Assembly (NCBI GenBank): GCA_037439545.1
Contig: JBBIVV010000005.1
Coordinates: 6,504 to 70,503 of the forward strand
Source: a bacterium
GTDB taxonomy: Bacteria > JAMCPX01
DNA length: 64,000 nt
Direction of reading: 5' to 3'
Shown here: piece after piece, positions 1 to 64,000 of the stretch
Position numbering within the stretch: position 1 is the stretch's first letter
How the letters are laid out: every line of letters starts with the position of its first letter
Made by a program: the position numbers and the translations under genes
Notes under the pieces: model-generated
Database searches by the model: none
What the model was told of the DNA's origin: nothing
The model's input: only the letters and a program-made list of their open reading frames with translations

Positions 1-864
1 GATGTAACGGTTTTGATCCATGGAGAGACAGGGACAGGCAAGGAACTCATAGCAAGGGCACTCCACGCCGAGAGTCTCAGAAAGGACAGGCCTTTTATGC
101 CTGTATCGTGTGCGTCTCTCACAGAGACATTGCTGGAGAGCGAATTGTTCGGTCATGAAAAGGGCTCGTTCACGGGTGCCACAAACGCGGTCAAAGGCGT
201 GTTCGAGGTTGCAGATAAAGGAACGATTTTTCTGGATGAAATAGGCGACATAAGCCAGAAATTACAGATGGACCTGCTCCGTGTCCTTGAGACAAAGGAG
301 ATCATGCGTATTGGCAGCACAGTCCCCATCCCCGTCGATGTGAGGGTTATATCCGCAACAAACAGGGACCTGAAGAAGTCCATTGAGAACAATACCTTCA
401 GGGAAGACCTCTATTATAGGCTAAATGTTATAACCATCGACATCCCTCCTTTGAGAGAAAAGCCTGAAGACATTCCATTGCTCGTGGAACAGTTGATAGA
501 GAAATTCAATGTGGAAACGGGTAAATCCGTGAAAAAAGTAAATGAAGATGCCCTGTCAATGTTCATGCAGTACGGCTGGCCGGGCAATATAAGAGAGCTC
601 AAGAATGTGATAGAACGAGGGGTTGTCCTTGCAAAAAGCGATATAATTACAATAAATGAAATAGGCCCGTGTCTCGGTAAAAAAACCGAAGACACAGGCA
701 AGACCGATACCCTGTCTCTTGAGACTATGGAGAGAAACCATATAGCATCGGTATTGAAGAACAATAGCTGGAACATAAGCGTTTCAGCCCAGATACTCGG
801 TATCGACAGGACGACCCTTTACAATAAAATAAAAAAATATAACCTTGAAGATAACCATAAATAA
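1..864 (+). CDS. sigma-54-dependent Fis-family transcriptional activator, C-terminal part (gene starts before the window)
   Basis: The frame is open from base 1. It carries an AAA+ sigma-54 interaction domain (GETGTGKE Walker A, GSFTGA motif, [10 protein letters not shown]) and a C-terminal Fis-type HTH ([16 protein letters not shown]). Confidence 0.85.
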
Positions 865-884
865 TCCCGGGAAAAGGCAGATGC

Positions 885-1664
885 ATGGAAAATAAAAATA
901 CCTTTTGGGACCATATAGAAGAACTGAGAAAACGCCTGATCAGATCAATCATATTTATAGCCGTCGGTGCAACGGTAGGCTTCTATTTTTCGAATTACCT
1001 GCTGGATCTCGTTGAGCTTCCCTTAAGGCAGAGTCTTGAGGTGTCTCTGCACAAGCCTTATGTACAATTTATAAGCACTGCCCATCCGATAAAATTGGTT
1101 TTTATTACGCCCGTCGAAGCAATATGGACAAACCTGAAACTCGGTTTAATCGCCGGTTTCATCGCAACCCTGCCGTTTGTTTTTTATGAGCTGTGGCTTT
1201 TCATCAAGCCTGGTCTCTATCCGAATGAAAAAAATTATGTGCGGTTGTTCGTTGTTTCGGCAGGCGTATCCTTCTTAATCGGGGGCGCCTTTAGCTTTAT
1301 TATTATACTGCCCTTTGCCATGCAATTTCTTCTCAATTATGGGGCTGCGAATCTTGTCCCCATGATAAGTGTCGGCCAATACGTGGATTTCTGCCTCCAA
1401 TTCATACTGTCTTTCGGCATAATATTCGAACTTCCGTTTGCCATGTTGATACTGGTGGCAATGGGCATCCTTACACCGAAGGGACTCGCTGAAAAGAGAA
1501 AATTTGCCATTGTCGGCGCCTTTATTCTCGGGGCTATTCTGAGCCCCAGTCCGGATGTGTTCAATCAAACACTGATTGCAGTACCTTTGATCCTTCTCTA
1601 CGAAACAGGTATACTCCTCTCACGGGCATTCATAAAAAAAAGGGAGAAGAGCACGCCTGCTTAG
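885..1664 (+). CDS. tatC: twin-arginine translocase subunit TatC
   Basis: 259 aa polytopic membrane protein with a TatC-like N-terminus (HIEELRKRLIRSIIFIAVG) and about six TM segments. It sits 20 bp downstream of the regulator. Confidence 0.8.
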   Translation: MENKNTFWDHIEELRKRLIRSIIFIAVGATVGFYFSNYLLDLVELPLRQSLEVSLHKPYVQFISTAHPIKLVFITPVEAIWTNLKLGLIAGFIATLPFVFYELWLFIKPGLYPNEKNYVRLFVVSAGVSFLIGGAFSFIIILPFAMQFLLNYGAANLVPMISVGQYVDFCLQFILSFGIIFELPFAMLILVAMGILTPKGLAEKRKFAIVGAFILGAILSPSPDVFNQTLIAVPLILLYETGILLSRAFIKKREKSTPA

Positions 1665-1693
1665 AAGGCATGGGACTTAAAATCTTGCCGGGA

Positions 1694-3172
1694 TTATCTG
1701 ATTGTCCGGGTAAATTTTTTGGTAGCTTGATCGTATTTCAGTACGACGGTTTTTTTCTCGCCCGATGAAACCTTAATCTTTACCACCTTCGTTCCGTATA
1801 TCCTGTTTTTAAAAACAAGTGCATGGCTGCCGGCTGAGAGCTTCAGGAACTTTACCGGTGTTGTGCCTGCAAACCGTTCGGTGGTTTTATTCACTATATA
1901 AACATCCGCCCATGGTATCGCGTTGATGACGAGGACTGCATTTGCATGGGGAACAGACTGCTTCTGTTCAGGGACTCGCCGTTCCCTTGGAACGGGCATT
2001 GCAGATATCGTGTGAGGTATACCAGCCGGAATGCTCATGCCTGAATCTGTTGCGGCTGGTGATAAAGCCGGTATTTTCTTCTCCGTTTTTTTATAGTGAA
2101 CGGATGCTGTTATGCTTATCATGAAAATTACCATGCACACAATCCCTGCCGTATACGCCGGCGTAGTGATCTTCTTTTTGTCATGATTGTTATCCGCGAT
2201 ACTATGTATGCCGCTTCTGTCTTCCTGCATTTGATCCTTGAGCAATCTCTTCAGATATTCCGAAAGTAAGCTTTTTGCCGATGCACCGTTCTGCACGTAT
2301 TGCCCGAGTGCTTTTTTTAAAGCGTCTGGCTCGTAAAATCTGCCGTCAGGTTCAGAGGATAATGCTTTCATCACAACGGCATCAAGTCCATAAGGGATCG
2401 CGGGATTGAGCTGTAAGGGGGTATATTCTATGCTTGAGGATTGAACCTGTTTCAAAAGCATCATGTCGGTGCCACCCTGGTATGCCTGTTTGTGCGTAAT
2501 CAGTTCATACAGGACCAGGGCTATTGAATAGAGATCGCTCCGGTGGTCAACCTCCTCGCCCCTTGCCTGTTCCGGAGACATGTATCTGATTTTGCCTTTT
2601 AATGTCCCGGCAGTCGTCGTTGCTATTGAACCTCTTACCTTTGCAATGCCGAAGTCCGTGAGTTTGACGTCTCCGTCGTATGACAGCAGTATGTTTTGGG
2701 GCGTGATGTCCCTGTGTACGATGCAGAATGGTTCTCCGTGCGTATCCTTCAGACTGCAGGTATATTCAAGGGCATTTAATATTTCCATAATGATATGGAC
2801 GGACAGCTCTAACTGAGGATGGATGTTATTGTTCATCATCAGTTTGATAAACCGGGAAAGGTCGACGCCGTCGACATATTCCATTGCTATGTACAGTCTT
2901 TTATCTATTTCGCCGAAGTCCGTTATCTGAACGATATTCGGATGCACGAGCCGTGCACTGATCCGCGCCTCATCCGTAAACATCGTTACAAAAGCCGGAT
3001 CACAGGTCAATTGTTCATGGATCATTTTCAGTGCGACGAGCTTTTCAAAATTATGCGGGCCTGTCATGATTGCCCTGTAAATATCGGCCATGCCTCCGCT
3101 CGCTATGTGCCTGACGAGCCTGTACCTGCCGATGCTGTTCTTATCCATCGATGATAAACCTGTCTCCCGCAA
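1694..3172 (-). CDS. Ser/Thr protein kinase with TM segment and C-terminal extracytoplasmic PEGA-like domain
   Basis: Hanks kinase motifs (GGMADIYRA, VALK, HRDITPQNILL, DFGIAK, SPE). One TM segment (AYTAGIVCMVIFMISITASV) is followed by a PEGA-like beta domain (VLVINAIPWADVYIVNKT...HALVFKNRIYGTKVVKIKV). Confidence 0.85.
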   Translation of the reverse strand: MRETGLSSMDKNSIGRYRLVRHIASGGMADIYRAIMTGPHNFEKLVALKMIHEQLTCDPAFVTMFTDEARISARLVHPNIVQITDFGEIDKRLYIAMEYVDGVDLSRFIKLMMNNNIHPQLELSVHIIMEILNALEYTCSLKDTHGEPFCIVHRDITPQNILLSYDGDVKLTDFGIAKVRGSIATTTAGTLKGKIRYMSPEQARGEEVDHRSDLYSIALVLYELITHKQAYQGGTDMMLLKQVQSSSIEYTPLQLNPAIPYGLDAVVMKALSSEPDGRFYEPDALKKALGQYVQNGASAKSLLSEYLKRLLKDQMQEDRSGIHSIADNNHDKKKITTPAYTAGIVCMVIFMISITASVHYKKTEKKIPALSPAATDSGMSIPAGIPHTISAMPVPRERRVPEQKQSVPHANAVLVINAIPWADVYIVNKTTERFAGTTPVKFLKLSAGSHALVFKNRIYGTKVVKIKVSSGEKKTVVLKYDQATKKFTRTIR

Positions 3173-3515
3173 GGATGTTGTAGTGCGCAGACAGACCGGC
3201 GTTCATTTCAAGGACACACTGTGCCTTTTTTACGGGCATGGACAGGTGAAAGGGATTCAGGTGCTTTATGGCGACGACTTCCATTTCTTTATTCAGAAAT
3301 ACCGCATCGATGCTGAAAAGCATGAACATGCTGTGTATCCAATTACACGGTGCTATAAGGCATGCGCAATCAGGAGGCATACTGCGTCTGAACATCAGTC
3401 CCCTGAACCTCGCAAAAGCCGAATGTGCCGTCATAAGCCTGAGACTAAAGTCACTGCTCGCAGGCTGTGCTCTGCTTTTTAATCTTTTTATATACATCCG
3501 CATCCTTTCGGGCAA
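3141..3515 (-). CDS. DUF192 (COG1430) family protein
   Basis: 124 aa with DUF192-like motifs (RFRGLMFRRSMPPD ... MFMLFSIDAVFLNKEMEVVAI ... CVLEMNAGL). It overlaps both neighbours by 30 to 65 nt, so the true start is probably an internal Met near 3497 to 3503. Confidence 0.55.
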   Translation of the reverse strand: MPERMRMYIKRLKSRAQPASSDFSLRLMTAHSAFARFRGLMFRRSMPPDCACLIAPCNWIHSMFMLFSIDAVFLNKEMEVVAIKHLNPFHLSMPVKKAQCVLEMNAGLSAHYNILAGDRFIIDG

Positions 3516-4707
3516 TCATGCCCGCTTCCTTATACAGTCTGCACGCCTCTGATTTATTCGCCGAAGAAAGTGTATAAGCCTTTTTGTAAAGTTTGACCGC
3601 CTGATCATTCAGAGTAGAAAAACCTCTGAGGGCCTCTTGATTTTCAGGATCATAATCGAGTGATTTCTCGAAGTATTGTCGTGCATATTTGTATGCATGT
3701 CCTGACAATGCCCGGGTACCGAGCATGCCGTAGGATAGTCCGAGATAGACATGAATCTTATGCTCCATTGCAGGATCACTGACCCCGCTATTTTTGAGCA
3801 GGGCAGCGAATCCTTCGGCTTTTCCCAGCAATGATGCAGCAGAAGCATAATCCCGTTTATCACAAGCCTTTGTACCAAGATTAAGGTATTTATTAATAGT
3901 GCCTGCAAGAACGATCTTTCTCTGGTTTTCCGTTGTGTGACTTTCAGACCATAACTTCATCGCTGAATTTAATTGTCCTTTTTTATACGCTTCGTCTCCT
4001 GTCAACCGCGTCTGTATTTTCGTACGGGTATGTTTCGGAGCAGGGTTTGCTGCCTCGTCAGTCCTGAGCATTTTTAGTATGTTGAGAGCGTTTTTATTTC
4101 CCGGGTCTGTTGCAAGAACATAGTTCAAAAGCTGCTCTGCCTGCTTTTTATTGCCGCTCGTATACATGGTCGTCGCGGTCTGGATAATGCCTTTTGCCCG
4201 CTGCTCTTCTATTTGTCCGATCATTACAACAGCCCTGTCATGGTATGAGGTGTTTAACGTAAACGGCTGAACGGCATTGTATGCCTGTGTCAGCATACCG
4301 AGATTGTACATCTGTTGTGTTTTGTCCCATAAATCTTTAAGCCTGTCTTGCCTCGAAAGCTGCGTGCTGAAAGCTGCGATATCTTCAGAGGTATACCGGT
4401 GCTGTTCCATGATTTTCAATATCCTGTGGGCTTGCTCTGTCCTGTTGTTTTGCAGGGCTGATTGTAACTCCGCGGTAAGCGTCTTCTGTTCCTTGTATGT
4501 ATATAAAAGATACAGAACCGTGCCTGAACTTATCAGCAGTAAAAGTACTAAAAGCAGCCGCAGCTTCCTGACGGGTTTAACCTTATCATCACTATTGACG
4601 CTTTTCTGCCCGCTGCGCATCCGGCCTGCACGCACGGGTTCGCTCTTGTCGTCATGATCCGGGGAAGGCAAAAGAATCGTTTTTTCATTCTGTAGTTTTT
4701 CTTCCAT
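3451..4707 (-). CDS. membrane-anchored TPR-repeat protein
   Basis: 418 aa. A charged N-terminus is followed by a poly-Leu TM segment (LRLLLVLLLLISSGTVLYLLY) and repeated TPR-like helical pairs (AYKKGQLNSAMKLW, YARQYFEKSLDYDPENQEAL). Confidence 0.6.
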   Translation of the reverse strand: MEEKLQNEKTILLPSPDHDDKSEPVRAGRMRSGQKSVNSDDKVKPVRKLRLLLVLLLLISSGTVLYLLYTYKEQKTLTAELQSALQNNRTEQAHRILKIMEQHRYTSEDIAAFSTQLSRQDRLKDLWDKTQQMYNLGMLTQAYNAVQPFTLNTSYHDRAVVMIGQIEEQRAKGIIQTATTMYTSGNKKQAEQLLNYVLATDPGNKNALNILKMLRTDEAANPAPKHTRTKIQTRLTGDEAYKKGQLNSAMKLWSESHTTENQRKIVLAGTINKYLNLGTKACDKRDYASAASLLGKAEGFAALLKNSGVSDPAMEHKIHVYLGLSYGMLGTRALSGHAYKYARQYFEKSLDYDPENQEALRGFSTLNDQAVKLYKKAYTLSSANKSEACRLYKEAGMIARKDADVYKKIKKQSTACEQ

Positions 4708-4711
4708 ACTA

Positions 4712-5902
4712 TCACCATCTTACCGCTATACTCCCTGTGGTTGAAGATGATTTACGATCTTCGGCAAGGCCGGCGAAAACAAGACCTCCGGCAATAAGTG
4801 CCGCACCTGCTGTCCAGAGCCATTTATTTTCATACCATGAGGAGTTTTTTTGCTGTGTGTGCTCTTTATCCGCATCCGTAAATAGAGGGAGCGTTTTGTA
4901 TGAGGCATGTGCGCCTGCGGCAGGTTGTATAAACCTCATAATTTCACCGACAGCTTGTTTTTCCCCGGTATAGATAAAAGAGGCCGATGATGGTGTAAGC
5001 GTACGCGCAGTTACGGTCGATACCGTTATCCGGTGTGCCTGTGTGGTGTCATCGCTCGATACCATCACGATCCGATCCGCCTTATATGCGTTGAGCATAC
5101 CGATCATCTGTTCTTTTTGAAAAATCATGTCCTCTGCTGCAACCGGATCGGGAAGGAGATCGAAATTAATTGCCGTGGTGTCATTGCTTACCTTGAATAC
5201 TGCCTTCTTTGTTCTATATGCCTGTCTGCTGATTCTTATAAAGTGCGCACCTGCGTACTCCTGAACACTTACGGGCGAGTTGCCTGCCCTGTCCCCGTCT
5301 ATGAACACCGCAGCGCCGGAGGGCGTGGTCGTCACGGTTATGGTCGATATATTTATGGCATTTTTTATTTTTTGCCTGTCGACTAAACTCACGAGGTTCG
5401 GGGGATATAGTACGGGATCTGGGCTCGATTGTCCTGCGACACACAGATACTCGTCTATGGCTTGCGCCGCATCCGTCTCTTTGTCAAGTGCAAGATAATC
5501 CATTGCAAGATACAGATAAGCTTCCCTTAAAACATCCATGACGTTATCCGAATCGGCATTGTTTTTTAATTCCGCGACAATTTTATTCAGATAACCTATA
5601 GATTCATCGAACCTCAAGAATTCGTAAGCCTCCCGGGCATGAGAAAGTCCGGCTTCAGTGCGGGTCATATCATAATCCCTGAATTGCTTTTCCTGCGTAT
5701 ACAGGATTATTGTCGTATCTGTCAGTGCCAGAGCCAAACCATCTTTGAGCTGAAGCAGCCTGCGGTCGGAGCCGGGATCGAGAATAAGCAAAAGGTGCTC
5801 TTTGTCCTCTGCATGGGCACAGACGCTCAGCAGCATGAAACAAAAAAATATCTTTAAACTATTCATATCCATGAGATATATAGATATGAATAGTATTGTC
5901 AA
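4712..5902 (-). CDS. secreted PEGA-domain protein with C-terminal TM anchor
   Basis: A signal peptide probably starts at the internal Met (MNSLKIFFCFMLLSVCAHA, about 5866). It has a PEGA-like domain (ITVTTTPSGAAVFIDGDRAGNSPVSV...HFIRISRQAYRTKKAVFKV) and a C-terminal hydrophobic anchor (WLWTAGAALIAGGLVFAGLA). Confidence 0.6.
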   Translation of the reverse strand: MTILFISIYLMDMNSLKIFFCFMLLSVCAHAEDKEHLLLILDPGSDRRLLQLKDGLALALTDTTIILYTQEKQFRDYDMTRTEAGLSHAREAYEFLRFDESIGYLNKIVAELKNNADSDNVMDVLREAYLYLAMDYLALDKETDAAQAIDEYLCVAGQSSPDPVLYPPNLVSLVDRQKIKNAINISTITVTTTPSGAAVFIDGDRAGNSPVSVQEYAGAHFIRISRQAYRTKKAVFKVSNDTTAINFDLLPDPVAAEDMIFQKEQMIGMLNAYKADRIVMVSSDDTTQAHRITVSTVTARTLTPSSASFIYTGEKQAVGEIMRFIQPAAGAHASYKTLPLFTDADKEHTQQKNSSWYENKWLWTAGAALIAGGLVFAGLAEDRKSSSTTGSIAVRW

Positions 5903-5930
5903 TATAATATACGAATATGGTTTTTCGGGG

Positions 5931-6593
5931 TCAGGCTGTTTTGAACAGCTGTTGGATTTTATCTATGTGTTCTTTCTTGACGATTGCAATTACCTCGTCA
6001 TCCTGCTTGAAGATTGTTTCGCCTTTCGGAATAATTGTTTCCTCTCCCCTATAAATTGAAACGATGATGACGCCCTCCGGCAATGCGAGATCTTTTATCT
6101 TCTTATTAATGACGCTGGAGCCTTTCTGGACATCCACCTGTACGAGCTCTACATTACCGCCTTTAAGCGGGAACAGCGGAACGACGACATCGCCTGCCTG
6201 CACCTGCTCTTCGATAAGGTAGTTGAGTATTCTCGTGGAGTTGATCGTTGCGTCCACGCCGATGCTCTGAAAGAGCGTTTCGTTGGCAGGGTCCGACACC
6301 CTCGAGATGGTCCTCGGTGTCATAAACATCAGCTTTGTAAGCTGACACACGACAAGGTTTGTCGCATCGTCCCCAGTGACGGCGACTATCACATCGGCCC
6401 TGTTTGCGCCTGCTGCCTTGAGGACGGATGCATTCGCACCGTTGCCGAGCATTACTGCATCACCGAATGCTTCTGCAAGTGCGGTGACCTTTGACTTGTC
6501 CTGATCTATCAGGGTTACCTCATGATTCGCAGAGAGCAGCGTCTTGGCAAGATTTATACCTGCTTTGCTGGCTCCGACTATTATAATATACAT
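5931..6593 (-). CDS. trkA: TrkA/KtrA-type K+ transport regulatory protein (TrkA-N plus TrkA-C)
   Basis: Rossmann NAD-binding N-terminus (IIIVGASKAGINLAKTL) and a C-terminal TrkA-C/RCK_C domain. Confidence 0.8.
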   Translation of the reverse strand: MYIIIVGASKAGINLAKTLLSANHEVTLIDQDKSKVTALAEAFGDAVMLGNGANASVLKAAGANRADVIVAVTGDDATNLVVCQLTKLMFMTPRTISRVSDPANETLFQSIGVDATINSTRILNYLIEEQVQAGDVVVPLFPLKGGNVELVQVDVQKGSSVINKKIKDLALPEGVIIVSIYRGEETIIPKGETIFKQDDEVIAIVKKEHIDKIQQLFKTA

Positions 6594-6601
6594 CTTTCCT
6601 C

Positions 6602-7003
6602 CTATGCAATACCCGGCATTTTAAGAAGTGCATCGATGGTAAGGCTTGTCGGACATAATATTTCGATGCCGAACTCGGTATAAACTGCCGCAAGGTTTAT
6701 ATCGAATAAACGCGGAATGACCCTTATGGTCCTGTCTATAAGCTTTATCTTCTGTGCGATCGTTATGTTCGTGTAGTCATTACCGGTAACGACAAGCACG
6801 ATGTCCGCAGGTTTCTTTAAAATCTGCCTTATGACATCCTCGTCTATGCTGTTTCCTACGAGGAATTCGACGCCCTTTTTATTATCTATGTACATAAACT
6901 TACTTTCGTTCTCATCCACTACCAGCACACTGTCTTCCCTTTTGACAAATACGCTTACCAGTTTTGAGCCAAGCCTGCCTGAACCTATGATAACTATTCT
7001 CAT
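6602..7003 (-). CDS. TrkA-N (RCK N-terminal) domain protein
   Basis: 133 aa with a Rossmann motif (MRIVIIGSGRLGSKLV). It is tightly linked to the trkA-like gene. Confidence 0.75.
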   Translation of the reverse strand: MRIVIIGSGRLGSKLVSVFVKREDSVLVVDENESKFMYIDNKKGVEFLVGNSIDEDVIRQILKKPADIVLVVTGNDYTNITIAQKIKLIDRTIRVIPRLFDINLAAVYTEFGIEILCPTSLTIDALLKMPGIA

Positions 7004-7651
7004 TTACGTTTCCTCCACGGGTAATTTTTCTATAATCACCTCACAGGGTGCTTTCCGCAGTACGGTGTCCGATGTCCTGCCCAGAATATCTTCTTTCAGT
7101 CCTATATGCTGCCGTATCCCCATGACGATGACATCCGCATCCTGTTCCTTTGCGGTCTTTACGATCTCCTCTCCCGCTGATCGCGCTCGCACGACAAGGG
7201 AGATGCTCTTCATCTTGTGCAAGGATGCGAGTTCTTCTGCGTGCTGAATTGCATCTTTCGCCTTTTTGTCTTCTTCTTCCATGACCGCATTCAAGGGCAG
7301 GGTCCTCGGCACTTCGATGACATAAGCAAATATGAGCGTGGCATTCTGCTCGGTCCCGAGCCTGCATGCGAGCTCGACCCCTCTCTCGGAGTAAGACATA
7401 CCCTGCGTCGGCACCAGTATGTTTTTCAATGCCTCTACCTCCCTGTGTGCCCGTGCAACTACCTGGGTAATCATAGGGGGGACATGGAGCATCCACCAGA
7501 GAAGGGATACAATGGATGTGAGGAACAGCACTGAAATGATGACGCCAAGTGTCGACTGAATCATTGTCCGCCTCTTAAATATTTTAAGATAAACCTGATC
7601 CTGTATATGCCGAAACCTATAAAGCTCATGCCGATAAGGAACGGGAACCAC
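7004..7651 (-). CDS. universal stress protein (UspA family) with N-terminal TM segment
   Basis: Usp fold motifs (ILVPTQGMSYSERGVELA ... ADVIVMG ... GRTSDTVLRKAPCEVII). The probable start is the internal Met at 7564 (MIQSTL), which would abut the small upstream ORF. Confidence 0.7.
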   Translation of the reverse strand: MVPVPYRHELYRFRHIQDQVYLKIFKRRTMIQSTLGVIISVLFLTSIVSLLWWMLHVPPMITQVVARAHREVEALKNILVPTQGMSYSERGVELACRLGTEQNATLIFAYVIEVPRTLPLNAVMEEEDKKAKDAIQHAEELASLHKMKSISLVVRARSAGEEIVKTAKEQDADVIVMGIRQHIGLKEDILGRTSDTVLRKAPCEVIIEKLPVEET

Positions 7652-7764
7652 AGACGAATTCCTCCCGTCAGACCGGCCGACCGTATTATGATGAGTATAC
7701 CGAACAAGATAAACAGTCCGCTGTTTATGGTTTTAATCTTATCCGTTAGTTTTAATTTGTGCAT
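7561..7764 (-). CDS. hypothetical small two-TM membrane protein
   Basis: 67 aa with two hydrophobic helices. It fits exactly between the APC permease and the internal-Met start of the Usp gene with a 4-nt overlap. There is no homology call. Confidence 0.25.
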   Translation of the reverse strand: MHKLKLTDKIKTINSGLFILFGILIIIRSAGLTGGIRLWFPFLIGMSFIGFGIYRIRFILKYLRGGQ

Positions 7765-9331
7765 TTTTTTTCAGCTTTTCATCCCGTTCTTTGAGTGCAA
7801 TCCTGTACTCCTCTGCGAGATCGAACTCCTCTGCGGATATGAGGACATCCATCTGGTGTGCCTCCCAGTTCCGTTCGAGGCTTTTTGTCAGGGGCATTTT
7901 GTTCTTTTTCCTGAAATAAAGGTAATAAAGAATGCCGAGCAATACCCATGCAGGACCGGCTATCCTTCCAATCTTATGCGTGAGTATGACCTCGAACAGC
8001 ACCATACCGACACCAAGGAATCCCAGAATGCCAAGTACGGGAAAATCGACGATTCTGTCTTTGTAATGAATTTTTACGTTTAACGGCATTTTATAAGGCC
8101 TCGGCGTATAAGGGTCGGAAAAACGGAGTCTGATCAAAGCGACAAAAACAATAAGATATCCCAGTGTTGCTCCGAATGCATACATATTGCCGAGCGTGTC
8201 CATAGCCTGCGGTGTTAAGAATGACAGCAGCATTTCAAGAATACCTATGCCTGAAAAAACCACGATTGTCCTCACCGGTGTTCTGTATTTATGATTCACC
8301 TTGTCGAACCACTTCGTAATAAGACCGAATTCACTCATTGAATAGGTGAGCCGTGATGCGCTCATAACGCCTGAGTTTGCCGAAATCAGAAGGATTGTGG
8401 CACCAAGCAGCGCTGTGACAGGGCCTGCAAGTAATCCTATATAAGGTATTGCATGCGCAAGCGTTGCTATGGGATCGCCTATATGCTGTGCAAAGGTCTG
8501 CCACGGCAGCACCCCGAGGCTTAACGTGGAGAATGCAGTTGCAAAGATAAACACGGTAAAGATCAGGGTTACGGATGTGCGGGGTATAATCGTTGCAGGT
8601 CTTTTCGTTTCCTGCGCTGCCTGCGAAATGGATTCCAATCCTACGAATGAGATGATCCCGAGCGATGAGCCATACATAAAATTATGTAACGTGGGAAACG
8701 ATGTTTGCCACTGTTGAATGAGGAATTCTGGTTTCCATGCGAATAAAAATCCAAAGACTATGACAGAAGACTCTAAGGTAATATCAAAAGCTCCGATCAG
8801 TTCGTTAAAGAGCGACGATTCTTTTATGCCGAGGATGTTCAGCCATATCAGAAAAAGTATGAAAAAGAAAGATTCGGTAAGCCACAGATAATTTATTTGA
8901 AGCGTTCGCAGGGTAAAGATAAAATGCGCCGGTTCTATGCCGAAATAAGGTAAAAAGAAATTTACATAACCCGCTGATGCTACGGAAAACAGGGCAATAT
9001 CGATAGTGTAATCGAGCAGGAGTGCTGTCCCTGTCACAAAACCCCAGAAATCTCCGAGCCCGCGCAGAGCAAAGTAATGTCCTCCTCCGGCAACAGGATA
9101 GGTTGCCGCAAGCTCTGTGTAGGCAAAACCTATCATGATATAAACGATGCCTGCTGCTGCGAATGCAAGACTCGCTGCCCCCTGGGCCGCAGCTATGACA
9201 AGTCCGAGTGCGGCATAGATATCGGCACCGACATCTGCATACCCCCACATGTACGAGCCCCATACGGTAATGTCCCTTCTCAATTCATGGGGAAGTTGTG
9301 AGGATGTAGCTGTATCGGTATTGTTACTCAT
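7739..9331 (-). CDS. APC-superfamily amino acid permease with C-terminal cytoplasmic extension
   Basis: 530 aa with about 12 TM segments and an APC-like N-terminus (ITVWGSYMWGYADVGADIYAALGLV). It has a charged C-terminal tail of about 60 aa. Confidence 0.8.
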   Translation of the reverse strand: MSNNTDTATSSQLPHELRRDITVWGSYMWGYADVGADIYAALGLVIAAAQGAASLAFAAAGIVYIMIGFAYTELAATYPVAGGGHYFALRGLGDFWGFVTGTALLLDYTIDIALFSVASAGYVNFFLPYFGIEPAHFIFTLRTLQINYLWLTESFFFILFLIWLNILGIKESSLFNELIGAFDITLESSVIVFGFLFAWKPEFLIQQWQTSFPTLHNFMYGSSLGIISFVGLESISQAAQETKRPATIIPRTSVTLIFTVFIFATAFSTLSLGVLPWQTFAQHIGDPIATLAHAIPYIGLLAGPVTALLGATILLISANSGVMSASRLTYSMSEFGLITKWFDKVNHKYRTPVRTIVVFSGIGILEMLLSFLTPQAMDTLGNMYAFGATLGYLIVFVALIRLRFSDPYTPRPYKMPLNVKIHYKDRIVDFPVLGILGFLGVGMVLFEVILTHKIGRIAGPAWVLLGILYYLYFRKKNKMPLTKSLERNWEAHQMDVLISAEEFDLAEEYRIALKERDEKLKKNAQIKTNG

Positions 9332-9359
9332 GATAGTTTCTTATTCAAAACAGACGGAC

Positions 9360-10151
9360 TTACTCGGAAACCTGTGTGAATTTTGCGAGCAGAGTTTTAT
9401 TTATTTCTATCCTTCCGTTTGTCCTTGCATCATCGACAAGCCCCTGTATCCACGAGCTGTATGCGGATTGAGCCACATCGTACTTCAACTGCATGCCTGT
9501 GTGCGCGGCATTCCCGGGCATCCCTGCAGATTTCGACGGATTCTCGATTGTGTCCAGCATTTTTACTTCATTGTCGCTGAGAAAAATACCATCGAAGAAA
9601 AGTTTTTTTAATTTTAATGTCAGTATGCTCTGTTTGACATTCTGCTGAAAATTATCGGGGGTTATATTATTGTCCCTCAGCACTGTGTAGTATATTCTCG
9701 GATCAAACTGGTGTTCTTTGTTGAGAAAAGAGGAAAGATGGGATATCTGGTCCCTTAATTCATCGCTTGTTACCATAAACCCTATGTCATGCGCCTGCTG
9801 TACCGCAACCTCGTCCGATATAAGGTTGTTTAATACCAGAGCGGGAATATTCATGGATGCAATGAGTTCAGGCGTTAACCCGCCTTTAAACTCCTTGCTA
9901 TAGTTATTCAGTGCAATCTTGTACGTGCTGTTAAAACTATCGGTTGATATGGCTTTGCGGTTTACTATGGCTACCGTGCCTTCCGATATGCCCGTGCCGC
10001 AGCTCCTTGCAATACCGAATATGCCTCCAAACCCTCCGAGAAAGGTTATGGCTACTACGAAATAGATCACCTTCAAGCCCCAATTACCCGTGTATTTTCT
10101 TATATAATTTAACATAACAAGTGAGTATATTAAGCGATAATAAAAAATCAA
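9360..10151 (-). CDS. SurA N-terminal domain (PpiD-like) periplasmic chaperone, no PPIase domain
   Basis: An N-terminal TM anchor is followed by a SurA_N-like helical domain (VAIVNRKAISTDSFNSTYKIALNNY...). The track start is a TTG. An internal ATG at 10115 (MLNYIRKY) matches PpiD-type N-termini better. Confidence 0.6.
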   Translation of the reverse strand: MIFYYRLIYSLVMLNYIRKYTGNWGLKVIYFVVAITFLGGFGGIFGIARSCGTGISEGTVAIVNRKAISTDSFNSTYKIALNNYSKEFKGGLTPELIASMNIPALVLNNLISDEVAVQQAHDIGFMVTSDELRDQISHLSSFLNKEHQFDPRIYYTVLRDNNITPDNFQQNVKQSILTLKLKKLFFDGIFLSDNEVKMLDTIENPSKSAGMPGNAAHTGMQLKYDVAQSAYSSWIQGLVDDARTNGRIEINKTLLAKFTQVSE

Positions 10152-10345
10152 GTGTTTTACTATCTGCGGTTTTCTCTGTTTCCTCCTTATTTTTGAGGTT
10201 TATAAAAAGCACGAATCATACCATAATCCTCCTTAGACGAAACCGCCTCTTTTATGCCTGACAAATATAAACATTTTTGCACATACGCTTCAATTATGTT
10301 TTTCATTCACTTTATTGTAGTTCCAGGATTACGGTAATTATGTTA

Positions 10346-10374
10346 TTGAAGGGCAGAAACAAATTTATTATACT
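10346..10374 (+). promoter_or_regulatory. candidate sigma-70 promoter for the ROK kinase gene (TTGAAG, 17-nt spacer, TATACT)
   Basis: Read directly from the sequence. The -35 hexamer is at 10346 to 10351 and the -10 at 10369 to 10374, about 30 nt upstream of the RBS (TAGGAGG) and ATG at 10407. Confidence 0.4.
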
Positions 10375-10406
10375 ACCGCGGTATAAATCATTATAGGAGG
10401 CGCATT

Positions 10407-11396
10407 ATGCCGGAGAACACATGGGCAATAGGTATCGATTTCGGCGCCACAAAGATCGAGGTGGCAGGAGTTGACGGACAAGGAAGGCTCATGAACCGCC
10501 TCATGTTCACTATGAACGCTACAGGCGGTTATGACAAGGTCGGGCCGGAAATCATACAGGTTGTCAGGAAGCTCATTAAAACTGCAGACCGCAAACCCGC
10601 AGGCGTGGGCGTGGGCATGGCTGGGCAGATAGACCCGTCAAACGGTATGGTTATTTTCTCGCCGAATTTAGACTGGCATAATGTGCCGCTTCAGGATGAT
10701 CTTGCGCAGGAGCTCGGGCTGCCCGTTGCGGTTACCAATGATGTCCGTGCTGCTGCATGGGGTGAGTGGCTCTATGGCGCAGGCAGGGGATACCATGACC
10801 TTGTGTGCGTTTTTGTAGGTACCGGCGTGGGCGGAGGTATTGTATGCAACGGAAGAATGCTTGAAGGATGCAGCAACACGGCAGGCGAGATAGGTCACAT
10901 AACCATCGATCTGAACGGTCCTCCCTGCCACTGTTCGAATCACGGATGCCTCGAGTCTCTCGCAGGAGGGTGGGCCATAGCAAGGGATGCACAGGAAGCG
11001 GTTGCACGCGACCGGACGGCAGGGGCGGTCATGTTAAGACTTGCACACGGGGACAAAAAAGCGATATCAGCTAAAATTGTTTCTATGGCCGCGCATCAAA
11101 ACGATGCACTTGCCTCGGAGATCGTTAAAAATGTATCAAACGCACTCGTTGCAGGAATGACAGGACTGGTCAATGCATTCAATCCCTGCGTATTGATCCT
11201 CGGGGGCGGCGTCATAGAAGGACTTCCCGAGCTCGTAAGCATCATAGACCGCGGCGTACGCAGCCGCGCCCTCGGTACTGCAAGCAAAAAACTGAAGGTC
11301 GTCCATGCGGAACTGCAAAGGGATGCCGGGGTAGTGGGGGCCGCGGCCTTTGCAATCCATACATTTCCGGGCAAAAGTTTCCAAAGAAACGGATAA
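10407..11396 (+). CDS. ROK-family sugar kinase (glucokinase-like)
   Basis: An N-terminal ATPase motif (IGIDFGATKIEVAGVD), the ROK signature with zinc ligands (CHCSNHGCLESLAGG) and a strong RBS. Confidence 0.8.
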   Translation: MPENTWAIGIDFGATKIEVAGVDGQGRLMNRLMFTMNATGGYDKVGPEIIQVVRKLIKTADRKPAGVGVGMAGQIDPSNGMVIFSPNLDWHNVPLQDDLAQELGLPVAVTNDVRAAAWGEWLYGAGRGYHDLVCVFVGTGVGGGIVCNGRMLEGCSNTAGEIGHITIDLNGPPCHCSNHGCLESLAGGWAIARDAQEAVARDRTAGAVMLRLAHGDKKAISAKIVSMAAHQNDALASEIVKNVSNALVAGMTGLVNAFNPCVLILGGGVIEGLPELVSIIDRGVRSRALGTASKKLKVVHAELQRDAGVVGAAAFAIHTFPGKSFQRNG

Positions 11397-11412
11397 AGCA
11401 AACTACGCGGGA

Positions 11413-12912
11413 CTACCGCAGGTTATTCAGCCTTCCGGCCGTCTTCCATTTTGATGCATTGTCTCCCTGACTGTGTGTCCCGGTGTTTTCATGATTGTCC
11501 TTCCCTGTTATACCGGGCAGGGAACTTGCAATCGCTGCCATAACCCATAGTGGGGAAGCGTCCTTGACGAAGCCGTTCATTTCCTGATCAAGAAAACCTG
11601 TGTTTATATCCCCGTTCACAAATCTTTGGTGTTTAAGCAGCCATTGGTAAAGCGGTATGGTCGTTGAAATGCCTACAATCCTGTATTCGCTGAACGCCCT
11701 GAGCATTCTATCGATGGCTTCCTGCCTGTTTTTGCCATGGGACTGGATCTTGGTTATCAGAGAATCATACCAGCCGGGGACGTCAAAGCCTTCATATACC
11801 CCGCTGTCGACGCGTATGCCGGCACCCTGGGGTTCTCTCAGGTATGCGATCTTACCCGGTGTAGGCGCGAAATCACTTGCCGGATCCTCTGCAACAATCC
11901 TGCATTCAATAGCACTGCCTGACAGCGTTATGTCAGACTGTTTGAAAGCGAGCTTATCTCCATGTGCTATCCTGATCTGTTCTTTTACAATATCGATACC
12001 TGTGACGAGTTCGGTTACCGGATGTTCAACCTGTAATCTTGTGTTCATCTCCATGAAGTACAGTTCGCCGTGTTCGTCCATTATGAATTCAATGGTCCCG
12101 GCATTGTAATATCCTGCAGCCTTTGCAGCCGATACTGCCATGGCACCGACCTTTGCCCGCTTTTCAGCATTCATGACAGGGGATGGGCTTTCTTCGATGA
12201 GCTTCTGATGCTTTCTCTGTATGGAACATTCTCTTTCGTTGAGGTGAATCACAGTGCCCTGCCGGTCACCGAGTATCTGAAACTCGATATGCCGTGGGTC
12301 CCTGATAAACTTCTCTATGTAAAGTGAGCCGTCCCCGAAAGCCGACAGAGCCTCTGAAGACGCCCGTTCGAATGCAGATGCAAGGGACTTTTCCTCTTCG
12401 ACGAGCCTCATGCCTTTACCGCCGCCGCCGCTTACGGCCTTTATCATGACAGGGTAGCCTATTTCATCTGTTATCTTTTTGGCAGTCTTCACGTCCGGAA
12501 CAGGATCGATGGTGCCGGGTACGATGGTAACCCCTGCACTTTTTGCAAGCCTTCTTGCACTGATCTTATCGCCCATTGCCTTTACGGATTCCGGAGAGGG
12601 ACCTATGAATACAATTCCGCTGTCCGAGATTTTTTTCGCAAATACCGTGTTTTCTGCAAGGAAACCGTACCCCGGGTGAATTGCGTCTGCCGAGCAGGCT
12701 CGAGCAATACCGATGATCTTGTCCATGTTCAGGTAGCTTTCGGAAGGCTGTGAATGTCCCAGATAATACGCCTCGTCGGCCATTCTTACATGCAGGGCGT
12801 TCCTGTCGGCATCGGAATAAACGGCGACTGCCTCTATGTTCATCTCGTGACATGCACGGATAATCCTTACTGCTATCTCGGAACGGTTTGCTATGAGTAT
12901 TTTTTTAAACAT
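11413..12912 (-). CDS. accC: acyl-CoA carboxylase biotin carboxylase subunit (AccC-like)
   Basis: MFKKILIANRSEIAVRIIRA, ATP-grasp motifs and GGGGKGMR. The start is placed at the internal ATG (12912), which is preceded by AAAGGGAAAT. The track ORF runs to 12957. The protein has a C-terminal tail of about 60 aa. Confidence 0.85.
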   Translation of the reverse strand: MFKKILIANRSEIAVRIIRACHEMNIEAVAVYSDADRNALHVRMADEAYYLGHSQPSESYLNMDKIIGIARACSADAIHPGYGFLAENTVFAKKISDSGIVFIGPSPESVKAMGDKISARRLAKSAGVTIVPGTIDPVPDVKTAKKITDEIGYPVMIKAVSGGGGKGMRLVEEEKSLASAFERASSEALSAFGDGSLYIEKFIRDPRHIEFQILGDRQGTVIHLNERECSIQRKHQKLIEESPSPVMNAEKRAKVGAMAVSAAKAAGYYNAGTIEFIMDEHGELYFMEMNTRLQVEHPVTELVTGIDIVKEQIRIAHGDKLAFKQSDITLSGSAIECRIVAEDPASDFAPTPGKIAYLREPQGAGIRVDSGVYEGFDVPGWYDSLITKIQSHGKNRQEAIDRMLRAFSEYRIVGISTTIPLYQWLLKHQRFVNGDINTGFLDQEMNGFVKDASPLWVMAAIASSLPGITGKDNHENTGTHSQGDNASKWKTAGRLNNLR

Positions 12913-12993
12913 ATTTCCCTTTAAATTTCTAATCCCGAATGTCTGACTGCTAAACAAAGTGGAGCATAAAATTAAAACACTTCAAATTCTTTA

Positions 12994-13024
12994 AAATTTC
13001 TAATTTTGATATTGTTTAGAAATT
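12994..13024. repeat. perfect 9-bp inverted repeat AATTTCTAA(N12)TTAGAAATT, with a third direct copy AAATTTCTAAT at 12923 to 12933 just upstream of the accC start
   Basis: Seen directly in the pccB-accC intergenic region. Further degenerate copies (AAATTTAGAATTT) lie at 13033 to 13045. Confidence 0.5.
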
Positions 13025-13055
13025 AGGTTTTCAAATTTAGAATTTATCCTTTCGC

Positions 13056-14606
13056 CTAAAGCGGTATGTTCCCGTGTTTTTTCTTCGGGTTGGTATCGGT
13101 CTTGTTTTTCAGCATCCGCAGGGCTGAAATGATCTTGAACCTTGTGGCAGACGGTTTTATAATCTCATCTATATAGCCGAGCTCTGCAGCCTTCCATGGA
13201 GATGCAAATTTCTCCCTGTATTCTTCCGTGAGTTGTGTACGCTTTGCCTCCGGATCGTTTGCTGCATCGAGCTCTTTTCTAAAGATAATATTAACGGCAC
13301 CGTCAGGTCCCATGACCGCGATCTCAGCGCTAGGGTATGCGTAATTGATATCGGCTCTTATGTGCTTGCTCGACATAACGTCATACGCACCGCCGTATGC
13401 TTTTCTTGTAATAATGGTTATCTTCGGCACTGTTGCCTCTGCAAAGGCATAAAGCAGTTTAGCACCCTGCCTTATTATGCCTCCATGCTCCTGGACTGTT
13501 CCCGGTAAAAATCCCGGCACGTCTTCAAGCGTGATCAGCGGGATGTTGAATGCATCGCAAAATCTTACAAACCGTGCCCCTTTTACAGAGGCATCTATGT
13601 CCAGGGTACCTGCAAGATACGCCGGCTGGTTTGCAATAATACCGGCAGACATACCCCCATACTTTGCAAAGCCGACAACAATATTGGGTGCATACGTCTC
13701 ATGGACCTCGAGGAAATACCCGTCGTCCACCGTAGCAAATATCAACTCTTTCATATCATAAGGTTTATTGGGCTGGTCCGGAATCAGGTTGTCAAGCTCG
13801 GGTGACAGGCGATCTGCCGGGTCCGATGTTTCCTTGTAAGGAGGATCATCGAGATTGTTCGAGGGTATGAACCCTACAAGTTCTCTTAACCCGATCAGGC
13901 ATTCTTCGTCATTATCGAAGACAAAGTGTGCGATACCGCTCTTCGTGGCATGGGTCATTGCACCGCCGAGTTGTTCCTTTGTCACCTCTTCATGCGTTAC
14001 CGATTTTACGACATCAGGACCTGTTACGAACATGTAGCTCGTGCCTTTTGTCATAAAGATAAAATCCGTTATTGCTGGCGAGTAGACAGCCCCGCCGGCG
14101 CATGGTCCCATGACCGCCGAGAGCTGGGGAACAACGCCTGAAACCAGCACGTTGCGCAAAAATATATCGGCATAGCCTGCGAGGCTTTCAACCCCCTCCT
14201 GGATCCGTGCACCGCCGGAATCATTGAGTCCGATGACAGGCGCGCCGTTTTTTAAAGCAAGGTCCATAATCTTGCAGATTTTCTTTGCGTAAGCCCCTGA
14301 TAATGAGCCGCCGAATACGGTGAAGTCCTGCGAAAACACATAGACAAGCCTGCCGTCGATCGTGCCGTAACCTGTAACCACGCCGTCGCCGAGATACTTC
14401 TGCTTGTCCATGTTGAAATCAATCGCCCGGTGCATTACAAACTTATCGAGTTCTACAAAGCTTCCCTTGTCGAGCAGTATGTCGATGCGCTCCCGTGCGG
14501 TAAGCTTGCCGGCCTGGTGCTGTTTCTCGATGCGCTGCTCACCGCCGCCAAGCTCGGCCTCCTCATTCATCCTTTCCAATTCTTTTATACGCTTTTCATA
14601 AGACAT
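13056..14606 (-). CDS. pccB: acyl-CoA carboxylase carboxyltransferase subunit (propionyl-CoA carboxylase beta / methylmalonyl-CoA carboxyltransferase 12S type)
   Basis: 516 aa with two crotonase-like carboxyltransferase halves and typical motifs ([21 protein letters not shown]). Confidence 0.85.
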
Positions 14607-14637
14607 AAATTACCCCGCTCTTCCGTCATTCTTCAGT

Positions 14638-15783
14638 CTATAACAGGCACTGCTCCATCTTGTCCACAACCTGTTTCTGCTGTTCTACCGATAACTCAGG
14701 GTACATGGGAAGGCTTAACACCTGTTTTGCGGCGAGCTCCGACTGTTTCAGACTGCCCTTTTTATACCGGAGATATCGAAAAACCGGCTGGAGGTGAAGC
14801 GGTATGGGATAGTAGACCTCTGTTCCAACTCCTTCCTGTTTCAATGCGTCCCTTACCTTGTCCCTGTTTTTCACACGCACCGTGTATTGATGGAATATGT
14901 GGGTCATGTCGTCAGGTACTCCGGGAAGAACAATCCTGTTTTGCAGCCCCGTGCCGGTGAAGTATTCGTTATACCGTTTTGCGAGCTCCATCCTTGTGTG
15001 GTTCCATTGCTCTATATGATTAAGTTTTATCGACAGTACGGCAGCCTGCAGGCCGTCCATTCTGCTGTTAATGCCGGGATACTTATGTACATATCTTTCC
15101 GGGGATCCATGCACCCTCAATACACGCAGCATTCCGGCAAGCTTATCATCGTTCGTGACAACCATGCCGCCATCACCCGCACCCCCGAGGTTCTTGGTCG
15201 GATAAAAAGAAAAACATCCCATATCACCGATCGTGCCGGCCTTTTTATATTCATTATTATATATGCATCGTGCACCGAAAGCCTGAGCAGCATCCTCTAT
15301 GACCTGCACACCGTACTTTTTCGCAAGTTTCATAATGCCCTGCATGTCAGCGCTCCTTCCGTACAGGTGGACAGGCAGGATTGCCTTTACCGTGCGGTGT
15401 CTTTTCAGGGCTTGCTCGACCATGGGTACGGACAGGTTAAAGGTGCCGGGCTCTATATCCACGAACACAGGATCAGCACCAAGCCGAGTGATAGCAGATG
15501 CGGTTGCAAAGAATGTAAACGGCGTCGTTATTACCCTGTCTCCTTTTTTAATGCCGACGGCTAAAAGGGACAGATACAGTGCATCGGAACCTGATGCAAC
15601 AGCAACGGCATGTTTTATGCCGAGGTACGACTCGCACGCTTTTTCAAATTCATTGACAAAATTACCGAGCACAAACTGCTGGGTCTCGAAAACCTGTTTC
15701 ACCTTCTGTAAGATCTCTTCATTCAGTTTGCGATAATGTTCCGTGAGGTCTAATTGTTTAATCATACTGCTTATCCTTTCCAT
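14638..15783 (-). CDS. DegT/DnrJ/EryC1/StrS-family PLP-dependent sugar aminotransferase
   Basis: Family motifs (AVASGSDALYLSL, ITTPFTFFATASAI, SFYPTKNLGGAGDGG). The likely start is the internal ATG at 15765, which has an SD. The 15783 start overlaps the end of asnB. Confidence 0.8.
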   Translation of the reverse strand: MERISSMIKQLDLTEHYRKLNEEILQKVKQVFETQQFVLGNFVNEFEKACESYLGIKHAVAVASGSDALYLSLLAVGIKKGDRVITTPFTFFATASAITRLGADPVFVDIEPGTFNLSVPMVEQALKRHRTVKAILPVHLYGRSADMQGIMKLAKKYGVQVIEDAAQAFGARCIYNNEYKKAGTIGDMGCFSFYPTKNLGGAGDGGMVVTNDDKLAGMLRVLRVHGSPERYVHKYPGINSRMDGLQAAVLSIKLNHIEQWNHTRMELAKRYNEYFTGTGLQNRIVLPGVPDDMTHIFHQYTVRVKNRDKVRDALKQEGVGTEVYYPIPLHLQPVFRYLRYKKGSLKQSELAAKQVLSLPMYPELSVEQQKQVVDKMEQCLL

Positions 15784-17699
15784 TTACCGGTCTTCATTCC
15801 TCTGAGCCACAGTTCCAGTGTCAGAAACAGCCATAGCTTTAGACCGTGATCCCTGACCTCGTTCTGATGCTCGTCAAATATGCGTTTTACTTCACCCGCG
15901 TTCAGGTATGCATTGATCTCCGGGCTGCCTGCCACTATATGTTCTTCGAGATAGGACCTCAGGTTGCCCCTGAACCATGCTCCAAGCGGCACCCCGAATC
16001 CCATCTTGCCTCTGTGCATTAACTCATGCGGCAAAATGTCTCTAAAGGTGTACTTCAGGTCAGCTTTTGTTTGCAAGCCATTTAGCTTTAAATGGTCCGG
16101 TATTGTAAATGCATATTCAATGAGCCCGGTATCGAGGAACGGGGACCTGCCTTCCAGACTGTTCGCCATGGACATCCTGTCCATCTTGACCAAAAGGTCA
16201 TCCGGCAGATATGTTTTGAAATTAAGATAGAGCAGCTGTGTCAATACGGAAGTCTTCTCCATACCCTCAAGCTGCGAAGTAAAGTACGAAAGCATCCTTT
16301 CTTCGTAATCATCGTCGCCCGACGGGGCATGCAGGGACGGGTTAAGGAATTGTTCAAGATTTTCAAGCTGAATATATGATATCCAGTTTATATACCTCGC
16401 AATAAGAGGTTTGTTCAGTGCCTTCAAGAACCTCTTTGCTTTTGACAAGGCATTCCTTTCTGATTTAAAATTGGGTATGAGCCCCGCCGTGCCTGCGAGA
16501 AACCTGCGGAGAGACGCAGGGATCATTTCCGCGAATCTGCTTGCCGTAAATCTCGTATAGCCAGCGAAAAGTTCATCCCCTCCATCTCCGTTCAGGGCAA
16601 CGGTAACATGCTGTCTTGTCAGGTTCGATACGATGTAGGTCGGTATTGCCGATGCATCTCCAAAAGGCTCATCATAATGATATATGAGTTTATCTATGAG
16701 ATCTATGGCCTTCGGTGTAACGATAAAAACATGGTGTTCTGTGGCATACTTTTTGGCAACGATGTTTGCATATCTTGTTTCATCATAACGCGGATCCTCA
16801 GAAAAACCTATTGAAAATGTTTTCACCGGGCTGGACATGAGCCTGCTCATAATGCCCGTTATGATGCTCGAATCGATCCCCCCGCTCAGGAACGTGCCAA
16901 GCGGGACATCCGAGATGAGCCTTTTCTGTACGGCATCGGTAAATTTTAGACGAAGCAAGGGATCGTCTTTGGAATACTGATCGTCGTCCACCGCGGTGTT
17001 GATTATATGTTCTTTCAGATGCCAGTAATTCCTGGTCTCGACCTCTCCCGCGTGTGTGTAAACAGCATAATGAGCCGGCTCTAATTTAGCGATACCTTTA
17101 TAAAAGGTCTGCGGCGGCTGAGCATATCCATACACCAGATAAAACGGCAGTGCCTGTTCGTTGATATTGATCTCCTGATCCGGAAGCAGTGAAAGGATTG
17201 CTTTTATCTCGGATGCGAACAGCAGGCGCTTTGCGTCGTGATAATAGTACAGAGGTTTTTTGCCGACCCTGTCTCGTGCGAGTATAATTTTATGCTGTTT
17301 CTGATCATAGATGGCAATGGCGAACATACCGTCAAGCATTGCGATTGAATCCTCGCCATACTGTTCGTAAAGGTGTACGATGACTTCCGTATCGCTGTTC
17401 GTAACGAAACGATAATTCTGTTTCAGCCGTTCCCTGAGTTTTACAAAGTTATATATCTCTCCATTAAAAATAACCCATACATCTCTTCTCTCGTTGGTCA
17501 TGGGCTGATTTGCCGATGATGAAAGATCTATGATTGAAAGCCTTCTGTGCCCGAATCCGACGCATGGGATGCTCTGGTTGTCGATATAAATGCCGTTTGC
17601 ATCCGGGCCCCGGTGGACCAGCTTGTTCGTTGCATCTTCAAGGGCCTTTTTATCGATCTTTTTCCCGTCGAACTGTACAATACCGGCTATGCCGCACAT
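15771..17699 (-). CDS. asnB: asparagine synthase (glutamine-hydrolysing) family amidotransferase
   Basis: N-terminal MCGIAGIV class-II glutamine amidotransferase nucleophile and a PP-loop (SGGIDSS). 642 aa. Confidence 0.85.
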   Translation of the reverse strand: MCGIAGIVQFDGKKIDKKALEDATNKLVHRGPDANGIYIDNQSIPCVGFGHRRLSIIDLSSSANQPMTNERRDVWVIFNGEIYNFVKLRERLKQNYRFVTNSDTEVIVHLYEQYGEDSIAMLDGMFAIAIYDQKQHKIILARDRVGKKPLYYYHDAKRLLFASEIKAILSLLPDQEININEQALPFYLVYGYAQPPQTFYKGIAKLEPAHYAVYTHAGEVETRNYWHLKEHIINTAVDDDQYSKDDPLLRLKFTDAVQKRLISDVPLGTFLSGGIDSSIITGIMSRLMSSPVKTFSIGFSEDPRYDETRYANIVAKKYATEHHVFIVTPKAIDLIDKLIYHYDEPFGDASAIPTYIVSNLTRQHVTVALNGDGGDELFAGYTRFTASRFAEMIPASLRRFLAGTAGLIPNFKSERNALSKAKRFLKALNKPLIARYINWISYIQLENLEQFLNPSLHAPSGDDDYEERMLSYFTSQLEGMEKTSVLTQLLYLNFKTYLPDDLLVKMDRMSMANSLEGRSPFLDTGLIEYAFTIPDHLKLNGLQTKADLKYTFRDILPHELMHRGKMGFGVPLGAWFRGNLRSYLEEHIVAGSPEINAYLNAGEVKRIFDEHQNEVRDHGLKLWLFLTLELWLRGMKTGKWKG

Positions 17700-17700
17700 A

Positions 17701-18291
17701 TTATATCCTTCCCAGCATGTAATAGCCTATCAGCTTAAAATATTCCATCATTATGAATCTTGCATCCTTTATGCGGAAACCCATGCCCTCCTGAGATATC
17801 CCGGGTTTATAAGACGAACAATTATAGATTTCGATACCTGTGCCTTTAAAAACATTTTTTGCAACAAGGTACGACCTGAGCTGATGGTAGGGCGACGTTA
17901 CGATCAAAATCGATTGAAATCCGTGTTTTAAGACTATAGGCTTCGAGAAAAAAAAATTCTCATACGTGCTCCTCGCATAAGGCTCTATGAGGATTACTTT
18001 CTTCTGGATACCATAATGTGCAGCTACTTTAGATAAGAACTCACCGCTGTCTCCTGCTGTTCCATAACCGGTAAAAATTATGTAATCTGCATACCCCTGT
18101 TTATAAAGCTCAATGGCTTTTTTTGTGCGCAGGTAATAGGGATCCGCATCGCCGCTCAGTACTATTATGGCATCTGCTTTATGCGGCACATCACCTATAT
18201 AGAGCGTCCTTTCCAGCAATGGAAAGGAAAAAAACAACCCTGCGGCAAGGATAAAGACACCTGCAGCTATAAAAATGCATTTACGCCTCAT
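17701..18291 (-). CDS. DUF218 (YdcF/ElyC/SanA-like) envelope-associated protein
   Basis: A signal/TM N-terminus followed by DUF218 motifs (IIVLSGDADPY ... LIVTSPYHQLRSY). Confidence 0.65.
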   Translation of the reverse strand: MRRKCIFIAAGVFILAAGLFFSFPLLERTLYIGDVPHKADAIIVLSGDADPYYLRTKKAIELYKQGYADYIIFTGYGTAGDSGEFLSKVAAHYGIQKKVILIEPYARSTYENFFFSKPIVLKHGFQSILIVTSPYHQLRSYLVAKNVFKGTGIEIYNCSSYKPGISQEGMGFRIKDARFIMMEYFKLIGYYMLGRI

Positions 18292-18359
18292 AAGTGGTTA
18301 TTATACATTAAACGTCGTACGTGGCAAGCGCCGCTCTGTCCCCTTCTTGCAGATTAACC

Positions 18360-18408
18360 AGAAAAAAGTAACAGGAAAGTTTGCTCATTCGCTCAAACTC
18401 TCCTGTTT
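18360..18408 (-). terminator. rho-independent terminator downstream of mtnA
   Basis: On the minus strand, a 14-bp stem (AACAGGAGAGUUUG/CAAACUUUCCUGUU) with an 11-nt loop is followed by ACUUUUUUCUGG. Confidence 0.6.
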
Positions 18409-18444
18409 ACAAATGCATTTTTCGGGTTAACCGCTGTACGAGGC

Positions 18445-19485
18445 TTATTGAAACAGTTTTTTAATGCTCTTTACGTAAGGCCGGAAAAGAACACCTTTTT
18501 CCGTTATTATTGCCGTGATGTATTTTGCAGGAGTCACATCGAAAGCCGGGTTCATGACTTTGACACCTTCGGGTGCAATGGATTTACCCGCGATGGTTAT
18601 AACTTCTTTGTGCGGCCTTTCTTCTATAATGATCTCCTTACCGGATGAAATGCCCGGATCGAACGTGGATGAAGGTGCAGCAACATAAAATGGGATGCCG
18701 TGCGTGTGAGCAAGGACCGCAACGCTGTAGGTGCCGATCTTGTTCGCAACATCCCCATTCCCTGCAATCCTGTCGGCTCCGACTATGCAGGCATGTATGA
18801 GTCCCTGTTTCATCATCCATCCTGCCATATTGTCCGTAATGAGCGTAACGTCAAAGCCGTCCTGCAGAAGTTCCCATGCAGTGAGGCGTGCACCCTGCAA
18901 AAACGGCCTTGTTTCGTCGGCAAAGACCTTGAGTTTTTTGCCCGAAGCTTTTGCGGAACGCAGAACACCGAGTGCTGTGCCGTATCCTGCAGTCGCCAGT
19001 GAACCTGCATTGCAATGGGTGAGAACGGTCCATCCATTTTTGATGAGTCTTTCGCCGAAATCCCCCATCTTTTTGTTCGCTTCTATATCCTCATGATATA
19101 TATGAAGCGCCTCTGTAGAGAGCCTTCCTGTAATCGAAGCAGGCGAAGACATTGCAGTTTTTGCAACACCGAGCATCCTTTTGACGGCCCATGATAAATT
19201 GTGCGCAGTCGGCCGTGCATCTATAAGATGTTTCCCCATCTTTTCAAGGACCGTCAGGTATTTTTTCCGGTCTTTTATTTTTACCGACCTTGCACCAAGC
19301 CATACGCCGAATGCGGCTGTCACGCCTATTGCGGGCGCGCCCCTTACCGCCATATGCTTTATAATGTCATGGGCGTCTCTGTATGTTCTCATCTTTATGT
19401 ATTGCTTCTGTGCAGGCAGAAGTCTTTGATCCAGGACAAGTACATGGTTTTTTTTCGGCAGAATGGTATAAAACGGCATCTTCAT
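18445..19485 (-). CDS. mtnA: S-methyl-5-thioribose-1-phosphate isomerase (eIF2B-like family)
   Basis: 346 aa with MtnA/e2B2 family motifs (AVRGAPAIGVTAAFG, GADRIAANGDVANKIGTY). Confidence 0.8.
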   Translation of the reverse strand: MKMPFYTILPKKNHVLVLDQRLLPAQKQYIKMRTYRDAHDIIKHMAVRGAPAIGVTAAFGVWLGARSVKIKDRKKYLTVLEKMGKHLIDARPTAHNLSWAVKRMLGVAKTAMSSPASITGRLSTEALHIYHEDIEANKKMGDFGERLIKNGWTVLTHCNAGSLATAGYGTALGVLRSAKASGKKLKVFADETRPFLQGARLTAWELLQDGFDVTLITDNMAGWMMKQGLIHACIVGADRIAGNGDVANKIGTYSVAVLAHTHGIPFYVAAPSSTFDPGISSGKEIIIEERPHKEVITIAGKSIAPEGVKVMNPAFDVTPAKYITAIITEKGVLFRPYVKSIKKLFQ

Positions 19486-22199
19486 TTGAATAAATTCTCC
19501 AGAGCTTTACTGCCTTTGTTTTTTATGTCCTGCAGATTCTTATTCTGTTCTATCTGCTTGAGCTGGCTGTTGGTATTGAGCTCCTTGTTCAGTTGTTTGT
19601 TGAGCTCCTGAATAACCTGTTTTTTTGCAGCTTCTTTGAGTCTTTGCTGAAAGACCTCCTGATCGAGGGTGAGTAAGGGCTTTCTTATGTCGCCGGTCAA
19701 TAGAAAAGGTATCTCGACCTGTCCATGTTCATCCTTGATGAGCTGTCCCGTAGTTCCGCCTATCCTTCCCGATAAGGGCTTCGATAAAACTCCTATGCCC
19801 CGGTAATTCAGGTTTCCGTCGAGATCAAAATACCCGGTCGAGCTTACGACAAGGTCATTGCTTGAAAGTTTTGTGTCTTTTGAAGTTACTTTCCCATGAT
19901 CGACAGCAGCGGTAAGTTTGAGGGTGCTGAACTTCGTCGTTCTGCCGGCACCCAGGCTTGCAATCTTGGCAATGTCGGTAAGCTTTGACAATAGTGAGAA
20001 CGTTTTTATTTCTCCGTCTGTTACGGTAATAACGCCATTGCCGGAAACCGTCCGCTTGAGATCTTCCGCATTTCCGTTCAGGGCAATGTCCGTTCCAAGT
20101 CTGCCGGACATCACGTCTTTGTATGAGGTGAATGTATTCAACATGTCTCCGAGATTCAATCCGGTTGTTTTCAACCGGACATTGTAAGGCTCGGCGCCTT
20201 TCATGCCGACCGTACCGTTTGCCGCGATACTGCCCGAAAATGTCTTTACGTTGAATTTCTCCAGAATAATGCTGCCTTTTACGATCCTCGCCGCTGCACT
20301 CATGTCCGTGAACGCCGCTTTCTTTACGATGCCCTTTTGAACATGTGCAAGAACCGTCAGATTCGCTTTATCAATAAGGGAAGGCTGCTCCGGTGCTTTT
20401 GCCTTCTCCGTCTGTTTCGGCTGTTCTGCGTGCTTCTGCTGTTTTGATTCAGGGAGGAGTTCATCGACATTCAGATACGGCGAGGTAATATCGAGCTTCC
20501 CCTGTGGTGCGGAAAAATCGTTTATACTGCCGTTCGCTTTTATCGTTGACTGTCCGACCTGCACACTCATTGATTTCAATGCAATGCTGTTACGGGTAAA
20601 AGACGCATCCATGTCAAGGGACTTTAAGGGCTTTTGCAGGGACGCAATGACTGCCGAAACATTTTTAACCTGCAGTCTTCCCTGGACAGCAAGCTCCTTC
20701 GGCTTCTTGAACGCACCTTGAGCCGCAGCCGAGAGTGCAAAACTACCCGCTGCATTGTATGACTTTATCATGGGAATAACGTCCTGCAGCGATTGTACCT
20801 GTATCTCGTTTGTATGGAGTCCGATGTTCCCGTTCATATCTCCGGAAGTAACTACGCTTCCCGCAGCATCCAATGCGAGCCTGTCAAGGATGAATTTTAT
20901 ATCCTTTATGTCTACGGCATCCCCGTGCTTCGAGATGTCATAGGACAAACTCAATGGTACAGAGGTGGGTTTAAAAAATATTTTCTGGTAGGTTATCTTT
21001 GCCTTTGAAAGGTCGATACTTCCGTTTATTCCCATGCCGCCGCTGTTCGTGCTTATCGTTGTAGTAATGCTCCCGTCTCCGTTGATAGTTACCTCTTTCG
21101 GCAGGGATTTTTCCATGGGGCTGTAAAACTCTATCAACTTATCCAGCGATAAGGTTCTCGAGAAAAAATTTACGTTGACTCTTTTCGTAGAAATAGCGGC
21201 GCTGCCCTTTACCCCGAGGTTAATACCGTCAGATTGAAGGGTAACATCCTTTATGTTCAGAACCATTTCCCTCGGTGTAAACTCCAGGTCATTGCTTATG
21301 GAAAACGGGCTCACCGTCCCATTGGTAAGGGCAAGTCCCGAGAGTTCTATCTTTCCGTTTATATCCATGATGCCCGAAGACCCTGAGTTCAGTTTCTCCT
21401 CGACGTCAAGCGTGCCGGAACTCACTGTCTGGGCTTTTACCCCTGCAAGAGACAATACATACGGTATATCGATGTGCTTTAACGAGATAATTATGTTAAG
21501 CGGTAATTTTTCCATAGAGATCCGCTGTCCGGTCGGGCCGACATCTCCGTTTATATCGAGCCGTGCGTCCTTTAATTTATCGAACGAAACGCCGAGCGTG
21601 ACCTTGAACGCTTTATTAACGTTAAAACCGTATACCCCGAGATTTATATGATTTAACCCGTAGGTATGTTCTTTCCCGTGTTCAATGTTCGTTATATCAA
21701 TTACCCCGTCAGTCACTGCGAGTTTATCGAGAGAAAATCCTTCAGGTATGCCTGAAGAAGTTGTTTGTGTTATTTTTTCGGGCTTTTTCTCAGTTTTTTC
21801 CTCCGGTTTTTTTAGCAGATCCGAGAAATTATAGGTTCCATCGGGGTATCTTTTGATGTTTATCTCGGGTTTTGTCAGTATCACCTTGCTGATGGAAATT
21901 TCTTTTCTCAGCAGCGGCAGCAATTTAACCCCGACATCTATGTCATCGACGGAAACGAAAGAAGCTTTCGCAGGGGCCTTCTCTGCAACTGCAACGCCCC
22001 TTAATTCAACGCCAAGACCTGTCAGTATGGTCAATCTCAAATGCTCTATGGAAACCTGCCTGCCGATAGCCTTGCTTGCAGGGCCGGTTATCTTATTGAT
22101 GTACTTGTCAAGATTGATGACAAAAGGCAGCACAAGCAGGATAGCGATAATTACAATCAGTGTTATACCTGAATAGGTTAAGATTTTTTTTAGCTTCAT
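19482..22199 (-). CDS. AsmA-family outer-membrane biogenesis protein
   Basis: 905 aa. An N-terminal TM anchor is followed by a long beta-rich periplasmic region. The C-terminal region is AsmA-like and ends in a K/Q/N-rich coiled tail. Its stop overlaps the mtnA start. Confidence 0.65.
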   Translation of the reverse strand: MKLKKILTYSGITLIVIIAILLVLPFVINLDKYINKITGPASKAIGRQVSIEHLRLTILTGLGVELRGVAVAEKAPAKASFVSVDDIDVGVKLLPLLRKEISISKVILTKPEINIKRYPDGTYNFSDLLKKPEEKTEKKPEKITQTTSSGIPEGFSLDKLAVTDGVIDITNIEHGKEHTYGLNHINLGVYGFNVNKAFKVTLGVSFDKLKDARLDINGDVGPTGQRISMEKLPLNIIISLKHIDIPYVLSLAGVKAQTVSSGTLDVEEKLNSGSSGIMDINGKIELSGLALTNGTVSPFSISNDLEFTPREMVLNIKDVTLQSDGINLGVKGSAAISTKRVNVNFFSRTLSLDKLIEFYSPMEKSLPKEVTINGDGSITTTISTNSGGMGINGSIDLSKAKITYQKIFFKPTSVPLSLSYDISKHGDAVDIKDIKFILDRLALDAAGSVVTSGDMNGNIGLHTNEIQVQSLQDVIPMIKSYNAAGSFALSAAAQGAFKKPKELAVQGRLQVKNVSAVIASLQKPLKSLDMDASFTRNSIALKSMSVQVGQSTIKANGSINDFSAPQGKLDITSPYLNVDELLPESKQQKHAEQPKQTEKAKAPEQPSLIDKANLTVLAHVQKGIVKKAAFTDMSAAARIVKGSIILEKFNVKTFSGSIAANGTVGMKGAEPYNVRLKTTGLNLGDMLNTFTSYKDVMSGRLGTDIALNGNAEDLKRTVSGNGVITVTDGEIKTFSLLSKLTDIAKIASLGAGRTTKFSTLKLTAAVDHGKVTSKDTKLSSNDLVVSSTGYFDLDGNLNYRGIGVLSKPLSGRIGGTTGQLIKDEHGQVEIPFLLTGDIRKPLLTLDQEVFQQRLKEAAKKQVIQELNKQLNKELNTNSQLKQIEQNKNLQDIKNKGSKALENLFK

Positions 22200-23632
22200 T
22201 TGTGTTCCTCTTTTAATAATTTTTTTAATAATTCATTTACAATGGCCGGGTTTGCCTTACCGGCAGTTACCTTCATGACCTGCCCTACAAAAAACCCAAA
22301 CACCTTGTCTTTGCCGGCACGATACTGTTCTACCTCTTTTTTGTTCTTTGCCATTATAGACAGGATAGCATCCCTTATTGCCGGTTCGTCCGATATCTGC
22401 TCCAGTCCGAGCTCCTTGATAAGACCATCGGGGTCTTTCCCCGTCAACACCATCTGTTCATAAACGGTTTTGGCAATCTTTCCGCTTATCGTTCCATCGT
22501 CGACAAGACCCAAGAGCCTCGCTGTTTGAGGAGGCATAACTTTGAAGCTTTTTATGCCGGTATCGATGTCCTTTATGAATCTCAGCATCTCGCTCATGAT
22601 CCAGTTGCTGACGGTCTTTGGCTTATTGAATAATCGAACAGCGGTCTCAAAATAGTCCGCAAGGTCTCTTGATGCTGTGAGCACCTCCGCATCATACGGC
22701 GGGAGGTTGTAATCTGAAACAAACCGTTTTGCTTTTGTATCGGGCAGTTCCGGAACGCCTCTGCGTGCCTCCTCCAGAAGTTCTTCGTTTACTTCAAGGG
22801 TAAGAAGATCCGGTTCGGGAAAATATCTATAGTCATGAGCCTCTTCTTTTGATCGCATCGACCTGGATATGTTTGCGGTCTCATCCCATAGCCTTGTTTC
22901 CTGCACTATGCTGCCGCCGTCGTCCAGTATGTCCATCTGCCTTTTTATTTCATAGTCGAGGGCTTTATGGATAAACCTGAAAGAGTTCATGTTCTTCAGT
23001 TCCGCTTTTACGCCAAGCTGCGTATCTCCTTTTGGTCTTACAGAAACGTTCGCATCACAGCGGAGGGATCCTTCCTCCATATTACCGTCGCATATACCGA
23101 GATAAAGGAGTATGGTCCTCAGTTTTTTAAGATACGCAACGGCCTCGTCCGGTGTCGACATATCAGGCTCCGAAACAATTTCCACCAGCGGAATGCCCGA
23201 CCTGTTAAAATCGACGAAGCTCGTTCCGTCCTGATTGTGCATGAGCTTTCCTGCATCTTCTTCTATGTGTATGCGGTTGAGTCTTATATCCTTGCTCGTG
23301 CCGTTTATCTGGATGTTTAGTATACCGTTTTTATTGATAGGCAGTTCATACTGGGAAATCTGATAGCCCTTTGGCAGATCAGGATAAAAATAGTTTTTCC
23401 GGGCAAAAACACTGTTTTTTGAAATAGTGCCTTGCACTGCTATTGCGAGCATGCATGCGTATAAAACAATATTTCTGTTCAGCACCGGCAGTACACCCGG
23501 CATACCGAGACACACAGGACATACATTTATATTCGGCTCCAATGCAAACACAGTCGAACATCCACAGAATGTCTTGGTCTGTGTCTTCAACTGTGCGTGA
23601 ATCTCAAGTCCTATAACCGCTTCATATTCCAT
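22196..23632 (-). CDS. gatB: Asp-tRNA(Asn)/Glu-tRNA(Gln) amidotransferase subunit B
   Basis: MEYEAVIGLEIHAQL...FCGC GatB signature. The start is placed at the ATG at 23632, which has a GAGG SD. The track start at 23644 is a TTG. Confidence 0.9.
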   Translation of the reverse strand: MEYEAVIGLEIHAQLKTQTKTFCGCSTVFALEPNINVCPVCLGMPGVLPVLNRNIVLYACMLAIAVQGTISKNSVFARKNYFYPDLPKGYQISQYELPINKNGILNIQINGTSKDIRLNRIHIEEDAGKLMHNQDGTSFVDFNRSGIPLVEIVSEPDMSTPDEAVAYLKKLRTILLYLGICDGNMEEGSLRCDANVSVRPKGDTQLGVKAELKNMNSFRFIHKALDYEIKRQMDILDDGGSIVQETRLWDETANISRSMRSKEEAHDYRYFPEPDLLTLEVNEELLEEARRGVPELPDTKAKRFVSDYNLPPYDAEVLTASRDLADYFETAVRLFNKPKTVSNWIMSEMLRFIKDIDTGIKSFKVMPPQTARLLGLVDDGTISGKIAKTVYEQMVLTGKDPDGLIKELGLEQISDEPAIRDAILSIMAKNKKEVEQYRAGKDKVFGFFVGQVMKVTAGKANPAIVNELLKKLLKEEHK

Positions 23633-23704
23633 GAACAACCTCAACTATTTTTATTGATGCACATAGTTACATGTTTTTTATTTTAAATCAACGAAGAAAG
23701 CGAT

Positions 23705-23947
23705 CTATAAACGCACTTGCTTTGGCCAAAAAAATGCAACAACCTGAAAAATACCTCTTAAATTGGGGAGCGTCTTGCCTTTTGTCAAAAGGGTATTAAG
23801 AAATCGGACATTTATGAACAACCCGGTACCGAGTAAAACAGCGGCCAGCAGCCATACAGCCCTGTACCCTGCAAGAGCGGCGATACCTCCGCCTGCCAGA
23901 GAACCGATAATGGCCGCGGCACCGCTCAAAGGGTTGTACAGCCCCAT
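23705..23947 (-). pseudogene. probable remnant of an MFS-type transporter gene (C-terminal approx 80 aa only)
   Basis: The translation looks like the last two TM helices of an MFS permease (AAIIGSLAGGGIAALAGYRAVWLLAAVLLGTGLF). There is no room for the rest of the gene before the plus-strand GGDEF gene. Confidence 0.3.
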
Positions 23948-24242
23948 TGCCTCGCCTTCACCTATGGGAAAGAAAACCCATAGCCCAGCTCAAGGAATGC
24001 CTCTACGAGATTCGACAATTGTTTGACTTGAGGTTCGAAATGAAGGAAACTTAATATGCTTCATACACAATTTTAAGGGGTAGTCTCGCCTCTGCCGGAG
24101 AGGTGATAAAATCGGAGGGGCGGTTCGTAAACCGCCCTTTAACGGTTACGCTGGCCGTGGTTTCTCCATCGGGATATGCTTGCAAAATCTCCCGCTTTGG
24201 CATATCCTGCTCATAAGTGCACGACTCTTAAAAAAAGGAGGG

Positions 24243-26168
24243 ATGCATATGACAAGATATTCCCGGGATCATCCGGCAGGCGAACCCATCACCGATATCA
24301 AGGAAGATTATGGACATGTAAAAAGGATGAACAGGCTGTACAATGTCCTGAGCAAGATAAATGGATTCATAATCAGAGTCAATAACATCAACGAATTGTT
24401 AGAGAGTATTTGTCCGATCATAGTTGATGACGGAGGGTTTAAATTTGCATGGATCGGCATCCTGGACAAGGAAACAAAAGAGATAAGACTTGCTGCACTA
24501 TGGGGCGAGGGTGAAGCTTATATAAGAGATTTGAAATTCTCCATACAACCGGACCTGCCCGGGGGCACGAGTCCCACGGGAACCGCAATAAGGGAAAACC
24601 GCATCGTATCAAGCGATGACATCGAGCACGATGCCAGGATGCTGAACTGGAGAAGAAGGGCACTGACTTTCGGCTTCAAGGCATACGCAGCCATACCGAT
24701 AAGCATGGATAACGAGGTAATAGGTGCGGTTACCCTGTATGCAGACACACCGTTCACCTTTGGAAAAGAAGAAATACGCCTGCTCGAGGAGATTGCCGGA
24801 GACATATCCTTTGCCATGGGGAATACCGCCAAGCTTCTGAAAGCAAAGTATACGCTTATTTTCGATCCCCTGACCGGTTTGCTGACCCGGGAACATATAC
24901 TGCAGGAGCTACAGAGGCTTATAGAGAGTTCATCTCAATCCGGAGAACGGTTAACCTTCATAGTTATGGATATCGACAGATTCAAAAGTGTAAACGAGTC
25001 CATAGGTTACGCAAAGGGTGACCTCCTATTAAAGGAGATCGCAAAAAAGCTCGCTTCTGTAATAAAAACCCCCAATATGCTTGGCAGGATTAGCGCCGAT
25101 GAGTTCGCGGTCATAGGGTGCGACATAAAGGACGATGAATCCATATACAGGACGATAGAAAACATAAACACCGCCTTTTCAAAACCTCTTGCGACAGGCA
25201 GTGAAGAGGTACTCATAACCTTCAGCATGGGTATATCCCTCTATCCTGATGACGGCAGCACTGGTGAAGAATTGATAAAGCTTGCCGAGGCATCGCTTTC
25301 CCAGGCAAAAAAATTGGGTACAAACAGCCTCGTAACCTACTCCCCTGCAATCAACAAGAGGCTTTCAGAGATCATAAAGATGAAGAACAAGCTGATAAAG
25401 GCATTAGAGAACCATGAGTTCATCGTGTACTACGAGCCAAAGATAAATATTCAGACCAATACACTCTCTGGTGTAGAGGCACTTTTACGGTGGCAGGACC
25501 CTGAAGAGGGACTGGTGAGGCCTACAAGGTTCGTGCCGATCCTTGAAGAAACGGGTATGATCCTGAAAGTCGGGCAATGGGTACTGAAAGAAGCCTCGAA
25601 ACAGGTGCAGCAATGGAGCAAGAAAGGGTATAACTTTAAGCTTGCAGTCAACATATCGGCTGCACAGTTGGAGCAGGATGATTTTGCAAGTATGATAATA
25701 ATGGAAATAAAAGATACAGGCCTGAATCCGTCTAATCTTGAACTCGAAATAACCGAAAGCCTGTTGATGAAAAATGTGGAAAGGAATATAGAAAAAATTC
25801 TGCAGGTAAAGGACTACGGTATTGCGGTATCCATTGACGACTTCGGCACCGGATACTCCTCCCTTGCGTACCTTAAAAGACTACCGATAAACACTTTGAA
25901 GATAGATATCTCTTTCATAAAAACTCTGCCGGATGACAAAGAAACAGCCAAGATTATCGAGACAATAATCTCCCTTGCCGGTGTTTTCAACCTTAAGACT
26001 ATTGCAGAAGGCATAGACTCACAAGAGCAGATTAATTTCCTGAAAAAGGCAGGGTGCGACGAAGTGCAGGGCTACTATTTTACGAAGCCCCTGCCAGCAA
26101 AGAAATTCGAGGAATTTATGGCAAACTTTCACAGAGATTTTTCTGACCCTGCGGGATCAAAATCTTAA
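24243..26168 (+). CDS. GAF-GGDEF-EAL signalling protein (degenerate GGDEF, intact EAL; likely c-di-GMP phosphodiesterase)
   Basis: The GAF domain spans roughly aa 60 to 210. The GGDEF domain carries RISADEF in place of the RxGGDEF signature. The EAL domain has EALLRW, DDFGTGYSS and EGIDSQEQ. AAAGGAGGG precedes the ATGs at 24243 and 24249, and 24249 has the better spacing. Confidence 0.85.
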   Translation: MHMTRYSRDHPAGEPITDIKEDYGHVKRMNRLYNVLSKINGFIIRVNNINELLESICPIIVDDGGFKFAWIGILDKETKEIRLAALWGEGEAYIRDLKFSIQPDLPGGTSPTGTAIRENRIVSSDDIEHDARMLNWRRRALTFGFKAYAAIPISMDNEVIGAVTLYADTPFTFGKEEIRLLEEIAGDISFAMGNTAKLLKAKYTLIFDPLTGLLTREHILQELQRLIESSSQSGERLTFIVMDIDRFKSVNESIGYAKGDLLLKEIAKKLASVIKTPNMLGRISADEFAVIGCDIKDDESIYRTIENINTAFSKPLATGSEEVLITFSMGISLYPDDGSTGEELIKLAEASLSQAKKLGTNSLVTYSPAINKRLSEIIKMKNKLIKALENHEFIVYYEPKINIQTNTLSGVEALLRWQDPEEGLVRPTRFVPILEETGMILKVGQWVLKEASKQVQQWSKKGYNFKLAVNISAAQLEQDDFASMIIMEIKDTGLNPSNLELEITESLLMKNVERNIEKILQVKDYGIAVSIDDFGTGYSSLAYLKRLPINTLKIDISFIKTLPDDKETAKIIETIISLAGVFNLKTIAEGIDSQEQINFLKKAGCDEVQGYYFTKPLPAKKFEEFMANFHRDFSDPAGSKS

Positions 26169-26183
26169 CAGGAGGGTACAACC

Positions 26184-27173
26184 ATGAAAATACCGGCAAA
26201 ATACTGTAAAAAAGAAAACAATAACAGAGTCAGGTGCATTCTGTGCCCTTACGATTGTTTGATAGGGGATGGACACAGGGGGGTTTGTGGTATCAGACGC
26301 AATGAAAACGGCGTCCTTATGGCGGAAACATACAATAGTGTCAGTGCCATGCACCTTGATCCCATAGAAAAAAAGCCGCTGTATCAGTTCTATCCCGGCT
26401 CATCCATCCTGTCCGTCGGTACTATCGGATGCAGCTTCCACTGCATGTTCTGCCAGAACTGGGAGCTCGTGGAAGGCGAGGTTTCCACACACGAGATTAC
26501 CAAGGAACAGTTATATGTTTATGCCGTGGACATGGATTCCATCGGCATCGCCTATACGTACAATGAACCTTTTATATGGTTCGAGTTTATCTATGATACT
26601 GCAAAGTTTTTTCATGAAAAGGGCATGGTAAACGTACTTGTGACGAACGGGTTTGTCAATCCGGGACCCCTTGAAGAACTTGCCCCCCACATCGATGCAA
26701 TGAACATAGACCTGAAAGCGCTGGACGATGATTTCTATAAAAGGTTGTGCAAGGGCAAGTTAGACCCTGTGAAACATACCATTGAATACGTAATAAAAAA
26801 GGGCATACACGTTGAGTTAACCAACCTGCTTGTGACTGGCTATAATACATCGGAGGATCAAATAAAACGGCTGGTTGATTACGTTGCTTCTCTCGGCAGG
26901 GACACGATCCTTCATTTTTCCCGTTACTTTCCGAATTACAAGCTCGATGTTCCTGCAACACCGATGGAAGTCCTCGAGTTTGCATATAACTATGCACGTA
27001 AGAAGCTCAACTACGTTTATATGGGCAATGTGATTGACAGCAAGGCAGACAGCACGTACTGTCCGAAGTGCAAGAACCTGTTGATAGAGAGGGTCGGATA
27101 TACGGTCAGAGTAACGGGATTGAAAGGGGACACATGTTCGAAATGCGGCGAGCGGATCAATATCAGGATATGA
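26184..27173 (+). CDS. AmmeMemoRadiSam-system-type radical SAM enzyme (PFL-activase-like)
   Basis: N-terminal Cys-rich motif (CILCPYDCLIGDGHRGVCGIR), a DPIEKKPL...PGS block and the radical SAM cluster motif (CSFHCMFCQNW). It has an AGGAGGG RBS and lies 15 nt after the GGDEF/EAL gene. Confidence 0.8.
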   Translation: MKIPAKYCKKENNNRVRCILCPYDCLIGDGHRGVCGIRRNENGVLMAETYNSVSAMHLDPIEKKPLYQFYPGSSILSVGTIGCSFHCMFCQNWELVEGEVSTHEITKEQLYVYAVDMDSIGIAYTYNEPFIWFEFIYDTAKFFHEKGMVNVLVTNGFVNPGPLEELAPHIDAMNIDLKALDDDFYKRLCKGKLDPVKHTIEYVIKKGIHVELTNLLVTGYNTSEDQIKRLVDYVASLGRDTILHFSRYFPNYKLDVPATPMEVLEFAYNYARKKLNYVYMGNVIDSKADSTYCPKCKNLLIERVGYTVRVTGLKGDTCSKCGERINIRI

Positions 27174-27225
27174 GCAGTCAAGCAAACTTCCCTGTTGTAT
27201 TTTTCGGGACAACCTTTAAAACCTC

Positions 27226-28464
27226 ATGAGAATAATAGCGGATCTGCACGTTCACTCCAAATACAGCAGGGCGACCAGCAAGAATATGGACGCCGACAGC
27301 ATTGCTTTGTGGGCCAAACGTAAAGGTATAAATCTTGTCGGCACGGGCGATTTTACCCACCCGGCATATCTGAAAGAACTTAAAAAAAGCCTCACTCCAT
27401 CTGCGCACGGTCTTTTCAAACTGAAGAAATCAAAAAGCGGCGTTCATTTTATGCTGACGACGGAGTTAAGCAATATTTACTCCTACAAGGGCAGGACGAG
27501 ACGCATCCATAACATCCTTTTTGCTCCGTCCTTTGAGTCCGTTGACAAAATCACCAAAGCCCTTTCAAAGTTCGGCAGACTTGACTATGACGGAAGACCA
27601 ATATTCGGATTCAATGCAAAAGATCTTGTTAAACTTGTTCTGGATGCCTCGGATTTGTGTATGGTAGTTCCGGCACACGCATGGACGCCGTGGTATTCCG
27701 TCTTCGGCTCCAATTCTGGGTTCGATTCCCTTGAAGAATGTTTTGAAGAGCAGGCAGTGCATATCCATGCAATTGAGACAGGTCTGTCGTCCGATCCTCC
27801 CATGAACTGGAGACTGGGATCTCTCGACGCCATAACCCTTATTTCAAACTCCGATGCACATTCTCCGGAAAAGCTCGGCAGGGAGGCAAACGTATTCGAA
27901 TGCGAAATGTCCTATGAAGACATTATTACGGCCATAAAAAGCAAGGACAAAAACCGTTTTCTCTCTACAATTGAATTTTTTCCCGAAGAAGGGAAATACC
28001 ATTTTGACGGCCACCGCAGCTGCAAGGTCAGCTTTTCTCCGCAGCAAACGAATCAGCATGGCGGGCTGTGTCCTGTCTGCGGCAGACCGTTAACAATCGG
28101 CGTTCTCAACCGTATCGACAAACTCGCTGACAGGAAAGACGGCTTTATACCCGAAAACGCCATTCCGTTCAAACACCTTATTCCCCTGAAGGAGATCATG
28201 TCCGATGTACTGTCCGTGGGAGTAAATAGTGTGAGAATAAATAAACTTTACACAGAGGTCGTCATAGACAAAAATATACCGGAACTGGACATTTTGCAGG
28301 ATACTCCGGAGCATGAATTAAAACGACTGTTTCCGGAGACTATTTTTAATGGAATCATGAAGGTCAGGAATGGATTGGTGGATATCGCACCGGGCTATGA
28401 CGGCGAATACGGCAGAATCGGCATCAAGACGGATACCGGACAAGCATCTCACCATCACTGTTGA
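27226..28464 (+). CDS. PHP-domain endonuclease Q (EndoQ)-like protein
   Basis: PHP metal-binding motifs (DLHVHSKYSRATS, GTGDFTHP, PAHAWTPW, SNSDAHSP) plus a zinc-finger insert (CKVSF...CPVCGRPLTIGV), as in archaeal and Bacillus EndoQ. Confidence 0.75.
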   Translation: MRIIADLHVHSKYSRATSKNMDADSIALWAKRKGINLVGTGDFTHPAYLKELKKSLTPSAHGLFKLKKSKSGVHFMLTTELSNIYSYKGRTRRIHNILFAPSFESVDKITKALSKFGRLDYDGRPIFGFNAKDLVKLVLDASDLCMVVPAHAWTPWYSVFGSNSGFDSLEECFEEQAVHIHAIETGLSSDPPMNWRLGSLDAITLISNSDAHSPEKLGREANVFECEMSYEDIITAIKSKDKNRFLSTIEFFPEEGKYHFDGHRSCKVSFSPQQTNQHGGLCPVCGRPLTIGVLNRIDKLADRKDGFIPENAIPFKHLIPLKEIMSDVLSVGVNSVRINKLYTEVVIDKNIPELDILQDTPEHELKRLFPETIFNGIMKVRNGLVDIAPGYDGEYGRIGIKTDTGQASHHHC

Positions 28465-28566
28465 TATACCGCAGATCTGATTGACTTGTTCCATGGTTAT
28501 TATACCTATTATAAGTAGTATTGAGAATTTTACATGTTTTATAGTTCCCTATCCAAGGAGGAAAAG

Positions 28567-30117
28567 ATGCACAGATGCAGTAAAAGAACATTGTTTCTCG
28601 TTTTTATCGTGATAACACTTCCGATCCTGTTTGCCTCATGCTCCGGTGAAAAAAAATCTTCTTCACTGCAGCCGCCGACTACCAAAACGCTCAGCTGGAT
28701 AAAGGAAAATAACGGTGTGCCGGTGGATCAGTACGGGAGGCAGATTCTGCTCCATGGCGTCAATGCAAAATTCGAAGACCTTTTTGACGTGACATTCAGC
28801 GACGGACGCACACGGAATGAAGACCTCGCGAGCTTTACCGATGCCCAGATTCAGCAAATGGCTTATCTGGGATTTAATTTTATCCGTCTTGCAATTAACT
28901 GGAGCGGGCTTGAGCCTACAGAGGGCACCTTTAATTATTCCAATCTCAAACTTCTGGACAGCGTTTTGCAGAGTGCACAAAACGCCGGCATCTATGTGCT
29001 TATAGACTATCACGAAGACGCCTATTCAAAAGAGATCGGAGAGGACGGGGCCCCTCTATGGGCAATCATACCGACACCGACTGCGGCAGAACTTCTCAGC
29101 GGACCGATTGCGTATGGACCATCGCTTTCCTGTCCTTGCTATGATCTTAATCTGAGACGCACCTCTGCACTGGTCCTCAATGCATTTAATTCCTTCTGGG
29201 AAAACGCCGATAATATTCAGAACCGTTTTATGCCGGTATGGCAGCTCGTTGCATCGAGGTACGCAAACAATCCTGCGGTCATCGGTTATGAAGATATGAA
29301 CGAGCCTGTTGCAATACAGACACCCAATGGGTCCCAATTGCTTGACAATTTTCATGTAAATGCTTCAAAGGCTCTCCGCAAGGTCGATACCAATCATCTG
29401 TTCTGGCTTGAACCCGAGGTGACAACCCGTAATTTTTCACTGAAGGCACCGCTGCGTTCTGCTCCTTTCCCGGATAAGAACATCGTTTATGCATTTCATC
29501 TCTACCCGGGACTGGCAGGGGTTAATTTTTCAACCTATGCGGATTGGTACAACGGATTGACCGCAACATTTAATTCGGGCATTGCAGAAGCTCAATCCTA
29601 CGGTGCTGTGCCGGTACTTAACGAATGGGGCACCAACCTTCACCAGGCGGATCAAATACCCTATATAGAGGCTCTTCTGGAACTTGCAGATGAAAGGTTC
29701 ATGGGCAATGCATTCTGGAGCTGGACGGACTTCGGAGATAGTGCCGTGGATTCATGGGGATGCTATTCGTGGGATTACTCGATAAACGGATTTACGGCAT
29801 CGGAACCAGGCCTCGATGCGCTTTCAAAACCATATATGCTTGCAGTACCCGGACGGTTTGTCAGCAATGTTTTTGATCATACTGCCGATACACTGACCGT
29901 TACGTTCAAGGCAAACGGCGGTGAAGGTGCTCCGCTTGTCTATATACCGCAGCAGACTTATACAAACGGGTTTATCGTACTGCTCGATAATAACCCTGTA
30001 GATGTTACCATTGATCCGTATACGCAGCGCGTATTGATACCATGGCATGGACAGGCCGGGCAACATACAGTAACCGTCGAGCCGAAACCTGCACAGGTAC
30101 CGGTGTTAAACAATTGA
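28567..30117 (+). CDS. glycoside hydrolase family 5 lipoprotein
   Basis: Lipobox signal peptide (ILFASC), a GH5 acid/base motif (YEDMNEP), a nucleophile region (VLNEWGT) and a C-terminal beta-sandwich. The start is placed at the ATG (MHRCSKR) after GGAGG. The track start is 28534. Confidence 0.75.
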   Translation: MHRCSKRTLFLVFIVITLPILFASCSGEKKSSSLQPPTTKTLSWIKENNGVPVDQYGRQILLHGVNAKFEDLFDVTFSDGRTRNEDLASFTDAQIQQMAYLGFNFIRLAINWSGLEPTEGTFNYSNLKLLDSVLQSAQNAGIYVLIDYHEDAYSKEIGEDGAPLWAIIPTPTAAELLSGPIAYGPSLSCPCYDLNLRRTSALVLNAFNSFWENADNIQNRFMPVWQLVASRYANNPAVIGYEDMNEPVAIQTPNGSQLLDNFHVNASKALRKVDTNHLFWLEPEVTTRNFSLKAPLRSAPFPDKNIVYAFHLYPGLAGVNFSTYADWYNGLTATFNSGIAEAQSYGAVPVLNEWGTNLHQADQIPYIEALLELADERFMGNAFWSWTDFGDSAVDSWGCYSWDYSINGFTASEPGLDALSKPYMLAVPGRFVSNVFDHTADTLTVTFKANGGEGAPLVYIPQQTYTNGFIVLLDNNPVDVTIDPYTQRVLIPWHGQAGQHTVTVEPKPAQVPVLNN

Positions 30118-30246
30118 AAATATAGCAGGAATGATGCAGACTTATAAAACACGATGCTCCCAAATCCTAAATTCTAAACAATGTTAAAGCCGACAATGTT
30201 CAGGATTTAGATATCGGGATTTCGGATTTATGAAACAGGAGGTATT

Positions 30247-31170
30247 ATGGGCCTTGTAAACCTGAACAGTGTTCTGAAAAAAGCGAAAGAGCAGGGCTAT
30301 GCTGTCGGTGCATTCAATTTCGTCAATATGGAGATGCTTCAGGGCATTATAGATGCGGCTATCGAAATGCACTCGCCTGTGATAATCCAGACAACGGAAG
30401 GCGCCCTTGAATATGCGGGTATCGGGTATCTTGCAGCTATAGCCAAAATGGCGGCAGAAACAGCTTCTGTAGATATCGTGCTTCATCTCGATCACGGCAA
30501 GCACCTTGAGACAGTAATGCTCGCAATCAGGCACGGCTACACATCCGTTATGATGGATGCATCGGACAAAACGTACGGTGAGAACCTGACCATCACAAAA
30601 GAAGTGGTAAGGCTTGCCCATCCGGTCGGTGTATCCGTCGAAGCCGAGCTCGGCAAACTGAAAGGCATCGAAGATAATGTAAAAGTAGGCGATGCAGAGG
30701 CATCGCTTGTTGATCCCGAAGAGGCAAAGGCCTTTGCTGAAGCCACGGGTATCGATGCTCTTGCGCCTGCAATAGGCACATCACACGGTGCATTTAAATT
30801 CAAAGGAATTCCAAGGCTTGATCTGGAAAGACTCGAACGCGTTGCACACCTGACAGGTATACCCCTTGTGCTTCACGGTGCTTCCAGTGTGCCTTCCGGT
30901 ATAATAGAAAAAGCGAACAAGTACGGTGCAAATATCAAAGGTGCTGCAGGTGTACCGGACGATATTTTGAAACAGGCAATAAAAAGGGGTATATGCAAGG
31001 TGAATACCGATACAGACCTGAGGCTTTCTTTTACCGCGGGCATACGGGAAATCTTTGTCACAAAACCCGAGGTGTTTGATATCAGGGACATACTTGGACC
31101 TGCGCGGCAGGCGGTAAAATCGATGGTCTTAAGCAGAATAGGGGTGTTCGGATCAGAAGGCAAAGGATAA
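30247..31170 (+). CDS. fba: class II fructose-bisphosphate aldolase family protein
   Basis: GAFNFVNMEMLQGIIDAA...HLDHG and a strong RBS (CAGGAGG). 307 aa. Confidence 0.85.
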   Translation: MGLVNLNSVLKKAKEQGYAVGAFNFVNMEMLQGIIDAAIEMHSPVIIQTTEGALEYAGIGYLAAIAKMAAETASVDIVLHLDHGKHLETVMLAIRHGYTSVMMDASDKTYGENLTITKEVVRLAHPVGVSVEAELGKLKGIEDNVKVGDAEASLVDPEEAKAFAEATGIDALAPAIGTSHGAFKFKGIPRLDLERLERVAHLTGIPLVLHGASSVPSGIIEKANKYGANIKGAAGVPDDILKQAIKRGICKVNTDTDLRLSFTAGIREIFVTKPEVFDIRDILGPARQAVKSMVLSRIGVFGSEGKG

Positions 31171-31206
31171 GCATTAAAATCCTGTGAGCACATTCGCTCA
31201 ACCCTG

Positions 31207-33591
31207 TTATAGTATCGTTATTACAACCATCCCCATCATTAAACCTATAGTAACGGCAGATACGATCAGCCCGAGACGAAACATGCCGGGGTTATAGATA
31301 ACCGTGACCGTGTAATTGCCGGCAGGCAGTTTTATGCCTTGAAACAGATAATTTACATGGTACATCTGTACCTCTTTGCCGTCTATGTAAGCGTGCCAGC
31401 CGGGATAATACGGTTCGTTTATCACCAGAAAACCATGTGTGCCTGCCTCCACCTTTACCTCATGCTCATCCGGTACGTCCTTTACTCCTGTCAACCTGAT
31501 TTTTGCGTTGTTCAAGCTGCCGGTCTCATCGATACCTGTCACCAAAGAGATATGTATAAGTTTTGGATCATGGGTGGATAAAAGAGCACGTGCCTCATCA
31601 TCGCTCATCACCGATTGAACACTATCCGCAAGATAGAAGAGCGGCTTTGCATCCGGATTTTCCCATAGGGAAAGGTCTTTATATGTGCCGAGCAGTTTGT
31701 AGTGTGCCGGATTCAGATAGGTAGACGAGGTAAATATAAGATATTTTATCCCGGCGATACTTGCAATGACATGATCAGGCGGTATACCGGGTCTCGATTG
31801 TAGACTACTGCCATTACTGCCAAGCAACGGCGTACTCCCGGGAAACAAAAGGAAAAGGAATTTCTGGTACAAGAGCGAGACGGTTATATCGTATCCGCCA
31901 AAAGCCCGTATGCCGTAATTCATATTGAGGTTCGGCGCAATGATGTCGTCACCTGCATAGAACGTATAATCGGATGTAGTGAGTTCCTTTAGTTTTTGTA
32001 TAAGAGGTGTCGTTGGTTTCAGATCATGTGCCGGTGGATCGGGATTGTAATTTATGCCGAAGGTAAAAAGGTCCGCAAGGGCAAGAAGGATAAGACTTAT
32101 AACTGCAATCTTCGGTTTTCTTTTGGCTTTTATCAGGAGAAAGACTGTCCCTGCTATAAAAAACAGCGCTATGGCGGACTCGACAATCAAAAGGGCTATT
32201 ACCCCTGGATTGTGGCCGAGCAACGGAAGTAATTTTGCATATCCGGCCCCTGCAAGCAGTAAGGCAATCAAATTCACGTGAATTATTGTTAAAAAAAGAT
32301 ACAGGATAATCAAAGATAAAAACACCACTGTTGTGCCGGCAATCGGCAGCCCCTTCGCATCACTGTCCTTAACCTCTGTAGTTAAAATATTCTGTACGCC
32401 GAAACCTGCGAGTACTGACAGGGAAAAATCCATCAATAAATAATACCATCCGCTCCCGGCAGCCAATAAGGGCAGTTTAAAAAGCCAGGAAAAAGGCGGA
32501 ACATTTTCAGTAAAACAGAGTGCTATGACCGCAGTTACGATAAAAGGTGCTGCAGTTTTTCCGATTTTTTTAACATGAAATAGTGCATACATTCCCATTA
32601 ATAATGGTGCCATGCCGATATACGCATACGCAAAAGTACCCCTGTTTATATAATGATCGAAAAGGTAGCTGTACGATGCATCCGTATTTATATACGGTGC
32701 AAACCACATCATCACCATAGAATACAGGGAAAGAAAAATACTTCTTTCCGGGGCAACTGTCCTGAACAGAAGCGGCTCGCTGTTCAACAATATCTGAACA
32801 AACGGAAATAATTGCACTGCGGCTATCAGGGTGCCGAGCATAATGCCTGATCCTGTATAAAAAATCCCTTTTATGAGGTGTTTCCCGGAGAGTGCAAGCT
32901 TTACAACGGCATAAAGTATCAATCCCAGGACACCCACTGCCGTTGTTTCTGCATGCCCGGCTAAAAAGGACATGCCTATGGCTGTCGAAATACCGGCCAC
33001 ATTCAGGAAATTTGATTTTGGCTGCTCGTCCATTGATCTGAAAAGCCGTTCAAAAAAATAAAATGACCACGGTATGAAGCTGCCTGCTGCTGTTGAGGTA
33101 AGGAGATGGCTATACATGATCATATATGCCGAAAATACCCATGTTATGCTTCCGAAAAGGCTTGCATACAGGCCAAGTCCGAGCAGATCGAGGAGCAGAT
33201 ACATACCTATACCCGTTATCAGAAGCTTGAGTAGAGCAATGATAAGGAAGCCTTTTTCAAAAGAAAACGGGAGGCTCATTAGATTATACAGTGATAGAAC
33301 ACCGCTTTGATCGTTTGCAAAGAACGGTGCACCGCCATAAATATAGGGATTCCAGAGAGGAAAACGGCGTTCATGCATTTGATCATAGTAATACGATCTG
33401 AAAGGTATAAACATCAGGACCCCGTCACCCTGGAGTACGTTGTGCGGTATGGTATTTTTATATTCGCTCCACGGCTTTGCAAGATAGATCATGTCGACAG
33501 GCGCGTAGATGGAGTTTGGTTTTAAAATGGACGGCAAAAAAAACAAAAAGATCAGAACAATAAGTATGGAAATGCCCTGTAACCGTTTCAT
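31207..33591 (-). CDS. YfhO-family GT-C-like polytopic membrane protein with C-terminal extracytoplasmic domain
   Basis: 794 aa. The YfhO-like N-terminal loop (PFRSYYYDQMHERRFPLWNPYIYGGAPFFANDQSG) is followed by about 14 TM segments, a roughly 250-aa soluble domain and a terminal TM segment. Confidence 0.65.
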   Translation of the reverse strand: MKRLQGISILIVLIFLFFLPSILKPNSIYAPVDMIYLAKPWSEYKNTIPHNVLQGDGVLMFIPFRSYYYDQMHERRFPLWNPYIYGGAPFFANDQSGVLSLYNLMSLPFSFEKGFLIIALLKLLITGIGMYLLLDLLGLGLYASLFGSITWVFSAYMIMYSHLLTSTAAGSFIPWSFYFFERLFRSMDEQPKSNFLNVAGISTAIGMSFLAGHAETTAVGVLGLILYAVVKLALSGKHLIKGIFYTGSGIMLGTLIAAVQLFPFVQILLNSEPLLFRTVAPERSIFLSLYSMVMMWFAPYINTDASYSYLFDHYINRGTFAYAYIGMAPLLMGMYALFHVKKIGKTAAPFIVTAVIALCFTENVPPFSWLFKLPLLAAGSGWYYLLMDFSLSVLAGFGVQNILTTEVKDSDAKGLPIAGTTVVFLSLIILYLFLTIIHVNLIALLLAGAGYAKLLPLLGHNPGVIALLIVESAIALFFIAGTVFLLIKAKRKPKIAVISLILLALADLFTFGINYNPDPPAHDLKPTTPLIQKLKELTTSDYTFYAGDDIIAPNLNMNYGIRAFGGYDITVSLLYQKFLFLLFPGSTPLLGSNGSSLQSRPGIPPDHVIASIAGIKYLIFTSSTYLNPAHYKLLGTYKDLSLWENPDAKPLFYLADSVQSVMSDDEARALLSTHDPKLIHISLVTGIDETGSLNNAKIRLTGVKDVPDEHEVKVEAGTHGFLVINEPYYPGWHAYIDGKEVQMYHVNYLFQGIKLPAGNYTVTVIYNPGMFRLGLIVSAVTIGLMMGMVVITIL

Positions 33592-33692
33592 GGTTTGCTT
33601 ATAACATGGTTGAAATAGAGATCAATAAGATAATAACAGCCGTGAATTACAGGCATGTAAATCGTGTACTGTTTCTTAAAAAATATGTTTCG

Positions 33693-34829
33693 CTATTTCA
33701 GCAATTCCTTTGCTATGATGAGTTTTTGTATCTCTGACGTGCCTGCACCGATCTCGAGCAGCTTGGCATCCCTGAAATATCTCTCGACGTTATACTCGCG
33801 TATATATCCATAACCGCCCATGATCTGGATTGCTTCACGCGCTGCCCTGTTCACCATGCCTGAGGCAAACAGCTTTGCAATGGATGCCTCCTTCGTGATC
33901 CTTTTTCCCTGAACCATAAGCTCGATCAGGTTATAGACATACTGACGTGCTACCTCAAGTTCAGAGGACATGACTGCGAGCTTTTCCTGTACAAGCTGAA
34001 ATTCCGATATATACCGGCCGAATTGCTTTCTTTGTTTCGTATATAAAAGCGCCTCATCGAGACACGCCTGTGCTATACCGATACTCGAGAGCGGCGTGTA
34101 TGCCCGTTCGACATCGAGGGATGAAAACATGTCCTTAAATCCGTTGCTTTCTTTGCCGAGCAGGTGATCTTTTGAAACTCTTACCTCTTCAAGTATAATC
34201 TCTCCTGTCGGCGAGCATCTGCCGCCGAGCTTTTTGAAAGGCTTGCCTGTTGATAAGCCCGGCATGCCCTTTTCAAGAATAAATGCACATCCACCTTCTG
34301 CTTTTGTCGAGCCGGGCTTTCTCGCTATGACGATAAAAAAATCCGCTATCGGAGCATTGGTTATAAATGTTTTTCTGCCGTTAATGATGTATCCGCCGCC
34401 GTCTTTTTTCCAGGTCGTTGTAATTGAGAGCGCATCTGAGCCGGCATCGGGTTCTGTCAGTGCCCAGCATCCGATCTTCTCGCCTTTTATAATGGGAGAA
34501 AGGTATTTCTGTTTCTGTTCGTCATTGCCATGCCTGGTAACATTGTTTGCAAACAGCAAGTCAGAGGCATTCAACGAGAGGTTGTATCCAAAAGATATCC
34601 TGCAGTTTTCCTCATAAATAACTGCCTTGGCATAGTAATCTGTCATGCCTCCGTACTGTTCCGGCAGGTGCGGTCCAACATAGCCGAGGACTGCGGCCTT
34701 CTTGAGCACATCGGTAGGAAAGGACTCTCTTTCATCATACTCGGATGCAACAGGCGCAAGCTCTTTAAGATTGAACTTCCGCACTTCATCACGTAATTTT
34801 ATGTATTCTTCTTTATCTGCAAAAAGCAT
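33693..34829 (-). CDS. acyl-CoA dehydrogenase
   Basis: 378 aa with ACAD motifs (GCWALTEPDAGSD, catalytic-base region IGAGTSEIQKLIIAKEL). Confidence 0.9.
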   Translation of the reverse strand: MLFADKEEYIKLRDEVRKFNLKELAPVASEYDERESFPTDVLKKAAVLGYVGPHLPEQYGGMTDYYAKAVIYEENCRISFGYNLSLNASDLLFANNVTRHGNDEQKQKYLSPIIKGEKIGCWALTEPDAGSDALSITTTWKKDGGGYIINGRKTFITNAPIADFFIVIARKPGSTKAEGGCAFILEKGMPGLSTGKPFKKLGGRCSPTGEIILEEVRVSKDHLLGKESNGFKDMFSSLDVERAYTPLSSIGIAQACLDEALLYTKQRKQFGRYISEFQLVQEKLAVMSSELEVARQYVYNLIELMVQGKRITKEASIAKLFASGMVNRAAREAIQIMGGYGYIREYNVERYFRDAKLLEIGAGTSEIQKLIIAKELLK

Positions 34830-34895
34830 TTCAGTGTTTTTTTACTGTTTTGACAGGGGCATAGTGTACTATGCCCCTGCATTAAAGACTATATT

Positions 34896-35339
34896 CTATT
34901 TACAATCGCCTATGCGTTTCCCTTGAAAATGATAGATCATGTGCATGGTGTTTTTTGCATTGCCCTCCGTATCCATGGTCATGCTGCCTTCATAGCTTGT
35001 TCCCTTATAGGTCATTTCCCCTGTGCTGGTCATATGTTGTTTGCCTGTACATACGGTTTTCCATGTAACATGATCTCCGCTCACCTTGTAATCCTGTATT
35101 TTGCAGTCTTTGTTTTCTTTTGCTTTCGGTGTTGTTTTGTCCGGATCCTGCAGGTCCTTCTTCGTGATACATTGCTTTTGAGTCATAGGCTTCATGGCAA
35201 ACGGCATCTGCATGCCCTTCATTTCCATGGACGTCGTTATCTCCCAGAGTCCGGCCTGCATGTTAGGTGAAGCTGCAAACACGGCCGATACAAGTAATAA
35301 TACTATGACCCCTGACCCGATTACGCTTTTTGTCTTCAT
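34896..35339 (-). CDS. DUF3617-family lipoprotein-like protein
   Basis: A signal peptide is followed by AGLWEITTSMEM and a Cys-containing beta domain. The start is placed at the internal ATG (MKTKSV). The track ORF extends to 35390. Confidence 0.5.
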   Translation of the reverse strand: MKTKSVIGSGVIVLLLVSAVFAASPNMQAGLWEITTSMEMKGMQMPFAMKPMTQKQCITKKDLQDPDKTTPKAKENKDCKIQDYKVSGDHVTWKTVCTGKQHMTSTGEMTYKGTSYEGSMTMDTEGNAKNTMHMIYHFQGKRIGDCK

Positions 35340-35416
35340 AAACTTTTCCTCCTTTGTACCGAGCATACATGAAAAAAGCAGGAAGAGCAAACCGTGAATT
35401 GTCTTGTATGAACATG

Positions 35417-36244
35417 TTATTGCGCTACAGAATAAAGCATTCCTTTCTTCACAATAAACCCCTCTTTCTCGAGCTGAACAAGAATATTTCCGATCTGGTC
35501 AGTGCCATGCATCAACATCCGGGTGAGCGCCGCTTTGCTTGCCGGACCTTCCATAAGTGACCTCAAAATCTTCCCTCTCATCTGCCTGTTCGACCCCTGA
35601 AAAGCGCCCTGTTTCCGATAATGCGCACTCCTCAGATTGAGCATTGGTAAGTGCCGTTTTAACAGGACACCATAATCCATAAGCGCATAATACCACTCTC
35701 TGGAATTGCGTCTGTCCAGTGTTTTTTCCACGACCGGCAGGATGTCCGTGTCTTTCACCTTGTATCTGTTATTGAAAAAGAAATGGAGAAAAACACACCG
35801 GATATTTGTTTCGACAAAAATGGCCGGTTTGTTGAACGCAAAAGCGCAAATGGAAGAGGCAGTCGCCCTGCCGATTCCCGGAAGTGTTTCAAGTTGATCC
35901 ACAGAATCGGGTAGGATGCCGTCGAAATCTCGTATTACCCTCGTTGCGATCCCTTTCAAGGAAATAGCACGGCGGTTATACCCCATTCCCTGCCATACAC
36001 TGAGTAGTTCTTTGAGAGAGGCTTTTTTGAGCGATGGGAAATCCGGGAAGGCCATGATAAACTCCGGATATTTTTTTATGACCCGCTCCACCTGTGTCTG
36101 CTGGAGCATTACCTCGGAAACCAGGATGTGATAGGGATTTTTTGTCCTCCGCCATGGCAGATCTCTGCCATGCTTTTTGTAGTACCGTAAGATAACAGTC
36201 CGGAACTTCCTTATTCCGGCAGGTGTCGGGTATTTCGTCATCAC
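35417..36244 (-). CDS. HhH-GPD base-excision glycosylase, MutY-like N-terminal domain, lacking the 4Fe-4S cysteine cluster, with C-terminal winged-helix-like domain
   Basis: MutY-type motifs (RDLPWRRTKNPYHILVSEVMLQQTQVERV, LPGIGRATASSI HhH-GPD). There is no Cx6Cx2Cx5C cluster. The C-terminal approx 70 aa (GKILRSLMEGPASKAALTRML...LEKEGFIVKKG) resemble a wHTH. Confidence 0.65.
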   Translation of the reverse strand: MMTKYPTPAGIRKFRTVILRYYKKHGRDLPWRRTKNPYHILVSEVMLQQTQVERVIKKYPEFIMAFPDFPSLKKASLKELLSVWQGMGYNRRAISLKGIATRVIRDFDGILPDSVDQLETLPGIGRATASSICAFAFNKPAIFVETNIRCVFLHFFFNNRYKVKDTDILPVVEKTLDRRNSREWYYALMDYGVLLKRHLPMLNLRSAHYRKQGAFQGSNRQMRGKILRSLMEGPASKAALTRMLMHGTDQIGNILVQLEKEGFIVKKGMLYSVAQ

Positions 36245-36382
36245 GGGTTCACCCTATGAAGAAAGGATATGGTTGTCAACCGCATCACCAAATTTATTTG
36301 CACAAGCGGATTTATTTTGCTATTGATAAAATAATCAACAATATTTGTCTCTGAGCTTTTATAGGAATAAAAGGAGAGTATT

Positions 36383-37519
36383 ATGACAGACGTGTTTTTA
36401 ACAGACGCACAGATAAAGCTTCGTGATCAAACACGGGATTACATGGCACAAGAAGTGATACCCCTTGCTAAAACGATCGACCATGATGACGTAATTCCTG
36501 AAACGCTGATAAAAAAGCTCCTCAGTCCGCCCCTGAGATTGACCGCACTGTCCGTGCCCAGGGCTTATAACGGTATGGGCTTGAGCACGCTTGAAGCATG
36601 CGTTGTTGCAGAGCAAGTCGGTTATGCCTGCCCGGCACTGATACCCCTTGTAGAGATTGCACAACTATTCGTGCACGGCCTGCTGTATGGTGGTAACGAA
36701 GAACAGAAAAAGCTCTATCTTACAAGGCTGGCACAAGGCATGGTCGGTTGTTATGCACTCACGGATGAAGGTCCCGGCTCTGACCCTGCAGGTATGAAAT
36801 CCACGGCAACGAAAACAGACAAGGGCTATCTGTTAAACGGGAAAAAAAGGCTCGTTACCTTTGCGGACATATCGGAATTCTATATCATTTTTGCTAAGAC
36901 CTCCCCGGATAAAGGGGGTAAAGGCATCAGCGGGTTTATTGTCGAAGGCAAACCTAAAGGGCTTGTGTTCGAAAGCCATGCCAAGACCATGGGGCTCAGG
37001 GGACACAGGGCTTTTAATGTCATGCTTGATGATATGTTCGTGCCCGAACAAAACCTGCTCGGTAAAGCTGATGAAGGGTTGAAGCTCGCACTCGAGATCC
37101 TGAATACGACGAGGATAAGCCTTGCTGCGGGCTTTACAGGACTGGCATCTGCTGCTTTTGATACGGCGGTAAAATTCGCCAAACAGAGGATTGTCGCGGG
37201 CAAGCCCATAATCGAGAACCAGGCAATAGCATTTCCCCTTACCGAGCTCGCGGCAAGGATAGATGCGTCGAGACTGCTTACCTATCGTGTTGCCCTTATG
37301 CATGACAAGGGCATCCGCCATAAAAAAGAAACATCCATGGCAAAGTTCTATTCAGCCGAGACCCTTGTCCATGCAGTCGAGCTTGCAAGCAGGGTCCTCG
37401 GTGCGTATGGTGCTTCACCGGAATACCCGGTTGAAAGATATTTAAGGGACGCATTTTCATGGATAGCTGCTCAGGGAACGATAGAGGTGCAGAAGCTCGT
37501 CGTTTCAAGGGAGCTGTGA
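36383..37519 (+). CDS. acyl-CoA dehydrogenase
   Basis: 378 aa with ACAD motifs (GCYALTDEGPGSDPAG) and a strong RBS (AAAAGGAGAG). Confidence 0.9.
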   Translation: MTDVFLTDAQIKLRDQTRDYMAQEVIPLAKTIDHDDVIPETLIKKLLSPPLRLTALSVPRAYNGMGLSTLEACVVAEQVGYACPALIPLVEIAQLFVHGLLYGGNEEQKKLYLTRLAQGMVGCYALTDEGPGSDPAGMKSTATKTDKGYLLNGKKRLVTFADISEFYIIFAKTSPDKGGKGISGFIVEGKPKGLVFESHAKTMGLRGHRAFNVMLDDMFVPEQNLLGKADEGLKLALEILNTTRISLAAGFTGLASAAFDTAVKFAKQRIVAGKPIIENQAIAFPLTELAARIDASRLLTYRVALMHDKGIRHKKETSMAKFYSAETLVHAVELASRVLGAYGASPEYPVERYLRDAFSWIAAQGTIEVQKLVVSREL

Positions 37520-38718
37520 TGAGAAGAGTGGGCATTATCGGCATTGGGACAACGCAGTTCCGGTCACGCTGGGTAGAGAAAACTTACTTTGAGCTTGCAT
37601 TCGATGCGGTAAAGATGGCACTGGACGATGCGGGCATAACAAAGGACAGGATAGACTGTGTCGTATACGGTATTTATAATGATTTTTTTGAAAGGCAGTT
37701 CCAACCCGACCTGTTTGTGCATGACTATCTCGGCATGGCTCCAAAGCCCGCGATAAGGGTTTCCACAGGCGGGGCAACGGGCGGCAGTGCGATAAGCGCC
37801 GGCTTTGCACAAATCGCTTCAGGGCTTTATGATGTGTGTCTTGTCGTGGGCGTTGAAAAGTCTGCGGACTGTTTTGATTATGAAACTGGTAAATCAAGCC
37901 CCGAGGTCCTGAAGGCAATCTCCTATACAGCGGACATGACCTATGAACAGCCCACGGGCAGAACTGCCGCAGGATCATTTGCCCTGACGACCATTGCGCA
38001 TCTTGAAAAGTACGGGAACCCCACGGAGCTCCAGATGGCAAAGGTTTCTGTAAAAAACCACAACAACGCACTGCTCAATCCTGTTGCCCAGAGCCCGATA
38101 GCACTGACGGTCGATGATGTTATGAAATCACCCATGATAGCATACCCGTTCAAACGCTATGACAACTGCCTTTACTCAGAGGGATCTGCAGTGCTGATCC
38201 TGGCATCCGAGGATGCAGCAAGGACATTCAGAAAATCTCCTGTATGGATAAAGGGCATGGGTGCTGCCCTGGATTGTGCAATCATAGGCAACAGAAAAGA
38301 CCTGTACAGCTTTGAATCGAGCAGAATAGCCGCAAAAAAGGCGTACACTATGGCAGGCATAAAAAATCCCATGGAAGAGATAGACCTGGCTGAACTGCAC
38401 GATGCATTTACCGGTACCGAACTCATCGCTTATGAGGATTGTCTCTTTTGCGACGAGGGCCAAGGAGGCAGGCTTATCGATGAAGGCATGGTCGTACGGG
38501 ACGGAAAGCTGCCGGTAAACGTAAGCGGCGGGTTGATAGGATGCGGTCATGCAGTCGGTGCAACAGGGATCATGCAGACAAACGAGATTGTCCTCCATTT
38601 GAGGGATGAAGCGGGTAAGCGCCAGATCAAAAACGCTCGGACCGGGCTTGTGCAGAGTATCGGAGGTCCCGGCGCCGCATGGACGGTCTGTCTGGTGCTG
38701 GAGAGGGATGCTGTTTGA
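37519..38718 (+). CDS. thiolase-like protein (SCP-x/archaeal-type thiolase, DUF35 partner)
   Basis: Thiolase N- and C-terminal halves, including a C-terminal GGLIGCGHAVGATG block. The ATG overlaps the acyl-CoA dehydrogenase stop (ATGA). The track ORF begins 60 nt earlier. Confidence 0.85.
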   Translation: MRRVGIIGIGTTQFRSRWVEKTYFELAFDAVKMALDDAGITKDRIDCVVYGIYNDFFERQFQPDLFVHDYLGMAPKPAIRVSTGGATGGSAISAGFAQIASGLYDVCLVVGVEKSADCFDYETGKSSPEVLKAISYTADMTYEQPTGRTAAGSFALTTIAHLEKYGNPTELQMAKVSVKNHNNALLNPVAQSPIALTVDDVMKSPMIAYPFKRYDNCLYSEGSAVLILASEDAARTFRKSPVWIKGMGAALDCAIIGNRKDLYSFESSRIAAKKAYTMAGIKNPMEEIDLAELHDAFTGTELIAYEDCLFCDEGQGGRLIDEGMVVRDGKLPVNVSGGLIGCGHAVGATGIMQTNEIVLHLRDEAGKRQIKNARTGLVQSIGGPGAAWTVCLVLERDAV

Positions 38719-38745
38719 TCGGACGCGAACCAAAGAGGAGATAAT

Positions 38746-38937
38746 TTGATCCGAAACGAAGTAAAACACTTACGAACTGCCTGGAATTCTTCCATGGTAC
38801 TCTGCGTGGGCTGCTTCTCTATCGGCGTCAAAGATAAAAGCAATTGCATTTCTGATCAAACAATACCGTTTATCGAAAAGAGCTTAGTTTTGCGAGTTAA
38901 GGGGAAAATTATCTCCTCTCTGCAGGATTTAACTTAA
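38746..38937 (+). CDS. hypothetical small Cys-containing protein (63 aa)
   Basis: TTG start 6 nt after a strong SD (AAGAGGAG). It fills the 240-bp gap between the thiolase and DUF35 genes. No homology was recognised. Confidence 0.25.
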   Translation: MIRNEVKHLRTAWNSSMVLCVGCFSIGVKDKSNCISDQTIPFIEKSLVLRVKGKIISSLQDLT

Positions 38938-38958
38938 AAATCCTTATTAAGGAGCCGT

Positions 38959-39510
38959 ATGAATAAAGAAACATTTTTAACATGGGCAGGAAGGAATGCA
39001 AGACGCATTGGTGTAAAAAAAACACAGGTCGTAAAAGCGTTTGAAAAAGAAATGACCGCACCGGTGAATCCGGACGCACCGTTGGAAATTCCGGACACCA
39101 TGCGTGTAACGATGCGGTATTCGTACGGAGGACAATCAAGGTTCTTCAGGGAGATACTGGAGAACAAACGGATCATGGGTACACGCTGCAGCAATTGCAA
39201 TAAAGTGTTCTGCCCTCCGCGTACACACTGTCCCGAATGCTATGAGCAGACAGAATGGATAGAACTCAAGGGAACGGGCAAAATTCTCAGCTATACAACC
39301 GTATACTTTGCAACATCCTCCTCTATAAAACAGGTGCCGTACATCGTTGCCTACATAAAACTCGACGGCACGGACACGGCTATACTTTCAAACATAGAGA
39401 TGAAAGACGTTAAAAAAGCAAAAGTCGGTATGGAAGTAAGGGTCATGTTCCGCAAACAAAGAGACGGCAGAATCACGGACATCTATTTTAGCCCGCTATT
39501 TACCCCGTGA
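38959..39510 (+). CDS. DUF35 OB-fold/zinc-ribbon protein (thiolase-associated)
   Basis: Rubredoxin-like zinc ribbon (CSNCNKVFCPPRTHCPECY) followed by an OB-fold. AAGGAG RBS. The N-terminal extension is about 45 aa. Confidence 0.8.
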   Translation: MNKETFLTWAGRNARRIGVKKTQVVKAFEKEMTAPVNPDAPLEIPDTMRVTMRYSYGGQSRFFREILENKRIMGTRCSNCNKVFCPPRTHCPECYEQTEWIELKGTGKILSYTTVYFATSSSIKQVPYIVAYIKLDGTDTAILSNIEMKDVKKAKVGMEVRVMFRKQRDGRITDIYFSPLFTP

Positions 39511-39580
39511 GAAGTATGACCGGCGGCAGCTATGTGCCTTCGTGAAATATCCGTCTCTGACCAATGACTCCCGAACGGGG

Positions 39581-40861
39581 TTACGGATTGAACATATGGA
39601 ATACCAATCCGGACAGAAGCTTAGGATAAAAGAACGTGGTTTTCTGCGGCATGTTCAGTGATTTTAACGCAACATCCTTGACATCCTTTGCAGTAGGCGC
39701 ATTCAGAACAAACGCAGCATCCCCTGCTTTCATGGATGCGAGTGCGCTGTTCAGCTCATGGAAATAAGACAATCGTCCGCCTGCCGAGAATGATTGTTCC
39801 GGTATATTCAGTATGCCCTCAAGAATTTCCTTGTTGAGTATATATACGTCGAGGGATTTTAAAGCGTCAGGGGTCATATCGTCCTTAAGCTTTTGAGGCC
39901 TGTAATTGTGGAGTATATATAGGTTATCGCTGCCATAGAATTTAACACCAAAGGCTTTCCCGTGATTTTCTATTTCTTTGACCCATGCTTGAATTGAATC
40001 AATTCCTTGTTTATTCGTCAGCAGGTTGACATCAAAGCATGTTTTTAACCTTTCTATGATCTCTTTTTCATTATGCTCTATAGCATGGACGACTCTGTGT
40101 GTCGGAAGTATTACAAGCCCCGGGTCGCTTATGTTGGTGAAGTACGCCATGATGTAATTATAACTCGCGTTCTCATCCCTGGCGTGAGCGGAAGACATGT
40201 AATCCCTGTACCGTATCGCTGTTTCATACCGGTGGTGTCCGTCGGCAATATACACTCTCTGCCCGCCTATCATCTTCTTTACGGTATCTATGATCTTTTC
40301 TTCGGTAATGCTGTAAAAGAAATGCTCTTCATCGCCTTCTTTGATATGTGCCAGCAGGGTATGAATTGCAGGGCTTATAGTAATACATTCGACGCATTTT
40401 TTCTCATCATCATAAAGCACAAATATGGGCGACAGGTTTCCTTCACATGCTTTCATCAACTCGAACCTGTCTTCTTTCGGCTTTGACAGCGTTTTCTCGT
40501 GCGTATAAACGTCGCTCCCGAGCTTCATAAGCGTTATGAAGCCATGTCTTTCATACATTTTTCCCTTTGCCCGGAACCTCTGTATGTACAGGTAAATGGC
40601 CGGCTGGTTATCTTTGATCAGAACACTTGTTTGTTTCCATTCCTCTATAAACTTTCTCGCCCTGGAGTACCGGTTATTCTTATCATTATCACCTTCATGC
40701 TGTCTCCCGAGTATAAGCCTGACAACATTATGCGGATGTTTTTTGTAAAGTATTTCCTGCTGCTGCTCATTGATGACATCGTAAGGCGGCGCGACAACCT
40801 GCGATAGATCCACCATGCTTTCATTGTATCTTGTTCCTTTAAACGGTCTTATCTCTGTCAT
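39581..40861 (-). CDS. DUF1015-family protein
   Basis: N-terminus MTEIRPFKGTRYN...VVAPPYDVI is characteristic of DUF1015. 426 aa. Confidence 0.7.
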   Translation of the reverse strand: MTEIRPFKGTRYNESMVDLSQVVAPPYDVINEQQQEILYKKHPHNVVRLILGRQHEGDNDKNNRYSRARKFIEEWKQTSVLIKDNQPAIYLYIQRFRAKGKMYERHGFITLMKLGSDVYTHEKTLSKPKEDRFELMKACEGNLSPIFVLYDDEKKCVECITISPAIHTLLAHIKEGDEEHFFYSITEEKIIDTVKKMIGGQRVYIADGHHRYETAIRYRDYMSSAHARDENASYNYIMAYFTNISDPGLVILPTHRVVHAIEHNEKEIIERLKTCFDVNLLTNKQGIDSIQAWVKEIENHGKAFGVKFYGSDNLYILHNYRPQKLKDDMTPDALKSLDVYILNKEILEGILNIPEQSFSAGGRLSYFHELNSALASMKAGDAAFVLNAPTAKDVKDVALKSLNMPQKTTFFYPKLLSGLVFHMFNP

Positions 40862-41480
40862 ATAATACCCTTTCTATTTGAGTTTTTTTTATTATTCCTT
40901 CTCTTATATAGCCTATATCTTTCCCTGTTACATCAATTACCGTTGAAGGCATGGTATGTATCTTACCCCCATCGATGATAAGGTCAACCTTATCGGTAAT
41001 ACTTGTTGGCGTGCCTGCAACGGATGCTGCGGGCCCCTCATTGGATATGTTTGCACTCGTTGAAACGACAGGATGATCGTAACTATTAAAAATCGACCGG
41101 ATCAGTGGATAGGGTGACAGCCTTAATCCAAGCCTGCCGGTGCCTCCTGTCAATAAGCTGCTCATGCCCTGCCTCGCATTGAATATAAGTGTCAGTGCGC
41201 CGGGCCAAAATGCCTCAATCAATCGCCCGGCAGCAGGCGGAATCTCCGCAACAAGCTCTTTTAACATGGTTCTGTCTTTGATAAGCAGTATGAGAGGTTT
41301 GCCCGGCGGGCGTTGTTTTATTTCAAAGATGCGGTTCACGGCAACATCGTTGAATGCATCGCATCCTATGCCGTATACGGTTTCAGTAGGGTAAAGCATA
41401 ATCCCGCCGTGCGTTAATGTCCGTATGATTACCGGTATGTTTCTGTTGTCCGGGATGCTCTTATCTACTGTTAAATACAA
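40839..41480 (-). CDS. tsaC: L-threonylcarbamoyladenylate synthase, YrdC/TsaC type
   Basis: YrdC fold motifs (TETVYGIGCDAFN, KQRPPGKPLILLI, STSANISNEGPAA). 213 aa with no Sua5 C-terminal domain. Confidence 0.8.
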   Translation of the reverse strand: MYLTVDKSIPDNRNIPVIIRTLTHGGIMLYPTETVYGIGCDAFNDVAVNRIFEIKQRPPGKPLILLIKDRTMLKELVAEIPPAAGRLIEAFWPGALTLIFNARQGMSSLLTGGTGRLGLRLSPYPLIRSIFNSYDHPVVSTSANISNEGPAASVAGTPTSITDKVDLIIDGGKIHTMPSTVIDVTGKDIGYIREGIIKKTQIERVLYDRDKTV

Positions 41481-41482
41481 GT

Positions 41483-41962
41483 TTATTTCTTTTTGTCTGC
41501 ACTGCCGGCAAGTGTCTGTCTGTATTCGATCAGTTTTCTATGTAACGATTCATCGCCAAGGGCAAGTATCTCTATGGCAAGTAGCGCTGCATTCTTTGCA
41601 CCGGCTTCTCCGATTGCAACAGTTGCGACCGGTATTCCCCCGGGCATTTGCACGGTTGACAGGAGTGCGTCCATACCGGACAGGTATGAGGAAGGCAGAG
41701 GCACACCTATTACAGGCAGTACAGTCTCCGATGCGATAACCCCTGCAAGATGCGCGGCACCGCCGGCACCTGCAATTATAACGCGGTATCCATGTTCTCG
41801 TGCTTTCACGGAGAGCGCTCTCGTTTTCTCCGGAGTCCTGTGGGCTGAGGAAACAACCATATCATAACCTACGTTAAAGCTATCCAGAACCTTTGCGCAT
41901 TCCGACATAAATTTTTCGTCAGAACCGCTCCCCATGACGATTAATATTTTTTTTGTGTCCAT
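41483..41962 (-). CDS. purE: 5-(carboxyamino)imidazole ribonucleotide mutase
   Basis: 159 aa with PurE signature (ILIVMGSGSD ... IIAGAGGAAHLAGVIASET). Confidence 0.9.
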   Translation of the reverse strand: MDTKKILIVMGSGSDEKFMSECAKVLDSFNVGYDMVVSSAHRTPEKTRALSVKAREHGYRVIIAGAGGAAHLAGVIASETVLPVIGVPLPSSYLSGMDALLSTVQMPGGIPVATVAIGEAGAKNAALLAIEILALGDESLHRKLIEYRQTLAGSADKKK

Positions 41963-42051
41963 AAATATTTTTTACCATATGCGTGTTTTGTGATCAAGTA
42001 AATATGATGAGGTATTACGAACAGCCGCATAGTCCATTGCAAGGAATTGTT

Positions 42052-43380
42052 CTATTTTATCCGTTTTTTGTAATGCTTGCTTGCCACACTCGTGAAGAGT
42101 GCCGATATCCCTGCCGATGCCAAAACGATCATATACGGCAGTACCGTCAGACGGAACCGCGGTTCTGCCTCTGGGCCGGCAGATACAATGACAAAATAAG
42201 CTATTATAAATAGCAGGAATAAAAGCTCCCTGATATACCCCTCTCCGGTAATGATGATAATCCCCATGATAATCAGCAAACCTGTCACGACGGTGAAAAT
42301 GATTTGATAGATGACAACTCCGAATACGACAGGCGGATCCGAAAACAGCATGTGGACCATATCGTGCATAGACTGTCTTTGCCACATGAAACCAAGCAGC
42401 TTCGGCTTTATATTCTCGAGTTTAAACACCGCATACCGCTCGGGCGAAAGGAGCATGTTTATACTGCCTTTCAGCACGACAATGGAATAAGCATGGAGGT
42501 GGTGAAGGATAATATGTGCCCCTTTGTCGCGATAAAACTGGTACGTCGATGCTATCGACGGCTCTTGCGGCACTGCATTTTCCAGATCATCCTGTGCTTG
42601 TTTTAACGGGATGTGCCCGGTCTCTGCAACGACGCCTGCCGCCCTCCAGTGATAAAGGTTTATGTCCTGTATTGAGCAGAATCCTTTGTAACCATCAACC
42701 ATATAATTTCTGACCATCCACGGCAGAACTGCCAGACCGGTTACAAGGATCATGCCGGCGGCATATTTCAGTCTGTCTCTTACCGATAACCGCGAAGCTA
42801 TTATGTACAAAGCAGCGTACATAAATGGCGCATAAAGCATGATAGGCCTCAGGTAAGCAGCCATACCGGCCGTGATTGCCGATATGATAAATGCAGCAGA
42901 GTCTTTCTTTTTCATTGATTTGATAAGAAAAAAGGTGCTCATCAGCAAGAAGAGCACAAACAGGGTTTCCGATAACAGGATATTGCCGTATATGATACTC
43001 ACAGGCTCGAGGATGGATACGATAGCCGCAATCTTTGCAATCCTTTTTGAAAATAAAAGCTCTGCATTGAGATATAAAAAGATTGGGATAAAACCTGAAA
43101 GCAGGATTTGGAAGAACAATGCAATAGCAGGTCTTACGCCGAAGATCCTGTAGACTATAGATAGGAAAAACGGGTACCCCGGTGATCTTTGAAGCCCCGG
43201 CTCTCCTTTGTCGGGAACATAATAGCCGTGGAGCGCCATGTTTGCCCCCAGTTCACTGTACTGATAAGAATCAGCGAGAAAGAACCTGTTTGTGTCGTCA
43301 AAGGTAAAGAAAAAAGGGACAAGCCTTATCCCGGCATAAAACACAAACAAAAGAAAGAAAAGACCCGCTCTTTTATTCAT
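42052..43380 (-). CDS. GT-C superfamily membrane glycosyltransferase (ArnT/PMT-like, family 39/83-type)
   Basis: 442 aa with about 11 TM segments. The first extracytoplasmic loop carries an FDD motif and RSPGYPFFL, similar to ArnT/PMT_2 proteins. Confidence 0.65.
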   Translation of the reverse strand: MNKRAGLFFLLFVFYAGIRLVPFFFTFDDTNRFFLADSYQYSELGANMALHGYYVPDKGEPGLQRSPGYPFFLSIVYRIFGVRPAIALFFQILLSGFIPIFLYLNAELLFSKRIAKIAAIVSILEPVSIIYGNILLSETLFVLFLLMSTFFLIKSMKKKDSAAFIISAITAGMAAYLRPIMLYAPFMYAALYIIASRLSVRDRLKYAAGMILVTGLAVLPWMVRNYMVDGYKGFCSIQDINLYHWRAAGVVAETGHIPLKQAQDDLENAVPQEPSIASTYQFYRDKGAHIILHHLHAYSIVVLKGSINMLLSPERYAVFKLENIKPKLLGFMWQRQSMHDMVHMLFSDPPVVFGVVIYQIIFTVVTGLLIIMGIIIITGEGYIRELLFLLFIIAYFVIVSAGPEAEPRFRLTVLPYMIVLASAGISALFTSVASKHYKKRIK

Positions 43381-43398
43381 ACTATACTCTCACCATGC

Positions 43399-46300
43399 TT
43401 ATAACGCCCTTCTTTTCATCGCGATGATGAACAATAACGGCATAGCTCCAATCAAGATTATGATCAACAGATCAATACGGGTTGCCGTGCCCGATGTGTT
43501 ACACGAACATCCGCTGCTGCTTGAAGATGATCCGGATGGCGCTTTCCACATATACAAATACCCTTCCCTTGTCGATGCCGCAACAGCAAGATGCCCGTTA
43601 CGCACTGGCAGCGGGATCGTATAATTCCCCGTATTCCAAAGATCGTGATGGAATTTTGCCCATTGCAGTGCATTCGGAGCCGACGCATTGCTTCTTGATT
43701 CAACATTACCTACGGCATTCGATGAAAGTATCCAGCCTCCCGTAAACTTGGGCCACCCTGCAGGCATAGTACCCTTTGCGTCCCATGCCCATACCTGGTA
43801 ACCCGCGCTCCCCTCGATTACTTCAGGCATGCCGTCTCCGGTAATATCCGCTATGACCGGTGCGTTTAACATCTGCCAATCCTCTATCGCTCTGGGAAAA
43901 TACGGCGCATAGGTGTTGTTATTAACATCCCAAACAGAAACAAGGTGATCGAAAGGTTCTCTCAGCGATCCATTTGCCTCCATATTCAGTACATTCATGC
44001 CGACCGCACCGTAAGCAAGCTGCGTGTCGCCATTGGAAAGGGACCCTACCGACATGTTTGATATCAGGGTGATTGCCCCGGTCTCCGCCGTATCCGCATT
44101 TGCGGGAAATTTACCGGATATAGATTGAAACACACTGCCATCCGGATTAAAAATAATGGGGTTGGAGGATATAGGATTGAAGGCGACCTTTAATCCCGGA
44201 TCACTGCCTGATTTGAACAACACCGGAGATGTCGGAATACCAATGCCTATATACGGCAATATATCGGGGGAAATAGCTGAAATCTGTTTGGGCCATCCCG
44301 GTGCATAGGTGCCGTCAAGGTTCATGACATAGGCTTGCGTTGCTCCACGGTAGTCTTCATTCGTGCCGACCGCAATCTCAACACCGCCATTGCCGAGTAT
44401 ATCGCCGACAGCAGGGGTTGAAACTATCCTTGTGTACTGTCTGTAATACGGCACTGTATTGTTATAAACAGCAAAGTCTCTAATCAATGCACCTGTCCCG
44501 TCCCATATATAAACATGCTGATCCTCTGCCGCAACGATTATATCGAGTCCTTTGCTGCCTACCGGATACAGCACGGGTGAAGCAAGGATTGCATGATTGG
44601 GAATGTCATTTTTAGAATTGGGGGCGCATTTTGGATCTGCCCCTCCACAGTTTAATGATTGAAGGACACTGCTCCTTAAGGTCGTGTTGGTAAACAGATC
44701 CGAATAACCATAATTAATATGCACCGGGAAGCCAGGCAGTATGTTCCCCTGATTGTCCCATGCGTATACACGCCCATCCATTGTTGCTGCAACGATATCC
44801 GTTATGCCGTTGCCGAGCAGATCACCTACGGCAACAGTACTGAGAATAGACGCTGACGCCGGTGTGATCGTTCCGCCTGCGTAAGCTGGCGCATTCAGAT
44901 GATTGACCAGATTGGCCGGCTGGGAGGTGTCAAACACATCAAGCACATCTGTCGCGAGCGGGAATCCAGGCAATGGATTGCCATTTTTATCAAACCCATA
45001 CACCCTGCCGTCAGAGCCGCCTATCAAAAGTACATCCCTGCCCGTGCCATAAAGATCGGCGAACACCGGGGAAGATTCTAAAGAGGTCCCCAGGTAAATC
45101 GGATAATTCGGATAAAGATCAGAATCATGATGTATGAATATTTCCCTTCGGTCTTCTCCATACAATCGTGTGTCGCCTGTTGACAGGATTGGCAGTTCAT
45201 AAATATTTTTGTGCTGATTATCGAATACCCTTACCCTTATCGTAAGTGCATAATCATTTGCACCACCCTCTGTCCATGTCTCGACATTCGTAATGGGTTT
45301 TTCTGTAATGGGGATGTTTGCAAGATTTATCGTACATAGCTTGCCTGATAAAGGCGATGTCAACCCTTTTTGATTACACACGGTAACGAAGGCTGACGGC
45401 GTTATACCGATGCCGTATTGCACCTCGTAATCATATGAGCCCGCCCTGCGTGCATTAACATATCCATAGATGTCGAGGTCAGGCACCTGAACAGGATCTA
45501 TTGTCTGGAACCAGTTCGGGTCTGTTATATCGGCTTCCGGAGGGATAGCGGTCGTGGTAACAGACAGGACTGCCTTATACAAGTTTGCCCTGCCGTAACC
45601 GAAGTATTGGTCCCAGCCGGGCAAAGACTCATAAAGGGTCGGGTCGTAATTTGCCGAGCCCGGGACAGAATTCGGTATATTGATGTCATCGGCAGTTAAC
45701 GTTACTATCTGTTTGAATTCGTTTGCAGTCAGCTTTATGCCTTCTGTGAATGCCATTGATGCGATAATACCTGCCATACCGGATGTTTTGCCGGTTGCCT
45801 CAGAGGAACAGCTTTCGCCCGGCGTGGAAAGTACGAGATGTGCACCGTAGTTGGTACAATTGTTGAATGCAAGAAATGAGGTGATGGGCTTATTCTTGTT
45901 CCCGAGGTTATTGGTAGCAACGGCATGGACCATGATAACATGATTGCCGTTTGATGGATAATTGTGGTGCATGCTGTCTTCATCGGCCGCAGAAGCTATG
46001 ATAACAACGTTATGATTATATGCATAATCGATTGCCTGTTGTGCAAAACGGGTCATATTCAGTGTGCCGAACGCCTCCTGGATAACTGAAGCGCCGCTGT
46101 CCGTCGCAAAGAGCACACCCTCTGCAAAATGGTTCGAATCGGCCACAAAGCTGTCTCCGCACCTTACCGGCATGAACATACATCTTGGACATACGCCCGG
46201 GCTCCCGACCGAAGAATCGTTCGCAGGTGCTGATGAATCCTCTGCCTCGCCTGTTCCATGACCGAAACTATTTAAATCCCATGGATCGTTGTTGTTGTCC

Positions 46301-47109
46301 CTGAAGTTCCATCCTGCAATGTCCCGTGCATAACCATTATGGTCGGCATCAACGCCGTCCTGACCGAAGAGTAAGATCAAATCTTCGGGATCTATGAAGC
46401 CGTTGCCGTTCTGATCGGTTATCGGTACAGAGGTGCTGTTGTACCACGCAGACCCGGCTCCGCCTCTCGAACCATCGTAATCCGCAATATTAAAAACACC
46501 ATCCTGATTCCAATCAAAGCATGAGATGTTGTAATAACCGCCATTTGCAACACACGCGGTCGTTGCTGAAACATCTGTGCCTGCTGCCAGGTGGCATGTA
46601 CATCCCGTTACAAACCCGCCAGCAATGACTGAAGGGTTATATGGCGGAGGCAGTTCCCTGTAGTTGAGATGAATCTTATCAACCAGACTCCGGTTATTCC
46701 ATTCTATTCCTGAATCCAAAACAGCTATCAGTACATGCGGATCACCTGTTGTATATTGCCATGCCCTGTCAGCGCTGATGCCGCTCACGCCATAGAGCTG
46801 TTCAGGAGTGTCAAGGGATGCCGTACCCTGCACCAGATAAGGCTCAAAACTAAAGTAATTCCAGTCCTCATCAAGGACACCTGCACCTGAGTTATAATAA
46901 GTGCCGGTGGTGGGACCGAACCCTGGCTCTGCCTTAGCATAATTGGGGTCCCAGGGAAGATACTGGACCCAGTCAGAACTCTTTATGGAGCTCGGTGTGC
47001 CGGGTGTTCCGGGCCAATTTGGATTGCCTCCCTGGGCAAGCACTTTGATACCTGCCAGTAAACCTACTGCAAACATCACAATGACCGCTGTTATTAGTTT
47101 CGTTTTCAT
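43399..47109 (-). CDS. large secreted S8 (subtilisin-like) peptidase with FG-GAP/beta-propeller repeats and C-terminal Ser-rich linker plus TM anchor
   Basis: Signal peptide. The S8 triad regions are VLIAVLDSGIEWNN, FGHGTGEAEDS and KTSGMAGIIASM. At least three FG-GAP-like repeats follow (VGDLLGNGITDIVAATMDGRVYAWD, VGDILGNGGVEIAVGT, IADITGDGMPEVIEGSAGYQVWAWD). The C-terminus reads SSSSSSGCSCNTSGTA-TM-KRRAL. Confidence 0.75.
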   Translation of the reverse strand: MKTKLITAVIVMFAVGLLAGIKVLAQGGNPNWPGTPGTPSSIKSSDWVQYLPWDPNYAKAEPGFGPTTGTYYNSGAGVLDEDWNYFSFEPYLVQGTASLDTPEQLYGVSGISADRAWQYTTGDPHVLIAVLDSGIEWNNRSLVDKIHLNYRELPPPYNPSVIAGGFVTGCTCHLAAGTDVSATTACVANGGYYNISCFDWNQDGVFNIADYDGSRGGAGSAWYNSTSVPITDQNGNGFIDPEDLILLFGQDGVDADHNGYARDIAGWNFRDNNNDPWDLNSFGHGTGEAEDSSAPANDSSVGSPGVCPRCMFMPVRCGDSFVADSNHFAEGVLFATDSGASVIQEAFGTLNMTRFAQQAIDYAYNHNVVIIASAADEDSMHHNYPSNGNHVIMVHAVATNNLGNKNKPITSFLAFNNCTNYGAHLVLSTPGESCSSEATGKTSGMAGIIASMAFTEGIKLTANEFKQIVTLTADDINIPNSVPGSANYDPTLYESLPGWDQYFGYGRANLYKAVLSVTTTAIPPEADITDPNWFQTIDPVQVPDLDIYGYVNARRAGSYDYEVQYGIGITPSAFVTVCNQKGLTSPLSGKLCTINLANIPITEKPITNVETWTEGGANDYALTIRVRVFDNQHKNIYELPILSTGDTRLYGEDRREIFIHHDSDLYPNYPIYLGTSLESSPVFADLYGTGRDVLLIGGSDGRVYGFDKNGNPLPGFPLATDVLDVFDTSQPANLVNHLNAPAYAGGTITPASASILSTVAVGDLLGNGITDIVAATMDGRVYAWDNQGNILPGFPVHINYGYSDLFTNTTLRSSVLQSLNCGGADPKCAPNSKNDIPNHAILASPVLYPVGSKGLDIIVAAEDQHVYIWDGTGALIRDFAVYNNTVPYYRQYTRIVSTPAVGDILGNGGVEIAVGTNEDYRGATQAYVMNLDGTYAPGWPKQISAISPDILPYIGIGIPTSPVLFKSGSDPGLKVAFNPISSNPIIFNPDGSVFQSISGKFPANADTAETGAITLISNMSVGSLSNGDTQLAYGAVGMNVLNMEANGSLREPFDHLVSVWDVNNNTYAPYFPRAIEDWQMLNAPVIADITGDGMPEVIEGSAGYQVWAWDAKGTMPAGWPKFTGGWILSSNAVGNVESRSNASAPNALQWAKFHHDLWNTGNYTIPLPVRNGHLAVAASTREGYLYMWKAPSGSSSSSSGCSCNTSGTATRIDLLIIILIGAMPLLFIIAMKRRAL

Positions 47110-47244
47110 ATATTTCCCCCCTCTTTCTCATACCCTGTTTCTTTATTACCTGACGGGCAATCTATTTCTTTTCAAGGCGGTGCATGGGTTATTTTCGTCG
47201 CGGCGCCCTGGCGGCCGCTCCTCGCAATGACATTGTGCCCAGGT

Positions 47245-49275
47245 TTATATCGTCAGAGCCAATTCAAACCCATGCTTTATGGCATCCAGTGCCTTTGCCG
47301 CAGACAGTGCATCCCCTATCACATGAATACGTTTGTCCTTTATCTTTGAGAATGGATTATAGGGAGCTGCACCTGTCGCAAGTATGATTACTCCGGCATC
47401 AAATGACTGCGTCTGTCCGTTATTCTCGGCATGTACTACGCCTTCCTCTATTTTGGTTACCCTTGTATTGGTGTACATCTTTATGCCGCGTCTCTTTAAC
47501 TGCTGCATGACCGGCCAGCGGGTTGATCTCCCGATGTCCTTGCCCATCTTATCGAGCATCTCGAGCATAATAATCTTTCTTGTAGATTCCTTTAAAAGCT
47601 TTTGAACAAGCACGGGGTCCTCTGCATCATTTTCAAGTAAGAACCGGGCCACCTGTCCATCCATAGTGCCGCCTTCTGCAAGATACAGGGCGACATCACA
47701 CCCTACTGCACCGCCTCCGATGATGACGATGTCCTTTGTCGTACCCGTAAACTCCTGAGAAAGAATATTCCATGCAAGCTTCACATACCCATCTTCGATA
47801 CCCTCTTCCAGTCCTTCTATGCCGGGTATGACCGGAGCAGCACCGGTGGCAACGATAATCTCATCCGCTTTGAGTTTTGCAAGGCTGTTCTTGTTTATAG
47901 CTTTCCCAAGATAAAGGTTGACGCCATGATGCTCGAGTTGATGTGCAAAATAGAGCAAAAGATCATAAAATCCCGCTTTATCAGGCACAGCACTTGCAAG
48001 ATTAAATTGCCCGCCGATCCATTTCTCTTTCTCGTAAATGCTCACCTTGTGCCCTCTTTGAGCAAGTGTTATTGCAGCTTCAAGCCCGGCCGGGCCCGCA
48101 CCTATGACCGCAACTTTCTTAGGCTTCTTAGCCTTGGTAAGCTTTATTTCCTGCTCTTTGCCGACAATAGGGTTTACAAGACAGGTTGCGGGCATTCCGT
48201 TAAAAATGTTGTCAAAACATCCTTGATTGCAGGCTATACAGTAATTGATCTCTTCAAGTTCGCCTTTCTGAGACTTTAGAGGAAAGTTCGGATCAGCTAT
48301 CAATGCCCTTCCCATGATCACCATATCCGCCCAGCCGTCATTGATAACCTTCTCGGCTACCTTCGGATTGTTGATCCTGTTGGATGCCATAACGGGTACG
48401 TGAACAGCCTGCTTTACCTTCATTGCAAGGTATGAAAATGCACCCTCCGGCACTGCAAAGGTAAGCTGCGGCACATGCGTTTCATGCCAGCCGCCTGTTA
48501 TATTAAATCCGTCGATGCCTGCCTGGTCCAGTACCTTTGCGAATTCAACCGTTTCATTTATCGTATTGCTTCCATGAACAAAATCACTGCCGGAGAGCCT
48601 CATAATGACAGGGAAATCGTCTCCAACGGTCTGTCTAACTTTTTGAAAAACCTCTCTGCCGAACCGCATCCTGTTTTCAAACGATCCTCCGTATTCGTCT
48701 GTCCTCTGGTTTGTTAAGGGAGACAGGAACTGGCAGATAAGATACCCTGCCGATGCAAGGATCTCGATACCATCTATGCCGGCCTTTTTTGCACGGAGTG
48801 CTGCATCGGCATAATGCTGCTGGACCTGTTTTATTTCACCGGCTGTCAACGGTTTTGGAGCCTCATGGGTAAGTTTTGAAGGCACTGATGACGCAGAAAC
48901 AGGCGTTTCACCGCCTATCATCCATGACGCCACATACCTGCCTGCATGATAAAGCTGTGCAAAGATCTTCGTATCATAGGTGTGCACCTTTTTTGCAAAA
49001 GCAGTCAATCCCGGAATAAAATCATCTGTATCGAGTCTAATCATAAATGGTCCTGCCCCGACCTTATCTATGGTGCATCCGCCGATGATGATCAATCCGG
49101 CGCCGCCCTTTGCCCTGCTTTCGAAGAACGAGGTCATTTGATCGGTAACAAAGCCTTCCGGCGTGTAATTCAGATGCATGGCAGGGAAAACAATTCTGTT
49201 CTTTATCTCGAGCTTATTTATGTGTACAGGCGTAAACAGTGAAGTGAAATATTTGCTGTTCATGTGTTCCTCCAA
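47245..49275 (-). CDS. NADH:flavin oxidoreductase (old yellow enzyme) fused to FAD/NAD(P)-binding domain; 2,4-dienoyl-CoA reductase (FadH)-like
   Basis: 676 aa. An OYE TIM-barrel N-terminus (FPAMHLNYTPEG, QLYHAGRY), a Cys motif (CIACNQGCFD) and a C-terminal Rossmann domain (VAVIGAGPAGLEAA). Confidence 0.85.
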   Translation of the reverse strand: MEEHMNSKYFTSLFTPVHINKLEIKNRIVFPAMHLNYTPEGFVTDQMTSFFESRAKGGAGLIIIGGCTIDKVGAGPFMIRLDTDDFIPGLTAFAKKVHTYDTKIFAQLYHAGRYVASWMIGGETPVSASSVPSKLTHEAPKPLTAGEIKQVQQHYADAALRAKKAGIDGIEILASAGYLICQFLSPLTNQRTDEYGGSFENRMRFGREVFQKVRQTVGDDFPVIMRLSGSDFVHGSNTINETVEFAKVLDQAGIDGFNITGGWHETHVPQLTFAVPEGAFSYLAMKVKQAVHVPVMASNRINNPKVAEKVINDGWADMVIMGRALIADPNFPLKSQKGELEEINYCIACNQGCFDNIFNGMPATCLVNPIVGKEQEIKLTKAKKPKKVAVIGAGPAGLEAAITLAQRGHKVSIYEKEKWIGGQFNLASAVPDKAGFYDLLLYFAHQLEHHGVNLYLGKAINKNSLAKLKADEIIVATGAAPVIPGIEGLEEGIEDGYVKLAWNILSQEFTGTTKDIVIIGGGAVGCDVALYLAEGGTMDGQVARFLLENDAEDPVLVQKLLKESTRKIIMLEMLDKMGKDIGRSTRWPVMQQLKRRGIKMYTNTRVTKIEEGVVHAENNGQTQSFDAGVIILATGAAPYNPFSKIKDKRIHVIGDALSAAKALDAIKHGFELALTI

Positions 49276-49419
49276 TTTCCTGCCTATACATCATAGCTTG
49301 TTCGATGTCTACTAAAATAACACGGATCCTTCTCAAAAAAAGTGATTATGGAGCTCCCGGATAAACACTACTTTGGTAGGATTCATGAAATGGAACAACA
49401 CCGGAAACTTCCTCGGGGG

Positions 49420-49448
49420 TTGACACTATTCATAGTTTACCGTATACT
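49420..49448 (+). promoter_or_regulatory. near-consensus sigma-70 promoter upstream of pilB (TTGACA, 17-nt spacer, TATACT)
   Basis: Read directly from the sequence. The -35 hexamer is at 49420 to 49425 and the -10 at 49443 to 49448. The RBS (GAAGGGGG) and ATG at 49480 follow. Confidence 0.55.
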
Positions 49449-49479
49449 AAATTTAATTGTTTGAAGGGGGTTACTATTT

Positions 49480-51171
49480 ATGACTTCGAGGCTTGGAGAG
49501 CTCCTTGTTAAAGAAAACTTAATAACGACAGACCAGCTGAGAAAAGCGATGGAAGAACAGAAAGCCGGCGGCGGAAGGCTGGGCTCGAGTCTTACAAAAC
49601 TTGGATTCGTTACCGATGAAGAACTGCTGACATTCCTGAGCAAGCAGTACAATGTCCCTGTCATAAATCTCGATGAGTTCGAGATAGAAAAAGAGATTGC
49701 CCGCAAGATACCGCAGGCTATTGCCAAAAAGCACCTCATTATACCCGTAAATCAGACGGGATCCACACTTATCGTGGCAACTTCAGACCCGACGAACCTC
49801 GGTGTCATAGATGAAATAAAATTTTTGACAGGCTACAATGTAGAATTCGTTGCAGCTACAGAGAATGCACTTACCAAGGCTATAGAAAAATATTTTGAGG
49901 TGTCCACGGATTATCAAGGCATACTCGACGAGGCTGCTCAAGAATATGAAGTTATCTCGGATGAAGACAACATAGACATCAAGACTCTTGAAAAGGCGAG
50001 TGAAGAGGCTCCTGTCATACGTCTTGTCAACTCAATCCTGAACGATGCAATAAAGAAAGGTGCGAGCGACATCCATGTGGAGCCTTATGAGAAGACTTTC
50101 AGGGTAAGGTTCAGGATAGACGGTATGCTTTATGAGATTATGAAACCGCAATTATCATTGAAACCCGCTATTGCTTCAAGATTAAAGATAATGGCAAAGC
50201 TTGATATTGCGGAGAGACGGAGGCCCCAGGACGGCAGGATCAAGATCCGGTATGCTGACGGAAAAGATATGGATTTCCGGGTTTCTGTTCTTCCTACACT
50301 CTTCGGCGAGAAGATCGTTCTCCGGTTGCTCGATAAATCCAACCTTCAGCTTGACATGACAAAGCTCGGCTTCAACGAGAAGCAGTTGAAGGACTTTAAA
50401 GACTCAGTGCATAAACCTTACGGCATGGTGCTCGTGACGGGTCCGACAGGGAGCGGTAAGACCACGACGCTTTATTCAGCACTGTCTGAATTGAATCAAA
50501 TATCTAAAAATGTCTCGACAGCAGAGGACCCGGTTGAATACAATATGCCCGGTGTTAACCAGGTTCAGATGCATGAGGAGATAGGCTTAAACTTTGCTGC
50601 GGCACTAAGGTCATTCCTCCGGCAGGACCCTAACATCATCATGGTCGGAGAGATAAGGGACTATGAAACTGCCGAAATAGCCGTAAAGGCCGCATTGACA
50701 GGACATCTTGTATTGTCGACAATCCATACTAATGATGCCCCCAGTACTATTAACAGGCTGTTGAATATGGGTATAGAGCCATTCCTTGTCGCCTCGGCTG
50801 TCCATGCAATACTTGCGCAAAGGTTAGTGAGAAAAATATGTGACAAGTGTAAAGAAGAAATAGATGTTGGAAAGAAGGCCTTGCTTGATATCGGCATTTC
50901 TGAGGCAGAAGCCAAAAACTTAAAAGTCTATAAGGGCAAGGGATGCACTGTATGCAACAACACCGGTTATAAGGGCAGAATTGCTGTTTATGAAATCCTT
51001 ACCATAGCAGAGGAACTCAGGGAGTTGATATTAGCCGGTGCATCTGCTAATGAAATAAAGAAAGAAGCCATGAGGCTTGGCATGATGACGATGCGTCAGA
51101 GTGCAGTAGATTTTTTAAAAAAAGGGCTTACAACAGTAGATGAGGTTGTAAGAGTGACAGCAAAAGATTAG
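49480..51171 (+). CDS. pilB: type IV pilus assembly ATPase PilB (GspE family)
   Basis: 563 aa. An N-terminal MshEN-like domain, Walker A (GPTGSGKTT) and a tetracysteine motif (CDKC...CTVC). Confidence 0.9.
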   Translation: MTSRLGELLVKENLITTDQLRKAMEEQKAGGGRLGSSLTKLGFVTDEELLTFLSKQYNVPVINLDEFEIEKEIARKIPQAIAKKHLIIPVNQTGSTLIVATSDPTNLGVIDEIKFLTGYNVEFVAATENALTKAIEKYFEVSTDYQGILDEAAQEYEVISDEDNIDIKTLEKASEEAPVIRLVNSILNDAIKKGASDIHVEPYEKTFRVRFRIDGMLYEIMKPQLSLKPAIASRLKIMAKLDIAERRRPQDGRIKIRYADGKDMDFRVSVLPTLFGEKIVLRLLDKSNLQLDMTKLGFNEKQLKDFKDSVHKPYGMVLVTGPTGSGKTTTLYSALSELNQISKNVSTAEDPVEYNMPGVNQVQMHEEIGLNFAAALRSFLRQDPNIIMVGEIRDYETAEIAVKAALTGHLVLSTIHTNDAPSTINRLLNMGIEPFLVASAVHAILAQRLVRKICDKCKEEIDVGKKALLDIGISEAEAKNLKVYKGKGCTVCNNTGYKGRIAVYEILTIAEELRELILAGASANEIKKEAMRLGMMTMRQSAVDFLKKGLTTVDEVVRVTAKD

Positions 51172-51185
51172 ATGTGGGGGTGGCA

Positions 51186-52313
51186 ATGAGTTTCAATCTG
51201 CATCAGTTGTTGAAAGTAATGATAGAAAAAGGGGCAAGCGACCTTCATATAACGACAGGCAGCCCTCCTCAGTTGAGGATAGACGGTGAATTAACGCCGC
51301 TCAAAGTCCCGCCTCTTACTGCAACAGAAACAAAACAGCTTTGCTACAGTATTCTTACTGATGCACAGAAACAAAAATTTGAGCAGGAGAACGAGCTTGA
51401 TCTGTCATTCGGCGTAAAAGGCTTAAGTAGGTTCAGATCGAATATATTTATGCAGAGAGGAGCTGTTGCCGGCGCATTCAGAACGATCCCTTTTAAAATA
51501 TTGAGTTTCGACGAGCTTGGACTGCCGCCTGTCGTAGCAGAGCTCACCAAGAAGGTGAGAGGGCTGATCCTGGTAACGGGCCCTACCGGCAGCGGAAAGA
51601 CCACGACACTCGCCTCTATAATAGCAAAGATAAACGAGGACAGGCATGAGCACATCATTACCATAGAGGATCCTATAGAATACCTGCACCCACATAAGAA
51701 TTGTATCGTGAACCAAAGAGAGGTGGGCGCTGACACGAGAGGATTTGCAAATGCCTTAAAGTATATTTTAAGGCAGGATCCGGATGTAGTACTCATTGGA
51801 GAGATGAGGGACCTTGAAACGATTGAAGCTGCACTCAATACGGCAGAAACCGGCCACCTCGTTCTTGCAACATTGCACACAAACTCAGCAGTCCAGACAA
51901 TCAACAGGATCATTGACGCATTCCCGCCGCACCAGCAGTCTCAGGTAAGGGCACAGTTGTCCTTTGTTCTTGAAGGAATTTTAACTCAATCGCTTATACC
52001 AAAGTATAATCAGCCGGGCAGATCGCTGGCATGCGAGGTACTGGTACCTATACCGGCCATAAGAAACCTGATAAGAGAGGAAAAGGTCCATCAGATATAC
52101 TCACACATGCAGGTGGGACAGGCAAAGTTCGGCATGCAGACCATGAATCAGTCTTTGTTCAACCTGTACCAGAGGAAATTAATTTCATTGGATGATGCTA
52201 TGATATACTCGTCGGATCTCGAAGAACTCAAACAGATGCTCCAGGCAGGCACGACCACGCCGCCGTCTGTCCAGGCTCAGGCAAGGATGCAGAATGCTCA
52301 AAAAAGCTTTTAA
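51186..52313 (+). CDS. pilT: type IV pilus retraction ATPase PilT
   Basis: Walker A (GPTGSGKTTT), AIRNLIRE motif and a GGGGGTGG RBS before the ATG at 51186. The track ORF starts at 51174 on a GTG. Confidence 0.9.
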   Translation: MSFNLHQLLKVMIEKGASDLHITTGSPPQLRIDGELTPLKVPPLTATETKQLCYSILTDAQKQKFEQENELDLSFGVKGLSRFRSNIFMQRGAVAGAFRTIPFKILSFDELGLPPVVAELTKKVRGLILVTGPTGSGKTTTLASIIAKINEDRHEHIITIEDPIEYLHPHKNCIVNQREVGADTRGFANALKYILRQDPDVVLIGEMRDLETIEAALNTAETGHLVLATLHTNSAVQTINRIIDAFPPHQQSQVRAQLSFVLEGILTQSLIPKYNQPGRSLACEVLVPIPAIRNLIREEKVHQIYSHMQVGQAKFGMQTMNQSLFNLYQRKLISLDDAMIYSSDLEELKQMLQAGTTTPPSVQAQARMQNAQKSF

Positions 52314-52326
52314 ATGGAGGTAAGCA

Positions 52327-53538
52327 ATGGCTATTTTTACTTGGGAAGGAATGAAAAAAACAGGCGAAGTCGTAAAAGGCAGTACAGATGCTCAGAGTGA
52401 AAATGCCGTCATAGCCATACTCAGACAACAGGATATAAGGCCTACCAACATCAAGGAAAAGAAAGCGTCCTTTAATCTGGATAGTATAAACATCTTCAAG
52501 GAAAAGGTTACGGGCAAAGACCTGTCGATCTTCACAAGACAGTTTGCGACCATGATTGACTCTGGTCTGCCGCTTGTCCAGTGCCTGGACATACTTGGCG
52601 CACAGCAGCCGAACAAAACATTCCAGAAGACCATAAAGGACATAAAATCGTCCATTGAAGGCGGCTCTACCTTTGCCGCTGCATTAAAAAAACACCCGGA
52701 CACCTTTGATTCTCTGTACTCGAATCTCGTGGCTGCAGGAGAGGTCGGCGGTATGCTCGACACAATACTTGCGCGGCTCGCGACTTATATCGAAAAATCC
52801 GAGAAATTAAAAGGCAGGGTAAAAGGTGCCATGGTGTATCCAGTCGTTGTATTGACGATTGCCGCCGGGGCTACCGCAGTATTGCTTTTGTTTGTAATAC
52901 CCGTTTTTGCAAAGATGTTTGCAGATGTCGGTGCGGCACTGCCGGCTCCAACCCAATTCGTTATGGATCTCAGCAACTTCTTAAGGCATTACTTCCTGTA
53001 TATGATTATAGGGATAGCGGCTGTCATTTATGCGATCAGGGCTTACTATAAGACAGCGAACGGAACCCTGGTCATAGACAGTATGTTATTGAAGGCGCCG
53101 GTATTCGGCGATCTTATCCGGAAAAATGCAGTGGCAAGGTTTACCAGAACGCTCTCAACGATGATCTCAAGCGGTGTTCCTATCATGGACGGTCTCGAAA
53201 TCGTTGCCCGCACATCAGGCAATAAGATCATCGAGAATGCGATTATGAAAGCACGGGAAAGCATCGCTGCAGGCAAAACGATATCCGAGCCACTCGGTCA
53301 GACAAAGGTCTTCCCGTCCATGGTCGTTCAGATGATCTCAGTGGGCGAGGCTACGGGTAACATGGATGCAATGCTTTCTAAAATTGCAGATTTTTACGAT
53401 GAAGAAGTCGATGCTGCCGTAGCAAGCATGACGTCCCTTATCGAGCCGCTGCTAATCGTGTTCCTCGGTGTTGTTATCGGCGGCCTTGTTGTTGCAATGT
53501 ACTTACCAATCTTCAAGATTGCAAGTACGGTTAAATGA
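52327..53538 (+). CDS. pilC: type IV pilus inner-membrane platform protein PilC (GspF family)
   Basis: 403 aa with two GspF repeats and TM segments. An RBS (GGAGG) is present. Confidence 0.9.
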   Translation: MAIFTWEGMKKTGEVVKGSTDAQSENAVIAILRQQDIRPTNIKEKKASFNLDSINIFKEKVTGKDLSIFTRQFATMIDSGLPLVQCLDILGAQQPNKTFQKTIKDIKSSIEGGSTFAAALKKHPDTFDSLYSNLVAAGEVGGMLDTILARLATYIEKSEKLKGRVKGAMVYPVVVLTIAAGATAVLLLFVIPVFAKMFADVGAALPAPTQFVMDLSNFLRHYFLYMIIGIAAVIYAIRAYYKTANGTLVIDSMLLKAPVFGDLIRKNAVARFTRTLSTMISSGVPIMDGLEIVARTSGNKIIENAIMKARESIAAGKTISEPLGQTKVFPSMVVQMISVGEATGNMDAMLSKIADFYDEEVDAAVASMTSLIEPLLIVFLGVVIGGLVVAMYLPIFKIASTVK

Positions 53539-55214
53539 TGCGGGAAGACAGCACAGAACCGACACAAGAACTTTTACCCTCAACCTCACCGGCAACTTCA
53601 CCGGTGACTTCTATAGAAAAACAGGAGCTTTTAACCAGGCTCTTCTGGTCTACTGCGATAAGACTGATTCTTATAACACTGCTTATCGGCATTGCATTTA
53701 CCACATATCAGTACAAGACGATATTCCGTGCTGCCCCATGGTTGTCGCCTTTAATAATACTGATATCAGTTCTCTATGTATTCAGCTTCATAGAACTGCT
53801 CGCCATAAAAAAGCGGAAAAGGCTTAAAGTCATAGCGTATATCGCTACATCTTGGGATGTTCTGTTTACATCAGCTCTTGTTATAGCGACAGGAGGCATC
53901 GATAGTATATACACCTTCTTATACCTTTTCGTGGCCATCGAGGCCGGCTTCTTATTGTCACAGCAAGGAGGATTTATCTTTGCGTCTCTTTCATCGATAT
54001 TCTATGGACTCCTCGTCGATGCTCAGTTTTACAGATTAATTCCGTCATTCATACCGTCGCCCGACATAACGCGTCCTGTAAAAGACATCCTTGTCAATCT
54101 CATAACCTATATGGGGACGACATTCTTATTGGGAATACTGAGCGCCTTTCTCGGTAATAATCTGTTAAAGGCCAAACAATCGCTGTCTGCAAGCAGCATT
54201 GACCTCAGACATCTGACAAATCTCTATGCCATAATTGTCAATAGTATAGACTCGGGATTAATAACACTCGACGAACACTATAATTTAAATACCATGAATC
54301 CTGCGGCAGTGCGCATAACCGGCTATGATCTTCATGACATTGAAGGGAAAAAAATAGATGACATTATGCCGGGGATCCAACTGCCGGCTACCGGAGTCAA
54401 AAGGAACGAATTAGTCATTAAAAAAAAAGATAAACACGGTGTGCAGATAGGTTACACTATGTCTAACCTGCACGATGAAACAGGCAAGATGATAGGTACA
54501 GTCATAGCATTTCAGGATCTTACCGAGATGAAGAAGATGGAAGCCAAGCTGAAGCGCTCCGACATCCTTGCAACCGCAGGCAGGCTTGCTGCAAGCGTTG
54601 CGCATGAAATACGAAACCCTCTTGCGTCTATCAGCGGTATGGTCCAGATACTTATGGAAGATTTAAAAAGCAACAAGGAATTTGAAAAACCGTTGGACCT
54701 CATATTCAGGGAAGTAGACAGAATAAACAATCTCATTACAGAGTTCCTGTCGATGTCGAAACCTGTTACCCATATTCAGGAAGGTATACTCTTGAAACCG
54801 ATTGTCGACGAAGTTTTTGAAAGTGTCATGAAGAGGGTGGATTATAATCCTTTGGTAAAACTGCTGAACCCGTTATCGGACGATATAACGATAAAGGCAG
54901 ACAAACTTAAAATAAAACAGGTGTTGCTCAACCTTGTTCTTAATGCTATTCATGCAATTAAGGAAACAGGGTTTGTAACTGTAAAATGCATGAAAGAGAA
55001 TAAACATACCAGACTGTCGGTCGAGGACAATGGAGGAGGCATGGATGAAAACGAACTAAAGCTGTGCCTAGAACCTTTTTGGACAACGAATCCCGGAGGT
55101 ACGGGACTCGGACTGCCGGTGGTGCAGGCCATTGTTGAACAGCACTATGGTGTTTTATTCATAAAAAGCAAAAAAGGTGAAGGAACACATGTTGAAATCG
55201 AACTGCCTTTATAA
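53535..55214 (+). CDS. pilS: sensor histidine kinase, PilS-like (polytopic N-terminus, PAS, HisKA, HATPase)
   Basis: About six TM segments, a PAS region, an H-box (SVAHEIRNPL), N/G boxes (LNLVLNAIHA, GGTGLGL). It is overlapped by pilC and followed by pilR. Confidence 0.85.
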   Translation: MMREDSTEPTQELLPSTSPATSPVTSIEKQELLTRLFWSTAIRLILITLLIGIAFTTYQYKTIFRAAPWLSPLIILISVLYVFSFIELLAIKKRKRLKVIAYIATSWDVLFTSALVIATGGIDSIYTFLYLFVAIEAGFLLSQQGGFIFASLSSIFYGLLVDAQFYRLIPSFIPSPDITRPVKDILVNLITYMGTTFLLGILSAFLGNNLLKAKQSLSASSIDLRHLTNLYAIIVNSIDSGLITLDEHYNLNTMNPAAVRITGYDLHDIEGKKIDDIMPGIQLPATGVKRNELVIKKKDKHGVQIGYTMSNLHDETGKMIGTVIAFQDLTEMKKMEAKLKRSDILATAGRLAASVAHEIRNPLASISGMVQILMEDLKSNKEFEKPLDLIFREVDRINNLITEFLSMSKPVTHIQEGILLKPIVDEVFESVMKRVDYNPLVKLLNPLSDDITIKADKLKIKQVLLNLVLNAIHAIKETGFVTVKCMKENKHTRLSVEDNGGGMDENELKLCLEPFWTTNPGGTGLGLPVVQAIVEQHYGVLFIKSKKGEGTHVEIELPL

Positions 55215-55234
55215 AATAATAAAGAAAGCACTCT

Positions 55235-56617
55235 ATGATCCAGATACTTGCTGTTGATGATGATAAAAGCATGCGTGAGTTCCTTGAGCTCATACTTAAA
55301 AGGGAAAGGTACGATGTAACCTGCGCCAAAGACGGTGCGGACGCTATCCTGCTTTTGAAAGACAATTTTTTTGATCTGATAATAACTGATCTTATGATGC
55401 CCGCTATAAACGGTTTGGAGGTATTGAAAAAGGCAAAAGAGATTTACCCGGATATAAAGGTTATTGTAATTACTGCATTCGGTACCATAGAAACTGCTGT
55501 AGAAGCAATAAAGCTCGGTGCTTATGACTACATCACAAAACCCTTTAACAACGATGATTTAAGGCAGCGAATCCGGCGGGCAATCGAAACCCAGAAAATC
55601 GAGCACGAGAACAAAAGGCTGAAACAGGAACTCGGGGTGAAGGATGGGAAATGGGACATTATAGGTGTAAGCAGCATCATGCAGGATATTTTCAACCTCA
55701 TAGAAAGGGTAAAGGATACGAGAACGAATGTTCTTATCTATGGTGAATCGGGAACGGGCAAAGAACTGGTAGCCCGCGCAATACACAATCAGGGTGCGAG
55801 ACAGAATGAGCCGTTTATACCGATCAACTGCGGCGCAATACCTGAAAATCTTGTGGAGAGTGAACTGTTCGGGCATAAAAGGGGTGCATTTACCGGTGCT
55901 ACGGAAAACAAAAAGGGGCTTTTTCTCGAAGCAGACGGGGGGACAATCTTCCTTGACGAAGTCAGTGAATTGCCGTTTCAAACACAGGTTAAACTGTTAA
56001 GGGTTATTCAGGACAAAAAAATTAAACCTGTCGGAGACTCACTGGAATATCCGGTCGATGTCAGGATTCTCTCAGCGACAAACAGGAACCTGAAACAGCT
56101 CGTAAAAGAGTCGAAATTCCGGGAGGACCTCTTCTACCGGTTAAATGTGATACAGATAGAAATGAAACCATTGAGAGACAGAAAGGATGATATTCTTCCC
56201 CTTGCGAGACATTTTCTTGAAAAATACGGTAAAGAGTTCGGCAAAAAAATCCAGGATTTTTCGAATGCAGCGATCGATATATTGAAAAATTATTATTATC
56301 CGGGCAACGTCAGAGAGCTTGAGAACATCGTGGAAAGGGCAGTTGCAATAGAATCGGCCGCTGTTATCCTGCCGGAATCCCTGCCGCAGGAATTGACCCA
56401 TGCAGTTCCGGACAATACCGGCCGGGCATATACCCTGGAAGATATCAAATCAAGATTCAACGGGGTTATCGACAACCTGCTGAATACGATAGAGAAGGGA
56501 TTGATAGAAGATGCGCTCAAGGTAAGTTCCAATGACCGGCTAAAAACCTGCACATTGCTGGGTATCCCCATGCGATCGCTGAGATATAGAATCAAAAAAT
56601 ATAACATTATGGATTAA
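55235..56617 (+). CDS. pilR: sigma-54-dependent response regulator, PilR-like (REC, AAA+, Fis HTH)
   Basis: REC domain (ILAVDDD...D at DLMMP), GESGTGKE and GAFTGA motifs, and a C-terminal HTH. Confidence 0.9.
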
Positions 56618-56707
56618 GAAAGCTTGATTTATAGACGGACTTAATATATTCATTGTCAGAAAAACATTATTATGTTTGATTGAATTTTAAATAAATGAGG
56701 AGGCACG

Positions 56708-58024
56708 ATGAAAATATTTAACATAGTTATATTATTCTGTACCATTGTCATGGCCCCTGCAGTTCTCATTGCATCTCCGTCCGACAGTCAGAATTCCGGA
56801 ATAATCGAGATTCCATCCGCAACAACGGTCGCGCCCGAAGCGCCGGCACCGTCCATAATGCCGGTCCAGTCCGCAGCAGCATCGCCGCCTTTTACTCTCA
56901 ATTCCAGCACTTATCTCAACACGTTCGGATTGAATGGTAATAACATTGACAATAAGTATCTTCCTTTCTATGAAGACCTGAACTTTAAATACCTTACCTT
57001 AAGCAAAGGTTTGAGCATAGAGGCCTCTGGATGGTTGAGATACGATTTACTCTCCAATGAATACACCAACAGGGCAAACGCTGATTTTACCTACGGCTAC
57101 CTTAACTATCAACCCGGTTCACTTCCTCTGAAGTTGAAGCTCGGAAGGGTTTATAGCTGGTTTGGATGTGCCAACGACCATTATGACGGCATTGAACTGA
57201 TGCTTCAAAATATCCATGGGTTTGGAATCGGCGCTTTTGCCGGAAGTGAGGTTGATTCACAGCTTCACGATACACCCGGAGGCGTTACGGCGGGAGGCAG
57301 GTTATCCTATGACTCATCCCTCTTTGGTATTGGTGGTTCTTTGTTTTATGCTGCGAACAATGATTACCTGTCCCAGTACAGGTGGGGCGCAGATGGATGG
57401 GTAAAGCCAGCCGACATGCTTTATCTATTTGGCAGGTACTATTATGATATGGTTGATAAAAGGCTTTATGACGGAACTGTAAAATTATCATTAACCCCCC
57501 TCAGGAGGGTATTTGTAAATGCTCAATACTCTCTTTTCAACCCTGCATCTCTCATTGATAAGACGAGCATATTCTGGGTATTCAATACGGAGTCTTACAG
57601 GACCATTGTTGCGGACATAGGCTACAGAATCCTTGATGATCTTTCTGTGTCTTTGGATGGTTCTAAATACATGTATAGTTCTGAAGGCAATGCGTACAGT
57701 TATGGAGGTGCGCTCAACTATGATATGCATCCTTATGCACTCGGCCTTGAACTGAAAAAAACGGATTCAAACCCGACGGATTATTTGACCACAAGGGTTT
57801 ATATATTCAGAAACTTTATCATGGGGTTTTATGCCAATATAGACGTCATCTACACATCTTATCTTGGCGAACTGAAAGGCTACGATCACAGCATTACCGG
57901 TCATGCCGCCGTCGGAAAAACGATTGTCAAAAACCTGAAGCTTACGCTGTCGGGAGATTCAACAGACGGACCGTATGTAAGACACGGCGGTTTTGGCATG
58001 CTGAGTCTGAAATATGAACTGTAA
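56708..58024 (+). CDS. putative outer-membrane beta-barrel protein (porin-like), unknown family
   Basis: Signal peptide and a Pro/Ala-rich linker. Then about 370 aa of alternating aromatic/Gly-rich amphipathic strands (GFGIGAFAG, LFGIGGSLFYAANNDY, YSYGGALNYD), ending in GFGMLSLKYEL. Strong RBS (GAGGAGG). There are 12 nt to the next gene. Confidence 0.5.
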   Translation: MKIFNIVILFCTIVMAPAVLIASPSDSQNSGIIEIPSATTVAPEAPAPSIMPVQSAAASPPFTLNSSTYLNTFGLNGNNIDNKYLPFYEDLNFKYLTLSKGLSIEASGWLRYDLLSNEYTNRANADFTYGYLNYQPGSLPLKLKLGRVYSWFGCANDHYDGIELMLQNIHGFGIGAFAGSEVDSQLHDTPGGVTAGGRLSYDSSLFGIGGSLFYAANNDYLSQYRWGADGWVKPADMLYLFGRYYYDMVDKRLYDGTVKLSLTPLRRVFVNAQYSLFNPASLIDKTSIFWVFNTESYRTIVADIGYRILDDLSVSLDGSKYMYSSEGNAYSYGGALNYDMHPYALGLELKKTDSNPTDYLTTRVYIFRNFIMGFYANIDVIYTSYLGELKGYDHSITGHAAVGKTIVKNLKLTLSGDSTDGPYVRHGGFGMLSLKYEL

Positions 58025-58036
58025 AGAGGGGGCATT

Positions 58037-59086
58037 ATGAAAAAATGGTTTTTCTTATCTGTTGTAATTATATTATTTTCAGCTTCTTGCAATAAAATTC
58101 TTTCTTCTCACAAGGATACGCTCATATTTTCACATAAATTGCATGTTACCGCCAATGGCATTGAGTGTCTCACCTGTCACTCGGGTATCGATACAACGAC
58201 CACAACGTCCGGCAATTTTGTACCGAAAATGGATGTGTGCTTTCAATGTCACAGCGATGCACAAAACAAGTGTACGATGTGTCATACCGACCCGGACAAG
58301 GCCATGCCTTTCCCTGTCGAAAAACGGGACATTGTATTTTCTCACCAGTCGCACCTGTCCAGAGTTAAGAATGATTGCACCTACTGCCATACACGTATAT
58401 CTCTGGAAACGGCACCAGCGCCCGGCAATCTGCCCACGATGCAGGTTTGCCTGACATGCCATCAAAAAGATTATGATACACTGCAATGCTCCGGATGTCA
58501 CACCTCCCTGAGCTCACTATCGATAGAAAGACTATCGCATTTCACTCACAATGCAGGGTTTAAAAACAACCATGGAGTCATTGCAAGGACCGATATAAAT
58601 TCGTGCGAACAATGCCATCAACTGTCTTTCTGTGATACTTGTCACAATACAAATGCTAAGATACTTCCCTCCATTCGTTATCCGGAAGCACCCCAACAGC
58701 CCCTCATACACAGAGGCGATTGGCTTGCGGTCCACTCAATCGATGCACAGCAGGACCCGTCCTCCTGTTACAGGTGTCACTCGGCATCGAGCTGCCGCGA
58801 GTGCCATCTGAGAAACGGCGTCGCTGCAAATGGCTCACCAAATACCGCATCTCCCCACCCTGCCGGAACGGATTTCTTGTTTAACACGGCTTCACCTCAA
58901 TTCCATGGAAAGCTTGCGAGACAAAACATCAATACGTGTGCTTCATGCCACAGCGGAGGAGCAGATGCAGTATGCGTACAGTGTCACAAGGTCGGCGGTA
59001 TTGGCGGCAATCCGCATCCGTCTGATTTCAGATCCAGCCTTAACATGAACAAGGACAAAGTATGCCTTGTCTGTCACGCTCAATAA
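58037..59086 (+). CDS. multiheme c-type cytochrome lipoprotein (13 CXXCH motifs)
   Basis: Signal peptide with a lipobox-like motif (LFSASC). The thirteen CXXCH motifs are CLTCH, CFQCH, CTMCH, CTYCH, CLTCH, CSGCH, CEQCH, CDTCH, CYRCH, CRECH, CASCH, CVQCH and CLVCH, in 349 aa. RBS AGAGGGGG. Confidence 0.85.
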   Translation: MKKWFFLSVVIILFSASCNKILSSHKDTLIFSHKLHVTANGIECLTCHSGIDTTTTTSGNFVPKMDVCFQCHSDAQNKCTMCHTDPDKAMPFPVEKRDIVFSHQSHLSRVKNDCTYCHTRISLETAPAPGNLPTMQVCLTCHQKDYDTLQCSGCHTSLSSLSIERLSHFTHNAGFKNNHGVIARTDINSCEQCHQLSFCDTCHNTNAKILPSIRYPEAPQQPLIHRGDWLAVHSIDAQQDPSSCYRCHSASSCRECHLRNGVAANGSPNTASPHPAGTDFLFNTASPQFHGKLARQNINTCASCHSGGADAVCVQCHKVGGIGGNPHPSDFRSSLNMNKDKVCLVCHAQ

Positions 59087-59098
59087 TCAAATGCCGGT

Positions 59099-59137
59099 AA
59101 AGGGTTGGTTAAAATTAATCAACCCTTTGTTTTCATT
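59099..59137 (+). terminator. rho-independent terminator after the cytochrome gene
   Basis: AAAGGGUUGGUUAA-loop-UUAAUCAACCCUUU stem (one mismatch) followed by GUUUUCAUU. Confidence 0.65.
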
Positions 59138-59293
59138 ACACGGATATTACAGACAGGACTTGTTTTTTCCGGACAGAGATATTATTATTTTTAATCCAAA
59201 GTTAAGTATATGTTGTAATTTTTACAGATTTCTCTTAAAGGAACCTGTATGTTGAATTTCATAAAGGCATTAATTAAAAAAAAAGGAGCTCAC

Positions 59294-59893
59294 ATGGTAG
59301 CCCCAAAAAAGAAAACTAAAAAAAAGAAAAAAATCGCAAAGCCGGCAGCCAGGCCGGTAAAGAAACCAACCAAAAAGATGATTCCAGTAGCTCATAAGAA
59401 ACTGCGAAAGGCGGGAACGAAGATAAAAATGAAACCGAAACCGGTAAAAAATGCAGCACGTAAGCGGACAAAGCCTCATGTAGAGTATGAACAGATCCGG
59501 CAAATGCTTCTCAAAATGAGAGCAGAAATTATGGACCAGCTGACAAAGAAAAAATCTTCTCTTGAAGAAGAAAAGACCGTAGAAATAGAGGATCTTGATG
59601 CAATAGCAGAGGATAGGAACAGGGAGTATGAGTATCTGTTGACAACAATGGATACAAAAAAGCTCAAACAGATAGACGAAGCACTCGCAAAGATAGGAAA
59701 CAAAACATACGGTATATGTGAGGAATGCGGCGAGGAAATACCTATTGCAAGATTAAAGATATTACCCTTTGCAAAGTTGTGCATTGACTGCGTTTCTAAT
59801 GTAGAAAAAGAAGAGGCACTTAAACAATCGCTTGAGAGTGAAAAAGACATATTTACCACGGGCAGCAACGAGGAAGAAAGTGATATAGAATAA
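59294..59893 (+). CDS. DksA/TraR-family C4 zinc-finger protein with N-terminal Lys/Pro/Ala-rich histone-H1-like tail
   Basis: C-terminal CEECGEEIPIARLKILPFAKLCIDC (CxxC-17-CxxC) preceded by a coiled-coil. The N-terminal approx 60 aa are more than 40 percent Lys (KKKTKKKKKIAKPAARPVKKPTKK...). The start is placed at the ATG after AAAGGAG. The track ORF starts at 59249. Confidence 0.6.
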   Translation: MVAPKKKTKKKKKIAKPAARPVKKPTKKMIPVAHKKLRKAGTKIKMKPKPVKNAARKRTKPHVEYEQIRQMLLKMRAEIMDQLTKKKSSLEEEKTVEIEDLDAIAEDRNREYEYLLTTMDTKKLKQIDEALAKIGNKTYGICEECGEEIPIARLKILPFAKLCIDCVSNVEKEEALKQSLESEKDIFTTGSNEEESDIE

Positions 59894-59906
59894 CGCAGGG
59901 GTGATT

Positions 59907-60944
59907 TTACGGGAATAAAGGCGGTGCTGTAAGCCCCTGTTTTTCGTCGAAGCCGAGCATAATATTCATATTCTGGATTGCCTGTCCTGCAGCACCTTTC
60001 ACGAGATTATCGATCGCAGAAAACAGGATTATGGTTGCATTTTCTTTATCATAGTGCACAGCAATGTCTATGTAGTTGGAGCCTTTTACCGCATGAACAT
60101 TCGGGAGGTCGGGGTATCGTAAGACCCTCACAAAAGGTTCATTCCGGTACGCCTCCAGCAGAATGGATTCAAGTTCGGCCTGACCTGTATTTTTATCCTG
60201 TGCCACAGCATATATAGTTGTAAAAATGCCCCTGTTCATTGGAACAAGGTGGGGTACAAAGGTTACATGCGTACCCTTTGAAAACTCTGATAATTCCTGG
60301 TCTATCTCCGGAATATGCCTGTGAGCAGACGGCTTATACGCCTTAAACCCCTCATTGACTTCAGAAAAGTGCAGGTCCTGGGAAGGGGCCCTTCCTGCTC
60401 CGGTTACACCGCTTTTTGCATCTATAATAATGTTTCTGCTTATTATTATTTTTTTCTTGAGGAGAGGTGCTATCGGTATAATTGAACCTGTGGGATAGCA
60501 TCCAGGATTGGCTATAAGTTTTGCATGTTTGATAGCATCCCTTTTCAATTCAGGCATGCCGTAAACAGCACTGTCAGCCAGTTTTTTTTCTATTTCAAAA
60601 CCATACCATTTTTTGAATACTTCCTGATTTTTTATCCTGAATGCACCGCTGAGATCGATTACAACCGTGTGGGGTTTGAGGAATTTATGGCATACCGAAG
60701 CAGACTGGTCGTGGGGCAGTGCAAGAAATACGACATCGAAGTCACGGTCATAGAGTTCACTTATTTTCTGACAGGTAAGTTTATAAACCCCGGCAAGCGA
60801 CGGTATAGCTTTATCGACAGTCTCTCCTGCGTGCCTGTCTGCACTTATTGCACTAACTTCAATGCCGCCGTGGCTGTATAAGAATCTTAATAATTCTATG
60901 CCAGAGTAACCAGTTGCACCTAATACGGCTACCCTTTTCATCAT
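59907..60944 (-). CDS. argC: N-acetyl-gamma-glutamyl-phosphate reductase
   Basis: 345 aa. VAVLGATGYSGIELLRFL Rossmann N-terminus and an active-site Cys region (IANPGCYPT). Confidence 0.9.
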   Translation of the reverse strand: MMKRVAVLGATGYSGIELLRFLYSHGGIEVSAISADRHAGETVDKAIPSLAGVYKLTCQKISELYDRDFDVVFLALPHDQSASVCHKFLKPHTVVIDLSGAFRIKNQEVFKKWYGFEIEKKLADSAVYGMPELKRDAIKHAKLIANPGCYPTGSIIPIAPLLKKKIIISRNIIIDAKSGVTGAGRAPSQDLHFSEVNEGFKAYKPSAHRHIPEIDQELSEFSKGTHVTFVPHLVPMNRGIFTTIYAVAQDKNTGQAELESILLEAYRNEPFVRVLRYPDLPNVHAVKGSNYIDIAVHYDKENATIILFSAIDNLVKGAAGQAIQNMNIMLGFDEKQGLTAPPLFP

Positions 60945-61336
60945 TATCTCTTTGAATACTGGAAGCGCTTTCTTGCGGCTTTCCTGCCGTATTTCTTTCT
61001 TTCCTTCATTCGCGGGTCTCTCGTGATCAAGCCTGCTTTTTTGAGTTCTGCCCTCAGATCGCCATTGAAGGCTATCAGTGCTTTCGTAATACCATGTGAA
61101 AAAGCCTGAGCCTGAGAAGACCAGCCGCCTCCGATAATATTTGCGACTACATCGAATTTTTTTTCTGTACTCGTCAGTTTGAATGGTTTTAATATATTTT
61201 CCCTCATGGTCAATACGGGAAAATATGCTTCCAAAGATTTTTTATTTATAACTATCTCACCAGAGCCCGGTCTGAGCCATACCCTTGCCGTGGCTGTTTT
61301 TCTTTTACCAACGCCGTGAAAGAGAAGTTCTGTCAT
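60944..61336 (-). CDS. rpsI: 30S ribosomal protein S9
   Basis: 130 aa ending in the conserved [18 protein letters not shown]. Confidence 0.95.
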
Positions 61337-61782
61337 TTATTTGCCTCCGGATTATCTTTTTTGAGTTTGACGACCAATTGTGCAGCATGAGGGTGTTCGG
61401 CACCAGGGTATACCTTCAGTTTCGTTAAAAGCCTGTCGGCAAGTCTGTTCTTGGGCAGCATGCCTTTTACCGCATGCAGTATTACTTTTTCCGGCAGTCT
61501 TTTTAACAGATCTCCTGCACGCTCGCTTTTTAAACCACCGGGATACAGTGTGTGATGGTAATATCTTTTCTGTTCCACTTTGTTGCCGGTGAGCTTTATC
61601 TTCGCAGCATTTATCACTACTATAAAATCACCGGAATCAACCGCAGGGGTGTAGCTCGGCTTATCTTTTCCACGCAGCATTGTGGCTATGCGGGTAGCAA
61701 GTCTGCCCAAAACAGCACCGTTTGCATCTATCAAATGCCATGATTGTTTAATATTTTCTTTTTTTGCCAAATAGGTTTTCAT
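61333..61782 (-). CDS. rplM: 50S ribosomal protein L13
   Basis: 149 aa with the L13 signature. It overlaps rpsI by 4 nt. Confidence 0.95.
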
Positions 61783-61894
61783 ATATTTTTCCTTATCCGT
61801 TTACATTTATACACCAAAGAGCATCTGTATGGTAAATTATTTATATATAGCTGAAAAATTAAAAGTCAAGCAAACTTATGCATCATATCCCGAA

Positions 61895-64000
61895 TCAATA
61901 CAGGTAGGTAGTGTAGACTTTTCTCGTCCTTGCTGTTTTATCCATTAGTGTATCTAAAAATTCTTTCCCGGAATCCTGGCCTTTAAATCCCATCCTCATT
62001 GCTATCGGATAAAGGTCCTTTTCATTCCTGGAGATTTTTTCCACTGAAAAATCCCTGTCTATCCTCATCCTGTTTTCGATCTTCCTTAAAAACATATAAC
62101 CGTCTTTCAGCTTATCCATATCTTTTTTGCTTATGTATCCTTTTTCCATAAGAACTTCCAGGGCAAGAAAAGTATTTTTTTCGTATAGAGCAGGGTCCTC
62201 ACCACCGTAAAGCAGTTCAAGGTATTGAACGATAAACTCAATATCTATCAAACCGCCTATACCTTTTTTAAAGTTAAACTGAGCCGTATCATTCTCAATA
62301 CTTTTCTCAAGCCGTACGCGCATTTCGTGTATTTGTTTCCTTAACGAGTCATCCTTTTTAACGGAAGCGAGCACATCGTTGATTGCCAGAAAGACCCTGT
62401 CCACTAATTTTTGGGGGCCATACACGACCCTTGCTTTTAACAATGCCTGCTTTTCCCAAAGCATTGAGCTTTCCTTGTGGTACTGCATGAATGAATCAAT
62501 GTGCGCAACGAGCGGCCCAAGATTGCCGGAGGGCCTGAGTCTTGTATCTATATTGTAAGCGTATCCGCTTTCCGTCGAAACGCTTATCGCCGTGATGAAC
62601 CTCTGGACGACCTTTGAAAAGTATTCCTGTGCGGACATCTGCTTCGTTGTTTGCTTATCGCTGCTATAAATAAAAATGAGGTCAAGGTCGGAGTTGTAGT
62701 TCAGTTCCTTGCTCCCGAGCTTCCCCATACCGATAACCGCAATGCCGTTATCTTCTATGCCGGGGAGCGTACCATAAACGGGTTCAAGTTCCTCTATGAC
62801 AAACTTGAGCGTTATATTTATAATCACATCGGCAAGTACGCTCAACTGCTCGGACACTTCGACGATGTTCAGATCTCCGTTGATATCGTTTATACCCACT
62901 CTTAATGTTTCTTTGATTTTAAATTCCCTGATCAAACGCAGCTTGTCCTCGTAATCCGTGAGCTGGTGGTATGCTTCAGAAAGCTCGTCATACATTTCCT
63001 GGTATGTCCGTTCAAGGGAAACATAGCGTGCAAGTACCAGTGAATCCAAATACTCCGGATAATTTATGAGCAAGTGTGACAGGTAATCGGACATACTGAA
63101 AAACTGTATAAGTGTTGCGAGGGTTTTTGGATTTTCCTTGAGCAGTGAAAAGAATATTCCCCGTGCTCCAATCTTTTTCATAAACTCTACGAGATGTTCG
63201 AGCGCTGCATCAGGATCTACCGTTTCGGAAGCACCCTTCAAGAAAACGGGCGCAAGCCAGTTAAAAATACGTTTTGTCCGTTCGCTGTAGCGGGTATTCG
63301 GTATACCGTTTTTTAATAACTTCATGTATTCGAGTATCCTGTCGATGTCCCTGAATCCTATTGCCGAGAGCTTTAGCCTAATTGTTCCTTCGGGAATACC
63401 TTGCATGAATAATTGAACAATATCTTCAGGCCTCTGGGTTTCAATTATTTTTTCCTGTTCATAAAACAACGCCTGAAAGAAGCTGTGCACAATATCTTTT
63501 GCCTGAGAAAGACGTACAGATGCCCTGTTGTGCGCATCCGGGGCAAGCCTTTCCTCCGGCGTTACTATACCCCTGAGAACCCTCCGCTCATCCCTTTTAT
63601 CCGATGGCATTCTGTGGGTCTGCAGCATCTGGTACTGCTGGATCCTGTGTTCCAAAGTTCTGAGAATGATGTATGCTTGTTTGAGTTTTTCGGCATCATC
63701 CGGCTTCAGCATACTGAATCGGTTCAGCGCGTTGATAGCCTCCAAAGATGATCTTACCCTCAAACCTTTTTCTTTTCCTCCCCTGATTAACTGCATGACC
63801 TGAATGGCAAATTCCAGCTCCCGTATGCCGCCTTCTCCGAGTTTTACATCCCATGTCTGCTCCAGGCCTTTAATCAGGGAGAGCTGGATGCGCTGTTTAA
63901 TGTCCTTGAGTGCGTCTATGGTAGAAAAATCCAGATACCTTCTGAAGACAAACGGCTGTATTCCATCGAGAAACGCAGACGAAACCTTTTCATCCCCTGC
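61895..64000 (-). CDS. glnE: glutamine synthetase adenylyltransferase/adenylyl-removing enzyme GlnE (3' part; gene continues past window end)
   Basis: Nucleotidyltransferase motif (GMGKLGSKELNYNSDLDLIFIY). I hand-translated 63797 to 64000 on the minus strand and the frame stays open, encoding the GlnE hallmark ...DVKLGEGGIRELEFAIQVMQLIRGG. The N-terminus lies beyond 64000. Confidence 0.85.
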   Translation of the reverse strand, partial: AGDEKVSSAFLDGIQPFVFRRYLDFSTIDALKDIKQRIQLSLIKGLEQTWDVKLGEGGIRELEFAIQVMQLIRGGKEKGLRVRSSLEAINALNRFSMLKPDDAEKLKQAYIILRTLEHRIQQYQMLQTHRMPSDKRDERRVLRGIVTPEERLAPDAHNRASVRLSQAKDIVHSFFQALFYEQEKIIETQRPEDIVQLFMQGIPEGTIRLKLSAIGFRDIDRILEYMKLLKNGIPNTRYSERTKRIFNWLAPVFLKGASETVDPDAALEHLVEFMKKIGARGIFFSLLKENPKTLATLIQFFSMSDYLSHLLINYPEYLDSLVLARYVSLERTYQEMYDELSEAYHQLTDYEDKLRLIREFKIKETLRVGINDINGDLNIVEVSEQLSVLADVIINITLKFVIEELEPVYGTLPGIEDNGIAVIGMGKLGSKELNYNSDLDLIFIYSSDKQTTKQMSAQEYFSKVVQRFITAISVSTESGYAYNIDTRLRPSGNLGPLVAHIDSFMQYHKESSMLWEKQALLKARVVYGPQKLVDRVFLAINDVLASVKKDDSLRKQIHEMRVRLEKSIENDTAQFNFKKGIGGLIDIEFIVQYLELLYGGEDPALYEKNTFLALEVLMEKGYISKKDMDKLKDGYMFLRKIENRMRIDRDFSVEKISRNEKDLYPIAMRMGFKGQDSGKEFLDTLMDKTARTRKVYTTYLY

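Follow-up and report, generated by a model that had tools for sequence, protein, structure and literature searches.

Outer-membrane electron conduits of Geobacter are encoded by clusters that are defined by three elements, one of which is a periplasmic multiheme cytochrome (PMC6148476). In OmbB-OmaB-OmcB, ExtABCD, and ExtEFG, an outer-membrane barrel gene stands beside the gene for a multiheme lipoprotein cytochrome, and 12 hemes are present in both OmcB and ExtD (PMC6148476). In the OmcK/OmcL pair of Geobacter, HotSeep-1, and Seep-SRB2, a porin is combined with a lipoprotein cytochrome that faces the cell exterior, and no periplasmic cytochrome gene adjoins the two (PMC10553843). A putative conduit of the "TmlA" type, found in Seep-SRB1g (LWX52_07950-07960), is uncharacterised and appears only in a supplementary table (S6 Table); it pairs a 13-heme lipoprotein cytochrome (OEU59769.1 / LWX52_07950) with a porin (PMC10553843). 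In the MtrAB/PioAB/MtoAB systems, which are modules of two genes, a single multiheme cytochrome housed in the barrel can bridge the outer membrane. The genes for the type IV pilus motor and its regulators, on the other hand, follow the order pilB-pilT-pilC-pilS-pilR-pilA in clusters of the Geobacter/Myxococcus type.

The locus described here lies in a 64,000-nucleotide stretch of bacterial DNA (the window). It has the same five pil genes in the same order, but pilR is followed by neither a pilin gene nor a -24/-12 element; a barrel-cytochrome gene pair is found there instead. The five genes occupy positions 49480-56617 of the + strand, which carries all of the features given below, and Pfam and NCBIfam profiles agree with the order that the first-pass annotation had assigned to them. 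pilB (49480..51171) encodes a type IV-A pilus assembly ATPase with an MshEN-type N-terminal domain (TIGR02538, 788 bits against a cut-off of 675.65; Pfam T2SSE and MshEN) and a c-di-GMP-binding motif (NF053729, E = 9.7e-19). It is followed by pilT (51174..52313), encoding the retraction ATPase (TIGR01420, 494 bits; cut-off 319.1), and by pilC (52327..53538), encoding the platform protein (Pfam T2SSF, 223.5 bits), whose top NCBIfam match, the Myxococcus-type PilC, reaches 572 bits and stays below its 700-bit cut-off. A pilS-like sensor histidine kinase gene (53535..55214; 6TM_PilS, PAS, HisKA, and HATPase_c) overlaps pilC by 4 nt, and the pilR-like gene (55235..56617) encodes an NtrC-type, sigma-54-dependent response regulator (Response_reg, Sigma54_activat, AAA_lid_14, and HTH_8). 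An A+T-rich spacer of 90 nt (56618..56707) leads to the gene for the 438-aa barrel (56708..58024) and, after a gap of 12 nt, to that for a 349-aa lipoprotein cytochrome c (58037..59086); the coordinates confirm both distances as first read. A terminator-like hairpin with a U-rich tail (59099..59137) closes the series. The dksA-like gene beyond it (59249..59893), which has a Lys-rich N-terminal extension (Pfam zf-dskA_traR; NCBIfam DksA_like, 85.7 bits, below the 105-bit cut-off), is a conserved neighbor, probably on a separate transcript.

The 438-aa product had been taken for an outer-membrane beta-barrel, and structure prediction yields such a barrel with moderate model confidence (pLDDT 62.5). 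A signal peptide is followed by a disordered Pro/Ser/Ala linker (about residues 24-60) and then by about 22-24 strands. The protein belongs to a broad family (566 cluster representatives); it has no Pfam match at E <= 0.01, MtrB_PioB included, and at E <= 10 its family profile retrieves nothing from the PDB sequences. The reading of the second product as a 13-heme lipoprotein cytochrome also held: 13 CXXCH motifs are present, and a sequence motif search predicts a lipobox (SAS-C18). Among 101 relatives, Cys18 is kept in at least 90%, the heme motifs are all invariant or nearly so, and 11 histidines outside the motifs are essentially invariant; exactly 13 hemes are found in 94 of 120 relatives. 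The cytochrome has no CXXCK motif, which, together with the 11 invariant histidines, favors electron transfer over catalysis.

In sequence, the cytochrome resembles c7-type, ActA, MtrC, and MtrA-like proteins, and it contains the Pfam domains Cytochrome_C7, Paired_CXXCH_1, and MtrC/MtrF domain II/IV, the last of these above cut-off. The best solved sequence relative of its family profile is 3ov0 (E = 4.3e-28, residues 27-164), a c7-polymer of the GSU1996 type whose hemes are packed about as densely as those of the window cytochrome (about 25 residues per heme). Weak matches were obtained to MtrC (E ~2e-9) and to chain A of 6r2q (E = 6.3e-9 over about 170 residues), which we take for the MtrA subunit of MtrCAB in spite of an odd label in the table. 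With its 12 hemes, GSU1996 is soluble and periplasmic, whereas the window cytochrome has 13, a predicted lipid anchor, a C-terminal half resembling MtrC domain II/IV, and an obligate barrel partner.

The pair had been likened to the porin-cytochrome conduits, and the likeness is one of architecture. [quoted passage not shown] The heme count is comparable to that of the Geobacter conduits (13 here, 12 in OmcB and ExtD), and the barrel-then-lipoprotein order is that of ExtE-ExtF (PMC6148476). However, the periplasmic cytochrome of the Omb/Oma/Omc and Ext clusters is missing, and those clusters are unattached to pil genes. No other multiheme cytochrome, periplasmic or otherwise, was found in about 75 kb (large ORFs of the window, 4.2 kb to its right, and 6.6 kb to its left). 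By the Geobacter definition the conduit is therefore incomplete, unless the 13-heme protein can cross the membrane by itself. The OmcK/OmcL pair, as described, has the same two-gene architecture (PMC10553843), but OmcK is listed with 10 hemes and the pair is not linked to pil. The "TmlA"-type cluster shares the 13-heme lipoprotein cytochrome beside a porin and, compared by description, is possibly of the same family; it includes an additional 7-heme periplasmic cytochrome, whereas no 7-heme gene adjoins the window pair. Membership in MtrAB/PioAB/MtoAB was rejected, as the barrel is not of the MtrB_PioB family and the cytochrome, a 13-heme lipoprotein, differs from the non-lipoprotein decahemes of the MtrA family; the gene order is also reversed, with the barrel first in the window. 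Judged from sequence, the pair is likely an outer-membrane electron conduit, a variant of the porin-cytochrome conduits.

The barrel and cytochrome genes are one member of a large, widespread, and unnamed two-gene cassette. Distant cytochrome homologs (35-41% identity) have a barrel homolog immediately upstream (BLASTP E = 3e-24; hhalign probability 98.3%), and the A1 profile matches the barrels of four such loci (L027, E = 9e-45; L006, 9e-43; L007, 2e-20; L026, 2.6e-6). The pairing is ancient and the cassette modular. Outside the clade of the window, it has no pil genes beside it and is found either in multiheme clusters that include a NapC-like protein or within formate dehydrogenase operons (FdnG/FdnH/FdhE/FdhD). 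In Minicystis rosea, for instance, it is accompanied by a NapC/NirT-like protein and by cytochromes of 10 and 26 hemes, and in L007 by a c3 and a cytochrome of 948 aa that carries at least 20 hemes. In L027 and L006, the pair is flanked by FdhE on one side and by FdhD or TatA on the other and adjoins FdnG/FdnH; no cytochrome b subunit was found among the called genes of either locus. These genomic contexts point to electron transfer. Some distant relatives of the cassette have a periplasmic multiheme cytochrome gene beside them.

The formate dehydrogenase loci also bear on a different role, in which the cytochrome, tethered to the outer membrane, would face the periplasm and act as an electron sink or relay for, e.g., a c3/c7 network or formate dehydrogenase, with the barrel as an anchor or a substrate porin. 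The setting of the pair in L027 and L006, with no called cytochrome b subunit, is consistent with this role, as are the missing periplasmic partner at the window locus and the best sequence and structure relatives, which are periplasmic or periplasm-facing (the 3ov0 c7-polymer cytochrome, ActA of ACIII, and PpcA). However, a purely periplasmic carrier would hardly be expected to keep so strict a 1:1 pairing with a large barrel in lineages so far apart, the gene contexts in Minicystis and L007 resemble complete envelope-spanning cytochrome pathways, and the MtrC/MtrF domain match is above cut-off. We regard such a role as unlikely.

Within the clade, the block pilBTCSR-barrel-cytochrome-dksA is kept in the window and about nine relatives, with outer flanks that vary on both sides. 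In all clade loci the cytochrome is followed by the dksA-like gene, and this holds also for L001, a clade member that carries the pair without pilBTCSR. To judge from the gene content of L001, the pair may be expressed without the pil genes. The clade is fairly shallow (PilB is about 88-90% identical), and part of the conserved synteny may thus be simple inheritance. The arrangement had been put forward as undescribed, and no paper on a pil-barrel-cytochrome linkage was found; kept across the clade, it is a lineage-specific operon context, undescribed so far, of an uncultured "deltaproteobacterial" lineage.

The absence of a nearby pilin was borne out by an ORF scan for class III signals, which found no pilin gene in about 75 kb (the window plus flanking sequence) or in any clade locus; the same scan detects pilins in outgroup loci. 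In the nearest PilS/PilR outgroups (L031-L033), a GFTLIELLIVVAIIG pilin lies about 230 nt after pilR, which makes this position the pilin slot in the closest sampled lineages. The pair can be said to stand in that slot, but the idea that it replaced pilA was overstated, since the cassette is widespread without pil genes, L001 has the pair without pilBTCSR, and 20 of 31 PilS-family loci have no pilin after pilR.

The same observations weigh on the proposal that the conduit, having taken over the pilA slot, is activated by PilS/PilR through sigma-54, so that surface or pilin sensing would control extracellular electron transfer. The pair does lie directly 3' of pilR, in the same orientation, both in the window and in about nine relatives, at the position where the nearest outgroups have their pilin, and in G. 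sulfurreducens the pilA gene next to pilR is under PilR control through an RpoN promoter (PMC2725144). However, a GG-N10-GC element is present in 0 of 9 pilR-to-barrel spacers of the clade, whereas all nine outgroup pilR-to-pilin spacers contain a -24/-12 site scoring 9-10 of 12. A search of 56618-56707 for a -24/-12 element returned none, and across the window sigma-54 consensus matches occur at chance (88 observed, 91 expected). At the sequence level, then, the pair shows no sign of direct PilR/sigma-54 control, and the suggested PilS/PilR influence on it was not supported. Sigma-54 activation from the pilA slot is already disfavored, and we hold it to be highly improbable.

Upstream of pilB lies the top promoter-like site within 49000-60000, a sigma-70-type candidate (TTGACA-17 nt-TATACT, 49420..49448) with 11 of 12 positions matched. 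Both hexamers are invariant in 8 of 8 aligned clade loci, and the sequence 5' of them is unconserved. The gene gaps from pilB through the cytochrome are 2, 13, -4, 20, 90, and 12 nt, the last of which holds a ribosome-binding site. The 90-nt spacer has a GAGGAGG ribosome-binding site at 56697-56703 but no called terminator, G+C-rich hairpin, or Rfam match. The hairpin 3' of the cytochrome deserves its description as a strong intrinsic terminator, as 59084-59150 folds at -19.9 kcal/mol (z = -4.46) and 0 of 200 shuffles are as stable. The invariant sigma-70 promoter, the tight spacing, and the one terminator suggest a single pilB-to-cytochrome operon.

The spacer also contains an invariant TTGATTTAT block (56624-56632) with TATATT 15 nt downstream (alignment A2), which could be an internal promoter. 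If so, the pair might be an independent unit that stands beside pilR through inherited gene order, with no regulatory or functional meaning. The different region upstream of the pair in L001, the shallowness of the clade, and the linkage of barrel-cytochrome-dksA to argC-rpsI-rplM in several loci, L001 among them, fit this possibility. Conversely, L023 and L024 retain the whole block although both of their flanks differ from those of the window, no terminator separates pilR from the barrel, and a canonical sigma-70 site would need more than 15 nt between its hexamers; the promoter scan made no call here. An independent pair is, on balance, somewhat unlikely.

The best explanation of the whole, with a probability of roughly 0.55, is a conduit cassette of MtrAB/PioAB-like character that is co-transcribed with pilBTCSR and is not a direct target of PilR. 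The two genes, for the 438-aa and the 349-aa protein, would be a cassette that encodes an electron conduit of the outer membrane, built from a barrel of roughly 22-24 strands and a 13-heme cytochrome that has an N-terminal lipid anchor and no catalytic-type heme site. Its mechanism would most likely be MtrAB/PioAB-like, with a heme chain in or on the barrel, and electrons would pass between the cell surface and periplasmic donors encoded elsewhere. In other lineages the cassette is inserted in multiheme/NapC-like clusters or periplasmic formate dehydrogenase operons; in this clade it has become the 3' end of the pilB-pilT-pilC-pilS-pilR string, most likely transcribed with it from the conserved promoter to the hairpin. 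The pilin gene and the true PilR target would be elsewhere in the genome.

A closer tie is conceivable, in which a working partnership would explain why the pil motor and regulator genes and the conduit are hard-wired in a single conserved operon. The pilus machinery might serve as a pseudopilus-like device that exports or assembles the surface cytochrome, or pilus-mediated surface contact and electron transfer might be obligatorily co-expressed. For export, the cytochrome would depend on PilB/PilT/PilC, working in the manner of a type II secretion pseudopilus, for its placement or assembly at the surface, hence the shared operon. The eight-gene block is kept while both flanks are rearranged, its layout runs operon-like from one invariant promoter to one terminator, and the Geobacter pilus has been proposed as a secretion apparatus and deletion of pilA-N abolishes extracellular OmcS and OmcZ (PMC12307469). 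However, the argument for export is one of synteny, distant family members and L001 function without adjacent pil genes, the operon includes no pilin or pseudopilin gene, and the secretion role in Geobacter is itself unsettled. Export coupling is thus doubtful, and a working partnership of pili and conduit in general is improbable. If true, such a partnership would provide genomic evidence of a direct coupling between type IV pilus machinery and a porin-cytochrome conduit, the first of its kind from outside Geobacter, and it would give a function to a large, unnamed family of barrel and 13-heme cassettes, which in other lineages is joined to formate dehydrogenase.

Mapping of ORFs and family scans reproduce five pil genes in the order and at the coordinates of the first-pass annotation: pilB (49480-51171; TIGR02538, 788 bits, over the cut-off), pilT (51174-52313; TIGR01420, 494 bits, over the cut-off), pilC (52327-53538; T2SSF match), a PilS-type kinase gene with a 6TM_PilS membrane domain (53535-55214), and pilR, encoding a sigma-54-dependent response regulator with receiver, Sigma54_activat and HTH_8 domains (55235-56617). 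After gaps of 90 and 12 nt, also as first reported, these are followed by a 438-aa ORF (56708-58024), the barrel gene, and a 349-aa ORF (58037-59086), the cytochrome gene; the 12-nt gap contains a GGGGG ribosome-binding site. The terminator placed after the cytochrome gene is a hairpin at 59099-59128 with a U-rich tail (-19.9 kcal/mol, z = -4.46), and it is the sole one tested and confirmed; the scan also called four other plus-strand sites, all of them within ORFs. The best sigma-70-like site of the region, TTGACA-17-TATACT (49420-49448), is invariant in eight loci of the clade of close relatives, among which the DNA upstream of it is unconserved. The seven genes are bracketed by this conserved predicted sigma-70 promoter and the terminator. 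Because the promoter-like site is conserved, the genes are closely packed from pilB to the cytochrome, no terminator was called by the scan in the spacer between pilR and the barrel gene (56618-56707), and the hairpin follows the cytochrome, the simplest model is a single operon in which the pair would be co-transcribed with the pil genes.

PilB has an MshEN-type domain at its N-terminus (49480-49950) and fits NF053729 (E = 9.7e-19), a model of the c-di-GMP-binding motif; 23 kb upstream of pilB, the plus strand encodes a GAF-GGDEF-EAL protein (24180-26168). Pilus assembly in this organism may be gated by c-di-GMP. The minus strand 2.3 kb upstream of pilB (43399-47109) encodes a secreted subtilase of 1236 aa (Peptidase_S8) whose C-terminus carries a hydrophobic anchor; the gene is not conserved there in relatives. 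Some Geobacter surface cytochromes are matured by subtilisin-like proteases.

The description of the second protein as a 13-heme lipoprotein holds: it has exactly 13 CXXCH motifs, zero variant motifs and a signal peptide that ends in SAS ahead of C18. Every heme motif and the lipobox Cys18 show little or no variation across 101 relatives. Outside the motifs, 11 histidines are essentially invariant in the family, a number that would suffice to give most hemes bis-His ligation; heme density is one per ~25 residues. The family profile matches 3ov0, a Geobacter c7-polymer cytochrome, over the N-terminal half (E = 4.3e-28), as well as ACIII ActA (E = 1.2e-16), MtrC (E about 2e-9) and chain A of 6r2q, which we take to be MtrA of the MtrCAB complex (E = 6.3e-9), while the C-terminal half matches the Pfam MtrC/MtrF domain II/IV over cut-off. 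No catalytic-type heme site was found in the cytochrome, which is predicted to be an electron-transfer wire, not an enzyme. The proposed barrel fold of the 438-aa protein is borne out in the model, and we count it as shown. The cytochrome would be seated in or on this barrel, and the pair would transfer electrons across the outer membrane. Residues about 24-60 of the barrel (56777-56887) form a Pro/Ser/Ala-rich disordered linker from the signal peptide to the first strand; it is kept in most clade members and deleted in three (P0010, P0013 and P0014), and its presence is uncorrelated with pil linkage.

The block pilB-pilT-pilC-pilS-pilR-barrel-cytochrome-dksA is found in the window and in the related loci L003, L009-L013, L015, L023, L024 and L028, whose barrels are 63-75% identical to that of the window. 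Left flanks are different at every clade locus, and to the right lie argC-rpsI-rplM (several loci), PPDK (L023) or ATP sulfurylase (L024). Since the outer flanks differ, the eight genes move as a unit. The alternative of a pair linked to its dksA/argC side rather than to pilR was dropped, because L023 and L024 keep the block despite their different right flanks. In the relative L001 (barrel 59% identical), barrel-cytochrome-dksA-argC-rpsI-rplM is kept and the pil genes are absent upstream; in their place, a divergent gene for a 511-aa 8-heme cytochrome (L001 8289-9824, minus strand) adjoins the barrel gene, and its product is a candidate for the periplasmic partner that the window locus misses. 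The pil-barrel-cytochrome linkage is conserved and clade-specific, yet not obligatory, and the barrel-cytochrome-dksA trio is the most stable portion of the block. The dksA-like gene (59249-59893, plus strand) lies 3' of the cytochrome gene in every clade locus, the pil-less L001 included, and encodes a 214-aa C4 zinc finger protein with a Lys-rich, histone-tail-like N-terminal extension of ~75 residues (KKKTKKKKKIAKPAARPVKKPTKK...).

In G. sulfurreducens, pilA lies directly downstream of pilR, under a PilR-regulated RpoN promoter (PMC2725144). The statement that no pilin is encoded near the window cluster stands: a six-frame search of the window for class III signals in ORFs of any length found none, nor was a class III pilin found in the flanks that other assemblies of this organism supply, 6.6 kb on the left and 4.2 kb on the right. 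The same search does detect pilins in outgroup loci. For instance, a GFTLIELLIVVAIIG pilin stands ~230 nt after pilR in L031-L033, the nearest outgroups found by PilS/PilR, whose PilR is 45-49% identical. A pilin slot after pilR is therefore real in these outgroups and in G. sulfurreducens, but it is no general rule: distant PilS-family loci in which pilR is adjacent and 1 kb or more of downstream sequence is available number 31; a pilin follows within 3 kb in only 11 of them, and the cluster ends in the other 20. Because pilin-less pilR ends are thus common, and because the distant cassette loci examined contain no pil genes, the idea that the pair replaced a pilin is unsupported. The continuation of pilR into a barrel and a cytochrome is unique to this clade.

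Control of the pair by PilS/PilR through sigma-54, also raised in the first-pass annotation, fared no better. No GG-N10-GC is present in the window spacer, and matches to TGGCACG-N4-TTGCW across the window are at chance (88 seen against 91 expected). In a control set from a metagenome scan seeded with the PilS alignment, a -24/-12 element with 9-10 of 12 consensus positions is present in 9/9 outgroup pilR-to-pilin spacers, as against 0/9 clade pilR-to-barrel spacers; direct PilR/sigma-54 activation from the spacer is for this reason not supported. A sigma-54-like site at 56746 has 3 mismatches, lies inside the barrel ORF and is without the GG. A canonical sigma-70 promoter in the spacer was likewise rejected, as none was called by the scan and TTGATT lies just 15 nt from TATATT. 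The spacer does contain TTGATTTAT (56624-56632, plus strand), just 3' of the pilR stop codon, which shows no variation in any of the 7 pilR-linked loci aligned and does not occur upstream of the barrel gene in L001. Candidate roles are a weak internal -35 element, an RNA element or hairpin arm, or a protein-binding site. A conserved hairpin between the pilR 3' end and TTGATTTAT was considered and discarded: 83% of cells are paired, with 0 compensatory changes, and shuffles score equally. No riboswitch or other known RNA was matched in Rfam at E <= 1 within 49000-60000. The first gene of the window, cut by its edge, encodes a second sigma-54-dependent response regulator (13-864, plus strand) and is followed by tatC (885-1664, plus strand), so the genome has several sigma-54 activators. 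The partners of this regulator, a HAMP histidine kinase and an M54 peptidase, are encoded immediately beyond the window edge (L108 119-7476), and farther left in L108 are NrfD-like, 4Fe-4S and two GCV_H-like genes.

A word-indexed search returned only 15 barrel homologs, and distant seeds brought just 2 more proteins; an exhaustive profile search was needed to reveal the breadth of the family: 566 cluster representatives, of which 344 reach E <= 1e-10, with lengths mostly of 400-460 aa. No Pfam model covers it. The cytochrome has 393 or more family members. Among the 120 listed, 94 have 13 CXXCH motifs and 24 have 12 (15 of these with one extra CX3-4CH), and 103 have a lipobox-type Cys. A barrel homolog lies directly upstream of the cytochrome in every distant context examined. 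The homology of these upstream genes is indicated by BLASTP (E = 3e-24), hhalign (probability 98.3%) and the barrel-family profile (E = 9e-45, 9e-43, 2e-20 and 2.6e-6). The pairing is ancient and its distribution broad. In Minicystis rosea (CP016211, 604-11750), the cassette sits inside a large cytochrome cluster encoding an 857-aa 8-heme protein with CarboxypepD_reg, a 742-aa 10-heme protein, the barrel, the 13-heme cytochrome, a 599-aa 26-heme protein and a 207-aa NapC/NirT-like protein. It looks like a complete inner-membrane-to-surface pathway, and this cultured myxobacterium could serve as an experimental model for the cassette. A Myxococcota contig has the pair beside genes for a tetraheme c3 and for a 948-aa cytochrome with at least 20 hemes. 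In two other lineages, the cassette is carried in formate dehydrogenase operons, FdnG-FdnH-FdhE-barrel-cytochrome-FdhD (L027, 1942-9829) and FdhE-barrel-cytochrome-TatA...FdnG-FdnH (L006, 5807-15563), with no cytochrome b subunit among the called genes of either locus. The L006 FdnG has a twin-arginine signal and an in-frame TGA at codon 199 in the context HQARI-U-HSSTV, presumably a selenocysteine motif, so that codon 199 likely encodes selenocysteine. Such gene neighborhoods suggest that the oxidation of formate, or the reduction of CO2, is wired to the outer membrane. Across its contexts, the cassette resembles a modular electron plug for the outer membrane.

By definition, Geobacter conduits combine a multiheme cytochrome in the periplasm with a barrel and a redox lipoprotein of the outer membrane (PMC6148476); in contrast, the periplasmic component was not found in ~75 kb around the window pair. 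MtrAB/PioAB-type systems are a two-gene precedent, but their barrels are unrelated to that of the window by sequence. OmcKL is another, with a porin and an extracellular lipoprotein cytochrome without an adjacent periplasmic cytochrome (PMC10553843). Membership of the cassette in the OmcKL family is unlikely, as OmcK has 10 hemes and the window cytochrome 13, a comparison made by description only. The supplementary table of the same paper lists TmlA, a putative 13-heme conduit cytochrome beside a porin in Seep-SRB1g, and this type, likened by description only, may be the cassette's family, which otherwise appears undescribed. No description of a pil-operon-linked conduit was found in the literature, the MBNT15 genome paper included. 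We regard the pair as a variant of porin-cytochrome conduits in an undescribed operon context, and the finding as real. The Geobacter pilus has been proposed as a secretion apparatus for cytochromes (PMC12307469), which makes the pil linkage worth testing, although that proposal is not itself evidence of coupling in this organism.

The sigma-54 outcome illustrates that adjacency to pilR is no proof of PilR control. The outer-membrane electron conduits known to date come from a few families that have been studied experimentally and are mutually unrelated; the present locus points to another, broadly distributed one, made of a barrel and a conserved 13-heme lipoprotein. Its varied contexts (NapC-like and multiheme proteins, a selenocysteine formate dehydrogenase, a pilus operon) suggest a general-purpose outer-membrane electron plug, which would bear on the scoring of metagenomes for extracellular electron transfer potential. 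The conserved fusion to the pil genes offers a concrete, testable case for the debated coupling of pilus machinery and surface cytochromes.
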